A DNA stretch of 63,999 nucleotides, filler included, from Catajapyx aquilonaris (lineage: Eukaryota): the NCBI GenBank assembly GCA_000934665.2. It is 3 parts of 3 records of this genome, joined end to end, with 100 filler letters (N's around TTAATTAATTAA, not from the genome) between each part and the next. Parts side by side here need not be neighbours in the genome. Positions count along the whole stretch, not along the records: positions 43,129 to 63,999 come from KZ539489.1; 2 more parts are not named here. One strand, written 5' to 3'. The notes below the pieces were generated by a model. The model was given only the letters and a program-made list of their open reading frames with translations. It did no database searches and was not told the origin of the DNA. The position numbers and the translations under genes are program-made. How positions within the stretch are numbered: the first letter of the stretch is position 1; each line of letters opens with the position of its first letter. Shown here one piece after another: positions 1 through 63,999 of this stretch.

Positions 1-177
1 TGAAAATTCAACTTTTCCATAAGAAAAAGGTGGGAGCCCTGAGGTATGTGCCGTGGGTACGTCACAGTTCTGAGAAGAGAAGAGGGTGGTGGGAGGTTAC
101 GTCAAAAAACCGGCTCAGCGGCTAGTGAATCAGCCATACTAAAAGCAACTCTTCAAGCGGCTAAAAGCAACTCTTCA

Positions 178-501
178 AGCGGCTGTGGAGATGGTAACGT
201 CTCGGCTTGCTGAGTGAAAGGCCCCTGGCTCGATCCCCGCCTGGGGAACTTTCCTTTCACCTGCGTCAGGAGGGTCTCTGTCCTGCACCTTGGAGGTGTC
301 TGGCAACCTAACCTCCTGGGGAACAGCACATGACCCCCTTACCGACATTGCACTTGCACCACACGTTCCCTCCCCAAAAATCCCTATCCCTACCCTACAT
401 CCTTGACTCCTTGCACCGGTGAATCAAGTAAATATAGAAAAATGGAGTTAAATGGTGGTATTCCACCCCCCCTAAAAAGGCTCAGCCTTATCACGGGGTA
501 A
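178..501 (+). mobile_element. tRNA-derived SINE, family A, copy 1
   Basis: tRNA-like head with A/B-box remnants (GAGATGG...GGCTCGATCCC). Body matches copies at 4678, 34272 and 35872. Ends CCCCCCCTAAAAAGG...TATCACGGGGTAA. Confidence 0.8.
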
Positions 502-1708
502 CGTAAAAAAAAGTTATGAAAGTTATTATTTTACTTGTGATTATTTTCCTGAATGTCTCTATACACAACAAAAACTATCAACATATTGGTCTAATAAGAC
601 AAATCTTGAAAGTATTATTACTCATAAGTCAGTGCTGTCCGCAGCTGATGGGAATAAACATAAACTGTGTTTTTTTTTTGTAAATGTCATAAGAATACAT
701 GAGGCCTTTCAAACATCTTGCAATTATTTAACCACATGGCGGTGTGATTCTATAGCCATTACGGTCTTTTTAAATATTGTGTAACTCTCTTTCCCACATC
801 TATTTATGCCTAATTGAAGCTCCTATGGAATATACCGTACTGTATGATCTCACCTCTTTCGTAGGCACAGTACATACAGATAATGGCGTAAGATTAATGG
901 TGGCAGAGCCAACTCAGCTATCGCAAAAATGACATACCCAGCACTTTGTTCTGGTTTTAGCATAATATTGGGCCAATTAAAGAAAATTGAAACGTATCCA
1001 TTATCAAGAACTGCTATTATGTAATGTATGTACTTATAAGTAACACTTGAAGCAGTTTTTCTTTAGGTTTCTGCAAATGATTACTCATTCTCTACTAAAA
1101 TCAATAACTTCATTTCCGATTAGTCCAAATTTTGATTCGTAAAATTGAATGTACCTTTCGACAGCTCCTATTATTTCACAGGGTGATAATAATTATATTA
1201 TATGAAGTGATGCAAAGTAACTGACGTTGTGCCGACAGACATGTGACAATCACGGTAGATTACGGATGCTAAGTTAATGTAGTTTACAACATGCACTTTG
1301 TGACGATGTAGTGGAGACTATTGGGGTTTCTTGCCCGTTTACTAAAATTCGTAATGCTTTTCAAGTGAGAGACGAAGGAAAATAAGCAATTCACTTAAAT
1401 TCAGCGATCGGACGAGAACTCGTGTTTTAAATAAAATAAAATAAAATATTCAAGTGGTAAAAGTTCCAACTCGTTACTTCATTAACTAATGCCAATGAGA
1501 CTTTCCAAGGGAAAGTATTTCTATGTTTTGTATCTTTTATTTATAATGTATTCTCCGTTTAATGTTTCTGTATTTTTGAGGATTACTGCAATGGCCTATG
1601 CAGTTTTTTTATACTAAAGTCACATCCTTTTTTGTTTTCATTGGCCCCAATCGAAAAACCCGTGCAATGAGACGTTACAAATACTGCCCCCAATGAACTG
1701 AGAAGATA

Positions 1709-3642
1709 TTACTTGCCACTGGGATTTACAGCAGGCCCTGCATGAACTTTCCTTACCTTCTTAGCGTAAATAACCTCGCCGCAAAAAAACACAATTCCCA
1801 AGCCATAAGTAAATAACATCCAGAAGGCCAATGGCCCCTTCATCTGCTCCAGATGCAGCGCCATTGATCTCGCATATAAGCGCCCCAATGCCCGTCCATT
1901 TCGAAGCCCTTGCAACATATTGTTGTACTTGAAATCATCCATCAGCTTGGCCCATATTCCTCCGTCCCACAAACGTTGTATCATCCTGTCGAACACAGGT
2001 AGTAGAATGCTGTGTTTTGGTAACAGATTCCCTCCTACAATGGCCACCGAATTCTCCTTGGAAAACAGTAAAGGGTAGTTGCCTTCCTTGTCAGACAGAC
2101 TGGGTGATTGGAACCTCAGGTGTAGCTCCAGGCTGAGGCACGCAAACTTCCCATGCAAGCTACGATCCATGCAGTCTGGCAGAGTGTCTACCTCTTTAAG
2201 TTTAGACAAGAGGACGTCTAGGTAGGGAATGTCTGGACGACCCACCATCATCCGGAAGATGTGGGCGTGCATGGCTGCTGCACCCCATTCCCAATCCGGA
2301 AATGATGTAAGCTCTTTAAAATTCTCTGGGATGATTTCCATGGGAGGAGCGGCCATGAAGGAAATCAGCTTGCTGTCGTAGCCCACGGTGATGACCATGG
2401 AGTACATCCACCAGAATGCGAGGAACACCCTAGTGGTTGGACTGGTCGGGATCAGCGATGGACTCTCTTCGACAATCGTGAAGAAGAGAAAGCGGGCTGA
2501 GTACAACAAGTTAGATTTAGGTTGTCGATGAGGATGAAATGGATTCCAGAAAGAGTCCTGGATGTGGAGAATCAACCAGAAGATCAAAGTGGCCAATGCA
2601 GCAGCTGTCAGGATCAGGAGCCACATGAGTGGTGTGTAGGACTGGATCGTTGCCTGCCAATATATCGGGAGAGGCTGGCGTGTGACAAAGGTGTAGTAGT
2701 TGTAAGTGAAGCCTCGAGGATAATCTATGACTCTGTTGGCCATGTACGACCAAGGGATGCATGATGCGAAATCATAATTTCCGGAGAGGACCCCTCCGGT
2801 CATTCCAGTCCATGTACCATCAGGACGAGGCATTTCGGACATTCCGGATTCGTCCAGTTGCATCTGTTCCACAGCCCAGGAGAAATTTAGACGGTCACCC
2901 AAGATGACCAGGGTTGTATCCATATGGTACGCGGGCATAAAATGTTCTATCATATACCGAACCTGGTGAATGTTGATTGTGTACAGAAATATGCCTTTCA
3001 AATCTTTTCCGTGAAGATCCACAGTAGTGTCCGGAAATATCTGCAGTTGTGAAGAGCCTTGATATTCGCCTAGAGACATCAATTGTGGTTCACCATTGTC
3101 ACAAAAGAAACAAACAGTTTGCAGTTTCAGTGAAGTGTCCACCACTGAAATACCAACTTTCCACATGAACACCCTAGCATGTGGGTGACTGAGAATTTGT
3201 TCCGTGTGTCCATCGCGGCTCCAAATGATGAAACGATCAGCGGTAGTGCTGATTTGAACTTGTCTCGCCACGTACTCCACTAAGGGCTGGAAGTTATTAG
3301 CGGTAGTGAGAATCGCTATCAAGTAGCACTTTCCTTGTCGGACAGCAGACAAGCGGTGTAACCACGAAAACCAATACTCGAAGCCAGTGCTGGAGGCATT
3401 TGAATATGACATATGTTTCGGAAGGCTCAGAGGAATGGCCAGTTGTCCAGAGTGGGCAAGACGATCCAGAAGTTTGGTGAAAGATGGAGGCAGGAGAGGA
3501 TAGTCGTGACCAATCACTATTGTGCACGGACGTCGAGATTGATCCACATCTTCAATGAAATTTGCGACTTTTTCTTCTATCACACAGTTCTGACTAGGTA
3601 ATGGTGACCCATCACAGAGGGCAATGAGAATGCAAAAGATCA
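1709..3642 (-). CDS. Divergent ionotropic receptor (IR, iGluR-related chemoreceptor), main exon
   Basis: Uninterrupted ~640-codon ORF: S1 lobe (DGTWTGMTGGVLSGNYDF...IDY), M1 (SYTPLMWLLIL), pore/M3 (PTSPTTRVFLAFWWMYSMVITVGYDSKLISFM), S2, M4 (LHLEQMKGPL...FFCGE). Preceded by acceptor TTGCAG (AG at 3644-3643). Confidence 0.9.
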
Positions 3643-3850
3643 CTGCAATTGAGAAAGGGAAGGTTACTTAAATGCATTTCGAATAAAGCCCGTTTGCGCT
3701 GTCAGGAAATCGTATATTAAAATAGAAAATATATGGTATAATTATAGTCTAATGTTTATTGTTGGCGACAATAACATTTTCCATTTTTTCAGCAGCAGAA
3801 TGTTTCCTGGCAGCCGTGCAATCAGGTGTAAGTGGTGCACTATACTGTAC

Positions 3851-3899
3851 CTGCGTATTCAGCGATTGTAATTAATCCACCTCTTCCATTCTCTGCCAT
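3851..3899 (-). CDS. IR first coding exon (MAENGRGGLITIAEYA + 1 nt)
   Basis: ATG at 3899; 49 nt ending CAG|GTACAG. The phase-1 donor matches the phase-1 acceptor at 3642, giving ...EYAVIFCILIALCDG (signal-peptide-like). Intron 208 nt. Confidence 0.75.
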
Positions 3900-4677
3900 C
3901 TTGGTCACAATATGCCAGTATGTACCCAGATGATCAGAGTGACAAGTAACCTTCGTACACGAGGGGACGATAATGCAAACAAGTGCAGATTCTTTTTGAA
4001 GAACCTTTATATGGAAACCTAAACATGTGTTGTTGTCTTTGATGCGACAATTTTCCGTAAAATACGCTTAGCCGAGACATAACTTCATAAATATATTAAA
4101 TTCAATATTGTGAAATCTTGCCAGAAATCAAATAATTCAAGATTTTGACCTTGACAAGACATTGTTAAGATATTTATTATATCCTTGGTCTTGGTCATCA
4201 CTTGAAAATAGCATATAATAACATAGGTGGATAGCATTTGGTAGATACGCCATGCTACTCATGAATAAGAGAGCAGAGCAATTCTTTTAAGATTTGCATC
4301 AAAGAGCTCCGTAACTCATCAGCGCAGCGTCTCATCGGTATAGAATATCTAATGGTTCGTGACACGCGTCGGAGCGTCCGCGTCGCAGCAAAAAATTATT
4401 ATACCATAACAATATTATTTTATGACAAGTATTATTTGCAAATACATATGAAATCATGTTATATAATTATAAATAATTGATTTCAAATATATGGTATAAC
4501 TGTGGAGCATCTAAGCAAACAGACATACTAAGTGCAACACTTATTAAATGTATCGATGAGTTATTACTTATTAGTTGCTTTTATCATTGCCTACTTCAAG
4601 GCGGATATATTATGCAAGTGCCAGCATGTCCATACTAGATCCTTAATTACCAGAGAAATTAAATGAGGGAAATGGGG

Positions 4678-4865
4678 GAAGGTGCGGTGGCCGAGATGGT
4701 AACGTTTCGGCTTGCTGTGCGAAAGGTCCCAGGTTCTAATCCCCGCCCGGGAGTTAGGCTACCTTTCGCCTGCGTCAGTGGGTCTCTTATTGGCAACCGA
4801 CCTCCTGGGGGACTGCACATGACCCTTTTCACACATTGCACTTGCACCTGGGTCCCCTCCCAAAT
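4678..4865 (+). mobile_element. SINE family A, copy 2 (3' part lost in poly-C/gap)
   Basis: GGTGCGGTGGCCGAGATGGTAACG...GGTTCTAATCCC head and family A body. Confidence 0.75.
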
Positions 4866-6452
4866 CCCCCCCCCCCCCCCCCCCCCCCCNNNNNNNNNNN
4901 NNNNNNNNNNNNNNNNNNNNNNNNNNNNNNNNNNNNNNNNNNNNNNNNNNNNNNNNNNNNNNNNNGGGGGGGGGGAGGGGGAAAAGAAGTCATATCAGCA
5001 CCGCTTTTGTTTGAGCAAATGGAACTGATGTTGATAATACAAAAAAAAAGGTGAGCCGGCTACTTGTTAGGCCTACTGCCAAGTGCCAACACAGATAATC
5101 ACAGTGTATAGTGATGTAGTTGGTCACATTTTATAGTAATAGTGGCAATTTTATGTTGCATTGACGTCACGATGCCTTTTAATAGTATATTTAATCATAA
5201 ATGAGGCATCTGTGTGCACTTGAGATTTACGCATAATCTGTATAGAACATGGAAGTTACAAGATTTTTAAAAACTATTTATTATGGGTTTTATGCCCTCC
5301 AAGTTCTCCATATTTTTCGTACATAATAATTATCTAGTACAGATTTCGCTCTTTAAAATAAGCACCATTCCCCCCAAAAAATCGCAGAAGACAATTTCTG
5401 AAAGATATTTCAGAATAACAAATGGGCGCATTTTGAATGAAGCAAGTTTGCTCTTCAATTTTTCTGAATTATTTTATTTGACTACACGGTATTATGCAGC
5501 GTGAGTCATAATATTGAAGTCACTGATTCTTAGAAGAACCTAACTCAATAGAAAATACGAAGTCCACCAACTGAATGTCTCTATTCGGTATGTCTATGAA
5601 GCTGTCCAGCTGGCTAAAGGGTCTTGGAAGTGAACGTAGAGTGGATAATTTCATTGAGTAGTGTTCATATTCTCAGTAAATTACGTCAGTCTAATTCGTT
5701 TCAATAAATTTATTGAGTGATGGCGATAAATATATTGAATGCCTAATTTTTTATCGAAAGAACTCGTTGGAATGGGGAGACTGAGATATAATATCTGTCG
5801 TGCTGGATATATAAGTATGAGGCTGCCGTACCGAATGAGTGATGATGGAAATGGATCCCATTTCCATCCCGCACCAAGGTGCGATTAATTTGAGTTTATT
5901 AAGAATTTAAAAATTGTTTGATAAACACGACAAACCAATACACCCTCACGAGGGCCACTGCTTATTATAAGCCCTGGTGGAAGCGGCCGTCTGCAGCATT
6001 AGTGCTTCGCTAGTAGTACGGCAATTTTTGCCAATATGCCGCACTTTTTGATTGGAATATGCAACTTAACTTTCAGGGATCATATAATTATTATGAGGTC
6101 ATAATGTAGCTTTTAAGACCGGGAGCCACTTCAAAATCAGTGTAGGTTACCAAAATTGCGCCCTTCAAAGATGGCCGCCAACGGTTTCCTAAATTGGCTA
6201 TATCCCAGCTCATCCTGGTCCGAATTTAACGAATTTTGTTTTGTTCGCAATAGGTAGGCCTATACTGTTTTTCAGAAACCATTATAAACTTCACGGAATT
6301 TGCACAATTAAATAAAAGCGAAATTTCACGTTTCCCACGAATTTCACTCTAAATAACTTTGTTTACAACTAATAAGGTATCGTATCATTGACTTACTATA
6401 TTATTTTATACAATACTTTAAATGATAAGGAATGCTGTTGCAAATGAATTAC

Positions 6453-6610
6453 AGTGAAACTTGTGCATAGCGGAACCTGAGTATAACGGAAACTTGTCCA
6501 TTGCGAAATTTTTAGGGGAATGAGCGTGGATAGGACATGAATTCCGTGTCGATTATAGCGGAAACTTGTCCATCGCGGAAATATTTTGTAGACGGCAACT
6601 TTTGGATGCA
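6453..6610. mobile_element. Tigger/pogo-like MITE end
   Basis: TA|CAGTGAAACTTG start with repeated (T)ATAGCGGAAACTTG subterminal motifs. Confidence 0.5.
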
Positions 6611-7802
6611 AAGAGATGCTTTCTAACTTGGTTGACTGAATGTCTTCCCCATCTTTGTATATTATATGCAGCAGAACAGGGTAGCCTACTTCTCCAAGAC
6701 TTGAATTTAAGTCTCATCCGAAATACACTTTTGTGGTATAATTTCAATTTTTCCATTGTTACGGTATTTTAATGCTAGCTATGCTAGTGTATCTATCCCG
6801 GCTTCCCGGCTCCAAAGATAATCCACCATCTGAATACCAGCACTTTTGAGAATGGGGAAGAAGGAGACTGCCATATATTAGTAACTACGTAGATACAACA
6901 TCAAGATCTAATGTGCAAATAACGACTTTTCCCCACCACGCTCAATACAATCTTTAGCGTTGATGAAAATTCTGCCATCTGCTTCTTCGTGTTCTCTGTA
7001 TTTTAATTGATCAATCGAAGTTTTGTCAAATTGAGTTGAACTTGAAGGAATCATGTCATCTATTTCAGTAGTGATGTGAGTGTAATCACACTTCAGAAAA
7101 CGACAACATTCCGGGGCCAGAAGGATGGGGACGATGAACCATGTGGTGGCAGGGAAGTGGATACAGGTATGATTTGGGTATGGTCTTATCTTCCCTTTTC
7201 TTCTCCCTCTCTTCTCCTTTCATTTGAGTAGCGTATATTGGAAACCAAAAAAAGCATTTTTTGTTAGAGATAGTTGATTCATAAAGGGACTTCTAAAAAG
7301 TAACTTATGCGGAAATCAAAATAAAAGTTTGCCGGGTTTAACTTTTTAAACACCTGTAACAACATATTGAACCAGAAAATTAACACACATCAAAAACATG
7401 TCTCAAAACAAGCGTGAGAATGTAATTTATTCATTACAAAAAAAATGTCATTCCCCCTTGAATTCCTGACAATCTTCCTCCAGGGCACTAATTGGCCCAA
7501 AATAAGACAAAAATATATAGCTGTATTTGTATCTGATTTGTATATGCCGCAAGTGCAGCCACAGGTCCGAACATGACTTTGGCATTAAATTATTCAGTTA
7601 CGATATTAATAGTGACTTTTGTAACCACCTGATGGCACCACTAACTCTCTCTGTAGATCGTTCCTTGCCCACTTCCCTGCCTGAACTGCCACTAATATGG
7701 CCGCTTGCTGTGAATGGCGCAGGAACTCAAATGGCTGCCATTCCCCGGCTTTAAAAGCAAGGAACACTTCGGACCGCCCTCCACAAATTGGACATTTCCA
7801 TC

Positions 7803-7869
7803 ATGGCGCTCCTGGCAAGCCGTCTGCTGTCTCCTAAGCTCCCGACTTTCGGACCTTCACTCACACCAT
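7803..7869 (+). CDS. ABAT: 4-aminobutyrate aminotransferase exon 1 (mitochondrial transit peptide MALLASRLLSPKLPTFGPSLTP)
   Basis: ATG at 7803, donor GTAAGA at 7870, phase 1 fits exon 2. Basic/hydrophobic presequence with no acidic residues. Confidence 0.75.
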
Positions 7870-8923
7870 GTAAGATATATATCTTGGTAGTATTTCTCTC
7901 AACCTCCATTGCATGTTCTAGCCGTGGTTATGATCAGAATTGATGTGGTTTTTCTCAGGTCCGATTTGGAGTTGCTAACGTAACAGACAGGTTTTACTGA
8001 CAGGTCATCAGGGCATGCGGTGGTTGTTATGTAATGAGTGATAGGTGTACAACATAAGGGGTGCCGATTATTGTACGAGAAAAGACCATCTGGTGATGTT
8101 TAATAATTATTTTTGCGAGGTTCCATTACTAGTGGACTGTTTACAATCCAGATGGCTGTTGTTTTGGGGATATTTTATTTTGTATTGAGCAGTGTTTGGG
8201 CGGTTTTTGTTTGTTTGTTTCATAGCCTCATCATCTGGAATGTAATTTGCACAGTAATTAAATGCTCTGCTTGCTTAGGTGATATGAAAGATGCATTTTA
8301 TTTGTTAAGGGATTGAATTCAGGTTGTCTGATGCTACTAGCTGACGCTATTGCAAACTGTACCATGACATCGTGAGAAATTGTAGGTTCAGACCAAGTAA
8401 AGCTCTTTGTGGGCACTTGATTGCTATGTAAACAAACAAAAAAATGTTGGTTGTGTATGGACAGCCCACATTATACTCTGCACCTCTTTTCATGGATTTT
8501 CTTTTGGATGTTACTCTATTGCGAATTACAAACACCACCCAATGGTATCTCGAACTTGCCATGCAGGAGAGGGTTTCTGTTCACCAATGACCATGGCAGT
8601 AGGTTTGTCTGATGGCAGGGTGTCACCCAAGCTGGAAAGATATTTTTGAAATAAGCGACAGACAAAGGAAGATACTGGTCTTGCCTCTCTTTTTTTCTGT
8701 TTGTTTGTCTCCATCTGTCCCATCTATGTATCTTCTAATAGCCAGATAGTCGTAGTTGCTTTGTGGCTTGCAAAAACTGTTTAAATGGTGCGGGAAAGTG
8801 GGGAAAATTTTAATCTATCTTATCAGTGACAGGTACACAGTATGATTTATTGCCTATTGAAATGGGTAACTTGATTGGCTTTTTTTAAAACCCTAAATTG
8901 ATCTGTCACATGTGAATTTCCAG

Positions 8924-9060
8924 TGTGTGGCCATTGGCATGGAGTTAAAGCTGCTTCCAGTCTTAGTAAGACTTCGGGAGAACCTTCCGCGCCGTCTGTC
9001 CAGACTGAAATACCAGGACCACGTTCAAAGAAGCTGTTTCAAGAGCTAAGTAACATACAG
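8924..9060 (+). CDS. ABAT: ABAT exon 2
   Basis: TTTCCAG|...|GTATGA. Encodes EPSAPSVQTEIPGPRSKKLFQELSNIQ, matching the GABA-T N-terminus (KTEVPGPRS motif). Confidence 0.9.
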
Positions 9061-9373
9061 GTATGATTGACCTTTTACGGTGGTGCAACACTTGCGTTGT
9101 GTCATTGGTGTCAATTTTGCTCCCCTTCCAAGCTATGTTGTGATAGGAGACAATTGCTTCTCATGGGTGCTCAACTGCTGCAAGAGAGTTAATGGCTATG
9201 ACCTTGACTGATAAGAGTTAAGTAGGAAGAGCTGAATGGAGCAGGGGGATTGTGTAACATTGTGGTTCACCTTGTGCAATGATAACATCATATGGGTGAA
9301 GAAAGATGGTATGTTTTTCTAACACTTCCTGAAAATGAAAATAACAAAAATTATTAGCTGAACTCAATAGTAA

Positions 9374-9950
9374 GGGAGATCGGGGTTGGTTGTAACAGGG
9401 TATGGTTGTAACATCGCCAATAATAAATACATTTGGAAGGTCCTTCAGCTGAAACTCACACAGTACGTGTGTCACTATGATCTCTTAAGCCAGGCAAAAC
9501 TTTGGCAACTCCTTTTTTGTTTTTTGTTTTTTGTTTTTCTATATGAAAAAGACCAAAATCAAGGTATGTTCCCAACTTTTTTGAGTGTCAGTAATTAAGT
9601 GATTATGCAGGGGGTAGAAGTGTTTATTGAATTGCCGTTGGTATCATGAGAAAGGGCCCTTTAGTGGGGTCACACCGACGGTATGGATGACCAAATCATG
9701 TGCACAGTTAAAAAGTAGTAAGCATATCTACAAGACAACACACAATGGGGATTGTTGTAACAACTTCCTTGGGGTTGGTTGTAACATGGTAAAATCATGA
9801 GAGAACGGTCAAGTCTGTGTACAGATGCTACAACTACATATCTCACAGGATATTGAGATTAGAAATAGTTATTATTTTGTGCAATAAAGCTTATAACCAG
9901 TTTGCCAAAAATTTATATTGAATAAATAACACTGTTCTACAAAATAACAC
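9374..9950 (+). mobile_element. Non-autonomous DNA transposon end (terminus GGGAGATCGGGG, GTTGTAACA repeats)
   Basis: An inverted second copy of the same end lies at 25487-25755 and continues at 21740-21789. Confidence 0.6.
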
Positions 9951-10162
9951 TTTTTTTCTATTTTCTGATGATTTGAATAGTGATTCCTATTGTACTTTCT
10001 GCGCTGAATTCGAGTATCTGCTCAGAAGGTTTCTGCCAGGCAGAGGTTTTGAGTTAATATCATTTTAAAGTTGGGAGCGGTTTACTAGGGGTCTTTCCGA
10101 ATCAAGTGGGCCTAAATGTTGCTAGACCGTCTCGGATCTTGGTGAAAATAATCACAGATGTA

Positions 10163-10762
10163 CAGTAAAACTTCCATAAGTCGAATCTCCATGGGACCAG
10201 GAAAAAAACTTCGAGTTATAGAAGATTCGAGTTACAGAAGTTTGGATTTTTTTGAGCACAGAACTCTATAAGGAAGCCTACCTTTATATCCAGCGACGAA
10301 AGGTGTTCAAATCGTTAAAATTATTGTCACTATCACACTTACAATGTTTCTCATTGTTTTGTTGTAAAAAAATCTCAGTTATGGACATTTGGCTACTCTT
10401 AGATTCAAGGATTCAATTGTCACAACCAAGTCAAACACTTCTTTTGGTACGTCTGGTAGACGGAGATCGGGAAATTGAGCCTTTCAGTACATGTGGCCTA
10501 CTCTCGACCCTTCTGCTGGGAAATGAGAAAATTTTCTGTACTCGCCAACATGAACTTGGACTTAGGGAGACTGAAAATGCATTGATGTCCCATCGTAAGG
10601 CCCCGCCTGCACTTCGAGTTATGGAGAACTAAGAGTTATAGAAATTCAAGTTAGGGAAGTTTATTTCCTATTATTTTACATTGTGACCAACCAAGCTCAT
10701 CATTTTCTTCGACTTATAGAGAACTTCGACTTAGGGAAGTTCGACTTATAGAAGTTTGACTG
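10163..10762. mobile_element. Tigger/pogo-type MITE
   Basis: TA|CAGTAAAACTTCCATAAGTCGAA ... TTCGACTTATAGAAGTTTGACTG|TA, with internal TTCGA(G/C)TTA repeats. Confidence 0.8.
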
Positions 10763-12657
10763 TATTCAGGAAAGGCGGACAATTACCACTAACTGATAAA
10801 CTACTGATGAATGATATTCCAATTGAAAATGTCCTCTGCTACTGGTACTTGGGGGTAAATTTCTCAACATCAGGCCAATTTATAACAGAACTCGAAGATA
10901 AAATCTGTAAGGCGAAATCAAAGATTAATGTATCTTGGCCTATACTTAAACAAGCGCGGCCGCCACTTCTAACATCAGCCTTAAAGTTTATCCATTCAAC
11001 CATTATATCAGCAGCCATATATGCAATCCCTATACAGGGCCTGAATCTCCTAAAAGATATAAAAATAATCCAAACTTACGCAATAAGGAAACTACTTGCA
11101 AACTAGAACTGCAGGGTATATACTGTGCCTGGAAACCGGCCGCCCACCACTGAAAATTAAAATCATTCTTCATGCCCCCCGATACTTAAGATTTCAAAAA
11201 ATGGAGTCAGCTAGACTACCAAATAAAGCGTTAACATATCTAATGTCGGATAATAGCCCCCCCCCCTAAAAGATACAACTGGATCAAACAATAGAATAGC
11301 AGTCTAGAAGTCTATGGCCATACAATAAACAACTTTGCTACAATAAATGATCAAACTTGGATACAAAAATACGCTACTTTGGCCCAAATTCTGATGGATA
11401 ATGAAGTTATAAAAGATTACAATAGTTTAAACCAATCAAAATCGAATCAAGATAAAGCTCCTCTTTATAATAATTACAGATATTTCCCAGCATTTTATAT
11501 GACAATACTGATGGAGTTCTCACTCAGTAGAATGTTAGCATGTATAAGAACCGATGCAAACTGGGTCCCGCTGGGTGGAAACTGTCATGTAAAAACTGAC
11601 CCATTAGAGATATGCTCCCTATGTAACCTAAAGTTACCAGATGATTGGTACCATATGATATATGAATGCCCTATGTTTGCGGGAGGTAGGAGCTCCTATT
11701 TAAAAAATTTCCCCCGAGTTCCTAGGAGTGGACTGGTATTGCTGGTCAATAACCCCCCTAAAGAGTCTATTAAAACATTATTTTCTACTTAATATATGTG
11801 GCCAAATGGCACTCCAATACGTAAATAAATGTAAATAATTGATATCCTGTAACTTTTGTAAACCGGACCCACCCTCATTCCCAGGACATTTGACTAGCAT
11901 AACCTTCCAGTATTTCCATTCTCTTTCACATTCCAAGTATGCCTTACCTGATCCTTTTTAACCCTCGGATGGTGACGTGCAAAATGTTCGCTCTCCGGTG
12001 ACGTGGGCACTTTTTGTGACCAAGACATATTTTTTGTTATACCTGGCGAAATATAGCACATTTGGGCTTCACCTTTGAGACAATCATAGTGTGATTCCTT
12101 CTACGACAAATAGTGTTTAGTTTGCATTTTTTGAGCAAATAGTGCGATCAGAAAAAAAATCGTAAAGAAAATCTGTCGGGCCGAACTCCGGGGGTAAGGG
12201 GATTCCACCCCTTGGCGGCCTGGGATGCCACCGGGAGCTGCCCGACCGGATCTTGGTCAGGCCCCAACTACGCATTGCTGCCAAATTTATTTTTTCCTGG
12301 TCGTGCTATTTGCTCAAAAAATTTAAACTAAACGTCATTAATGACAGAAATAGTCAAACGAAAATGTTCTCAAGGATGAATCTTGAATGTCCTAAATTTT
12401 CCAAGTTATAGCAAAAAAAGTGTCGTTGGTCACAAAAAGTGCCCACGTCACCGTCCGAGGGTTAATCCTTAAAATTGATCATTGTAAGTTAAGCCCCGAC
12501 GGAAATTATTAGAGTTAAGAATGAACATGACAGCCGGGCTGAGAAGAATGTAAACAAACCATTGTCCTATTGATGTATATCTTTGTATTGAGGAGTGAAG
12601 TCCCCCCCTGTATAGATACAGGGGGTAAATAAATATGAATATATGAATATGAATATG
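10763..12657 (+). mobile_element. Decayed non-LTR retrotransposon 3' half (RTE-X/Daphne-like ORF2 C-terminus + 3' UTR)
   Basis: VFRKGG...YLGVNFS, LETGRP and zinc knuckle CSLCNL...YHMIYECP, with stops and frameshifts. Terminal hairpin CCCCCTGTAT-AG-ATACAGGGGG, then TAAATAAA(TATGAA)n. Confidence 0.8.
11962..12461. mobile_element. piggyBac-type MITE inserted in the LINE 3' UTR
   Basis: TTAA|CCCTCGGATGGTGACGTG ... CACGTCACCGTCCGAGGG|TTAA, with long imperfect inverted arms. Confidence 0.85.
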
Positions 12658-13698
12658 TTACCTTCTGATCACAGTGAAACCTGCAGCAATTAGTCACACG
12701 CTTCTGCAGTTAGGACCTTGTTGTTCTAACCGGATAGGATCTGTGTAGATGGAACTAAGTTGCACAGTCATTTCCACCGTCAATTTTAGAGATATAGGGA
12801 TAAAATTTCTGGAGAATATAGATCATTGCATATAGAACTATGTTGTACCAATAACTCATTTTTGGTGAAATTGTCAGATGGAACCTTGTTGTTCTCACCC
12901 CACTAATTGTCGAGTGAGTGTAAATATATTGTTCTTCCATGTTACATTTACCCCTTAAGACATAGTGTTACAATTGACCCTGCCCTCTGTTACAACCGTC
13001 ACTATGATGTGGTTTGTTGTAACACTCAGCCTTGCCTTGGAAATTTTGTTATAAATCTATCAATTTAGGGGTCGTCCATATACCACGTGACCGATTTTTG
13101 GCCACTTTTCGACCCCCCCACCCCCCTCCCCCCCAGTGACCGACCGTGGTATCCATTGGAACCCCCCCTTTTCACGTGGTTTTAAAAAAATGTCAATGTT
13201 ATCAGAAAATCGCGATCGAAATTGATAGCTCCTCAACTAAACTGTTTAAGCACGTAAAAAACATGTCTCCCCATGTTGACACTACAGGCAATTTTTGTTC
13301 CTGTGAACAGATGGTGCCTGAATGATGGAGAGAGAAGTGACCAGCATTTTGCTCTGCACCAATATTTCTGTGACTAATGGAAGCAGTTTTCTAATACTAG
13401 TAAAAATTCAGTAAACATTTGCATTCCAGCTGTTCCACCTGAATGATATCAGAAATCATGGCAAGAACACAACCCTCTTTTTATCATTAAAAAATGTCCA
13501 TATGAATGTTAATTTTTACTGCATTTATAATAGCCTCAACTTTAAAAAACAAAGTTATCATATTTGAAAACTTATCTACTTTACTTCAAATTTCAAAAGG
13601 GCCTAAATAAATGGTATAAAAAGGTCATAATTTGTGACCACGGAGAATAATTATTGCTCTGGAAGTCAACCTAAAGGCCTCTATTATTCACTGGCAGA

Positions 13699-14017
13699 GG
13701 GAGGCAAAGTGGCGCTGTGGAAACACTGCGCCCACGGATGTTAAGGTCCCGGGTTTGATCCCAGCCCGGGGACACCCCCTTCATCTTGTGCAGAGTTTGG
13801 TCGTCTTTGGCTTCGTCTTGGGTGGAATCTCCATAGACATATCCACTCGGGGGAGTTCACAAAATGTACCCATACAAGACAGCGCACTTCACTTTGCACA
13901 TCCCCTCCTGTCATCCTGCCCGTGGGCCCGGGCGATTCAAATAATTGGCTCCATGTACATAATGGTTCAATAAAGGTTCTGTGTGATATACCCCACTGGG
14001 GGTGAAAGTACTTACAC

Positions 14018-14081
<64 letters not shown>
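13699..14081 (+). mobile_element. tRNA-derived SINE, family E, with (TTA)n tail
   Basis: B-box GGTTTGATCCC; 3' CCCCACTGGGGGT hairpin; (TTA)n tail; imperfect TSD TATTATTC(A/G)CTGG(C/T)AGA. Confidence 0.7.
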
Positions 14082-14089
<8 letters not shown>

Positions 14090-14243
14090 GCTGGTAGAAC
14101 ACATAATTGATGGTGTGGTCCTGGGTTTGAGTCCCAGTAGAACATTACATAGGCCGAGTGAGAGTGCCACTGAACTAGGCCTGGATTTACTGGCAACAAT
14201 AGGCCTAATTATGTCTCAAAAATTATTTCTTTTTTTATTTCAG

Positions 14244-14411
14244 CAATGTGGTTCAGTCCAACTCTTTGTGGACTATGAGGAATCAGTGGGAAATTATATG
14301 AAGGATGTAGATGGCAACATGATCCTGGATATCTACACTCAAATATCATCTCTTCCCTTGGGATACAACCATCCTGATCTGATTAATCTTTTTCAGGATT
14401 CATCCGTTATT
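14244..14411 (+). CDS. ABAT: ABAT exon 3
   Basis: [44 protein letters not shown]...; CAG| and |GTGAGT. Confidence 0.95.
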
Positions 14412-14494
14412 GTGAGTTCATGCCATGGGAATACATTACATATCTTTTACAAATCATTTGTAATCATGTACTTATTTTTCCTTTTACTTTTCAG

Positions 14495-14578
14495 AAGCAG
14501 GCTTTTGTAAACAGGCCTTCTCTAGGAGTATTTCCTGGCACAGACTGGGTACAGCGTATCAGGTCTTCCCTGCTCAAA
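14495..14578 (+). CDS. ABAT: ABAT exon 4 (start may be 14495, 14498 or 14501)
   Basis: (KQ)[26 protein letters not shown]; donor GTAATT. Confidence 0.9.
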
Positions 14579-15709
14579 GTAATTGCGCACATTTTGGGTT
14601 ATAATTAATAAACCCTAGAATTGGATTCACAAATAGGTGTTTTACAAAATCCACAATGCAAGTCATACATTTTGCTGCAAATTTTGTGAGAGCAAGCATC
14701 ACTGCTTTCAATCTCTTTGCACCTTGTAGCTGACATGTGCTTGTTTGTGAATTTGGTTCAGTGCATGTGAACTGGAGATATATCCATGGAATGGGCAAGT
14801 GTCAGTTGCATAACTTATGTCTTGTGATTACGATTATTCATTCTCAGTCAGTGCCTGTTCTTCCATGTAGAAATTAATTAACCTGTAATGTATACTAGCT
14901 TCTCATAGTTTAAGAAATTTTTCCTCTGGTTGCATTGCTTACTACACCTTTGGAAAGAAAGATGTTTTTACAGTTCTTTATCATACACTAATGACACATT
15001 GTGACCTAGTGTTATGACATTTGGCAAGGAAGCAATGGATTAGTCCTTTTGACATTGAGATAAGTTTCTCTGTTTTTCTTTCTTAAGATACTCGGTGCAC
15101 TTTGCAAGTTTTCCTTATATTGAGTCCAATGATGGGATCCCTGATATACATTCCTGGATATTATCTCTGTTTCAACTTTCTAATTCTCTTTCATGTATTG
15201 TGCATGAATTATCAAGGGGCTTATAGAGTTCGTTGAAGGCAAAGTTGAGATGAAGGAAGCATCACATTAGCTTTACATGCTGCAATTGATCTATGGGGGG
15301 GTATGTGGGGGGAGGAAAGGATTTGTGCTGTTGAAACATAGCATGCTTGATTCTGTTTGGAGCTTTAATTTGTTACATTTATTGATTGGATTTGAGTTCT
15401 TCCAACGTGGAGAGGTTTTAATATGAAATGACATAACTATATGGGGTGGACACATGATATTCTGCAGTCCTATCAGAAAAAAAGCATCTCTGTACATTGC
15501 AGTAAGGTTGCATTTTCAGACAATTTAAAAAAAACATGACCTTGCCACAAGTGCAGAAGTTGTTCTTTTTGGTAGGATGACGGTATTGAGATGTTACTGT
15601 TCTTTCATTATTAATACTTCAACATGCTTGGCACAGTTTCTTGTGAACAGATTTGATAGGAATCGAACCATTATTTTATACATGTGTACCATTCTGCTTA
15701 TTTTTTCAG

Positions 15710-15905
15710 GTAGCACCTTCTGGCCTAAATTATGTGACTACCATGGCGTGTGGTGCATGTGCTAACGAAAATGCCTACAAGACTGTCTTCTTGTGGTATC
15801 AACAGAAATTGAGAGGAAAAAGTGACTTTAGCAGAGAGGAAATGGAAAGCTGCATGTGGAATCTGATGCCTGGTTGCCCTCCACTTACAATCCTTTCCTT
15901 TCAAG
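15710..15905 (+). CDS. ABAT: ABAT exon 5
   Basis: VAPSGLNYVTTMACGACANENAYK...PGCPPLTILSFQG, including the CxxC equivalent to the [2Fe-2S] ligands of mammalian GABA-T. Confidence 0.95.
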
Positions 15906-16959
15906 GTATCTTACAAGTTAAAATTCTTGTCTGCATTTGGTGTGAGCTGCCCATGTTACACTTGTTATAACCTTGATCAAACATATATTAGGCAATATGT
16001 TAGTATATTATCGCAGTGATTTCACAGCTACTTATCAGCAGGAAATAGACACCCATCTTGAGGAGGAAGATAAAGGTGATTATTACAGGCTGGTCAAGAA
16101 GTTTTAGGATTCTCCCCTTTCCACCAGGGGATGTTTCAAAATAAAGTATTTTAAAGAACTAGGGCATTCATGATCTTGGAAACACTTTTGCCGAAAAACA
16201 TATGCTTCCATCTTCCTTGTTTGACATGATTTTTCAAGCACTCCTCCACCCTATGAACAAATATTTCAAAAATCTGTTAAGATGCCTAATGCAAGATTTC
16301 ATTGTATTTTTCCCAAGAGGACTCTTGAACTATGAGGACATTATGGAAATGCAAAATAATATAGCATGTTCCAACATAATTGCCCATGGTGGGTGGCATC
16401 CCCCCCCCCCCCCCCCCTCTCTCTCTCTTTCCCAATTTTGAAGCTCATTTTTAGGTGGCCACTCTTTGGGACCGCTTCTTTTATAGGTTATCTAAAATAT
16501 GCTGCTAAAATTAGGTTTACTGAGTGTATTTTAAACTAATGCAGGACTAGTTGGTCCACCTATTGACCTCAAGTGCCAGTGAGTCAGCAAGGGTCATTAG
16601 CTAGGTTTTAAGCCTGGAAATTCATTGCAGCTCAGGGACTACAATACTACATGAATGCTATCAGCTGTTATTTCTGTGCTAGAAATAACAGTTTGAATGT
16701 TATTGCTTGTAGTAATAAGCTGTTCAGTGTTCAGTGACTCTGAATACTGGTGGCAAGCACAGAATTGTCAGGAAAAATGGAAGAAACATCAGATTCACAG
16801 GTTGGGGGGATTGCTAATACTGAAGAATGATGCTAGTTCACCTTGATTACCACATGGAAAAGACATTTATAGATCACAAATCTACATTATATCCCATTTG
16901 CAATGAGTAGCAGTATGTTGGTGTATACCCAAGCCAATGTCTTGCGAAAGTCCTGCCCA

Positions 16960-18990
16960 TCCTCCCAGCTTAATCCCATCCCAAATGCAACACCCAGTTT
17001 TTTTGTTGCTATGTAACTCGGGAGTTCCGAGGGTCCTAGTCTGGGGCAGGAAGGAGCTTTGCGTGGAATGATCAGGGTAGTAGAGATAGGGAAGTGGTCA
17101 GATATGTGAGAAAAACCAACCCTGAAATTAATGTGCCTGAAACCAGAGCCAGGTTGCCAGGTCTGCCTAATGCTGAGTAGTAAGTAAAATTCCCCTCAGA
17201 ATCCTCTCGCATTGTTCCGTTCAAAACTAATAGTGTTGAGTCCTCCATAGCTTCAATTCGAGTATGTCGCCTCCTGTTCATCTTCAAGTCCTTAGCTTGC
17301 GTAGTTGAGACCGCTGGATTGTTTATTGAATAATCACCGATTCTAGCATTACAATCCCCCGTGATCATTACTGGTTGGTTATGGAGACGTTTTTCCCTTA
17401 TTGTATCGAACAAAGCAGTTATCAGCCGAAGCACCATTTCAGCTTTGAGAGCTCAATCTCAATTATTATGTAATATGTCTCACTTGCAATGAGATGGGTT
17501 TTTAGGGAGGGGTGACAGAATATGGCCAGGCCCCCAGAGGGCCATCCCTTTGAAAACCGGCGAACGGCCGGAGTCGAGTATGTCGTACCACCTCTCCAGA
17601 GTTCCACCTTCGGCTCCATCGCAAGCCATGTCTCCACCATCCCTAATAGTTTTAGGTTGTCTGTAAGTGTGTCCACACTGTACACTCACAATAGTCAAAG
17701 GGGTGCTTTACTTTCGTTCGAGTAGGTTTGGAGCAAAGTCATTTGGATGAGGAAGCTTGATCCGCCAATTGTACTATGCCAGATGGGAGTGGTGGAGGAA
17801 GATGATTATAAGTTTGTCTAGCACCACGATCGCGCACTTGAGAGAGGGTGGGTTTTGCAAAGGTAGCGATTGGGATTTCTGTGAGTCTTCCGTCTATCCA
17901 AGCAAAAGGCTTGTTGTTGACGATTAGGTGATCCTTAGTCATCCTTGTCTGTATGCCCTGAGTCGTTAACAGTTTCCTCTCTCTAATCAGCTCCTTCCGG
18001 ACGAGTCGCGTTGAGACGTTTGTTCCCTGCAGCTTGAATGCATTTTGAAAAATTAGGTTCCTGTCCGATGTGTATGGAATCTTAGCGATTATTATTGGCC
18101 CATTTGATCTTCACCCTAGAAAGTGGGCCCTATCTAAGTCTTTGAGATTCAACTTATCTAGTAGAGAGTCGGTAATTATCTTAGGGCTGTGATGTGATGG
18201 AGTATCGGGGGGGTTACTGAAGACCGTGGAATATTACATTTTGCTCCCGGCTTCTGTCATCAAGGTCTATCACCTTTTATTTAGAGCTTCGATGTCTTTT
18301 GGCTGTGAACTGATAATCCCATTTAAATCATCAATCTGTCTCTGAGCCGCCTTGATTTCGCAGTTGTTTTCTGATACTACCTTGAGGAGGCTCGACAACT
18401 TAGATGTAACCTCTGACATAAATGCCCGCATTGACATTCCCTTAACCTCGTCAAGGTCATCCACCTCATCCTCTAGCTTTTTCCTCTTCGGGGTCAATAT
18501 GTCACCTCTAGCATTAGGGGGAAGGTCCGGTAGGTCTCCGGACATCGACGACTGAGCCAGTGGCAAACTGTCCTGTGGCCCCGGGTTCTTCTCCACATTC
18601 GCCCTCGTCAGCAAGATCTTAATAATTTTTAATGGGAGGGGCAGAGATTTAAGTGGCATTAGGCCCACTGAGGCAAGTACCAGGAAACCCCCGCCCCACG
18701 TGACACACGCCTGCACCGTGTCATCTGCACTTTGGGCCTGGCATGTTGCCCTCGAGGCTAACCTGTTGAATAGGTATATGTCTGTCGGAATCGAACACAG
18801 CAATAGCAGCAAGATGGCTCCAATGGGTCCCCCTGGCATTGTCCGATTGTCCGGTCTGCGCCTCTTCCTCGAAGGTACCCCAGATCGTAGGTCACCAACC
18901 TGGGATGCTCTCCATTGTTGGACGTTAATCATATCGTCAGGGTTGCGAACAAATTAATTTAATTAGTAAAGTCCTATAACTGTCAACTGC
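16960..18990 (-). mobile_element. Decayed non-LTR retrotransposon 5' half (ORF1 with 2A-like motif and coiled coil; ORF2 APE endonuclease), RTE-X/Daphne-like
   Basis: ORF1 18270-18932 has LLTRANVEKNPGP and a heptad region, with further ORF1 remnants to ~17740. APE motifs LGMVETWL, PAVRRFSKGWPSGG, ITGDCNARIG, VLNG...GNFTY. Confidence 0.85.
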
Positions 18991-19403
18991 TCCTTGGCAC
19001 GAGCTGGACTTACTTTTGGGCTCAATTACCCCGCACCAGGCCGCCAAGGCCATCCCCAATCAACCTTGTTTGTGCTCGGTGAGTTGGTAAGGGGAGATGA
19101 GTCAAATGGTGGAGCAGCAGAAAAGCAGGACCTTCCTCGAGCAAGTTGGAAATGCAAGTCTGATGACTTGCACATAATGCATGGTACCTCAGAAATTATG
19201 ACGTGCATTACATGGCAACCGTGCTCACCCTAAGTTGTCATGTTTATGTTTGTGTATGGAGTGTCATTAACAAAGAACGGATATCTAGGTTTTTACCTAT
19301 ACTCTTTATTTTGTAGGCAGAACACTGGAACCAAAATATCTATCCGTTTCATAACACAAGGACCTCAAAAATGGTAGTTTTATAAAACTTAAAATTGCCT
19401 ATT

Positions 19404-19706
19404 AATAATAATAATAATAATTTACCCCGTGATAGAGCCATTGGCTCTCTTAGGGGGGGAGTTCATCCCAATTTTTTTTTGTCAGGAACTCTTGTCTTTT
19501 TACTTTTTGCTTCGCTTTTTGGGAAGGGATAGGGAAGGAAGGAAGCGGCTGTGGCCTGTTAATTACGGAAACAACTCCGGAATTTTCCTGGAGGGACCGT
19601 GGGAAACCACAGAAAACCACGGTCAGAGTTGCCGGCCCGGGGATTTGATCCCAGGACCTCCCGATTAGCAGTCTGGCTCCTTAACCCCTACACCAACCTG
19701 CTTCGG
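19404..19706 (-). mobile_element. tRNA-derived SINE, family C (Lm1/Talua-like body), copy 1
   Basis: Minus-strand tRNA-like head (CTGCTAA loop, GGATCAAATCC). Body GTGGTTTTCTGTGGTTTCCC...GGCCACAGCCGCTTCCTTCC. Tail TATCACGGGGTAAA(TTA)n. TSD TTAAAATTGCCTATT at 19389 and 19707. Confidence 0.85.
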
Positions 19707-20321
19707 TTAAAATTGCCTATTTCGGACATTGAGACCTAAATGGCCTATTAGCGCCTATTTTCACCTATTCACACCTTTTTGACGCATTTTCGTAATATTT
19801 TCGGCAGTTTTTACGTGTTTTCCGTTCAAGTCATCTCTCCCCTTCAACCTGTGAATAGCGAAGAAGCTGTAGCCTATAGACATGTCTGATGAACTGGCTG
19901 TACAAGACATTTAACTTCTCAAGAATGATCCAGTTGCTTTGTGGGATGTCAAAAGGTCATTTTTCAACGTATAAAGTTGTACTGCCACACCGGCATCGCC
20001 GACAAATAATAATGAAAAAACTAAAATATGGAACAACTGCTAATTTGTTACTGTGCCACAAAATTCCGTGGCCAAGAGTAGGCTGCATGGGACTGTAAAT
20101 AAATTAGGACCTGCTTGATTTTTAGTGCCTATTTAAGAGCCCATTTTAACTGTTTTCAGGACCTAAATGCCTAACGATTTGAGTTTTTTTTTTAGAACCT
20201 AGAACTCAGTTCTTTGGTAATTAAGATAAAGTAATGGGTCAGGACTGCCACATGAAGTCGGTTAAGATATTTGCATATCTTCTTATTCTTATATCTTATT
20301 CTTATATCTTATTCTTTTCAG

Positions 20322-20494
20322 GTGCATTTCATGGTAGAACACTTGCAACCCTTGCAACCACCCACTCCAAACCCATCCATAAGGTAGACATTCCTTCTCT
20401 AGATTGGCCAATTGCTTCATTTCCAAAATATAAGTACCCTTTAGAAGATCATGTACGAGAAAATCAAGCTGAAGATGAGCGCGCTCTTGAACAA
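20322..20494 (+). CDS. ABAT: ABAT exon 6
   Basis: [42 protein letters not shown]...; phase 1 matches exon 5. Confidence 0.97.
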
Positions 20495-20560
20495 GTAAGA
20501 AATATTTTTTTGAAGGAAGCATAAATATGTGATAATATTACAAGTGCAATTTGTATTCAG

Positions 20561-20698
20561 GTTGAGGATCTGATGCACAAGTACAGCCAGCGAGGGACTC
20601 ATGTTGCTGGAGTTGTTGTGGAACCAATACAGGCTGAAGGTGGTGATAATCATGCATCTCCTGAATTTTTTCAAAAATTGCAGAGACTCACCCATAAG
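20561..20698 (+). CDS. ABAT: ABAT exon 7
   Basis: VEDLMHKY...VAGVVVEPIQAEGGDNHASPEFFQKLQRLTHK; CAG| and |GTAAGG. Confidence 0.97.
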
Positions 20699-20769
20699 GT
20701 AAGGGATATTCAGTGAGGTGCTTGTAATCTGTGATACTGATTGCATCTAATTTTTACATTCTCTTACAG

Positions 20770-20927
20770 AATAATGCAGCTCTCATAATAGATGAAGTGC
20801 AGACAGGGTGTGGCCCAACTGGTAAAATGTGGTGCCACGAACATTTCAACCTTGATTCACCTCCTGATATAGTTACTTTTAGCAAAAAGATGCTCACTGG
20901 TGGCTTCTATCACACTGAAGAATTTCT
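20770..20927 (+). CDS. ABAT: ABAT exon 8 (PLP-binding site)
   Basis: [21 protein letters not shown]...[15 protein letters not shown], the class III aminotransferase PLP signature with the Schiff-base Lys. Confidence 0.97.
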
Positions 20928-20983
20928 GTATGTCATGCTTAGTGGGGAGTTACACCAGTATCACTAACACATCATTGTTTCAG

Positions 20984-21252
20984 ACCTCGTCTTCCATATC
21001 GCATTTTCAATACTTGGATGGGTGATCCATCTAAGGTGGTGATGGTTGACAAAGTGATTGAAGTTATGGCAAGGGACCAGCTGCTTCAGAATGTGCGAAA
21101 AACTGGAGACCATCTTCTTAGAGGGCTGAAAGAATTGGAGAAGGAATTTCCCCAGTTTTTACATTCTGTGAGAGGACGAGGCACTTTCTGTGCTGTAGAC
21201 TGCAAGACCTCTGATATGAAGGACAAATTTATTGCAAAATTAAAAAACCAAG
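20984..21252 (+). CDS. ABAT: ABAT exon 9
   Basis: PRLPYRIFNTWMGDPSK...RGRGTFCAVD...LKNQG; donor GTAAGT; preceding intron is 56 nt. Confidence 0.95.
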
Positions 21253-21467
21253 GTAAGTGTTACATTTTATAAGTATAGTACAGTATATTCCTTAAAGAAT
21301 TCTGCAGAAGTTTTGGCACTAGGCTAGAGGGACATGACTTCTTCATTGTGGCCATTGTTAAATATATTGGAAAAGGGCAATTCCACGAAAGAGCGGACAT
21401 GGGGTGCGGTTCTTATATCTTGACGCAGTTGGAATCTGAGTGACTAAAACCGAAGCATGTGGACCAT

Positions 21468-21567
21468 NNNNNNNNNNNNNNNNNNNNNNNNNNNNNNNNN
21501 NNNNNNNNNNNTTAATTAATTAANNNNNNNNNNNNNNNNNNNNNNNNNNNNNNNNNNNNNNNNNNNN
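21468..21567. other. Artificial contig-join linker (N-run + TTAATTAATTAA + N-run)
   Basis: A 12-mer with stops in all six frames, centred in Ns. The same construct occurs at 43029-43128. Confidence 0.85.
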
Positions 21568-21914
21568 CCTGAAAGTTTCAGCAAAAAGTAGCTTCCCACA
21601 ATTATTAGGTTTGGAGTTAATTTCTGAGGATTCTGGGAATTTTACAGAGGTTTGGACTATGCCAGAGTGATCCTGAAGCTAGTCTTAATCATTCCTGAAA
21701 GTTTCAGCAAAAAGTAGATCCCCACACCTAGGAGGTTTGCTTGTGAGGACATGATTTGGTCATCCATACCATCAGTGTGACGCCACTAAGGCCTGGTTCA
21801 CACGTGGCCACTTTTAGTGGTAGACGCTCGCCATAGCAACTGGCCACCGTTGCTTATACACAGGATTAAATGGGAGCATTCACACATGGCCACTGCAGTG
21901 GCAAGGGTATGCGT

Positions 21915-22926
21915 CAGGGTTCGAAATTAACCGGTCGCCAGTCGCATTTCGCGACTTTAGGTTATCCATTGGCGACTGAATAAAGATGGCTAGTCGCCAC
22001 TTTGGCGACTAGCTTTCCCTCCCAATACTGTATTTCTGCCTCGTATTTTCAATTTCGTTTTCCTGCAGTGCTGATTCTGTTGGTGGCTCATTATCATGAA
22101 GCGCGCCTGGTATTTATTGGGGTCCTCACTCCGGGGGTCAAGTTCAAGTTCCAAGTTGGGGTAAATAAGGTTGCAGGATAGCAGGAAGGACTCAGCTATG
22201 CGGGGTCACAGCCAGATGTAGAGGAGGGGAAAGGGGAAAGCGGGACAGGCGACAGGATGGACATAATTAGGAGGAGGGAACAGGGAAGCTGTGGTGAAGA
22301 AGGTCCAAGGTCGATGACCGGTATAAGTCATGAGTGCATTGAGGCCTTGAGGGTTGAGGGGGAGGGNNNNNNNNNNNNNNNNNNNNNNNNNNNNNNNNNN
22401 NNNNNNNNNNNNNNNNNNNNNNNNNNNNNNNNGCGGGGGAGAGAGAGAAGTTTCGAAATAGTCTTAGATAGTCTTTCGACTGATTTCGAGTCGCAGTCGG
22501 CAAGAGAGGCGGATCGGACTCGAGAAGTGCTCTCCCGAGGAAAATGGCAAAACGCTAGATTTCGGATTTTTTTGTGGGCAGTAGCATTTCCAAAGTCAGC
22601 AAACCAGCTGACGAGGAAGAAGAGGAGTCTGCCAGCATAAAATCAACACCGAGGAACAAAGTGAATCCATCATTGATGTGATTTGTATAGGCTATTATTG
22701 CAGTTTCGTGTCTAAAAAGAAGCAGTTGGTAAAATACTAAAATATGCTTCTGAATTGTGAAGCATATTAACGCTGTACATTATAACTATAGGCGATTTTA
22801 TGCTGTGGAACAGTAATGATATATAATAAAATAAAATAATGGCGACTAGGCATACAGTTTTGGCGACCATGTTATACATATCAGTGCCACCGGCGACCTG
22901 CCTATGTATCCCAATTTCGAACACTG
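21915..22926. mobile_element. hAT-type MITE
   Basis: CAGGGTTCGAAATT ... AATTTCGAACACTG; 8-bp TSD GTATGCGT/GTAGGCGT; subterminal TGGCGAC/GTCGCCA repeats. Confidence 0.85.
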
Positions 22927-23129
22927 GTAGGCGTCTGTGGGCTCGGAGTGGCTTGGAAGTTGCTCAACCGCCGAATGAGTGGCAGGCCCGAGCATCTTTG
23001 CTCCTACAAGCACTCAAGGCCAGGTGCCACTCGGTAGCGGACCATTGGTTTGCATTGGTGCATTCACACGGAGTCACAGGCCACTCACGCCCGCAACAGG
23101 GCCACAGGCCCAGTCATATGTCCACGCTA

Positions 23130-24654
23130 CAGGGTCATTGAAAATGAATGTCCCATTTTTAAAACCCTATAACTTGAAAACTTGTAGAGATATCTTAATG
23201 ATTTAAGTTTTGAAATGTTAAGAAATGTCTAAAGTTCTGGTCTTACCATAGTGTGTTTCGATATGAGCTCCGTTTGTCGCTCAAAAAATGTAAATATGAT
23301 AATCGGTGTCCTTCCTAACCCGCTCAGGCATGTCTGGCGTTACAGCTGAAATCTTTTTTCGTAGGTGATGGTGGTGCCGAATGTTGTCATCATACATGTA
23401 TCTCCACAAAAAAGTCCATCGGGGTAAAATCTGGGCTTCTGGAGGGGCTATGCATGGAGAAATTTCTCATACGAGACTTCTCACACTGGGAAGCTGAACA
23501 AATATAAATTTTCTACGGCAGGTTTATTTCATGGATGAGGCGACTTTTTTATTTGAATCGTCAAGAACAATGTCTGTGGTGTAAATATCAGAGATATCCA
23601 GCACCTACGGGATAGGATTGCAACGGTAACTCCAGATGTGATTGATAGGGTTTGTCCTGACACCGAATACAGGCTTTTTAACCCCTTCGGCCCCAGATCG
23701 GCCCGAACCACACAGTTTTTGGCTTACGCGTACTCCGAAGATACGGACAAGATATTTTGCAAATAATAACAGCTATACTTATGAGATCTGGGAAAACCCT
23801 ATGAATGTGTCTGGAACCATTTTACTCGTCTAGAAGTCCCTAAATTAATTTCCAAAAAAGGGCTATAATAACTCGAAATTGGACTACTGCCGCCCAACTT
23901 TTAGGCTGATTTGATTATGAAATGCGTGAAAATATGCAGAATAACAACTTTGAGAACCATGCCAGACGAATTTGCTGAAATCGTCGTCCTTTGCGAGAAA
24001 TAAATTAATACTTATTTGCGGCTTTCTGGCACTTCGGAAAACTTCGGAAAACTCCCAAATTTATTTGTTTTTCATGAAGTACGACGATTTCAGAAAATTC
24101 ATCTCATACTCATTTAGGAGTTTTCCTAAGTGCTAGAATTTATTTCTCGCAACGTACGTCGATTTCAGCAAATTCGTCTGGCAGGGTTCTCATGGTTGTT
24201 ATTCCGCATATTTTCACGCATTTCATAATCAAATCAGCCTAAAAGTTGGGCCGCAGTAGTCCAATTTCGAGTTATTATAGCCCCTTTTTGGAAATTAATT
24301 TAGGGACTTCTAGACGAGTAAAATGGTTCCAGACACATTCATAGGGTTTTCCCAGATCTTGTAAGTATAGCTGTTATTATTTGCAAAATATCTTGTCCGT
24401 ATCTTCGGAGTACGCGTAAGCCAAAAACTGTGTGGTTCGGGCCGATCTGGGGCCGAAGGGGTTAATCTGCCTAGCGATAAATGAAGCTCATATCGAAGGG
24501 AAAAAAAAAACTAACCCGAAACCAAAACTGTAGACCTTTCTTAGTATTTCAAAACTTAAATCAGATATTCAGATCAGAAAATTCAGATAATAATGTCTGC
24601 AAGTTTTCGAGTTATTGGGTTTTTTAAATGGGACATTATATTTTGATGACCCTG
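23130..24654. mobile_element. Tc1/mariner-derived element made of two inverted transposase 3' ends
   Basis: TA|CAGGGTCATTGAAAATGAATGTCCCATTT ... AAATGGGACATTATATTTTGATGACCCTG|TA. RSPDFTPMDFF on the minus strand and a paralogous C-terminus on the plus strand. Confidence 0.75.
23682..24461. mobile_element. Palindromic piggyBac-type MITE
   Basis: TTAA|CCCCTTCGGCCCCAGATCG ... CGATCTGGGGCCGAAGGGG|TTAA, with ~325-bp near-perfect inverted arms. Confidence 0.9.
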
Positions 24655-24841
24655 TATTTCATGCCGTGAGGAAAGAGCAGTTTACCACCTTGGATTGTGC
24701 AATTAGTGAAGGAAATTAATATCGAAGACTTTATGTCTGACGTTGAGGTCTAGGCACCTATCCCGATATGTGGGACTCATCAGTTGCCAAAAATACCTGG
24801 AGGGGGAAACCTTTCATCATCTTGCCTCAGATCTTGGAATA

Positions 24842-25132
24842 ATAATAATAATATAATATCTTACCCCGTTATCAGCCTTTTTCGGCTCTTTAGGGGGGAT
24901 TTTTGTTTTGTCTGGAACTCTTGAGTACATTTTTACTTTGCTTTTTGGGATAGGATAGGGAAGGAAGGAGGCGGCTGTGGCCTAATAATTTAGGAAACAA
25001 CTCCGGAATTCTCCTGGAGGGACCGTGGGAAACCACAGAAAACCACGGTTAGAGTTGCCGGCCCCGGGGCTCGAACCCAGGACCTCCCGATTAGCAGTAG
25101 GACCCTATAGCCACTCCACCAAACTGCTTCGG
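24842..25132 (-). mobile_element. SINE family C, copy 2
   Basis: Same head, body and tail as the copy at 19404; TSD TCAGATCTTGGAATA at 24827 and 25133. Confidence 0.85.
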
Positions 25133-26129
25133 TCAGATCTTGGAATAGTATATGGTACAGTCCTTTAGACGATGACCTTTCCAGGCAAGGATGAACATGA
25201 ATTTTCCTGTTTTGCCTTCACTTTCGATTCCTTGTCAATAGAAGGAGTAGCCATAATGCATTTAAAGCCACTGGTTGCCATACTGAATCTGGCCCACCTG
25301 CTGTGGTGAGTGTCTGCCCCAGTGCAGTGGCCGACTCGAGCGCTTGCAGTGCCAGAAGCCAGCGACTGCAGTAGTCTGTGGCTGTGGCGCGCAACTGAAG
25401 TGGCCACATCTGAACCAGCCTGAGCGACTGCAGTGGTCAGTTGCTGTGACGCACGACTAAAGTGGCCACGTGTGAACAGGCCCTAAAGGTACCTTTCTCA
25501 TGATACCAAGGGCAATTCAATGTCACCTCTACCCTTCCACTTTATTTCTATCACTTGACAAAAGTTGGGAACACACCTTGATTTTGGTTTTTTGCATAAA
25601 GAACAAAAACCAAAAAGGAGAAGGCTAAGTTTTGCCTGGCTTAGAGGCCATAGTGACATACGTGCTGTGTGAGTTACTGCTTCAGGGCTTTCCAAACGTA
25701 TTTATTATTGCTGATGTTACAACAATACCCTGTTACAACTGACCCCGATCTCCCTCGCTCGCCTAGAACCCCTCTATCATTTCCAAAAGCAATGGTAGAT
25801 TAAATTTCCGAACGCTGAATTCTTCTTCCCACCCTACCTGGAAACATGATGTTTGGTTTAACGCTTACCTTAGTTCATGGGAATGTAGCACCATTCACAA
25901 TAAATGCTGTAATTGGCCTTCACCGACCTCCATATGCACTCGAACGTTACTCGACGCGACTCTCCTTATTATCGAAAGTCCTCAGCAGCCTATCGACATT
26001 AATAGTCAGGATTGCTGCATCTAGTGTTTTGGACCAATGCAGTGGCAGATGGCCTCCATTAGAGAAAGAAAAAAATCGTAAAAATTGAATCACAGGCTTC
26101 TGGCAGGACTGAAAAAGTCAGTACGATTT

Positions 26130-26494
26130 TGTCACAAGAAATTGGATATCCTGTTTCCACCTGTCAAAAGAGCCACGAATGGGGATATTTGAAGAGTTGT
26201 GCTTACAACAATAAATGTGGCCGTTAGAAGACTTGGAAAGCAACATCAGTGTAGCAATCCAGACCATTTATGAGGATATGCTGTGGAGAACCTTCGATAA
26301 TAATAGGAGATTTGCATCGTGACGCGTTCGAGTGCGTATGGAGGTCATTGAAGGTCAATCCCAGCATTTATTGTGAATTATGCTACATTCCCATGAACTA
26401 AGGTAAGTTTTAAACCCAACATCACGTTTCTAGGTAGAGTGGTAAGAAAAATATAGTAGATTCTTTGGGGGCACTACCTAGTGAAACACCCTGT
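26130..26494 (+). mobile_element. Tc1/mariner transposase 3' remnant with TIR
   Basis: WGYLKS...Y motif, then a decayed C-terminus; ends GAAACACCCTG|TA. Confidence 0.55.
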
Positions 26495-27269
26495 ATAAGG
26501 CGTAATTGAATAATAATCGATCCAAGCTCTGAATGCTGATGGAATTTTCTATTGGAAATGGCCCATTGGTCCCATTCGCATTGAACATTTATGATAGAAC
26601 CCATTTTTTGCAGGCTAGGCCCACTGCAGATATTTAAAAGGATGGGTCCACACTACCTGATATTACCTATTAATATTTGATAACCACTGAAAGTGACTAT
26701 TCAAAAATAATTGCTTAAATGCAAACGCCTTAGTTCCAGCAAAGCTACTAACTGAAACATACAGGCTGTTCCCTAATTCATCTGCCAAACGGATATGAAT
26801 GGTAGGGGATGCGTCTAGAAGAAGCATGGTATGGGCCCGAAAGACGAGCGACAACATTGACGTAAACGATGTCCATCCTGACAAATGTGGATACCCCCAT
26901 ACAATCCTGCATCGCTGGTTGCCGGAGTCAGGCATTTGCACTACCAGACCATTTCTCAACCACCTGACTCCAGCAATCAGCAATGCAGGCATGTATGGGG
27001 GTATCCATACTTGTCAGGATGGACATCGTCGACATCAGAGGTCAAATCTCCTAGACCTAGAGTCGCCCCTTTCGGTTTTGTTATGTAAATGATGCATCTA
27101 GTGCAGTGGTTTCCAACCTTTTTCAGGTCGCGACCCTCTTTTATGATAGTCAAGTAACCTGTGACTCCCTCCCCCCTCCCCGAGTGTTAGTAGATATTGA
27201 AAAAAACCGTCTTGACGAAAATTTCCAATAAAATTTATTTTTTATATTTTTTATATTTTATGCAATGTT

Positions 27270-27350
27270 AAAAATGTTAAATGTTTAAAACGTTAAATGT
27301 TAAAAATGTTAAATGTTAAAAATGTTAAATGTTAAATGTTAAAAATTATA
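27270..27350. repeat. AT-rich minisatellite, (AATGTTAAA)-like units
   Basis: Tandem AATGTTAAA/AAATGTTAAAA units. Confidence 0.8.
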
Positions 27351-27577
27351 AAAACAACCGCAGCCTCTCACGGCCCCCCTGGACCTGCTCCATGGCTGCA
27401 AAACGTCTCACGAAGCATTCCAGGAAAATCCTTCCTGGCTTAGAACCTCACCAACTGTGGTCACCTCAACGTCACCATTCACCATCCTGTCCCTTGGTCT
27501 TGTCCCCATCTGCCGGACTGGTCCCAGTCGCTCCATCTTTGAGTTTGATAATCCTCACTTGTGAGCCACCTTCACAG

Positions 27578-27640
<63 letters not shown>

Positions 27641-28046
27641 TGATCAGGGGTTTACCTATGAAGTTGTTGTTTTTGAATTAAAAGTTTGACATAATTTTTT
27701 TAAAGAAATACACTGAATTGAAGACGTCACTTGCCAAAGGGCCCAACTCACAAAATTTCGAAAAACTGTTTCATTGTGGATTCATACTCTTGGAGTCGGA
27801 CCTCACAGCTTTGGGGAAGATGAAGGGCCAAAGTCAATCAGAAGTGCGTTAAAATTGAATGTGATCATGTGCAGTCCATTGCCTACTACTGGACTTGGGC
27901 CCTTTGGCAACTGACTGGACATAAATCAGATTCTGATTGACGTTAATAATAATGAACATAGGATGGAAACAAAACTGGTCACACCTTTCTTTGTAGTAGC
28001 CTACTACTTTATGAATATGACGTGTTCAGATGGACAGGCATGACTA

Positions 28047-29082
28047 CGAGGTGCTACCCAAAAGCTTGCGAACTGACGCCAGTACTTTTGAACTGCACAT
28101 AGTTCGCTACCACCCTAGGTAGTGCTGCAGGTGACCTTTCTGAACTACTCTGCCAAGTGGCAATGTCAGAGCTTGAATGGATCAGTTTCTGTGGGTGGTT
28201 TTGTAGTGTTGTGTTTGGTGCGTTCTGTGATTCTATCTGGGGGGTGAAAATGGATGGCCTAAAAGAACAGTGTAAATTTTGTTTCAAACTTGGCAAAAGT
28301 GCTGCAAACTCACAAGACGCTACAAGATGCATTCGGTGACAATGTTTTAGGGACATAGAAATTATATAATCGGGGTTCAAAGATGTCCCCATTTCAATTG
28401 CAGACGACAATCGTTTTGTACGTCCTTTGAAGAGCACAACCCCATGGAACATGGGTAAAATTATTCTCACCTCTTCTTTATTTCAGCTGAATTTTCATTT
28501 TTGGGTTAGGAAGATGTCACAGGGAGCTAAATCTGGCGAAAAAGGCGGCTGAGGAAGGACATTTGAAGGAAACGCCTCGCGAAGTGGCGCGAGAACAACA
28601 TCATGACAACTCGCGCGCTCACCCCGCGTTTGCCGCGCAGCAGTATTTGGCTTCCCAAAGCATGAAGATTGTCCCTTACCCACCTTTTTCGCCAGATTTA
28701 GCTCCCTGCGACTTCTTCCTATTCCCGAAAATGAAAATTAAGTTGAAAGGAAGAAGATTTGACTCTGTAAAGGGGAGGCATGGTGGTCTAGCGGTTATGC
28801 CGCTGGCCAGCCAAGCGGGGGACCGGGGTTCAAATCCCGTCCCCGTCACCTCCGCTTGGCCGGGTATTTTTTTGCTTTTCACCCGACATGCCGGAGCAGA
28901 ATTGCACTCCCTACTCTGCCCAGGGCCAAGAGAAAAGGTCTGGTATTAAAAAGAAGGTCTGCAATGACTGGAAACTACAGAGCGCCCTCCCTTGGGAACC
29001 TTCCCTTCCCCCACAACTAAGGTGTGCGGTAAGCTCATTTTTCAGAAAAAAATCAGTTTGCGAACTTTTGGGTAGCACCTTG
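28047..29082 (+). mobile_element. Second decayed mariner, nested
   Basis: TA|CGAGGTGCTACCCAAAAG ... CTTTTGGGTAGCACCTTG; KFCFKLGKSA; HHDNSRAH; PPFSPDLAPCDFFLFPKMK. Confidence 0.85.
28771..29030 (+). mobile_element. tRNA(Gly)-like SINE, family D, copy 1
   Basis: GCATGGTGGTCTAGCGG...GGTTCAAATCCC head; body matches the inverted copy at 30916-31172. Confidence 0.7.
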
Positions 29083-30547
29083 TCTACCACAGAAATTTTC
29101 AGCATGAAATGTTGGTGCGGGCATTCACTTGCCAAAGGGCCCAAGTCCACTTGTTTTGACCTTCAATAGACTCTGACCTATTGCTTTCTAGTAGATGATG
29201 TTTATGCCACTAGGTGTATATAATGGTGGCATATTAGTATCATAAACTGCGAAACTCTGAATGGAGCAATTATGCATAATTATATGCAGTTTTTAGTCTC
29301 TCCTGAAAAATTTTGATGGACTTGGGCCCTTTGGCAAGTGACGTCTTCCATTTTCAATCAAAGTATGCACCCATACTATCAATACACTTTTGCCATTTCT
29401 GTGGCAGTTGGTTTATGCCGCTGCTTTAGAAGCCTGATGAACATGGGGTGATGAAGTCATGGAAGGCACTTTCGACAGCATCTTGCGAATTCAATTTTTC
29501 CCCATGTAAAAAGTATTCCACATTCCGAAAGAAATGGTAGTCTGTTGGTGCAAGATCTGGGGAATACGGTGGATGACAGAGCGTTTCCAACTGCAGCTCG
29601 TGCCATTTTGACATGGTCATTTATGCAGTGTGTCCTCGCACATTGTCATGCGACAGGATGGGAGTAGCCTAGAGTGATTGACAAATCTCAGTTGTTTAAT
29701 TGCAAGCTTCTCTATCATGGTTTGCAGTTCCTTGCAGTAGACAACTGCCGTAATCAAAGTCCTAGGTTTCATGAAGCTGAAATGAATAACACCAGCGGTG
29801 GACCATCAACAGTCACCAGAGTTTCTTTTGACAGATGTTCCTTCTCGAGCATTGTTTTGGTGCTTTACCTGGATCCAACCATTGCGATGAGCATTTACAA
29901 TTATCATACGGGATCAATTTTTCATTGCAAGTAACAATTCGATTAAAAAATCAGTCATTTTTCTTAAGATTCAACAGCGCAATGCAGGTTTTAATGAACT
30001 TCTTTCTGACATTTGTTCAATTCGTGCAGCATCCACTTTTCCAACTTTTTTATTTCACTGATATAATTCAAATGAATCAAAATCGTTTTAAATACTAACA
30101 TTAAACTTTGCTGCTAATTCACTCGAAGTTTCAGCTTCCATGCTCGCTTTCAATTCATCATTATCAGCCTTCGTCCCAGGTCACCCACCGACTCATTCTC
30201 CAGATCAAAATTTCCAGAACAAAACCGATTGAACCAGCAACAGACTGTACGTTCGTTTGTTGTTGACTGGTATGTAGCCTTGATATTGCTGGATGTCTGT
30301 GCTGCATTAGTTCCACGAGATAACTCATATTTGCAAATCATGCAAATTTTAACTTGATTCATGGTTGCACAAAAGCAATCCTCAAAAGAGTAAATAAAGA
30401 TATAGAACATGTAAAACAGTTTTAAAAAGGTAAAAGACATGGCCTTTAAACAAGAAAATAATGTAACTGAAATATTGCGTTAAGCCAGAGATATTGAACA
30501 TCAAAGTCGACAGAAACAACAACTTCATAGTTAAACCCCTGAATAAC

Positions 30548-30606
<59 letters not shown>

Positions 30607-30656
30607 TGATGATGATGGGTAGTGCGACCTCAGATGAGGTATAACATGTATACCCC

Positions 30657-30857
30657 CGCGAGCATAAAGATTGAGACGGCAGGCCCTTTTTTTACCTTTC
30701 TTTATCCGACTCAAATTAATGAACTTTTGGACCGAGTTAGCTGCTTCGGTCGTGTGTTCGTGTATTTATTACAGTATATTTGATACCGTAATTGCTGATA
30801 TTGGCAGAGCAGCCTGCCAAAGGTGAGGGCCTGCCGTCTCCATCTTTATGCTCGCGC
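30657..30857. mobile_element. Small MITE-like inverted repeat
   Basis: ~30-bp arms GCGAGCATAAAGAT(T/G)GAGACGGCAGGCCCT with one mismatch. Confidence 0.6.
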
Positions 30858-30915
30858 ATGTACCTTTATTTATATGCATACATTCAATTTCCAGAGGAGC
30901 TTATTTGCTGCACTG

Positions 30916-31172
30916 CCTTGGTACGTGGGCATGTGGGGAGGGTGAGGTTCCCAAGGGAGGGCACTCTTGAATAGTTTCTAATAATTTCGGACAATCCTTA
31001 TGCCAGACCTTTTCTCGTGGCTCTGGGCAGAGCAGGTGATGCTAGTCTGCCCCAGCACGTCAAGTGAAAAGCGGAAACAGATCAGACCAAGCGAAAGTGA
31101 TGGGGATTTAAACCCCGGACCTCCCACTTGGCTGGCCAGTATCATGGCCACTAGACCACCATGCCCCGCTAC
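30916..31172 (-). mobile_element. SINE family D, copy 2
   Basis: Reverse complement matches the 28771 copy (GCATGGTGGTCTAGTGG...GAAAAGGTCTGG...GCCCTCCCTTGGGAACC). Confidence 0.7.
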
Positions 31173-31990
31173 CCTTCAAAAATAATTGAACACTATACAT
31201 TCCAGGCTCATAAAACATGATAAAATAATTTTGAACATGTCATCATGCTGCTATTATTTTTAATGCTTGATAGCTTCAATCACAACCACTATGAAAAGGA
31301 GCTCACTTGAAAAAGTGGCAAAGTTATAATTTTTACTGTGGGGATTCCCTGCAGAAGCTTTGTTTAAATTAACCGACCTGGCTTACAACACCATATCCAT
31401 CCAATGCATGCATTGATGTGTATCCCTACCTTGTCGGCCTCCTACATGCGAACAAAATATCAACATTTGTCAAAACTGAATAATGCATTCATAATAAAGA
31501 GTGTCGAACCGATTCCTTGAACGAGGAGGCCCAAAGGGATGACGCTCCTCTTGTGCAGGGACTCCGTCCCTCAGATCTTCCTCATCAAAATTGAGTTGCC
31601 TCCTACATCTATCTAAAGTGACGTGCATTCTGGCCCTCATGAGTCGTTCCTCATAGCTCATTGCTAAAATATTCCAAAAAATATCATGAAGTAATATAGT
31701 AAATCTTCAGGCTATACTGTACATTACACCAGATGACTAAATTCGCGAAGTTATATACAGTATAGGAAAACCTGAGCATAAAATGTGTATGAGTGAAAGT
31801 ATGTACTGTATGACAACTAGACTGCTTTTTTTCATTTATACTGCATTCCTCACTCACTAATAAACATTTTGTAGCATATTTTACATTATTTTGACTTCCT
31901 GCATCATACTACATTGCCCTGGTTTCTTTTTGTTTTAAAGGACACTATAAGAGCACCAACATCCACGATTAATTTACGCAATGTAGCAGC

Positions 31991-32418
31991 CAGTGCCGGA
32001 TTTACGGCAAGGCAACCTAGGCAGTTCCCTAGGGTGGGAGATTTCAAGGGGCTGCGAATTTAGCCATACAAAAATAGTAAACGAAGAATTCATAATAAAT
32101 AATTACGCGATTGGAAGTAGCGCCAGATTTAGCATTAGGCAGAGTAGGCAATTGCCTAGGGGTAGCCGTGAGTTGCAATAAATATTTTTTAAAGGCAAAA
32201 GTAGTAAAAAATTAACAATTTCCGTCAGGGGGGTTCCCAGCGTCGGATTTGCCACTAGGAAGAAAAAGCCTAAGGGCGGCCGTCCTGAGCCATAAGTTGA
32301 AATATAAAATAGAGAAGGCGAGAACTCAAGAGAAAAAGTGACTTTTTAAGCGGCATGGGGGGTGGCGGCTGATCTTGACTGCCGGGGGGGGCGGGGGGGG
32401 GGTGTAAATCTGGCAATG
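31991..32418. mobile_element. hAT-type MITE
   Basis: CAGTGCCGGATTTAC ... GTAAATCTGGCAATG, with perfect 8-bp TSD GTAGCAGC. Confidence 0.85.
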
Positions 32419-34271
32419 GTAGCAGCCAGTTTAAAGAGAAGCAATCTCAGTTGTAAGCAACAGTCAGGGCCACATTCAGAGGTCATGATTGTTTTTTCTA
32501 GCTTTAAATTGGTTGGTGAGGTAAACAGTCCATAATTTGAAGAGTGGAAATGATAAAGGCTCGAAGTGCCAAAAATAAAATGAGATTATGCACTAAGAGC
32601 TCTATGGGCCAAGCCAATACTAATATGAAACCTCCAAATGCCCCAGATGGCTCATTTGATAGCAGTAAATCCCCAAAGATATAGCCTCCTCAGACCCAAA
32701 AGAATTCTATTCAACATACATGCTTAAGATTTTGTGTCTAGATGTAATGGGGAACTAGCCTTCATTTTGGAAACTACATAATAAATTCGCCCATATTTTT
32801 TGGATTTTTTTGGCATATTCCGTTTTAAGAAACCAGTTTCAGTTCCCGAGTAATTAGGGTTTTTTCGAAGGAAAATGGTGACGTCACTGGTTTCCTCGAA
32901 AATGTTGACGTCACGCGAAGTGAAATGAACGCAAAAATGATGTTATAGAACGCGCCCCGGCAGGGTCGTAAAATAATTCGTTGTAGGCTACTGTGCTGGA
33001 CACGGCTGGACATTTTAGCAGTCCGAGTGTTTACTTAGTTGCCAGGTAACGAGCGCGTTTTTACTAGAATCCGCTCAAACCACTTCGTGCGTGGCAGTGA
33101 TGCCAGCAGCTCGGAAATATCTGTCTCCCGAATTAGGCACATAAAGGCCCCCCTTCTCCACCTCGATGGCCTACAGCTGCCTTGCGAATGCTTTCCGTCG
33201 TGTCCGCGGTTAATTCAAAGTCAAATTCCTCATATCTCGCAGTCAACCAGGCATTTCAGTGTACCCTTTCGATTGGCACCACCCCTGTTTTTCCCTCCAA
33301 TTTTGAAGGCACTTTTAAATATGCCGTAATTTATCCAGTAATGTCATTTTGATGCAACAGAGTGGTGGAATGTATGTTTACAGGCATGGGCTAGCTAGTT
33401 ATGAACAAAAATCCCAAATCCCAGACCAAGGCTACTTCCCCATTGCACACTGTGAACAAAAGACCATCCTACACATTTTTAAAAAATTCTGCACCATTGT
33501 TGAGTTAGAGGACTATTGCATGCAATACATTGTGTCTTAGAACTTCTGATATAATGTGGTATTGCTAGTAATGCAAACAACTTTCATATCTCAACATCTC
33601 TTCTTCTATGTGGTAAAGTGCGAAACAGTTGCGGAATCATGCTTCCACTGTGAATGACGCTTTCCAAATTTCCAGCATTTATGCACAAAGGATGGCACTA
33701 TTCAACAACATTTTTACACCAGGCCCAGCATCTACGCCTGGCATGGCATTTAAACTGTGGGTTAGAAGTAACTTCACTACCCTTCAGGTAGATTTCCCCT
33801 GATACAACAGGATCGCAGGCATCTCACAGGTGGCTGTCATGTTGGCAATATGCACAATAGTGACTTGCTTCACGAGGTATATACCAGATGAAGATGTTAT
33901 TCCTGTTTCTTTTATTTTTAAAATAGAAAGGACCACTGGGCCCTGCTCTCCCCCTATCTCTAATTGTCTCCTGAGAGCAATTGCTACCACCAATTCCACA
34001 AATGAATTTAAAAGACAAAGTGTGGAGGATAGCGCACTATGTGAGTGATCCATGAAGTGGCATTTAACTTTTCAGCATTCATCCGTTCTGCTTTTGTGGC
34101 AGCAATTGAGTCTTAATAGGACATTGTTTTTTTGTCATTACTTTGGTCAATACTTTAGAACTAATTTTTTTTTCTCTTATTGATAATATGTTAAGAAAAT
34201 GCAACAGGAACTGACATCATGTTACAAAGTTTTTCTCAGTCTCAAGAGGATATACAGTATAGCAATAATGG

Positions 34272-34537
34272 GGATGTCCCGCCTGGGAGTTCCTGTCCAC
34301 CTGCGTCAGGAGGGTCTCTGACCTGCACCAAGGAGGTGTCTGGCAACCTAACCTCCTGGGGAACAGCACATGACCCAATTTGAGACACTTGCACTTGCAC
34401 CCGTGTCCCCTCCCCATGAATCCCTATCCTTACCCTGTGTCCTTGATTCCTTGCACCTGATAATGAAGTAAACACTCTAGAAAACTGATGGTGGTGTGCC
34501 ACCCCCCTGTAAGGGCTCAGCCCTATCACGGGGTAAA
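34272..34537 (+). mobile_element. SINE family A, copy 3 (5'-truncated) with microsatellite tail
   Basis: Family A body; ends TATCACGGGGTAAAT, followed by (ATG)/(AAT)/(AAC) repeats. Confidence 0.8.
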
Positions 34538-35124
34538 TGTTTTAAAAAAATGATGATGATAATAATAATTATAATAATAATAATAATAACAACAACAACA
34601 ACAAAAACAACAATAATAATGGGGATGTTAATAAAATTGCAAATAAATAATACTAAAGCCCGTAATGATCACAGCAGTGCAGTGTATGCTAATCTTGAAC
34701 TGTCGCATGCCTATGGTTTTCATATAATTTGTGAAAATGTAAATTCTAATCAATCTTAATTCGAATCTAAGCCAATTATGGTTCCATTCTACTTAACATG
34801 AAAGCAATTTTTTCCTGCCTTAGAAGTAACTACTCCATAATAACTGCTTTAAAAAATTTTGGTGCCTCATTGTGGTAATTTAACTAATCGGCAGTGATGG
34901 GCACTAAATACTTGAATGTAATTAAATACTAAATACTAACTACTGCATAAAATGTAATTAAAAGCTAAATACTGCACAAGAAAGTAATTAGATACTAAAT
35001 ACTAAATACATCAAAAGTATTTAGATACTTTTGTAAATACATTTCAAATACATTTTTTGTTAATGTGAATTTCTTACCATCATTATTTGGATAAAAAAAG
35101 AAAACAACATATTTCTATTATTAT

Positions 35125-36386
35125 GCGAGGCGCATTTAGAAAGTAAGGTCCTTTTTTAAATGAGAAAAACCACGATGCACCCCAGAATTTTTATTTACAC
35201 ATCTGAAATAGACAACTGTATACTTTTTTCAAAATAGTTTCCAGCCAAATCGAGGCATTTTTCATTGAGTTACACACGATTTTGTATGCCTATGTCATGG
35301 AAGTCTGCCGCCAGCTATTTCCGCGACCCCTGAATTCTTCTTCATTGTCAACATTATGCTTTGCAACCATTTCTTCCTGTCCATGGACAGGTGGTAATCG
35401 CTATAGGCTCTAAATCACGAGCGATCAAACAATTCTCGCTTGAATTGTTGCAGTAGGGTTCCAGTACGTAAGACAGAAGGCAGACGGGNNNNNNNNNNNN
35501 NNNNNNNNNNNGGGGGGGGGGGGGGGTCTGTCGGCAATATACTGATACATTCCTTATTAATGGCCATCCTTATCTTCTATAATGTCTCACAATAACCCTT
35601 TGGATTGATCAAACGTAGCGTTGAGTTTCGTGGTGTTTTCTTGCGCGACAGTGCCCGCCTGCCTAGTGCCTTGCGTACTGGAACCGTGCCCCAACAGTTC
35701 AAATTCGAATTGTTAGATCACCCGGGATTTAGAGCTTAGCAATAATTACCACCTGAAAATGGACAGGAAGAAATGGCTTGCAAAGCAGAATGTTGACGAT
35801 GACGAGGAATTGCATTCCAGTGTTCAGGGGTCGCGAAAATGACATCTATGACATAAACATACAAAATATTGAGGAGGGGCGGTGGCCGAGATGGTAACGT
35901 CGCGACTTGCTGAGTGAAAGGCCCCAGGTTCGACCCCCACTTCGGCCACTTGGGAGTTCCCTTTCACCTGTGTTGGGTGGGTCTCTGACCCGCACCTTGG
36001 AGGTGTTTGGCAACCTAACCTCCTGGGGGACATGCACATGGCCCAAACTTGAGACATTGCACCTGCACCTACGTTCCCTCCCCAAAAATCCCTATCCTTA
36101 CCCAATGACCTAGATTTCCCTGCACTGGAGTTGAAGAAAAATGGAAAATAATTAAGAAAATATGGTGGTATCCCACCTCCCCTAAAAGAGCCACAGGCTT
36201 TATCACAGGGTAGAAGAAGACATACAAACTATTGTGTAACTCAATGAAAAATGCCTCGATTTGGCTGGAAACTATTTTGCAAAAAAGTAGACAGTTGTCG
36301 ATTTCAGATGTGTAAATAAAAATTCTGGGGGTGCATTGGGATTGGCTAATTTAAAAAACGGAACTTACTTTCTGGATGCGCCTCGT
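35125..36386. mobile_element. Palindromic mariner-derived MITE (two inverted 3' ends)
   Basis: CGAGGCGCAT..AGAAAGTAAG TIRs. Both arms contain the mariner C-terminus (KCLDLAGNYF). Confidence 0.8.
35872..36219 (+). mobile_element. SINE family A, copy 4 (full length)
   Basis: A-box TGGCCGAGATGG, B-box GGTTCGACCCC, tail TATCACAGGGTAGAAGAAG; TSD ACATACAAA(A/C)TATTG. Confidence 0.85.
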
Positions 36387-38153
36387 ATCATGCTGCAAGC
36401 TGCCTGGGAGAAAAAGCTGCTAATTAGCTGCTTTTCTTTCATTAGGTATCATAATTAAGAATTACGCAAATATACAGTGCGGTATTAAAAGGGAGTTAGG
36501 GAAAGTATTTACGATATGTATTTAAATACTGCCCATCTCTGCGTAATCGGTTATGTTAGAACGGCCAGTGTAAACTCACTGATACCGTCTGATACACTTA
36601 TTGAAAAACAGGTTTTAAAAAATGTCAATTGTACTTGTCATTTTCTCCTACCCTAGTATAGAAGGTGTGACATAATTTGAAGGGCTCGGGAGTAAACAAT
36701 AGTAACGGATATGTAAAACCCATACCCTTACCAGTGTTTACTCCCGAGCCCTTCATTTATCAAAGTCACAGTCAGCTGACACTTATTTAAAATTAGGTCT
36801 CTACTATGCTACACCTGCAGAATACACTCTCTCCTCATACAATATACAAGTCGAATGTGTTTTTGGAATATCTGTTTACACACTGTCATGCAGAAGTAAT
36901 TCAGCCACGAGTCACTTGCAACAAACACATCTTACCATCTCTTTGACGATCACTTGCATTACTCTGACGATCACTTGGATATCTTTGATGGCCACGTGCA
37001 TCTCTCTGACGATCATGCCCATCTCTTGGCCAAGCCCATTGACCCATTGCTGCATAACGATGTAGCTGATAGGATTCTCGCAAGTATTCATCCTCCCGTT
37101 CCTGTCAAGGGAATGAAACACTTGCATTGGATTCCACATTCATATATAGTACTGATACATGCAATGTAGAGTGAAGACCACAAAGCTGTAGACTGTAGAG
37201 TATTCCTATGCAATGCAATAGACAAGGTATATTGGGTCAACTATCTGGCCCAATGAAAATGAAGGGCTGAAATGCAGAACACTTGGCCAAAGCTGCAGGT
37301 CAATGACCTTCTTGGTGATCTCTGTTTGGATGGGTACTCTACATTATATAGCAAACCAAACCCATTCTGGTACCAGCTCGCTTTTCTCAGTGATGTGAAC
37401 GTGGGGTCACTGCTCCAATTCGGTGTAATTCTAAAATGGATCAAAACGAAGGCTCCTACCTCTAGGAGGTCTAACGCACAATCCCTCAGGGTTGTTCTCA
37501 GAGCTAAGAGGGGCTCTCCCATGTCCTCACTGGTCTCATCTAGTGGTCCGGGCCACAGGCTATGGTTCGTCAGCTCAGTGTTATTGAATAGGGATATATA
37601 CCTCGAGTTACTTATTGCGTATCCCTCCATCTCTATTCGAACCTGACTAAACCTCTTCGTGACGCCACTGCACTTTGAACTAGAGATGATATATCGTATC
37701 GGTATACTGTATATATCGATATTGTAAAGCGCCGATACGATAAATATCCTAACTTTTGTGAGCCGATTTATCGCTCTATATCGATACTTCAATTTTTCGT
37801 TATTTTTCGCACTTAGTCATTAAATATTTAGGTTTTAAGGTGGAAATGAAGCGACTTGCTAATCAAATGAGAGTCTAGAATTGGAATGTTAATAAGAAGG
37901 GCTAAAATCAGGGAAACATATGCAGCCGATCTGCAGCCGATGCAGCAGTAATTAAATGCTGTTCAATCCTATGCATTCCTTTCGAATCTGCGTTTTAAAC
38001 TCGATTTAATATGGGCCTATTACCGGCTGGATGTTTTTGTGCGTAGGCGCAATTTTCACGACTGCCAACTGTAACAGGCGAGTTGGAGACATATTCGAAA
38101 TTTTTTTATTTTGGGATAGAAAACCATTTTATTGTGTTGCAATTACCTTATCA

Positions 38154-38433
38154 GAGGGCAACACGGGTGGCCGACTGGTTAGCGCCGCAGCCTTCCACCT
38201 CTAAGGTCCCGAGTTCGATCCCCGGGTCGGACGGAGGATACTTATGTGGATAGAGTTTCGATGGGTTCTCTCCGTGTTCGCGTGGGTTTTCTCGGGGTTC
38301 TCCCGTTTCCTCCCACTATCAAAATCCATCACATTACAGGCAAATGATTAAAGTCGGTTATTCAAAAGATGATCCCCTAAGGGGCCTATCACGGGGTATC
38401 CATTATTAAAAATAAAAAAATTCAAAAATAAAA
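38154..38433 (+). mobile_element. tRNA-derived SINE, family B (V-domain-like core), copy 1
   Basis: Head TGGCCGACTGG/GAGTTCGATCCC; core GTGGGTTTTCTCGGGGTTCTCCCGTTTCCTCCCAC; TSD AATTACCTTATCA. Confidence 0.9.
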
Positions 38434-38830
38434 AATTACCTTATCATAGCATGTACCCGAGGGGTTACCCACGCTCCTAAAAAGTGTACACCATGATTAC
38501 CTAACCCATGATTACCTGGATTACCAAGATTACCTTAGGATTAGGCCTACCTAAGATTACTTAGGATTTCTGAAGATTCCCCAAGTACAGTAGCACTACT
38601 GTACAGTACAGTGGGAATCTTCAGAAATCCTAGGTAATCTTAGGTAAACATTAGGTAATCTAAAGTTACACCCCAAAAAAGTGGTCAAAATTATATTAAC
38701 TCTTTGTTTTTTGGGTGTAACTTTTTCAAAGTAATACAATTGATCTGAAATTTGAGCATTGACTAACATTTAAAGAGAATATGGAAGTATTGAAGAATAT
38801 CAGATCTGTAGAGAAATATTGACAAGATTT

Positions 38831-39112
38831 AAGGGCGACACGGTGGCTGAGTGGTTAGCGCCGCAGCCTTCCACGTTCCACCTCTAAGGTCCCGAGTTCG
38901 ATCCCCGGGTCGGACGGAGGATACTTATGTGGATAGAGTTTCGATGGGTTCTCTCCGTGTTCGTGTGGGTTTTCTCAGGGTTCTCCCGTTTCCTCCCACT
39001 ATCAAAATCCATCACATTACAGGCAAATTATTAAAGTCGGTTATTCAAAAGATGATACCCTAAGAGGCCCAAGGGGCCTATCACGGGGTATCCGTTATTA
39101 TTACGTATTACT
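38831..39112 (+). mobile_element. SINE family B, copy 2
   Basis: Near-identical to copy 1; TSD ATATTGACAAGATTT. Confidence 0.9.
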
Positions 39113-39129
39113 ATATTGACAAGATTTTT

Positions 39130-40700
39130 GTATGACTTTTCATGCATGTCAAAATCCAACATACTATTCAAACAACCATAACAATTAGAATAGTCAACCA
39201 AATACTACAGATAATTATTACAAGCTAATCACTCGCTTCTATATGGTAGTAGCCTACTTGGTCGAGTAACCCTGCTTGGAGTCGATCACGTCTTGACATC
39301 TGCGAGGCATCGAGGCGACCAACTTGTCCAACAAAATTGTGGGATCTTCTTCCACTGTTACCTCCAGTTGCTTGAACTTATTGGTGGTACTGGATGCTCT
39401 CTTATTCTTCAGATGACGTCCCAGATGCTCCCATAAGTGCTCGAAAGGATTGAGGCCCGGAGATTGGCCTGACCAGCTGGTGCAGCCAGGTACGGATGAG
39501 CCTGTACAGTATAGAGGAGTGCCTTTGATTTGCTATTATTATAATTTCTGTTGTTGATAGAAATGTGATCAAAGTAAATATTCCATTAAAAATTTAAGTT
39601 CAAAAAAACACCAATGTCTCGCTAACAAAGAAATATAACATGCTTTCTATAGAAAAAAAATACAAAAAATATGGTTTTAGTTATTTTATTTTTTAGTTAT
39701 ATTATTTTGATTAAACCTGAGTTAAATCAGCATACACTATCATACAATAGTACATGAAAACCTGCGAATAGCTCATTTTTACAGTATCTATGACCATTTT
39801 CTGATTATTCGTGGTTTCCTATTATTATCCGGAGACACCTGTGCATCATTAGCCCTGATAATCGGGATTACAGTGCATTTCATTTTTGTTGGGTTGTTTC
39901 TTTTCATGTCCGAGGTGTCGAGCGAATAAGCAATACAGAAGTTGTTTAAAATATTGTATTTTTGGGTCTGTTTATTCTTTGAACCTTTTCTCCTAGTTAA
40001 CCCTTACAATCATGAACACATTAATTTTGTAGCCTGTAATGGATATGGGCATCCATCAGTGCCACATGAATACCCATATTCACATGATAATAATAATAAT
40101 GTTAGTGTGAGATTCTGGCAGTTACACCCTTAATGAGGAAATGGTCTCCTGGCACTTAGGATGGGGCTGCTTCAGCTCTTGTGTAGTAGGTCCCCTGCAC
40201 CAGATTGATGGAATCATGACCAAGGAGGTGTACAGAGATATCCTCCAAGATGTCATGTGGCCGAATGCAGGGTGTGTGTTTGGCCATCCTCTCCTGACCT
40301 GCACAACGACCCTGAGCTCATCCATACCTGGCTGCACCAGAAGAAGGTTGCCGTAATGGACTGGTAAAGCCAATTTCTGGACTTCAATTCTTTGGAGCAC
40401 TTATCGGAGCATCTTTGTTGGGTCATCATCTGAAGAACAAGAGAGCATCCAGTACCATCAATTAAGTTCAAGCAACTGGAAGTAGAGTGGAAGAAGATCC
40501 TGCAATCTGTGTTGGACAGGTAGGTCGTCTTGATGCCACGCAGATGTCAAGCCGTCATCGACTCCAAGGGTTACCAGACCAAGTCCTAGATGCGAGTGAT
40601 TATAGCTTGTCATGATCTGTAGTACAGTATTTAGTTGACTTTTCAGATTGTTATGGTTGTTTGAATAGTTTGTTGATTTTTGACATGCATGAAAAAACAT
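39130..40700. mobile_element. Tc1-like element with two inverted transposase 3' ends
   Basis: Minus 39230-39500: SPGLNPFEHLWEHL...MPRRCQDVIDSK. Plus 40140-40590: WGCFS...GPLHQIDGIM...MPRRCQAVIDSKGY. Flanks are inverted copies of CATGCATGTCAAAA. Confidence 0.75.
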
Positions 40701-40798
40701 ACAGAAATCGTGTTTATACAAGGTGTAAATTAAATAAGTGCACATTTTTTGAAGAATTATAGAGGGACTTGAAAGAAACATTTTTGCCAACACACTTG

Positions 40799-41223
40799 GT
40801 GCCACAGACGCATCATTAAGTCAGAAAACAGCTGTTGTCATGTGTCATACGAACACGTCATACCCTTAGTAACCATTGGAGTATCATGGTAACCACGGTT
40901 ACTGATATTTAGACTTGTTTGTGTGACACATCGCAAAACAGTCAACTATTGTAGCAATATGGTTTACCAAGGGCGACACGGTGGCCGAGTGGTTAGCGCC
41001 GCAGCCTTCCACCTCTAAGGTCCCGAGTTCGATCCCCGGGTCGGACGGAGGATACTTATGTGGATAGAGTTTCGATGGGTTCTCTCCGTGTTCGCGTGGG
41101 TTTTCTCGGGGTTCTCCCGTTTCCTCCCACTATCAAAATCCATCACATTACAGGCAAATGATTAAAGTCGGGTATTCAAAAGATGATCCCCTAAGAGGCC
41201 CAAGGGGCCTATCACGGGGTATC

Positions 41224-41290
<67 letters not shown>

Positions 41291-41394
41291 ATGGTTTACC
41301 ATGTTATTACTATGGTTACTAAGGGCAGTATGACGTGTTTGTATGATGCGTGACAAACCTTTGCTTTCTGACTTAACGACGCGTGTGCGGCACT
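40799..41394. mobile_element. MITE with inverted arms, interrupted by SINE B copy 3
   Basis: GTGCCACAGACGCATCATTAAGTCAGAAA ... TTTCTGACTTAACGACGCGTGTGCGGCAC. Confidence 0.65.
40970..41287 (+). mobile_element. SINE family B, copy 3, with long (ATT)n tail
   Basis: Near-identical to the other B copies; perfect TSD AATATGGTTTACCA. Confidence 0.92.
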
Positions 41395-41399
41395 AACAA

Positions 41400-42491
41400 G
41401 GGGGGGCATAAAGTGGGCTCTGTCAGATTTGCATGAAACTTGCACAGTAGGTGTATCACAGGCCTACAATTTCACTGGTATGGTCCATTTTCTGCTATAC
41501 GGCCAGCCGTTGTCGATCTATGAGGGACAATAAATCCGCATGGGTGAGTTCAGGAGAGTAAGGTAAGTGAACGGAAAGAGCTAGGCAAGCTAGGAAAGCA
41601 GGCTGTCAGTTTCCAGGGGCACCCGGCTAGTACACAGCAAGGTACCCAACAGCACAATGCGCCAGGGATGGTTCGAATCACGTTAGAATCATCTTCAGTT
41701 GTTGTTCCATTGGCAAGCTGCTTTGCAAGTATAAGGCCTGGTTTAATTTTTGACTTGTTTTCCTCCAATCGCTGATTTGTGTTTCACAGTGGATGAGAGC
41801 CCCCACCCTTTCCAATGTGTAAGTTTCAAAAATATTGCTTCCGTTCTGATGGAGCAATGCAAAATGCTGATTATTTTCAAAGGGCGAGTGGGTGAAAGTG
41901 TATGCTGGTTTCCCGAAATTGCTAGTCTTGGCTTGCTTCTCTCAATTTCGGGAAGGTTTCGAGTGGTTTCTGGCAGATGGTTTCGGATGATGTCTGCACG
42001 AAAGTGTGCAGCAGAGTCTCGAAGCAGCTACCCCCTCGTCTGTTTTGTTCCTGATTTGTCTTGAAAGTTGGGGTTATTGCGTCATGTCGATAAGAGGCGT
42101 GCAACGTGGGTCCCATAAATGAAGGGAACCGTGCATTGGCATTATGGGTACAGGGTAAAGGTAATGCGGGACGGAAAAAAGCAAACAAAAAATTAACCAA
42201 TAATTGGTCCTGAAGATGATTCGAACACTCTCTGGAGCATTGCGCTGTTGGTTACCTTGTTGTTTACTAGCCGGGTGCCCCTGGAAACTGACAGCCCGCT
42301 TTCCTAGCTCTTTCCGTTCACTTACCTTACTCTCCTGAACGCACCCATGCGCATCTATTGTCCCTTATAGATCGAAAACGGCTGGCCGTAGCAGAGAATG
42401 GCCCATACCAGTGAAATTGTAGGCCTGTGATACACCTACTGTGCAAGTTTGATGCAAATCTGACAGAGCCCTCTTCATGCCCCCCCCCCCC
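41400..42491. mobile_element. Non-autonomous element with ~290-bp inverted arms
   Basis: GGGGGGCAT...GGGCTCTGTCAGATTTGCAT... mirrored at 42200-42491. Confidence 0.75.
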
Positions 42492-43028
42492 TCCCTGTAA
42501 GTGCGTTGCCAAAAAATGTTTCTTTTGAGTCGCTCTATAATGTTTCAACAAATGCGCACTTATTTCATTTACACCTACCCAATTTACTGCAGAGCTGCCA
42601 ACCCTACCCCCCAAAAAATTAGGTAATGACATAATGAGGGGGATTGGCCATCTGAGAGGGAGATTTTCATATCAAGTCAAAATCAAATTATAGGAATGGT
42701 TCAGGCACATTTACTTACCAGTATGTACCTTGTTATAGTTAACAGTAGCTTTTTTTGGGTGTACGAAGAACTTCCTTAGGGGGTTTAAATGTGGCTGAAT
42801 TTAAGTTTTCCATTATAGTTAATGATAGGCTACCTCGATATTCGGTCTTGTTTTTTCTAATCATACTGAACACACGTTCCTCAGCAGCATTAGAGTGAGG
42901 TCAGCCCCATGACACTCCGCGAATAGGGTAGTGTCGTATATGTGATCCAGGGTGGTCACAGATCCGGGCAGGAACGTAGGGGGAGGGAGCAAGCAAATCA
43001 ACGTCTGTACACATCGCTGGCTTTCACT

Positions 43029-43128
43029 NNNNNNNNNNNNNNNNNNNNNNNNNNNNNNNNNNNNNNNNNNNNTTAATTAATTAANNNNNNNNNNNNNNNN
43101 NNNNNNNNNNNNNNNNNNNNNNNNNNNN
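43029..43128. other. Artificial contig-join linker
   Basis: N-run + TTAATTAATTAA + N-run. Confidence 0.85.
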
Positions 43129-43900
43129 GAATCGGTCTTGTTGCAGTGCGACCATATGAAAGAGGCCCACACAACCATCAATTTGGCCGACGTGATTCTC
43201 CTAATCATCCAGAAGTGGGGGTTGGGAGAAAGGGTGTGACTGGCAGTATCTGACAATGCGGCAAACATTGTCGAGGCCATACAATTACTTAGGTGGAACC
43301 ACTTTGGGTGTTTTGCCCACACCCTGAATCTCTGATCGTGAAAAAAGCACTGGACGAAGCACAGCCCATTCTTCAAAAAGTGAGTGAAATTGTCACATAC
43401 TTCAAAAAGAGCCCCAAAGCTCTTGAAAAGTTGAAGGAGTCGCAAATGACACATGGGATCAAGCAGCCTCTGACAGTGATCAAAGACGTCCAGACACGGT
43501 GGAACAGTACCTATTACATTCATAAAGCTCGAGACCCACATTCGTACCACGGCGGTACTCCTGAATCCAACTCTGCCAGTGTTTGTGCAGGTAAGGCATG
43601 ATAATAATTTTTATAATAACAATATGCATTCTCTCCAACTTGTGCACTACATATTTTTATCACCCATTCCGTGAACTTATACAATAATAGTTATGCTTAT
43701 ACGAAATAAATCTTCGCTGTTATAAATTCGCATAGCCTGTGGCTATGTATAAGTCGAGTTAGCTTTCAGAGATTCAGAGTTTGGCGGTATCGTAATGTGA
43801 AGCAAAATCCAGCTTTAACTTACGCCACATTTTTGGATCCCCGCTTTAAGAGCAACTTCTTTGACACCATGATACGAAGAGACGTCAAGAAGGGAATCGA
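43129..43900 (+). pseudogene. hAT (Ac/ZBED1-like) transposase fragment
   Basis: AVSDNAANI...CFAHTLNL, YFKKSPKA, DVQTRWNSTYY and ATFLDPRFK, with stops and frameshifts. Confidence 0.85.
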
Positions 43901-44894
43901 GTTTCTCTTGATAAGAATTATGAAAAAAAGAAGCCGAGATGCAGGGAAACCCATCTACTTCGGCCGGCAATGATACTGACCAGCATCTTCAGGTTCAGCA
44001 AGCCGAGAGAAAATTTTCGCTTGCGGAAAGGATTGCCCAAAAGGTTTCCCATCTTCAACCGGCCAGCAACAGCCTCGAGGCAAGAGCTACGGTACAGCTT
44101 CGAAAGTGAGTTATACTAAAGTCTTGACACTCTATATGTGACTCATCTACAATCTCCACTAATATGATAAATTAGACATGACATTTTTGTAACCTATTTG
44201 TCATTGCACTATAATCATAAATTATTTTTCTTTGGCATAGAGATCTTCTGGCTGTAACTGGGAATAAATAACTTCAGAAGTCTTCCTTATAGCTTCCGTG
44301 TTCCATCCATTGGTTTTAACTATAATAACCCTCCAACACCAGATCTTCATGCTCCTTTCTCGTTTTCATGACGTTTATTATTTTTTAATTCAGTGACAGC
44401 CAAGCCCTGCGCAAAAATTGGGAAGTGGAGAACGATCCGAAGCAGGCTCCTGGACCACTCACAAGGTACATTTTCCCAAAACAACAAGCCATCTTCAATG
44501 ATGACTATGAGTTTCAAACCCTGGACCTGGTCTTCGAGGAATGCTCAGCCACTTACCAGGAGCTATCCTCCCACCTCAACTTTGTGATCAACCGCGGGCC
44601 GAGAGGGTCTCTTTTGGGGCAATGTAGCTCACTACAAGAGGCAACTGTGGCTGGCCAACCGTGCCGATGACCTCCATCAACTCTTCTAGTTATGTATAAT
44701 TCCTAATGGGGATAATATGAGAGGAATATTGCGAATGGTGAATATCTGTCCTTAGAGAGTCGTTGATTTTCCATCGAATTTGTTGTCCTAAAATGAATTT
44801 GAGGAACACTCCCCCTTATAAGTTTAAATCTTTTGCTTAAGCAATCGTATGCCTTTGTCTTTTCTAATCCTTTCACCTACTGTACATGTATACC

Positions 44895-44990
44895 CTCCTG
44901 AGACCGAAGTTCGGTGGTTGTCGCGAGGAAAGGTTCTGACGCGTCTCTTTGAATTGTGGGAGGAAGTCAAAACCTACCTGTTCAAGAATG
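44895..44990 (+). pseudogene. hAT Buster/Charlie-type transposase fragment
   Basis: [22 protein letters not shown] signature. Confidence 0.8.
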
Positions 44991-45009
44991 AAGAAAAAGT
45001 GTTGCACTT

Positions 45010-46143
45010 ATCAGATCCAGTTTTGTTAATCCTTGACAACCATGGATCTCACTTGTCTTTAGAAGCTGTTTTATTTTGTCGAAAACGTGGCATTCACATG
45101 TTGTCCATTCCCCCCCCCCNCCCCCCCCCCCACAGCAGCCACAAACTTCATCCACTAGATCGCGGCTTTTTTATAGACTCAAGACGTACTATGCAGAAGG
45201 CTGCAACAACTGTCTCATATGCCACCCAGGAAGGGTCATCACGCAGTACCAAATCGCAGAAATATTCGGCACTGCCTATTGTAGATGTGCTTCAGTAGAA
45301 AAGGCTGTCAAATGGTTTTAAGGTGTGTGGGATTTTGCCTGTTGATCCTGGAGTGTTTACCGACGAGGACTACGCCCCATGTGCGGTGACAGATGTGCAA
45401 ATCGGTGAATCGCCTTCATCTACTGGAAATGCAGTGCCATCTACTTCTGGCACCCGGCACCCAGCAAAGTCATCTGCAGTGCAATGAGTTACAAGCCAAA
45501 TTTGCAGACAAAAAGGGGAAGGACTCGAAGAAGACACGTCGCACAGAGACCACAAGGTCAGTTAAGCGCCTATGACTCCTCGCTGATGACATGACTCATG
45601 CTAATCCAAAAAAGAATAGAAGTGAAACTGGAATCATCATACTCTGCCAGGGCTGTGAGGAGGAATATACAGATCCTCCCTATGAGGACTGGATTGTGTG
45701 CAAGACATGTGAAACGTGGTGGAATGAAGCGTGCTCCTGTTATGGAGGAACAGGCGATTTTATTTGTGACCATCGCTAAGAGATGTAAGAAAAAAGGGAG
45801 TATTACATGTATTTAGATGAAAATATAATTATTCAGATAACTTGCCATGTATTTTTTAAATGTCAGTGTTCCACACAGTCTGTGTAGTCATTTCAAATCC
45901 TTTGTTACATGAGCACTCTTACCCCACGATAAACGCACTTTTGCCCCAAGTGCGTTTGTGCAGCTTTGTGCAAGAAACTTTATTAACAGAAACCTATTCA
46001 ACATTTAAATCAAATTCCTGGTGTATTTAAAAGGAAAGGGTTTGAGTATTATGTGGCATATATTTTAAGGTTCTAAATAGTTTTATAAACGAGGTACATG
46101 AGCTGAAACACTAAAGTGCGCACTCTTGCCCCACTCTACTCTA
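45010..46143 (+). pseudogene. pogo-family DDE transposase C-terminal half with PHD finger and right TIR
   Basis: [12 protein letters not shown]...PPHSSHKLHPLD; CQGCEEEY...WIVCKTCETWWNEAC...FICD; end TTGCCCCACTCTACTC|TA. Confidence 0.85.
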
Positions 46144-46469
46144 TCACTCGCATTTTACCAACCATGGAGTGAGCACACTGAAGAAAGGTAAGATGTGGCG
46201 AAAAATGAAGGTGCCAAATAAAGGACTGGGTGTAAGGATTTCTGAAGAAGAAAAAGAGTAACATTGACTCATTTCTGACTAAGCATTATGATATTCATGC
46301 ATTTCACCAATCATTGCTTGCATTTTATGGGAACAATATCCACATCTCATTTCAACCAATATCATGATAAAACCTGTGACTTAAGAAATTTAAGAAAATG
46401 CTGCTTCCTGAAAATTTGTTAATCACGAATCTAGCTTGGTTCTGAAAATGACCTCCTTACTTGCCCAGG

Positions 46470-47038
46470 GCCGGAGAAGCTTCAGAATTACCTGCAGGAG
46501 CTACTCAATGACAATGACATCGACAGTGTGGAATTCCATGTGTGGAGCCAGACTGACAAGGCAGCAATGACGAAGAGGGTGTCTTCGAATGATGAATCTG
46601 TGGAAGTGCTCTGTGAGAAGGTACTTGCATTGAAGACACATGGGTACGTCGCTCACAAGCAGTCGGAGTACCTGCAATATCGCAAGGACTCCTTGGTGGA
46701 CGGGGAATTCCTGGTGCTGTGCGATTTTGCGGAAAATTATTCTTTTGCTGTGCAGGATGCGATACACGGGTATAGATGGAACAACGATCACTGCACCATT
46801 TTTACAGTTTTTTTTTTACCATAAGGTAGGAGAGGAGTTGCAGCACGGATCTTTGGTGATCCTTTCAAATGACCTGAAACATGACGCAGCGGCAGTGAAC
46901 GTCTTCCAGGGGCTTATCACCGATCATCTGAAGGTGAATTTCAACCCACAAAGGATCGCATACATCACAGACGGAGCAGTCCAACACTTCAAGAACATAT
47001 TCACCTTCTGTAAGCTGCACCGCCATCTGAGGACTTTG
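46470..47038 (+). pseudogene. Sola-type (Sola2-like) transposase fragment
   Basis: DFAENYSF..QD..HGYRW, SNDLKHD, ITDGAVQHFKN. Subgroup assigned from recalled motifs. Confidence 0.7.
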
Positions 47039-47040
47039 GG

Positions 47041-48520
47041 GCCAGGAGCGAAGGGTAAAGGCGATCTCTCACAAAGTTTGGCGAGTAGCGGGGTCGGACT
47101 GGGGGCTGTCCCCCTCAGCGAGACGTGTCATACTGACGAGGGCGCTGATCCCTATGCTCCTTTACGGCGCCGAGATATGGGGTGACGAGGCGCTTGCTGA
47201 CGGGGCCCGCAAGGCCCTTCGTGCTGTACTGCGGCCGTTCATGGTGGCTACTGCACGGGCGTACAGTACCACCCGCAACTCGCTGCTCTCTGTCCTCGCC
47301 GGCGTGCTCCCCCCGGAGCTGTCGGCGGGCGCAGCCTATGAGCCTATGAGTGCAACCTGCAGCTTCTGGAGCAGGGCGCGGCCTTGGCCCCATGCCGTCT
47401 GGCGGACCTGCCACCCCCGTGGCTACGGTTCCTCTTGGACGTAACAGAGATCCGAAGCTGGGAAGCCGATTCACCCCGGGATGTCGACTGCTTCTTCTTT
47501 ACGGATGGATCGGTGAGCGAGATGGGAGCGGGGGGCGCCGTTGTGCTGACGGACCCCTCAGGGCTTGCACTCCTCACCCGGACATGCTCATTCGCACAGG
47601 GGACGGGCATTTTTGACGCAGAACTGCACATGATCCTGCAGGCGATCGAGTGGGCGATTGACCACCCAGCCCTTCCGGGGCCCGCCGCGCCGTGGGCGTG
47701 GCCTCGGACTCGATGTCAGCCCTGCAAGTCCTGGCAAGCCCGGATTCGCTCGACTCCAGAGTGGTCCGGGTGAGGGCCCGGATGCGCGAGGCCCAGAGCC
47801 TGAGGTTCGTCCTCTGCTGGGTCAAGGCGCACGTCGGCATCCCGGGCAATGAGAAGGCGGACGCTGAGGCGAGGCAGGCGGCCGAGCCGGGCGACGACCG
47901 GCTCCGGCTTCCGATTCCTCGGTCGGAGATCAAAAGAGAGGTGAGGCTGGAGTACGTGATGTACTGGTAGGCCGAATGGGAACTGAGCGGCAGAAGGACC
48001 CACCGCGACATCCTCCCCGACGTGCACACGGGACGGCATTTGCATGGACATGTGGCTCGCCTCGTCTCGGGGCAAGGACCCTATCGGGCCTACCTCTCCG
48101 AGCGCGGGGTGAGAAGGGCGCAATGGAACGCGGCGTGTCCATGTGGCGGGGGGGACCAGACCGCGGGACACATACTATGTTCCTGTTCCATCTTGGAAGT
48201 AGAGGAGGCGCGATACCAACTCAAGGAGAGTGTCAAGACGGCCAAGCTGGGGTGGCCATGCAAGCCTTCTGTCTTGCTCACGACGGCTAGGGCGGCCTTC
48301 AATAGTTTCTGCCTCGCCGTGGACCCGTTCCTCCGGGAAGCCAACAAGGAGCTCTCCGGCGGGGACGTCGGGGTGTCAACCCGGTCGGCTGAGGGGTCCC
48401 GTGTCGGCGGCGGGAGTGGTGAAGAGACGGAATGGTCGGGCATGAGCTCAGACGTGGATGAGCGCTGGGACCCGGGCGACGGGCCCGAAACACGGTCGGC
48501 GCGGCGAAGGTTCCAAGGCT
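47041..48520 (+). mobile_element. GC-rich R1/I-group non-LTR retrotransposon 3' part (RT tail, RNase H, CCHC)
   Basis: WGLSP...LLYGAEIW, ARAYSTT...LAGVLPP, FTDGS...FDAEL...SDSMSAL...WVKAHVGIPGNEKAD, CPCGGGDQTAGHILCSC. Confidence 0.9.
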
Positions 48521-48524
48521 CACT

Positions 48525-49183
48525 CCCAATCCCAGACGTAACATCATCACGAGTCGAGCTGGAAGCAAGGGGCAGGCCACGACTGTTACATCGCCCGTGG
48601 AAGCCTTCATGCTGCTTTTCAAGATGACCATCATTGAGCAGATTGTGGAGTGCACGAACATGTACGATAGCCACACGTGTGAAAGGGCACTTTAAGGATG
48701 CACATCATGAAAAAGTGACTGACGTGGATGAGATGGTGGCATTCATTGGGCTGTTATATATATGACGCCATTTCATCATTCCGGCGCCATGAATTACGAG
48801 CGCCTATTTGCCAAAAACGGAAGAGGAGTGGACTTTTTTTATGTGACGATGTCGAGCCAGAGGTACGCTTTCCTCCTTCGTTGCATCAGATTTTATGACC
48901 TGGCAACGAGGGAGGAAAGGAAAAGAGTGGACAGGCTGGCTCCCATACGGGACTTGTGGGAGAATGTAGTGAAAACATTTCCTAAGTACTTTGAGCCCAG
49001 CGAGAACGTCACCATAGACGAGCAATTAAAAAAGTTCCGAGGACGGTGTGGATTCAAGCAATATATACCTTCAAAACCTGGGAAGTACGGTTTAAAGATT
49101 TTTGCACTGACGGATGCGAAATTCCGCGATGTTCTGAAGATGGAAGTCTACACCGGACAACAGCCAGACGGGTCCATATATAA
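48525..49183 (+). pseudogene. piggyBac transposase fragment (no introns within it)
   Basis: IVECTN, EMVAFIGLL, MSSQRYAFLLRCIRF, TIDEQLKKFRGRCGFKQYIPSKPGKYGLKIF. Confidence 0.92.
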
Positions 49184-50027
49184 GGTAGTGTCTATTCAAT
49201 AGTTTCAATAATTTTCATTTTTTCCGGTCCATTTGGTTGATGAACTGACATGGTCACGCGAAAGGGGATTTCAAATGCCCATGAATCAAAAATAATGTAG
49301 CCCACATATTTTTAGGAGCTGGCGTTCAAAATTCAGAATACGAATGCTGCAATAATTTTTTAAATTTAATGTCTCTCTCCGACTGTCTACGGCAAAGTGT
49401 CGGAATAGTAATTTTCAACCTGCCATAAGAAAAACGGCAAATTTTCAGCAGAAATTTTGAGCACCCAAAATACCAAAAGTTAGAATCAAACACCCTCAAA
49501 ATTGTGGCGTATTGTTCAGTTCTCATTCAGTAACAGATCGACAAAGTACACCAATTTAACACCGGTTCATCATTTGGTGAATCGCATCGGTTTTCACCGA
49601 GATCACATTATTATTTGACACATTTTATGACATATTGGGGGTGTGAATTTGATTGGGAATTTGCAATTTTTACCTCGATATTGGACCTGAGAGAGAATCA
49701 CAGGTAGTGCCTCGCTGCTCTTATCGAAGACGAAGGCGCACTTGTTGTCGACAGATAGCGTAATTTCGGGAATACTCTTTACCAGATGAGTGTGTATAAT
49801 TGCAAGTAGACCTAAGTCATGTGTTCTTCGGGCCTTCCCAAGCGGGGCCTGGGGCAGGGGACCCTCTTGCGCCCCCCCCCCCCNCCCCCCCCCCCCCCAG
49901 GGCCGGCATACATTTGTATGGAATTAGCCTATGATATGCACATCCAATCTGTACATCTGTACAGGAACCCTCTTTTTCCATAATGCAATCACCAATTTCA
50001 TTTATAGTACGTATATGTGGATTTGCA

Positions 50028-50360
50028 GAGACCCGCAGGCTTCAAGGGACATGGGGTTTCCAGCTGTGGAGAACTCTATGAGGAAGAGGCGAAGGAGGAG
50101 CCTAACCACGACTTCCACAATCTCCTGATGACTTTGTCGCCAAAACTAGAGATCTAGCGGAATATCGCTTCACAGCAGGAGAGAGATTCTTTCTAGCGGC
50201 CACCGAGTTAAATGGCACTGTAACAGCCGTAATTTTTCAATCCGCAAGGATTGTGAACAGTGCCATGCTGGGAAATGCCCACCTTCATGTTGACGGGACA
50301 TTCCAGACAGTGCCATCCATGTTCAAGAAACTCATTGCATTTCAGGAGCATTTCTTTGAT
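50028..50360 (+). pseudogene. MULE transposase fragment
   Basis: LHVDGTFQTVPSMFKKL matches the MULE DGTF..P..F motif. Confidence 0.65.
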
Positions 50361-52030
50361 AAAAGCAGTTGCACGGGATTTGTTGAATATCGATTCAAAA
50401 CTATGGTGAAAGGCCTCTCACCATCAAAAAAGAAAAATAAGCCCAGACGGAAGACGGCCAGCATAGTTGAGGATGTTCCTTATGATGAGGATGTCCCAAT
50501 TATTGATGACCACATAATGGACGCTGTGAGTATAGCCTCCTAATCATTCCATATAATTATATGGGGCATTCCACGTGAACGTGCACACTTTTCCGACAAA
50601 CATCATCCGATTTTACTGTACTCGGAAAGTGAATCCGAATTTCTTCGCTGCAGTGAACGCACTGGAAGATGGGAAGTGGCTCCACTCATGAATTAGTATT
50701 GTAGGTATCTCCAGATGTATTGACTATCAGAAAATTCCAGGCTTCATATTGATATTTGGTAAAATTCATGAAATTGTTTTTCCAATTAAATATCATATGC
50801 AGATATGGCAGTTACATTTTTTCATTTTCTTTTGGAAGGATTAACAAGAAACCAAATTTTCTGTTTATATGCTTTTTTTCACAATGTAAATAAAAGAATC
50901 AACTTTTCAATGTAATCCGGAAACCTCTAAACATCTGATAATTTGCCAAATTTGTAACTACAAAAGTAAACTGTAAAAAATAAAAAAAAATAAAAAAAAT
51001 AGAGAGTGTGTATGTGTCCCCCAATACAGGCGCACGCCTGAGTACGGGGTAGGAAAAAAAATATATATATGCAGATATAACTTGCTCAGGTCATATTTGG
51101 GTCGTGATTGCCACCGTAAGTTACGGGAGGATTGAGAGAAGCTGAGAAGATCAGTGGTTTAGACTTATAAATGACCTATGACATTCATGTACCATGCAAT
51201 TCATAATTTTTTAACTGTCTTTGAAATGCAGATGATGTGAAAGCCCTGCTAGCACTTGATGTGCTGAAACTGCGGAACAAGCGAGGGAGAAAGAGGAGGA
51301 GAACTGGAATGTAGAACAAAAAAGAGGAGGTACTTTCTGTACACATTTATGAATATGCACAGGCTATATGGGCTTACATCAGCAGACCAAGTTTAACATG
51401 CAATATTACAACCTGTATAACATATAGAAGAATTACATTATGTGGACATAATTAACATGCACTGTACCATTAACCATTTAATCCATTGTACCATTTAATC
51501 CATTGTACCATTTAATGATGATAAACCGAAATGAAAACTGACAACATTCACACAACAGGGCCATCATTTACAGGAGTTATACTCTATATACATGCACTGT
51601 TTGCATAGTATAATACTGTATGTTTTGATGTGATTTCCAGGTTCACTGCCTGATTTTAGTTAAACACTGTCTATTTTTCCTGTTTTAGAGTGACTTCTCT
51701 GCCTTGCAAGGTGCTGGGCTGCCTAGAGGCACCAGTATTTTTCTGGGACAGACACACTGCATATTTGTAGACAACATAAATGGAACGATAACTCTCGCAA
51801 AGGAGACGTCTCTCGAGAAGGCATGCGTCCTGTGTTTTGGCCTATATTACATAAAGCATGTAGACTACCCGATTGCCTACGGGAAGTTTCTGTCCATGTT
51901 GCAATTAGCTCTGGTGCATAATGACAAGATTGTGCCTGGAGTGATGACACAAAAATTCGCTACTGCCATGGAGGCCCTAGAATTTATTCTACATCCGCAG
52001 CAGATGAAGAACAAGAAGCTGGCCAAGAAG
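50361..52030 (+). pseudogene. Multi-exon CACTA/EnSpm accessory-ORF-like (SAMD3-like) fragment
   Basis: TGFVEYRFK...|GTGAGT; last exon EKACVLCFGLYYIKHVDYP...FLSMLQ resembles the YY.FN..YP motif; GT-AG boundaries. Confidence 0.5.
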
Positions 52031-52197
52031 CGGACAACTCTTTGCAAAGAGGGACTGGCACACCTCATGTTGCTACCTATCAATTCAAGGTTTGTTTCAT
52101 AAAAATAATATGTTCATAATGAAGCAGGGCCTACATAATACTATAACCAGATATGGGGGTATTGCTAGTGTGCTAATGAACGTAATGGTGTTACTCC

Positions 52198-52605
52198 CAG
52201 GTACGAACCCATGGAAAGGAAGTGTCTGTGTGCAAGAAAGCTTTTGCGAGTATTTTTGGCATCAGCAACGATCGGGTTGCCCGAATTTGCAGTCATTTAG
52301 CACTACTTGGGGTTTCCCCTAAGGATAAACGCGGAAAACATCAAGAACAGACCACGGCAAAATCCAGAGCCCTTGATTGAGGCTATAGTGCAGCACATTA
52401 AGTCATTTAAGGCCCGTACAACACGCAACTCTCTGAGGAAAAACCAAGGCAGAGTGTAGGCCTACCTTCCAGAAACTCTGAATGTGTCAAAAATGCACCA
52501 AATGTTTCTTGACGAATGGAGGATACAAGTTACCTACAAGGTGTATTACAATGTATTTACTACCAGATTCAATGTCTCCTTCGCATATCCACGCTTTTGA
52601 CACGT
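52198..52605 (+). pseudogene. Sola1-like transposase N-terminal fragment
   Basis: VCKKAFASIFGIS...DKRGKH...HIKSF...YLPETLNVSKMH...YYNVFTTRFNVSFAYPRFDTC. Confidence 0.75.
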
Positions 52606-52921
52606 GTAGAGAAAGTGTACGTCCAGAAGCCCAAAACTCTTCCAGAGAAGATCCGGGAGCGCTTTGCAACAATTTCTCCGGACTTGTGTGCCAAAGTGTG
52701 CAGGTCTGTCCAGGGTCGACTACGTGAGTGCTTGGGCAGTGATGGCAGACAGGTTTTGTGACCTCGTGTACAGTCAGACATCACACAGCATCAGGTATGA
52801 AAAATACCTCGATGTATTATCAGAGTATCAGCTATTGTGTGATTGATTCAGTTTCAAATTAATAAATCACTGAAGCCGGAAAAAATTCTCAAACCTGTTA
52901 GACTACTTCTGGTCCACTCTG
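52606..52921 (+). pseudogene. Tc1/mariner transposase C-terminus with right TIR
   Basis: EKVYVQKPKTL...CAKVCRSVQGRLRECLGSDGRQ; ends GGTCCACTCTG|TA. Confidence 0.65.
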
Positions 52922-53859
52922 TACAAGGAGTTGTCATCACATCATTTCAGCACTCTAATATGCCATAGTTTAAGGTATGGATCAGAATCACCGTGGAAAA
53001 GCTTGAGAATGTCAGCAGCATTGATGCCAAGCAAGAGTGGGGCAACTTCAAACGCCAGGGAAACTTTTATTCAGCCACAACTGTGGCAAATATATGCCAC
53101 GTGAAGCCAGCTCTTTCCCTACCCTTATGTAGATGGGGCTGCAATTGTGAAGAGACTGTAGGCTGGAGCACCAGAGTGCCAAGTTGCAAAGCATCGTGCA
53201 GCACGTCTAAACGACGTCCAAGAAGAGAGTTTTGCACAGTTACCTGCTGGCAAGGAATCCGCCCTATTTGAGGTGGCCATGAATGAAAATGTTCTTTTAC
53301 AGCCATTTGTGGAAACAAAATTTTACAGGAGCTTCGAGAGTGGCAGTGGTTGTCTGAAAATAGAACTGTTTCAGTTAAGCAAGCTGCAGGCGTGTGACAG
53401 ACTTATGAAAATTGTGCGACAGTTACAGTGGAGGGTGCCAAAAGTTTATGTCCTGAGACACGTGACCAGAGTGGTGCAAGATGGATGAACGATAGGAACA
53501 TTAGGATAACAGGATCATTGTACACATGTTCCCCGTGAGAAGAAGACCTGGGAAGAAAAAGTGGAGCGTTTCATGGGAGTTAAGAAGTTCTCTGGGAACA
53601 CTGCCACACGCTACGGAACCCACCAAGAAAAATTTGCCAGAGAGATACAGGGCCACTCTTCTTCCAGGGGCAATTTTTACCTGGATTTTTACGTATGCCC
53701 CTGGCGACATTTAGGTAAAGCGGTCAACACAATTATTTTGAGCATATTTTTGATAGCTATTGATTTCTTTGCCTAATCAGACTGCATCAATATGGATAAT
53801 GACACTGGTCATATTTCTTCGTTAAGTGAAGGGCCAGCAGAGTATGATTCCTATCTTTG

Positions 53860-55040
53860 ATTTGCTCGATGAGAGTGCCAAAGGACAAGACGTGCTTATT
53901 GCTTTTATAAGAGAGATGTAGATTTTTGTATAAGATCTGACTGTGTCCGTGACTACGACTCGGAGGGCTTTTACCTGTCACACACAGCTAACGGAGCACG
54001 GACGGATATATTTAAACACCCCCAATCCGACGACTGGAACGATATGTCAACTAGTGCTACCTCAAGCGTGCCAGCATCTCTCTATGCACTAGTCAAGAAG
54101 ATTGTTTATGGGCCAGGCACACTATCCGACGACGCACATGATGACCCTCATGACCACGCCGCGCCGTTTCCACACTGGCCCCACTCTTGTCATTTCATGC
54201 TGTGAAAAGAGGCACATGGGGGTGAGACACGACATCATGAAAGGAATAGGGAGACTCCTATGCCTGTGTATATCGCAGCGAAGCTGCACGGACAGACATG
54301 AAAAATCTGGTTGACGTTGCATACAAGCTTCGAATCAGTATCTCGTACGACAGACTGCGAAGCATCCTGACAGAAAAGGCAAACAAGGCATGCGAAAGGT
54401 ACCACGCCGAGGGTGTGGTGTGCCCATCTTCCCTGCTCGTGGCCTCTTCACCACAGCAGCAGTCGAACTACAGCCAAAGACGCATTCCACGGCACAGCAA
54501 TCTCTATTATGCAGCATGCAATGATTGGGCAGATAGGTAATTTCGACAACTTGAAACAAAATATACACGCACTTTCACGCTTGCTATATTATAATTATTC
54601 GCAGGTGAACCATATAGTGAAATTCCACAGGTCATTATTAACGACCGAGAGAATGTGAAGGATCCCCCTGATGACTATGCCATGGTTGAGCCCTGTTTCC
54701 TCCATGGAAAAATAGCAACAAGCCTTCCCTCTGACTGCTGCAAGGTGGACTTGGATACGGACCCAATCCCTTTCCTGCAGGAAATGGACTGGTTGGAGAG
54801 AACGACAGTGGAAGCACAGAGCGTGACATGGGCTGTTCATCACTCAAAGCCTGACGAAATTGAAAAATCCGTTACGATAATGTCCGTGCTGTCAGTATTC
54901 TACGACTCTGGCAATACCAGGGCTACGATGCACCATGCTATGAATATTGTTTCTAAGGTGGTTAAGCACCTAAATGGAGAACAGATACCTGTCATGGTCA
55001 TAGATCAACCTCTTCACTCCCTCTGCAAACAGATCCAATC
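53860..55040 (+). pseudogene. Academ-like transposase fragment
   Basis: ETPMPVYIAAKLH, LRISISYDR, GVVCPS, AFHGTAISIMQH, TMHHAMNIV...LNGEQIPVMVIDQPLHSLCKQIQ. Superfamily assigned from recalled motifs. Confidence 0.6.
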
Positions 55041-56559
55041 TAGCGAGAGATGGGCACGGGAAGTGCTTGATTCGGACCTGCGACACGGACGTTGTGGTTA
55101 TGCTGTGTCCTGTGTTGGTAAGGTGTCCAGGCTTGAGGCTAGTGGATGTGAAGGAGAAGCTGGTTCAATATTTAAATTGCACCAGTGCTAAACTCTTAAA
55201 TATCCTCAGAACCTCCGCAGCTGGATGGTGAGCAGCTTTTGGATCAATCCAAGCAATCTAGAACTCCGGAGCCCTACAAGGCTGCCCTCCTGTGGCTTCT
55301 GGGACTCGCAGCATTGTTGCGAGAGCCGAACATCATCCACAATGCCCAGTCACCAGGAGTAAGCATATTTTTAAATATAAGCAGCATTTAAACATGGCAA
55401 CTATTAACCATACTGTTACTTTTTTGCAGGCCTTCGCAGGAGAGGCAGTCTTGGTGTGGGACCGGCCATCAGATCCATGGACGCAAGTTTGCAAAGTGAA
55501 CTAGTTTGTAAATGGCGAACTTCTTGTGGGAGGGATGGAGGACTTGATGGACGCTATGACAAGTGCCATTGCTTGCTCATATGTAGTGGATATCAAGTAT
55601 GTGCCAGAGTGTCAGAAGACATTCCTTCCTACAGCGGTATGCTGTGGGAATCCCGCCAAATGTTTCCCCCTCCCTAAGTATGTGGAGATCTTAAAGAAAA
55701 AGTTGGAGTAGGCCTAATTGTATGATTTGTATCACTTCAATACAACTTTTTTGATAGCTGGAGGACTGTAAATCTTTTCATTTGGGGGGCGTCACAGTTC
55801 CCAACAGCAGTCAATCACAATACATCCGCCTGCTGATTGGGTTCCCGAGCTGTTTCCGTAGGGGGGGGGGGGAGGTGGTGATGGTGGTACTGGGCAGGCC
55901 AGCAAATGGCAGTGGGGAGAAGCCCCCAACATCACCAACCCTAACGCTAACTTCCCGTTCTTCAGATTAACTGATGTGTTGGACATTTCCCATGAGCTAC
56001 TGCCAGAAAGAATTCTTCAGGTTATTATTATGGGCGTCGTCGTCGTCATATTTGTTGTTATTGTTAAATGTACACCATTACATTGCAGGCCATTGTTTTG
56101 GAGACCCAACAGATATGCCAGGAAAACTGGACTCGCAACAACAACAAAAAAGGGCATGAAGGACTGGGAAGACCTCAAGCTCATTGAGTTCGAAGCCTTC
56201 CTTGGGCTCACTATTGCCATGGGCATAGCGGGGAAGAGCGACGTCAATGATTATTGCCCATGGCTAGGAATGATTGGTTACGAAACAGAATATCTTGGCA
56301 CAGGTACCTAGACATCGTGGCAGCCCTGCACATTAATAACAACCGTAAAATGCTGCCTAAGACCAATCCAAACCGCGACAGACTGTTCAAGGTAATGTCC
56401 TTCTACTTACTTACCAGGTCCAGAGATTTTCACTTAGGACCGACCATGTAAGATGAATAATTATACCATGGACGAACCTGGAGGTACAGGTACTCTTATC
56501 ATGAGGTACAGACGAGGAAACAGGCACCGGAGTGAGAAGAAATGGGGCCATAGGCTCCT

Positions 56560-56760
56560 TAAGAGTGGTCAGTATGGGTTTGACAGTAACTCGTCCCTTG
56601 ATTTGGGTCGTACGGAGAGGGTTCCCCACGTCATCAATACAGGGGACGCTCTTCCGATTAAGCAGCCATTCCGGAGGGTGTCGCTCCAGAAGAAGAAGCT
56701 CATTGCCGTCCAGGTTCAGGTTATGTCCAGACAAGGCTGCATCAGAAGATCAGTCATATC
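56560..56760 (+). pseudogene. Gypsy/Ty3 pol fragment (region just before RT)
   Basis: DLGRTERVPHVINTGDALPIKQPFRRV...QVQVMSRQGCIRRS. Confidence 0.75.
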
Positions 56761-56764
56761 GCAA

Positions 56765-57536
56765 GGAACATTATGGGCATGAGCTGAATCTTGGTTTGCT
56801 ACCACTCAGCGCCAATGACAAGGAACTAATTGCGCACCAGTTGAAGGCCAAGTTAAGTAATGACACTATCTTGCATGATGCACGGAAACTCAATAGTGGT
56901 GATGGCGTCTTGCGTAGAATGCACTTACTAACCAAGTATGATATCAAAAACATCGGTAAGTCGTATGGGATTGCAAGGCATGGCAATCGCTGCGATGACG
57001 ATGCCACCAGTCTTTTCATGTGGATGAAGGAAATGGAAGACACGGGTGATAAGAAGCCAGTGCTCCTTGCAAATGAACAACAGGGTGCTAATAGCAATGA
57101 CTTAGCTGATGGCGATTTCATTCTTGTCATCCAAACTGAATTCCAACGTCGCATGATGGAAAAGTTTGCACCAAGTAAGGTGGTATTCCTTGACGGAGCA
57201 CATGGGACCAACAGCTATGATTTTCAGTTGACTTCTATTGTCGTAAGAGAAGAGTTTGGTGAAGGTATCCCGGTTGCCTGGTGCCTTAGTAACAGGGAAG
57301 ACCAGGCCATGTTCATGTGCATGCCAGGACTGGAGATATTGAACCTGCACGTGTTATGTCTGATGGTGCTAATCAGTATTACAAGGCATGGAAGCACGTG
57401 TTCAAGGGTAATCCACATGAGCTTCTGTGTGCATGGCATGTGGATAGAGCTTGGCAAGGTAAACTGCACATGATGAGAGATAAGGAGATTCGGCAAAAAA
57501 CCTTACACATTTTTGCGTGCAGTTTTGGAAGCGAGT
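56765..57536 (+). pseudogene. MULE transposase fragment, copy 1
   Basis: HYGHE, DDATSL, VFLDGAHGTNSYDFQL, EFGEGIPVAWCLSN, MSDGA, LLCAWHVDRAW. Confidence 0.9.
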
Positions 57537-57954
57537 CATCATCATCATCATGAACCTATTGACTTAACCCATAACCCACAGATGATAACTGCCACGGTCA
57601 TACCCTCTCAAGTTGCACGAACCAGCAGAACACCACGTTCCTCAGCCCCACGTGTGACTCCCGCCTCCACCACCACCATCCCTGCTTATATTTCATTACC
57701 TTTGAAAAAAAACAAGTACAGGTCGACTGTGGAAAAACCCCCCTGAGTCTCCGATTCAGCCCGTAGAGCTCCCTGCTGAAAACACACTCCCACCAAAAAA
57801 GAGAAAACTGATTCCTGTCCCGCCCCCTCCAGAGAGCACCCCCGTCACTGATTCTCAAGCTTCTTCCAGATCGTCATCCTCGCGATCACCTGATTGAATT
57901 AAAGGGTTCAAGCTAATAGGTGAAAAAGCAATCTATTTAAAGAGGCTCAACACC

Positions 57955-58920
57955 TGTGCAGTGGAAATATCACTCAGGATTGACCCCACCCTCGAGAACA
58001 CCCCCTTTCTTGAATGGTTCAGTTCTGTGCTTTACAACATCCTTGCTTATATAAGAGGTCACGGGATGAATATTGGCTACAGGGACATGATACAGCTCGA
58101 GTTGACACGCAAAGGGGGAACCGGGGTTGACACCGTATTCATACATCCGAGAAGGGCCTCTCAGCTTGACACCAATGCGATACTCCTGCAGGTTGAATCT
58201 GCTGCAGTCGCAGAGAGGTTCAGATGTAATTGCTCCAAGTGGCGGGGTTTTGCACATTAATGTCATACATATTTCAGCAATATCTGGGTCTGGGCGTGAT
58301 CAGTACAGAATATTTAGGAATATGAAATTTGAGGAGAGGCGCCGGGCTAAAACATCATTTATCTACATTGAAATCAATGATAATATGTGCTTAGCCAGGG
58401 CACTTGTCTTGGATATAGCCAATGCACAGCGCAAGGCAAATCTTATGTCTCGGGAAGAGACGAAGGCGGCGGAGGAATTAACTTTGGAAGCACATGTGGA
58501 GATTCCTGCGGGTGGGTGTAGTCTAGAGGAGGTACGGTTATATCAAAATCACCTCCAGGGTTACAGGATATGTGTATTTTGTGACGAAATGGATGAGTTT
58601 GTTTATATGGGCCCAGAGTCGAGGTGGACCATCCGAGAATTAACCTATACCTATACTAGTCTAGAGATGAGCACCATTACTGCCCATGTTTCTCCGGCGC
58701 ATCTTTGCTCTTGTGCAAGTACTTGTGTGAATCATGCATGAAGGCGTCAGAGAGAGAGGGAGGGGGAGGGAGGGGGAAGGAGAGGGAGAGGGGAGAGAGA
58801 GACAGAGAGCATTTTTGTAAAGGTTTTTGCATAGCATGTCAAAATTCTCGGTAGTTGTTCTGCTGGTGCCTCTGATAAAATCTACTGTAAAACTTGTGCG
58901 AGGGATTTTCACCTACTGAA
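57955..58920 (+). pseudogene. Polinton/Maverick (adintovirus-like) protein-primed DNA polymerase N-terminal fragment
   Basis: LLQS...LHINVIH...GSGR, SFIYIEINDNMCLARALVL, GGCSLEEVRLYQNHL.GYRICVF, followed by CxxC zinc-finger remnants. Confidence 0.75.
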
Positions 58921-61900
58921 GGTTAAAGTGCGCAATCACCTACACACCAATCCCAAATTCGAATACACCACTGAACTAAAAATCCACCAATTGCGGATCG
59001 GGGGGAAAATGACCGTGGAAGAAGAAATGGCAGATGCATTAACTGCATTTGCGAGCTCGTCACGGAACTCCAAAACCGCCTGCCCGAAAATGTGGACACC
59101 CTCATTCTCATGGCTTCCTTGTCACCCAAAAACTGCCTGAATACAGGATGTTAAGGAAATAGGTGTTTTATTTCTACACATTCGAGATACGGAGTGAAAG
59201 ACAGTGAGACAGGAGGAACTGCGGTGGGTGAGCAGGCAGTACCGGACGGTAAACAGGACCAGTGGGCAGTAAAAAGAGAATTACTGGAAAGAGGACCAGA
59301 TGATGGACCAGGCAACAGTACAGCCATCAGCAAATACGGGGGGTTAAGGTCAGTGAGTGGCACACATAATCTGCGCACGCCGAGTGAGGACCACCGAACT
59401 TTATTTGCGCGCCAAAATACCGCCCAACAATAACCCAGAAGGCCCGCTGCCATCTAGTTTCGACACGGCACACCGCCCGACCACTAGGGACAACTCGTGG
59501 AACTTGAAGGAGAGCAACATGTGTAGGCCAATCCACCAACCCNNNNNNNNNNNNNNNNNNNNNNNNNNNNNNNCCCCACCCCCCCCCCCCCCCCCACCCG
59601 GACGTCTAAGATGACAGGCTAGAACCGATCCATACCGTGAAGGTCAACCGACTAGCCCATTAAACCAACCGGTAACAAGGTAGACAACCAGACGCATTGG
59701 CTGGGCATAGCGATAATATTATGAGCGTGACCAAGAGGCATCTTGTGTGTTGACGCCTGTCTCTTCCCCCCTGCATTTTCAACTTGCTTTGGGTCAACAA
59801 GTACGCTGCCTGCTGAAGGACCCATAAGATACGCCCTGTACCGCGTGATCAATAATATCTAAAATGAAAAATTATTCCCTCTCTCACAGGCCCGCCCTCT
59901 CCTGAATATAGTGGAGCCAGAAACCTTTCACGAGGGCAAGAATTAAGCATCGACGAGATGATGCTGGGCAGCAAGGCGAGGTGCGGGGTCATGTTCATGC
60001 CGGATAAACCGACACGTAGGGGTAATTGATTGCCTTTATTAGCATGTGATCCAGGATTCCCATGATCAGAGTTATCTCACAGCCAAATAAATTGCAGAGA
60101 AATGTTTACCGAGACTAATATATTAAATATTGAGAATAAATCTTTTCCCAATGTGTCCACCCAGATGCTGGAACACTAGAAATATAGCCTTCCACCTTGA
60201 AGTATCCTAATTTTCTGTGTATTTTCCTCCAGGGATAAAGCTGTGGGTCCTCTGCGATGCCAAAACTGGGTACTGCATCCGATTTCAGATATATATACTG
60301 GACAAGTGGATGGCAAACCCGAGCGTGACCTTGCATACAGGGTGGTGCAGGATCTCTTGGAGGGGTACAAGGGCAAAGCCCACCATGTACACATGGATAA
60401 ATTCTACACTTCTACAAAGCAATGTTCACGTATTGCAAGGAGTGTATGGCACAGCACGTTCTGCATCCCCTTTCGCATGATAAAGGAGGTAGTCATCGGG
60501 ATGGCCACCTGCGCGTATACTTGGCATAAGAGGGTAGCGTCACGTGCATTTGCAAAACGCCAACTTAAAAAAGGAATCCCAGCCATTGTTGGCTCATGTG
60601 CTTCATATGCACTAGGAACATATTTAGGAGACATAACGTGGTATCACATGGTTGTGGTGGGATTGGTCAACATATTGATTATTAATGCCGTAAAGGAGTG
60701 TCCTACATTCCGTAACTTGAAACCGAAGACGACACTGTAAAAAATATGCCTGTATCTTGCTGTATATTCACGGTATTATAAACTCACATAATTCTGTGAT
60801 ACCAAGGAAAATTGCAAGTAACTCGAAAACCACACTTTACCAGCACATGTCAAATTTTGTCCATATGTGAGGCCTCATATTACATAACAATTTCGGTGTA
60901 ATGGATTTTTAAAGTACTTGCATGATAAGATTGTGATTTTCAAAATTCCTAATTCTGTGAATATCCACTTAATTCTGTGATAGTATATCCCCAATTATGT
61001 GATACTGGTCTTTTCCCAATAAAAACAACCGTAACATGTCAAAAACCCATGTATTTGCCCCTGTGTTACGATAATTATGTGAAACAATGAAAATCAAAAT
61101 GTTGTGTTACTAATCTGAATCTGAGGAACAACTTATACACATGAAGATATCATCATCATTTTGATCATAAATCCCCTGACAGTGCTCATGATACACTGTA
61201 ATTGATGTACCAGCTATGTCGTACTTCCCAGCTAGTACATGTGGCCTTAGCCAGTACATAGGTAGGCCGCAACCGGTACAGAGCCTCGTGTCCTAGCTGT
61301 AGACGGTACGCAGGTGGTCCACACTTCCAGATGGAGGTTCCAAAGGAGGTGTCACCCTAGCACGCCTAAACCACCCATCCACAAACCTGTAGCGGTATGC
61401 GAGTACAATAAGTACATGGGGGGTGTAGACTACATTGACCAGCTGTTAAGCTACTATCCTATTATCGAGGAAAGCAAGGAAGTGGTGGTAGAAAATTTTC
61501 TGGCGCATTTTGGACATAGCAGTGACCAATGTCACGATTATAGTGCGCCTGAAGGAAATTGGAAAAAAAACCAAGAGCATTCGGGGGGACTTGGCCTATG
61601 CACTTATCGCGCCGTGGATGGCGGAAAATCAATCCCCCGCCCTCTATGTCCAGTCCCATCCCCTACCCGGAAGAGTTCCATTCACCAAAAATTGCAGATT
61701 GTGAGAATCAGGCCAGAGGTTGAGGATGATGTGCCGCTGGCAGGAACGGGGGACATGGCGTTTGTTGTAGAAGCTCTGTAGAAGTGGCTCAAGCCTGTCT
61801 ATGCACAGACGCTTAGAGCTACGTGCAGCCCAAGTGACAGCACATTCCGTGCGGACAAATCGGTAATTAAAGCTCATGCTTCCAGTCGAAAGGACATTAA

Positions 61901-61991
61901 TAGGAGCAGAGATGTTAATATGAAGAATCAGAAACATCCCCAATAAATAATATTACCATTGTTTCTGCTCTACTTTTTTAAATAGGTCACC

Positions 61992-62130
61992 ATGCCACGA
62001 ATCTATAAGCGCCTCACAAGCAGAACTTTCAGAAGTCACGAAGTGGTGAAAAGAGTGGCATTGGCAGATCTAAGTGGAGCGTGCAGTATTAGAAACAATG
62101 CCCAAAAATGGGGCATTAAGAAGTCACTAA
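61992..62130 (+). pseudogene. pogo-type N-terminal HTH (psq-like) fragment
   Basis: MPRIYKR...SGACSIRNNAQKWGIKKSL. Confidence 0.55.
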
Positions 62131-62261
62131 TATTTCCACCCATTTCTATACACTGTAGGTGGAAAGAAACCCTGCAATGGTCTTCCTGGAGTGGCCTCCG
62201 AAGAGTGTTGTTTGCAGTTAAGGATTCGGCATGTAAGTGTAGTTGCTGATCTCAACCCTAT

Positions 62262-63300
62262 TGAAGGAAATGGAAGACAAGGGTGATAAGAATCCAGTGC
62301 TCCTTGCAAATGAACAGGGTGCTAATAGCGATGGCTTAGCTGATGGCGATTTCATTATTGTCATCCAAACTGAATTCCAACGTCGCATGATGGAAATGTT
62401 TGCACCAAGTAAGGTGGTATTTCTTGACGGAGCACATGGGACCAACAGCTATGATTTTCAGTTGATTTCTATTCTCGTAAGAGATGAGTTTGGTGAAGGT
62501 ATCCCAGTTGCCTGGTGCCTTAGTAACAGGGAAGACCAGGCCCTGTTGATTCAGTTTTTTCTTGCTGTGCATGCCAGAACTGGAGATATTGAACCTGCAT
62601 GTGTTAGGACTGATGGTGCTGATCAGTATTACAAGGCATGGAAGCACGTGTTCAAGGGTAATCCACGTGAGCTTCTGTGTGCATGGCATGTGGATAGAGC
62701 TCGGCAAGGTAAACTGCACATGATGAGAGATGAGGAGATTCGGCAAAAAACCTTACACATTTTTGCGTGCAGTTTTGGAAGCGAGTGATGTAGGGTCATT
62801 GCTACAGACTTGGAGCAGACGCTAACGCTAACATGAAGATAGAGGCATTCCATAAGATCCTCAAACACTGCTATTTGCACGGGATTCACAACCGCCGAAT
62901 CGACAAGCTCATTGACAGGCTTATGGGCATGCGGAATGGAACGGCTCACCAAAGGCAAGGTGACACATAAAATTCGACTGATAAGGTCGCGCCATAAGAA
63001 CAGCAACGGGATGGACATGAGCACAATTCGTACTGAAGGAGATAGATACACTGTACCTTCACAGTCAGGGTCAGGCATAGAGTATTCGGTAGAGCGAACA
63101 GGGGTGACTTGTGCATGATGCCAAGAAAGGTGTTCAGCATGTTCTATCTGTATCCATGAGTTCACTTGCACCTGCAAAGAACGACTCATTCTTGGTCTCA
63201 TCTGCAAGCATGTGCACCTGGTTTGCAGATTTATGGAGGGCAGTCCTGACCCAACAACTCCTGTTCCCTCTGTTGCTGCAGACCAGTACACAAATACTGG
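62262..63300 (+). pseudogene. MULE transposase fragment, copy 2, with SWIM zinc finger
   Basis: Close paralogue of 57026-57536, followed by CSACSICIHEFTCTCKERLILGLICKHVHLV. Confidence 0.9.
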
Positions 63301-63999
63301 AAATATAGCAGAAATCGTTCAGATGATTTCAAAAGTGGCTACTAGTTTGCAAACACAAGAGGAGCAGTTTGAAGCAGTTTGCTTGGGTCTCGGAGAACTG
63401 AGTCCAGGATCCCATCAAAAGGTGAAACTAAAGGAAGCATTTGAAAAAGCGGAGATGGGTCTCTCTTTTACGGACTCGTAAGGTCTTCCCTTAGAGGAGA
63501 TTATTGTGTCTGATGAGGTGTCATCAAAAACATACAGATTCAATGCCTCGCAAGACGAGGTTAGCCGTCTTCCAGCCCCGTAGTGACAGGGAGGACGGAT
63601 TTCATGAAGCTCAACAAGGAAGAAAAATATGTGATCCTGACAATCTTGTCCATAGTCGAATGTGGCAGCATCAGCCACGAGGCATGGACATCGCTATGCA
63701 CACATGTCCCACTCGACCAAAGTAGACACTGCTCTGTTTGAGAATAATGGTAAATGCTCGTAATGTAATGAAAGCTATAGAATGCGCTCTAATAACACAG
63801 CGCAACAAAAAAAAACTTTCGGCGTGTTATTCGGAAACCACTACGCACATCATGTTAGTAGGACCCAAAGTAGCTGGGAAACGCCAGGGATTTCTCTCCC
63901 AGAATCTGCAGTGGGTCAGGGTGACCAAAAATGCGAAAAATTCAAAATATTGACGTTTTTTGGCCTATTTCCAGGTCTGGCAACCACTGTAAGTTTCGG

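What the first reader, a model, noticed from the sequence alone, without database searches (positions are those of the whole stretch)
43129..63300. Candidate unistrand (flamenco-like) piRNA cluster built mainly from DNA-transposon fragments
Seen: at least 16 recognisable decayed coding fragments packed into ~20 kb (hAT x2, pogo x2, Sola x2, R1, piggyBac x2, MULE x3, CACTA-like, Tc1, Academ-like, Gypsy, Polinton), all on the + strand. I found no minus-strand TE ORF and no SINE here, whereas the first 43 kb has 12 SINE copies and TEs in both orientations. If orientations were random and independent, 16/16 on one strand has probability 2 x 0.5^16, about 3e-5. Established: Drosophila flamenco and similar clusters collect co-oriented TE fragments and are transcribed antisense to make piRNAs, but flamenco is dominated by Gypsy LTR elements. 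Inference: a minus-strand-transcribed antisense archive against many DNA-transposon superfamilies and a Polinton would be an unusual cluster type.
Basis: partly seen in the sequence, partly recalled or inferred. Interest (0 to 1): 0.85.

Follow-up and report, generated by a model that had tools for sequence, protein, structure and literature searches.

The report
One-strand transposon graveyard, piRNA untested
About 21 kb of this arthropod-type genome is a dense heap of broken transposon genes, mostly DNA transposons, that nearly all point the same way, which is how a locus that makes transposon-silencing small RNAs looks, but whether it makes such RNAs was not tested.

Summary
The layout is real; the function is unproven. 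In 43,129 to about 63,700, 11 fragments have tool-supported homology and all read on +. Eleven more + fragments rest on motifs I recall. I found one probable minus-strand exception, a PHD-finger 3' end at 61.1 kb, so the tally is 11:1 by tools or 22:1 in all, not 16:0. A homology-free test agrees (22 windows + against 1 -), more weakly once base skew is removed. SINEs number 12 left and 0 here. Pieces are truncated, keep introns, and 14 of 24 junctions are bridged by unitigs. The left border is an artificial 100-bp gap, so the contrast with the left 43 kb is not shown to be contiguous. It is not a flamenco member, since Gypsy enrichment fails. It most likely works, or worked, as a minus-strand piRNA source (0.55). 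DNA-transposon- and Polinton-rich piRNA clusters are already known in molluscs (PMC6128900). The scan noted the same pattern on other pieces of this genome (27 findings; unchecked).

The parts
43029..43128 (.). Artificial assembly gap (44 N, 12-nt linker with stops in all frames, 44 N); left border of the array
   Evidence: same kind of gap at 21,468-21,567
43129..43970 (+). hAT transposase fragment (catalytic-core part), frameshifted, with a probable intron
   Evidence: 35 related metagenome loci; tblastn E to 3e-29; relatives L008 and L012 carry zf-BED and Dimer_Tnp_hAT; HMM of 16 relatives hits three + stretches
44850..45015 (+). Second hAT-like (Buster-type) fragment, fused coding-to-coding to the next piece
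   Evidence: motif recalled, read output; no tool support
45016..46141 (+). pogo-type element, 3' part: DDE_1 piece, C-terminal PHD finger, 3' region and TIR-like end
   Evidence: Pfam DDE_1 E 9e-4, 0.0027 on 45,020-45,118 and PHD E 0.18; end read by eye
46435..47030 (+). DDD-type transposase fragment (Sola-like label recalled)
   Evidence: highest score of the homology-free test; homologue searches empty
47031..48560 (+). GC-rich non-LTR retrotransposon 3' part with RNase H (R1-like label recalled)
   Evidence: Pfam RNase_H E 1.5e-5; phrog_531 E 1e-5; GC 0.61
48570..49190 (+). piggyBac-type transposase fragment 1
   Evidence: Pfam DDE_Tnp_1_7 E 2e-26 and 4e-4
50106..50350 (+). MULE-like fragment 1
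   Evidence: motif recalled; no tool support
50813..51063 (.). Non-coding repeat with relatives elsewhere in the genome; orientation unknown
   Evidence: loose ends at 50,813 and 51,063
51716..51991 (+). Fragment of an unnamed protein family (CACTA-associated label recalled)
   Evidence: P0018 E 1.7e-12, tblastn 5e-21; no Pfam family
52186..52607 (+). Sola1-like transposase, N-terminal part only (residues 43-171 of a 523-aa homologue; no catalytic core)
   Evidence: 87 homologues, best E 1e-28; 8 of 10 scanned homologues carry DUF7869; coverage; Sola1 name recalled from motifs in P0009
52608..52925 (+). Tc1-like 3' end with a TIR-like end; relatives elsewhere in the genome
   Evidence: 6 contigs at 52,918, loose ends at 52,608 and 52,925; family and strand from recalled motif; no tool support
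52969..53650 (+).
   Evidence: by eye; no tool support (not among the best 150)
53873..55138 (+). Academ-like transposase fragment: residues 285-653 of a 1,501-aa homologue, then a weak match near 1,255-1,283 (probable internal deletion); intron 54,537-54,604 kept
   Evidence: 62 homologues, best E 2e-31; Atlas DUF6589-like 0.98 at low recognition; Academ name recalled from P0004
55200..55708 (+). Second CACTA-associated-like fragment with a probable intron
   Evidence: by eye; no tool support
55900..56400 (+). piggyBac-type fragment 2
   Evidence: Pfam DDE_Tnp_1_7 E 5e-4
56500..56760 (+). Gypsy-like pol piece (protease-RT linker)
   Evidence: motif recalled; no tool support
56765..57539 (+). 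MULE/ZSWIM transposase fragment 2
   Evidence: Pfam ZSWIM1-3_RNaseH-like E 2e-9, MULE 0.007; 8-9 contigs at 56,807
57560..57897 (+). Low-complexity piece resembling a non-LTR ORF1 start
   Evidence: by eye only; weakest call of the list
57898..58738 (+). Polinton-like polymerase N-terminal fragment
   Evidence: motif recalled; no tool support
58835..59137 (+). Non-LTR ORF2-like linker piece
   Evidence: by eye only
59890..60420 (+). piggyBac-type fragment 3, first part; intron 60,022-60,232 kept
   Evidence: Pfam DDE_Tnp_1_7 E 1e-4 and 8e-3; exons colinear with fragment 1
60775..61217 (-). Probable exception: 3' end of a PHD-bearing DNA transposon on the minus strand, inside piggyBac fragment 3; no AATAAA or ATTAAA on its sense strand
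   Evidence: Pfam PHD_2 E 0.011, 0.0024 trimmed; sequence and signal list
61380..61600 (+). piggyBac-type fragment 3, second part
   Evidence: Pfam DDE_Tnp_1_7 positions 294-324, E 0.14, continuing positions 155-227 of the first part
61995..62230 (+). pogo-like N-terminal HTH piece
   Evidence: by eye only; no Pfam hit
62262..63700 (+). MULE/ZSWIM transposase fragment 3; 62,262-62,789 is 92% identical to 57,025-57,539
   Evidence: Pfam ZSWIM E 2e-10, MULE 2e-8

Best explanation
The region is, or was, part of a long non-coding unit transcribed on the minus strand and processed into primary piRNAs. Transposons inserted here at DNA level over time. Large deletions then removed most ends and non-coding parts and fused coding pieces directly. 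Pieces lying antisense to the transcript were kept because they yield guides against the mRNA of their families, while sense pieces and SINEs were lost or never fixed. The result is a compact antisense catalogue of mainly DNA-transposon genes. SHOWN: co-orientation, high coding density, truncation, DNA-level capture (introns kept), real junctions, relatives of some pieces elsewhere in the genome. INFERRED: minus-strand transcription, piRNA production, selection as the cause, tissue and promoter.
For: Tally 11 + to 1 - by tools, 22 to 1 with recalled motifs. Homology-free amino-acid test in 240-nt windows: 64 of 85 favour + (p 3e-6), 22 called + and 1 -; left side 75 of 175, 7 + and 11 -. About 65% of bases lie in coding-fragment segments against about 11% on the left. 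No paired TIRs or LTR pairs. Sola1-like and Academ-like pieces cover only 43-171 of 523 and mainly 285-653 of 1,501 residues. Introns are kept in piggyBac 3 and the Academ-like piece. 14 of 24 junctions are bridged by listed unitigs. Tc1-like and MULE pieces have several related contigs (6 at 52,918; 8-9 at 56,807), so potential targets exist. The two MULE copies differ by 3 synonymous and 18 non-synonymous changes, so they are not conserved as proteins. A 2:1 antisense bias, the strongest seen for human genic TE families (PMC3517506, passages), gives 22 of 23 with p 0.001. The same layout gives minus-strand piRNAs in a slug cluster (PMC11615739, passage), and SINEs are the one class not enriched in An. 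gambiae clusters (10.1101/2022.08.22.504762, passage).
Against: The mechanism rests on architecture alone. On tool-supported pieces only, 11 of 12 is not significant scan-wide (about 8 expected in 1,246 windows) and fits a 2:1 genic bias (p 0.054). With base skew removed the homology-free test weakens: 49 of 85 (p 0.19; Wilcoxon 0.006; 23 + and 6 - called) with the TE model, 55 of 85 (p 0.009; 26 and 10) with the receptor model. Poly(A) signals are not depleted on the minus strand (9 seen, 8.8 expected), and the non-coding gaps show no base skew, so there is no independent trace of minus-strand transcription. One sense-oriented piece is probably present. Over 53.1-55.1 kb only the locus's own contig was laid at 80% or more, so those pieces may have no present target, though contig sets drop records. 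5.7 of 20.9 kb is unassigned and may hide non-coding ends of either orientation.
Confidence: 0.55

Rival explanations
1. An ordinary long transcribed region (large intron, lncRNA or read-through zone) on the minus strand. Sense-oriented insertions are purged because their splice and poly(A) signals disturb the transcript; no piRNAs are needed.
For: Antisense bias of genic TEs is established (PMC3517506, PMC3088655; passages). 11 of 12 is compatible with a 2:1 bias (p 0.054). The right end is outside the window, so a flanking gene cannot be excluded. On the left, the LINE 5' piece inside the aminotransferase intron is antisense to that gene.
Against: 22 of 23 is unlikely at 2:1 (p 0.001). It does not explain 65% coding-fragment density or the absence of SINEs, which are common in the gene-bearing left part. 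No host exon was detected on either strand.
Confidence: 0.2
2. A heterochromatic TE heap whose strand bias is chance plus ascertainment: the borders were chosen after the fact and half the labels were read by eye.
For: 11 of 12 is expected about 8 times in 1,246 windows. Eleven of 22 + labels have no tool support. The MULE pair may be one event. The left border is an assembly gap.
Against: The strand-symmetric scans found only one minus-strand candidate. 22 of 23 survives the window correction (0.007). The left side behaves as a null in the same tests.
Confidence: 0.1
3. Cargo of a large mobile element (Helitron or Pack-type) that captured TE gene pieces in its own orientation.
For: Coding-to-coding fusions without ends and kept introns fit DNA-level capture. 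Stepwise capture of gene fragments by Helitrons is described (PMC3288121, abstract and passages). That captured pieces are co-oriented is my recall; the passages read did not show it.
Against: No Rep or helicase domain, no hairpin-plus-CTRR 3' end in my scan, no paired TIRs. Junction-spanning unitigs are long and unbranched, unlike a multi-copy element. 95% of maize helB and 83% of helA elements are under 10 kb.
Confidence: 0.08
4. Assembly chimera: unrelated repeat contigs strung together.
For: The array starts at an artificial gap and holds a 31-N gap at 59,543-59,573. 10 of 24 junctions are not bridged by the listed pieces, and no piece spans the whole stretch.
Against: 14 of 24 junctions are bridged by unitigs nearly identical to the window, most seen in all three DNA runs of one sample (table cut, 1,420 pieces not shown). 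These runs may be the assembly's own source. A scaffolder has no reason to co-orient ORFs.
Confidence: 0.05

Closest known systems
Drosophila flamenco and flam-like unistrand piRNA clusters (PMC10643416; passages read)
   Same: Many TE fragments on one genomic strand in a non-coding locus; candidates were first spotted from this layout.
   Different: Bias there is driven exclusively by Gypsy LTR elements, the flam-syntenic loci outside the melanogaster subgroup are 227-1,085 kb, and piRNAs and follicle-cell expression are shown. Here 9 of 11 tool-supported pieces are DNA-transposon-type, one short piece at most is Gypsy-like, 21 kb is visible and no RNA was examined.
Generic unistrand piRNA clusters of other animals: Trichoplusia ni (PMC5844692, passages), slug and planarian clusters and mammalian piC-DoGs (PMC11615739, passages)
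   Same: One-strand precursor antisense to packed TE fragments; the slug example has minus-strand piRNAs over densely packed plus-strand fragments.
   Different: T. ni unistrand clusters are only 57% antisense by insertions (79.7% by bases), much weaker than here. The TE classes of the slug cluster were not given in the passage read.
Molluscan piRNA clusters enriched in DNA transposons (PMC6128900; passages read)
   Same: Clusters rich in hAT, Kolobok, Dada, Polinton and Academ elements.
   Different: The snail clusters are described as enriched for young, low-divergence elements; the passages read give no strand tally of the inserts. Here the pieces are short, decayed and co-oriented.
Mosquito core piRNA clusters made by read-through (10.1101/2022.08.22.504762; passages read)
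   Same: Unidirectional arthropod clusters with antisense inserts; An. gambiae clusters are enriched in all TE classes except SINEs.
   Different: Aedes core clusters are depleted of TEs and trap non-retroviral viral sequences; an upstream driver gene is not visible in this window.

Membership tests
flamenco / flam-like cluster | TE fragments mostly on one genomic strand | tested here: met
   11:1 by tools, 22:1 with recalled motifs; homology-free test 22:1
flamenco / flam-like cluster | Enrichment of LTR/Gypsy elements, which carry the strand bias | tested here: not met
   No RT, integrase or gag hit among 290 ORFs; no LTR pair; one unconfirmed 260-bp Gypsy-like piece. Definition from PMC10643416
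flamenco / flam-like cluster | Size of hundreds of kb | tested here: inconclusive
   21 kb visible between an assembly gap and the window end; no genome held
flamenco / flam-like cluster | Expression in ovarian somatic cells from its own Pol II promoter | not testable with these tools
   Needs stranded RNA and tissue data
unistrand piRNA cluster (any animal) | 23-31 nt, 1U-biased piRNAs from one strand (sense/antisense ratio above 10 in PMC11615739) | not testable with these tools
   Needs small-RNA reads; assembled contigs cannot hold them
unistrand piRNA cluster (any animal) | Non-coding locus packed with TE fragments on one strand | tested here: met
   About 65% in coding-fragment segments; no host gene domain; no Rfam match
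unistrand piRNA cluster (any animal) | Fragments have related elements elsewhere in the genome to target | tested here: inconclusive
   Several related contigs on the Tc1-like and MULE pieces; only the locus's own contig over 53.1-55.1 kb
read-through cluster (piC-DoG, mosquito core type) | Upstream gene on the transcribed strand | not testable with these tools
   The predicted 5' end lies beyond 63,999; no genome held
Helitron or Pack-type capture element | Rep/helicase gene, hairpin-CTRR end or paired TIRs | tested here: inconclusive
   None inside the region, but both outer ends are hidden
Polinton fragment | Homology to protein-primed polymerase B or other Polinton genes | tested here: inconclusive
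   No hit in Pfam, PHROGs, the word-index search or viral contigs; the label is recalled and these searches are weak for a 100-aa decayed piece

The most novel reading that the evidence does not exclude
This genome keeps many separate one-strand antisense libraries made almost wholly of the coding parts of DNA transposons, compacted by deletion and selected for orientation as strictly as flamenco is for Gypsy. They would act as primary-piRNA memory against cut-and-paste elements and Polintons, including families with no close copy left. In six literature searches I saw no paper describing clusters with near-complete co-orientation of DNA-transposon coding fragments; the library misses most subscription papers and I read no supplements.
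Probability: 0.22. Interest if true: 0.7.

Novelty: new variant of a known kind. Interest (0 to 1): 0.42.

Why it matters
If the locus makes piRNAs, it shows that strict antisense trapping, known for Gypsy in flamenco, can also act on DNA transposons in another arthropod lineage. It would also give a sequence-only way to predict such clusters in species without small-RNA data, and a test of whether coding parts are kept on purpose. If it is only a long intron or a repeat heap, it is ordinary. As it stands it is a well-supported candidate of a known class with an atypical cargo.

Tried and rejected
No whole genome is held, so no flank, background strand tally or species TE library. Sequencing runs: no RNA holder listed; this says nothing on expression. 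Run X5 (other study, kind unknown, 0.02 of words) covered 9 of 30 bins, mostly repeat pieces; uninformative. The gap at 43,029-43,128 was outside the laid stretch and is untested. Word-index protein searches for the Sola-like piece and the Polinton-like piece found nothing, nor did a viral-contig scan for the latter. PDB sequence searches for hAT 1, Gypsy-like, Tc1-like and hAT 2 pieces gave nothing relevant. PHROGs on 149 ORFs of 62 aa or more gave only RNase H and one chance-level hit. Pairwise comparisons within the window did not link Tc1-like, CACTA-like or MULE 1 pieces to other copies. The one window called minus (ORF 49,606-49,881) had no Atlas or Pfam hit. Pfam at E<=0.05 on 113 short ORFs in the unassigned gaps (56 +, 57 -) gave the PHD piece plus four unrelated chance-level hits. 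Rfam: none. Minus-strand poly(A)-signal depletion and skew in non-coding gaps: not found. Retro-copy (mRNA) capture was rejected because introns are kept. Domestication was rejected because frames are broken and the MULE pair diverged neutrally. I looked for the last aminotransferase exon beyond the 21,468 gap as a control on such gaps and did not find it by motif; inconclusive. Look-ups of earlier findings near this place, by sequence and in relatives returned nothing. PMC9341512, PMC5041409 and PMC3088655 (passages) added little; PMC11400887 was seen only as a search listing.


Full report
CONTEXT. The window is animal DNA. An intronless ionotropic-receptor-like ORF lies at 1,712-3,667 (-) and exons of a class-III aminotransferase at 13,974-21,269 (+); 'arthropod-type' is my inference from the receptor. 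No whole genome is held. The finding starts at the first base after an artificial 100-bp gap (44 N, a 12-nt linker, 44 N), of which there is a second at 21,468-21,567. The sharp contrast between the left 43 kb and the region therefore coincides with an assembly join and is not shown to be a natural border.

STRAND TALLY BY HOMOLOGY. I scanned all 290 stop-to-stop ORFs of 40 aa or more in 43,129-63,999 (138 +, 152 -) against Pfam at E<=0.01. Nine ORFs from seven elements hit TE or retroelement domains, all on +: DDE_1, RNase H, three piggyBac-type pieces and two MULE/ZSWIM pieces. Three other hits at E about 0.003 are chance-level. A full HMMER search with one + frame of 51,689-55,186 read through stops as X gave 306 hits at E<=0.001, the best 150 falling in three groups. 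tblastn of those 150 proteins against both strands of the whole window gave three clusters, all +. Their names, Sola1-like and Academ-like, come from motifs I recall in P0009 and P0004; Pfam gives only DUF7869 for 8 of 10 Sola1-like homologues and nothing for 9 Academ-like ones. The first hAT piece has 35 related metagenome loci, two of which carry zf-BED and the hAT dimerisation domain. These libraries were seeded from + pieces, so only the Pfam and PHROGs scans are unbiased. The tool-supported count is 11 on +. Eleven more + pieces are read by eye from the translations and got no tool support; they include the Polinton, Gypsy, Tc1 and second CACTA-like pieces. Looking for exceptions, I scanned short ORFs on both strands of the 5.7 kb of unassigned gaps and found one: half a PHD finger at 61,113-61,217 (-), E 0.011 or 0.0024 trimmed, followed by stops, subterminal repeats and a TIR-like end near 60,775. 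It sits between the two parts of piggyBac piece 3 and has no AATAAA or ATTAAA on its own strand.

STATISTICS. 11 of 12 gives p 0.006 and 22 of 23 gives 6e-6; multiplied by the 1,246 noted windows of this genome these become about 8 and 0.007. A homology-free score of amino-acid likeness in 240-nt windows favoured + in 64 of 85 windows (p 3e-6), with 22 called + and 1 -, against 75 of 175 and 7 + to 11 - on the left; the receptor ORF was called correctly as -. That score partly reflects purine skew. With each strand's own composition as background it fell to 49 of 85 (p 0.19, Wilcoxon 0.006; 23 + and 6 - called) or 55 of 85 (p 0.009) with a second model, while the left stayed neutral. Adjacent windows are not independent. 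The skew itself lies in the coding-like part (AT skew 0.086) and not in the gaps (0.020, p 0.26). Twelve SINE copies lie left of the gap and none right (p 0.0085). Coding TE pieces on the left are 3 + and 3 - (partly by eye).

ANATOMY. By hand-set borders, 23 segments cover 13.5 of 20.9 kb (65%), median 509 bp, against about 11% on the left. No element is complete: there are no paired TIRs or LTRs. The Sola1-like piece holds residues 43-171 of 523 and the Academ-like piece 285-653 of 1,501, with a weak jump to about 1,255. Several junctions run from coding to coding sequence with no terminal repeat, which points to large deletions after insertion. Introns are kept: the exons of piggyBac 3 are colinear with piggyBac 1, and those of the Academ-like piece with P0004, once the GT-AG intron is set aside. 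Capture was therefore at DNA level. The two MULE copies overlap in 515 bp at 92%, extend in opposite directions, and differ by 3 synonymous and 18 non-synonymous changes, as expected of neutral decay.

IS IT REAL DNA. Four DNA runs of one sample hold 80-87% of sampled words. Unitigs from three of them cover all 30 bins, and nine long near-identical pieces bridge 14 of my 24 approximate junctions; the table was cut and no piece spans the whole stretch. These runs may be the source of the assembly, so this excludes mis-joining by the assembler at those junctions but is not an independent sample. Related contigs pile on the Tc1-like end and the MULE pieces, whereas 53.1-55.1 kb drew only its own contig at 80% likeness.

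MECHANISM. The simplest process that sorts unrelated families by coding strand, keeps coding parts and tolerates no SINE is selection on a long transcript from the opposite strand. In a piRNA source, antisense coding pieces are useful and non-coding ends are not. That is my best reading (0.55). I found no independent trace of such a transcript: minus-strand poly(A) signals are at expectation (9 against 8.8). The main rival is an ordinary long intron or read-through zone (0.2). Genic antisense bias reaches about 2:1 for human LTR families (PMC3517506, passages), enough for 11 of 12 (p 0.054) but not for 22 of 23 (p 0.001), and it does not explain the coding density. Chance with ascertainment (0.1), capture by a large mobile element (0.08) and chimera (0.05) follow.

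COMPARISON. It works like a unistrand piRNA cluster if it is transcribed as predicted, but it is not a flam-like locus: that bias is exclusive to Gypsy (PMC10643416, passages). Unistrand clusters are widespread. T. ni has 286 in ovary with 57% antisense insertions (PMC5844692, passages); a slug cluster gives minus-strand piRNAs over packed plus-strand fragments (PMC11615739, passages); An. gambiae clusters hold all TE classes except SINEs (10.1101/2022.08.22.504762, passages); molluscan clusters are enriched in hAT, Kolobok, Dada, Polinton and Academ (PMC6128900, passages). DNA-transposon cargo is thus not new. The near-complete co-orientation of such cargo is what I did not see described (searches; no supplements read, and they may hold cluster compositions).

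EARLIER FINDINGS. The scan noted the same layout on other pieces of this genome: 27 findings hold the search words (more listed), and Piwi-clade genes are noted too. These are unchecked notes on DNA I could not see. They gave me the long-intron and read-through rivals and the genome-wide novel case, and are not counted as support.

VERDICT. Observation largely confirmed with one exception and an overstated p-value; interpretation plausible and untested; new variant of a known kind; interest 0.42.

Noticed in passing
window 1,712-3,667 (-): Intact intronless 652-aa ORF with a ligand-gated ion channel domain (Pfam Lig_chan E 7e-12), like a divergent ionotropic receptor.
   Followed up: no
window 13,974-21,269 (+): Class-III aminotransferase exons up to profile position 368 of 403 (GABA transaminase-like by recall). 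The last exon was not found by motif beyond the linker gap at 21,468-21,567, a hint that such gaps can hide sequence.
   Followed up: partly
window 16,890-18,953 (-) and 10,735-11,789 (+): LINE 5' piece (ORF1 and endonuclease-like, by eye) antisense in the aminotransferase intron, and a LINE 3' piece upstream of the gene.
   Followed up: no
window 188-41,244: Four SINE families with different tRNA-like heads share one short 3' tail before a 3-nt repeat; 9 of 12 copies are on +.
   Followed up: partly
window 60,420-60,740 (+): Open frame after piggyBac 3 with a hydrophobic stretch and no family hit (TMEM169 E 0.28 only); origin unknown.
   Followed up: partly
window 44,389-44,667 (+), 50,380-50,540 (+), 59,170-59,330 (+): Protein-like open stretches on + with no assignment; not counted in the tally.
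   Followed up: no
window 49,816-49,915: G/C-rich hairpin-like motif and poly-C resembling a hAT or MITE terminus (recall); it could face the minus strand.
   Followed up: no
window 59,664-59,701 and about 61,200-61,334: Short non-coding repeats with many related contigs and loose ends; orientation unknown.
   Followed up: no
window 11,996-12,453; 25,819-26,452; 28,472-28,757: Paired inverted arms of 84-200 bp, probably MITEs, in the left part only.
   Followed up: no
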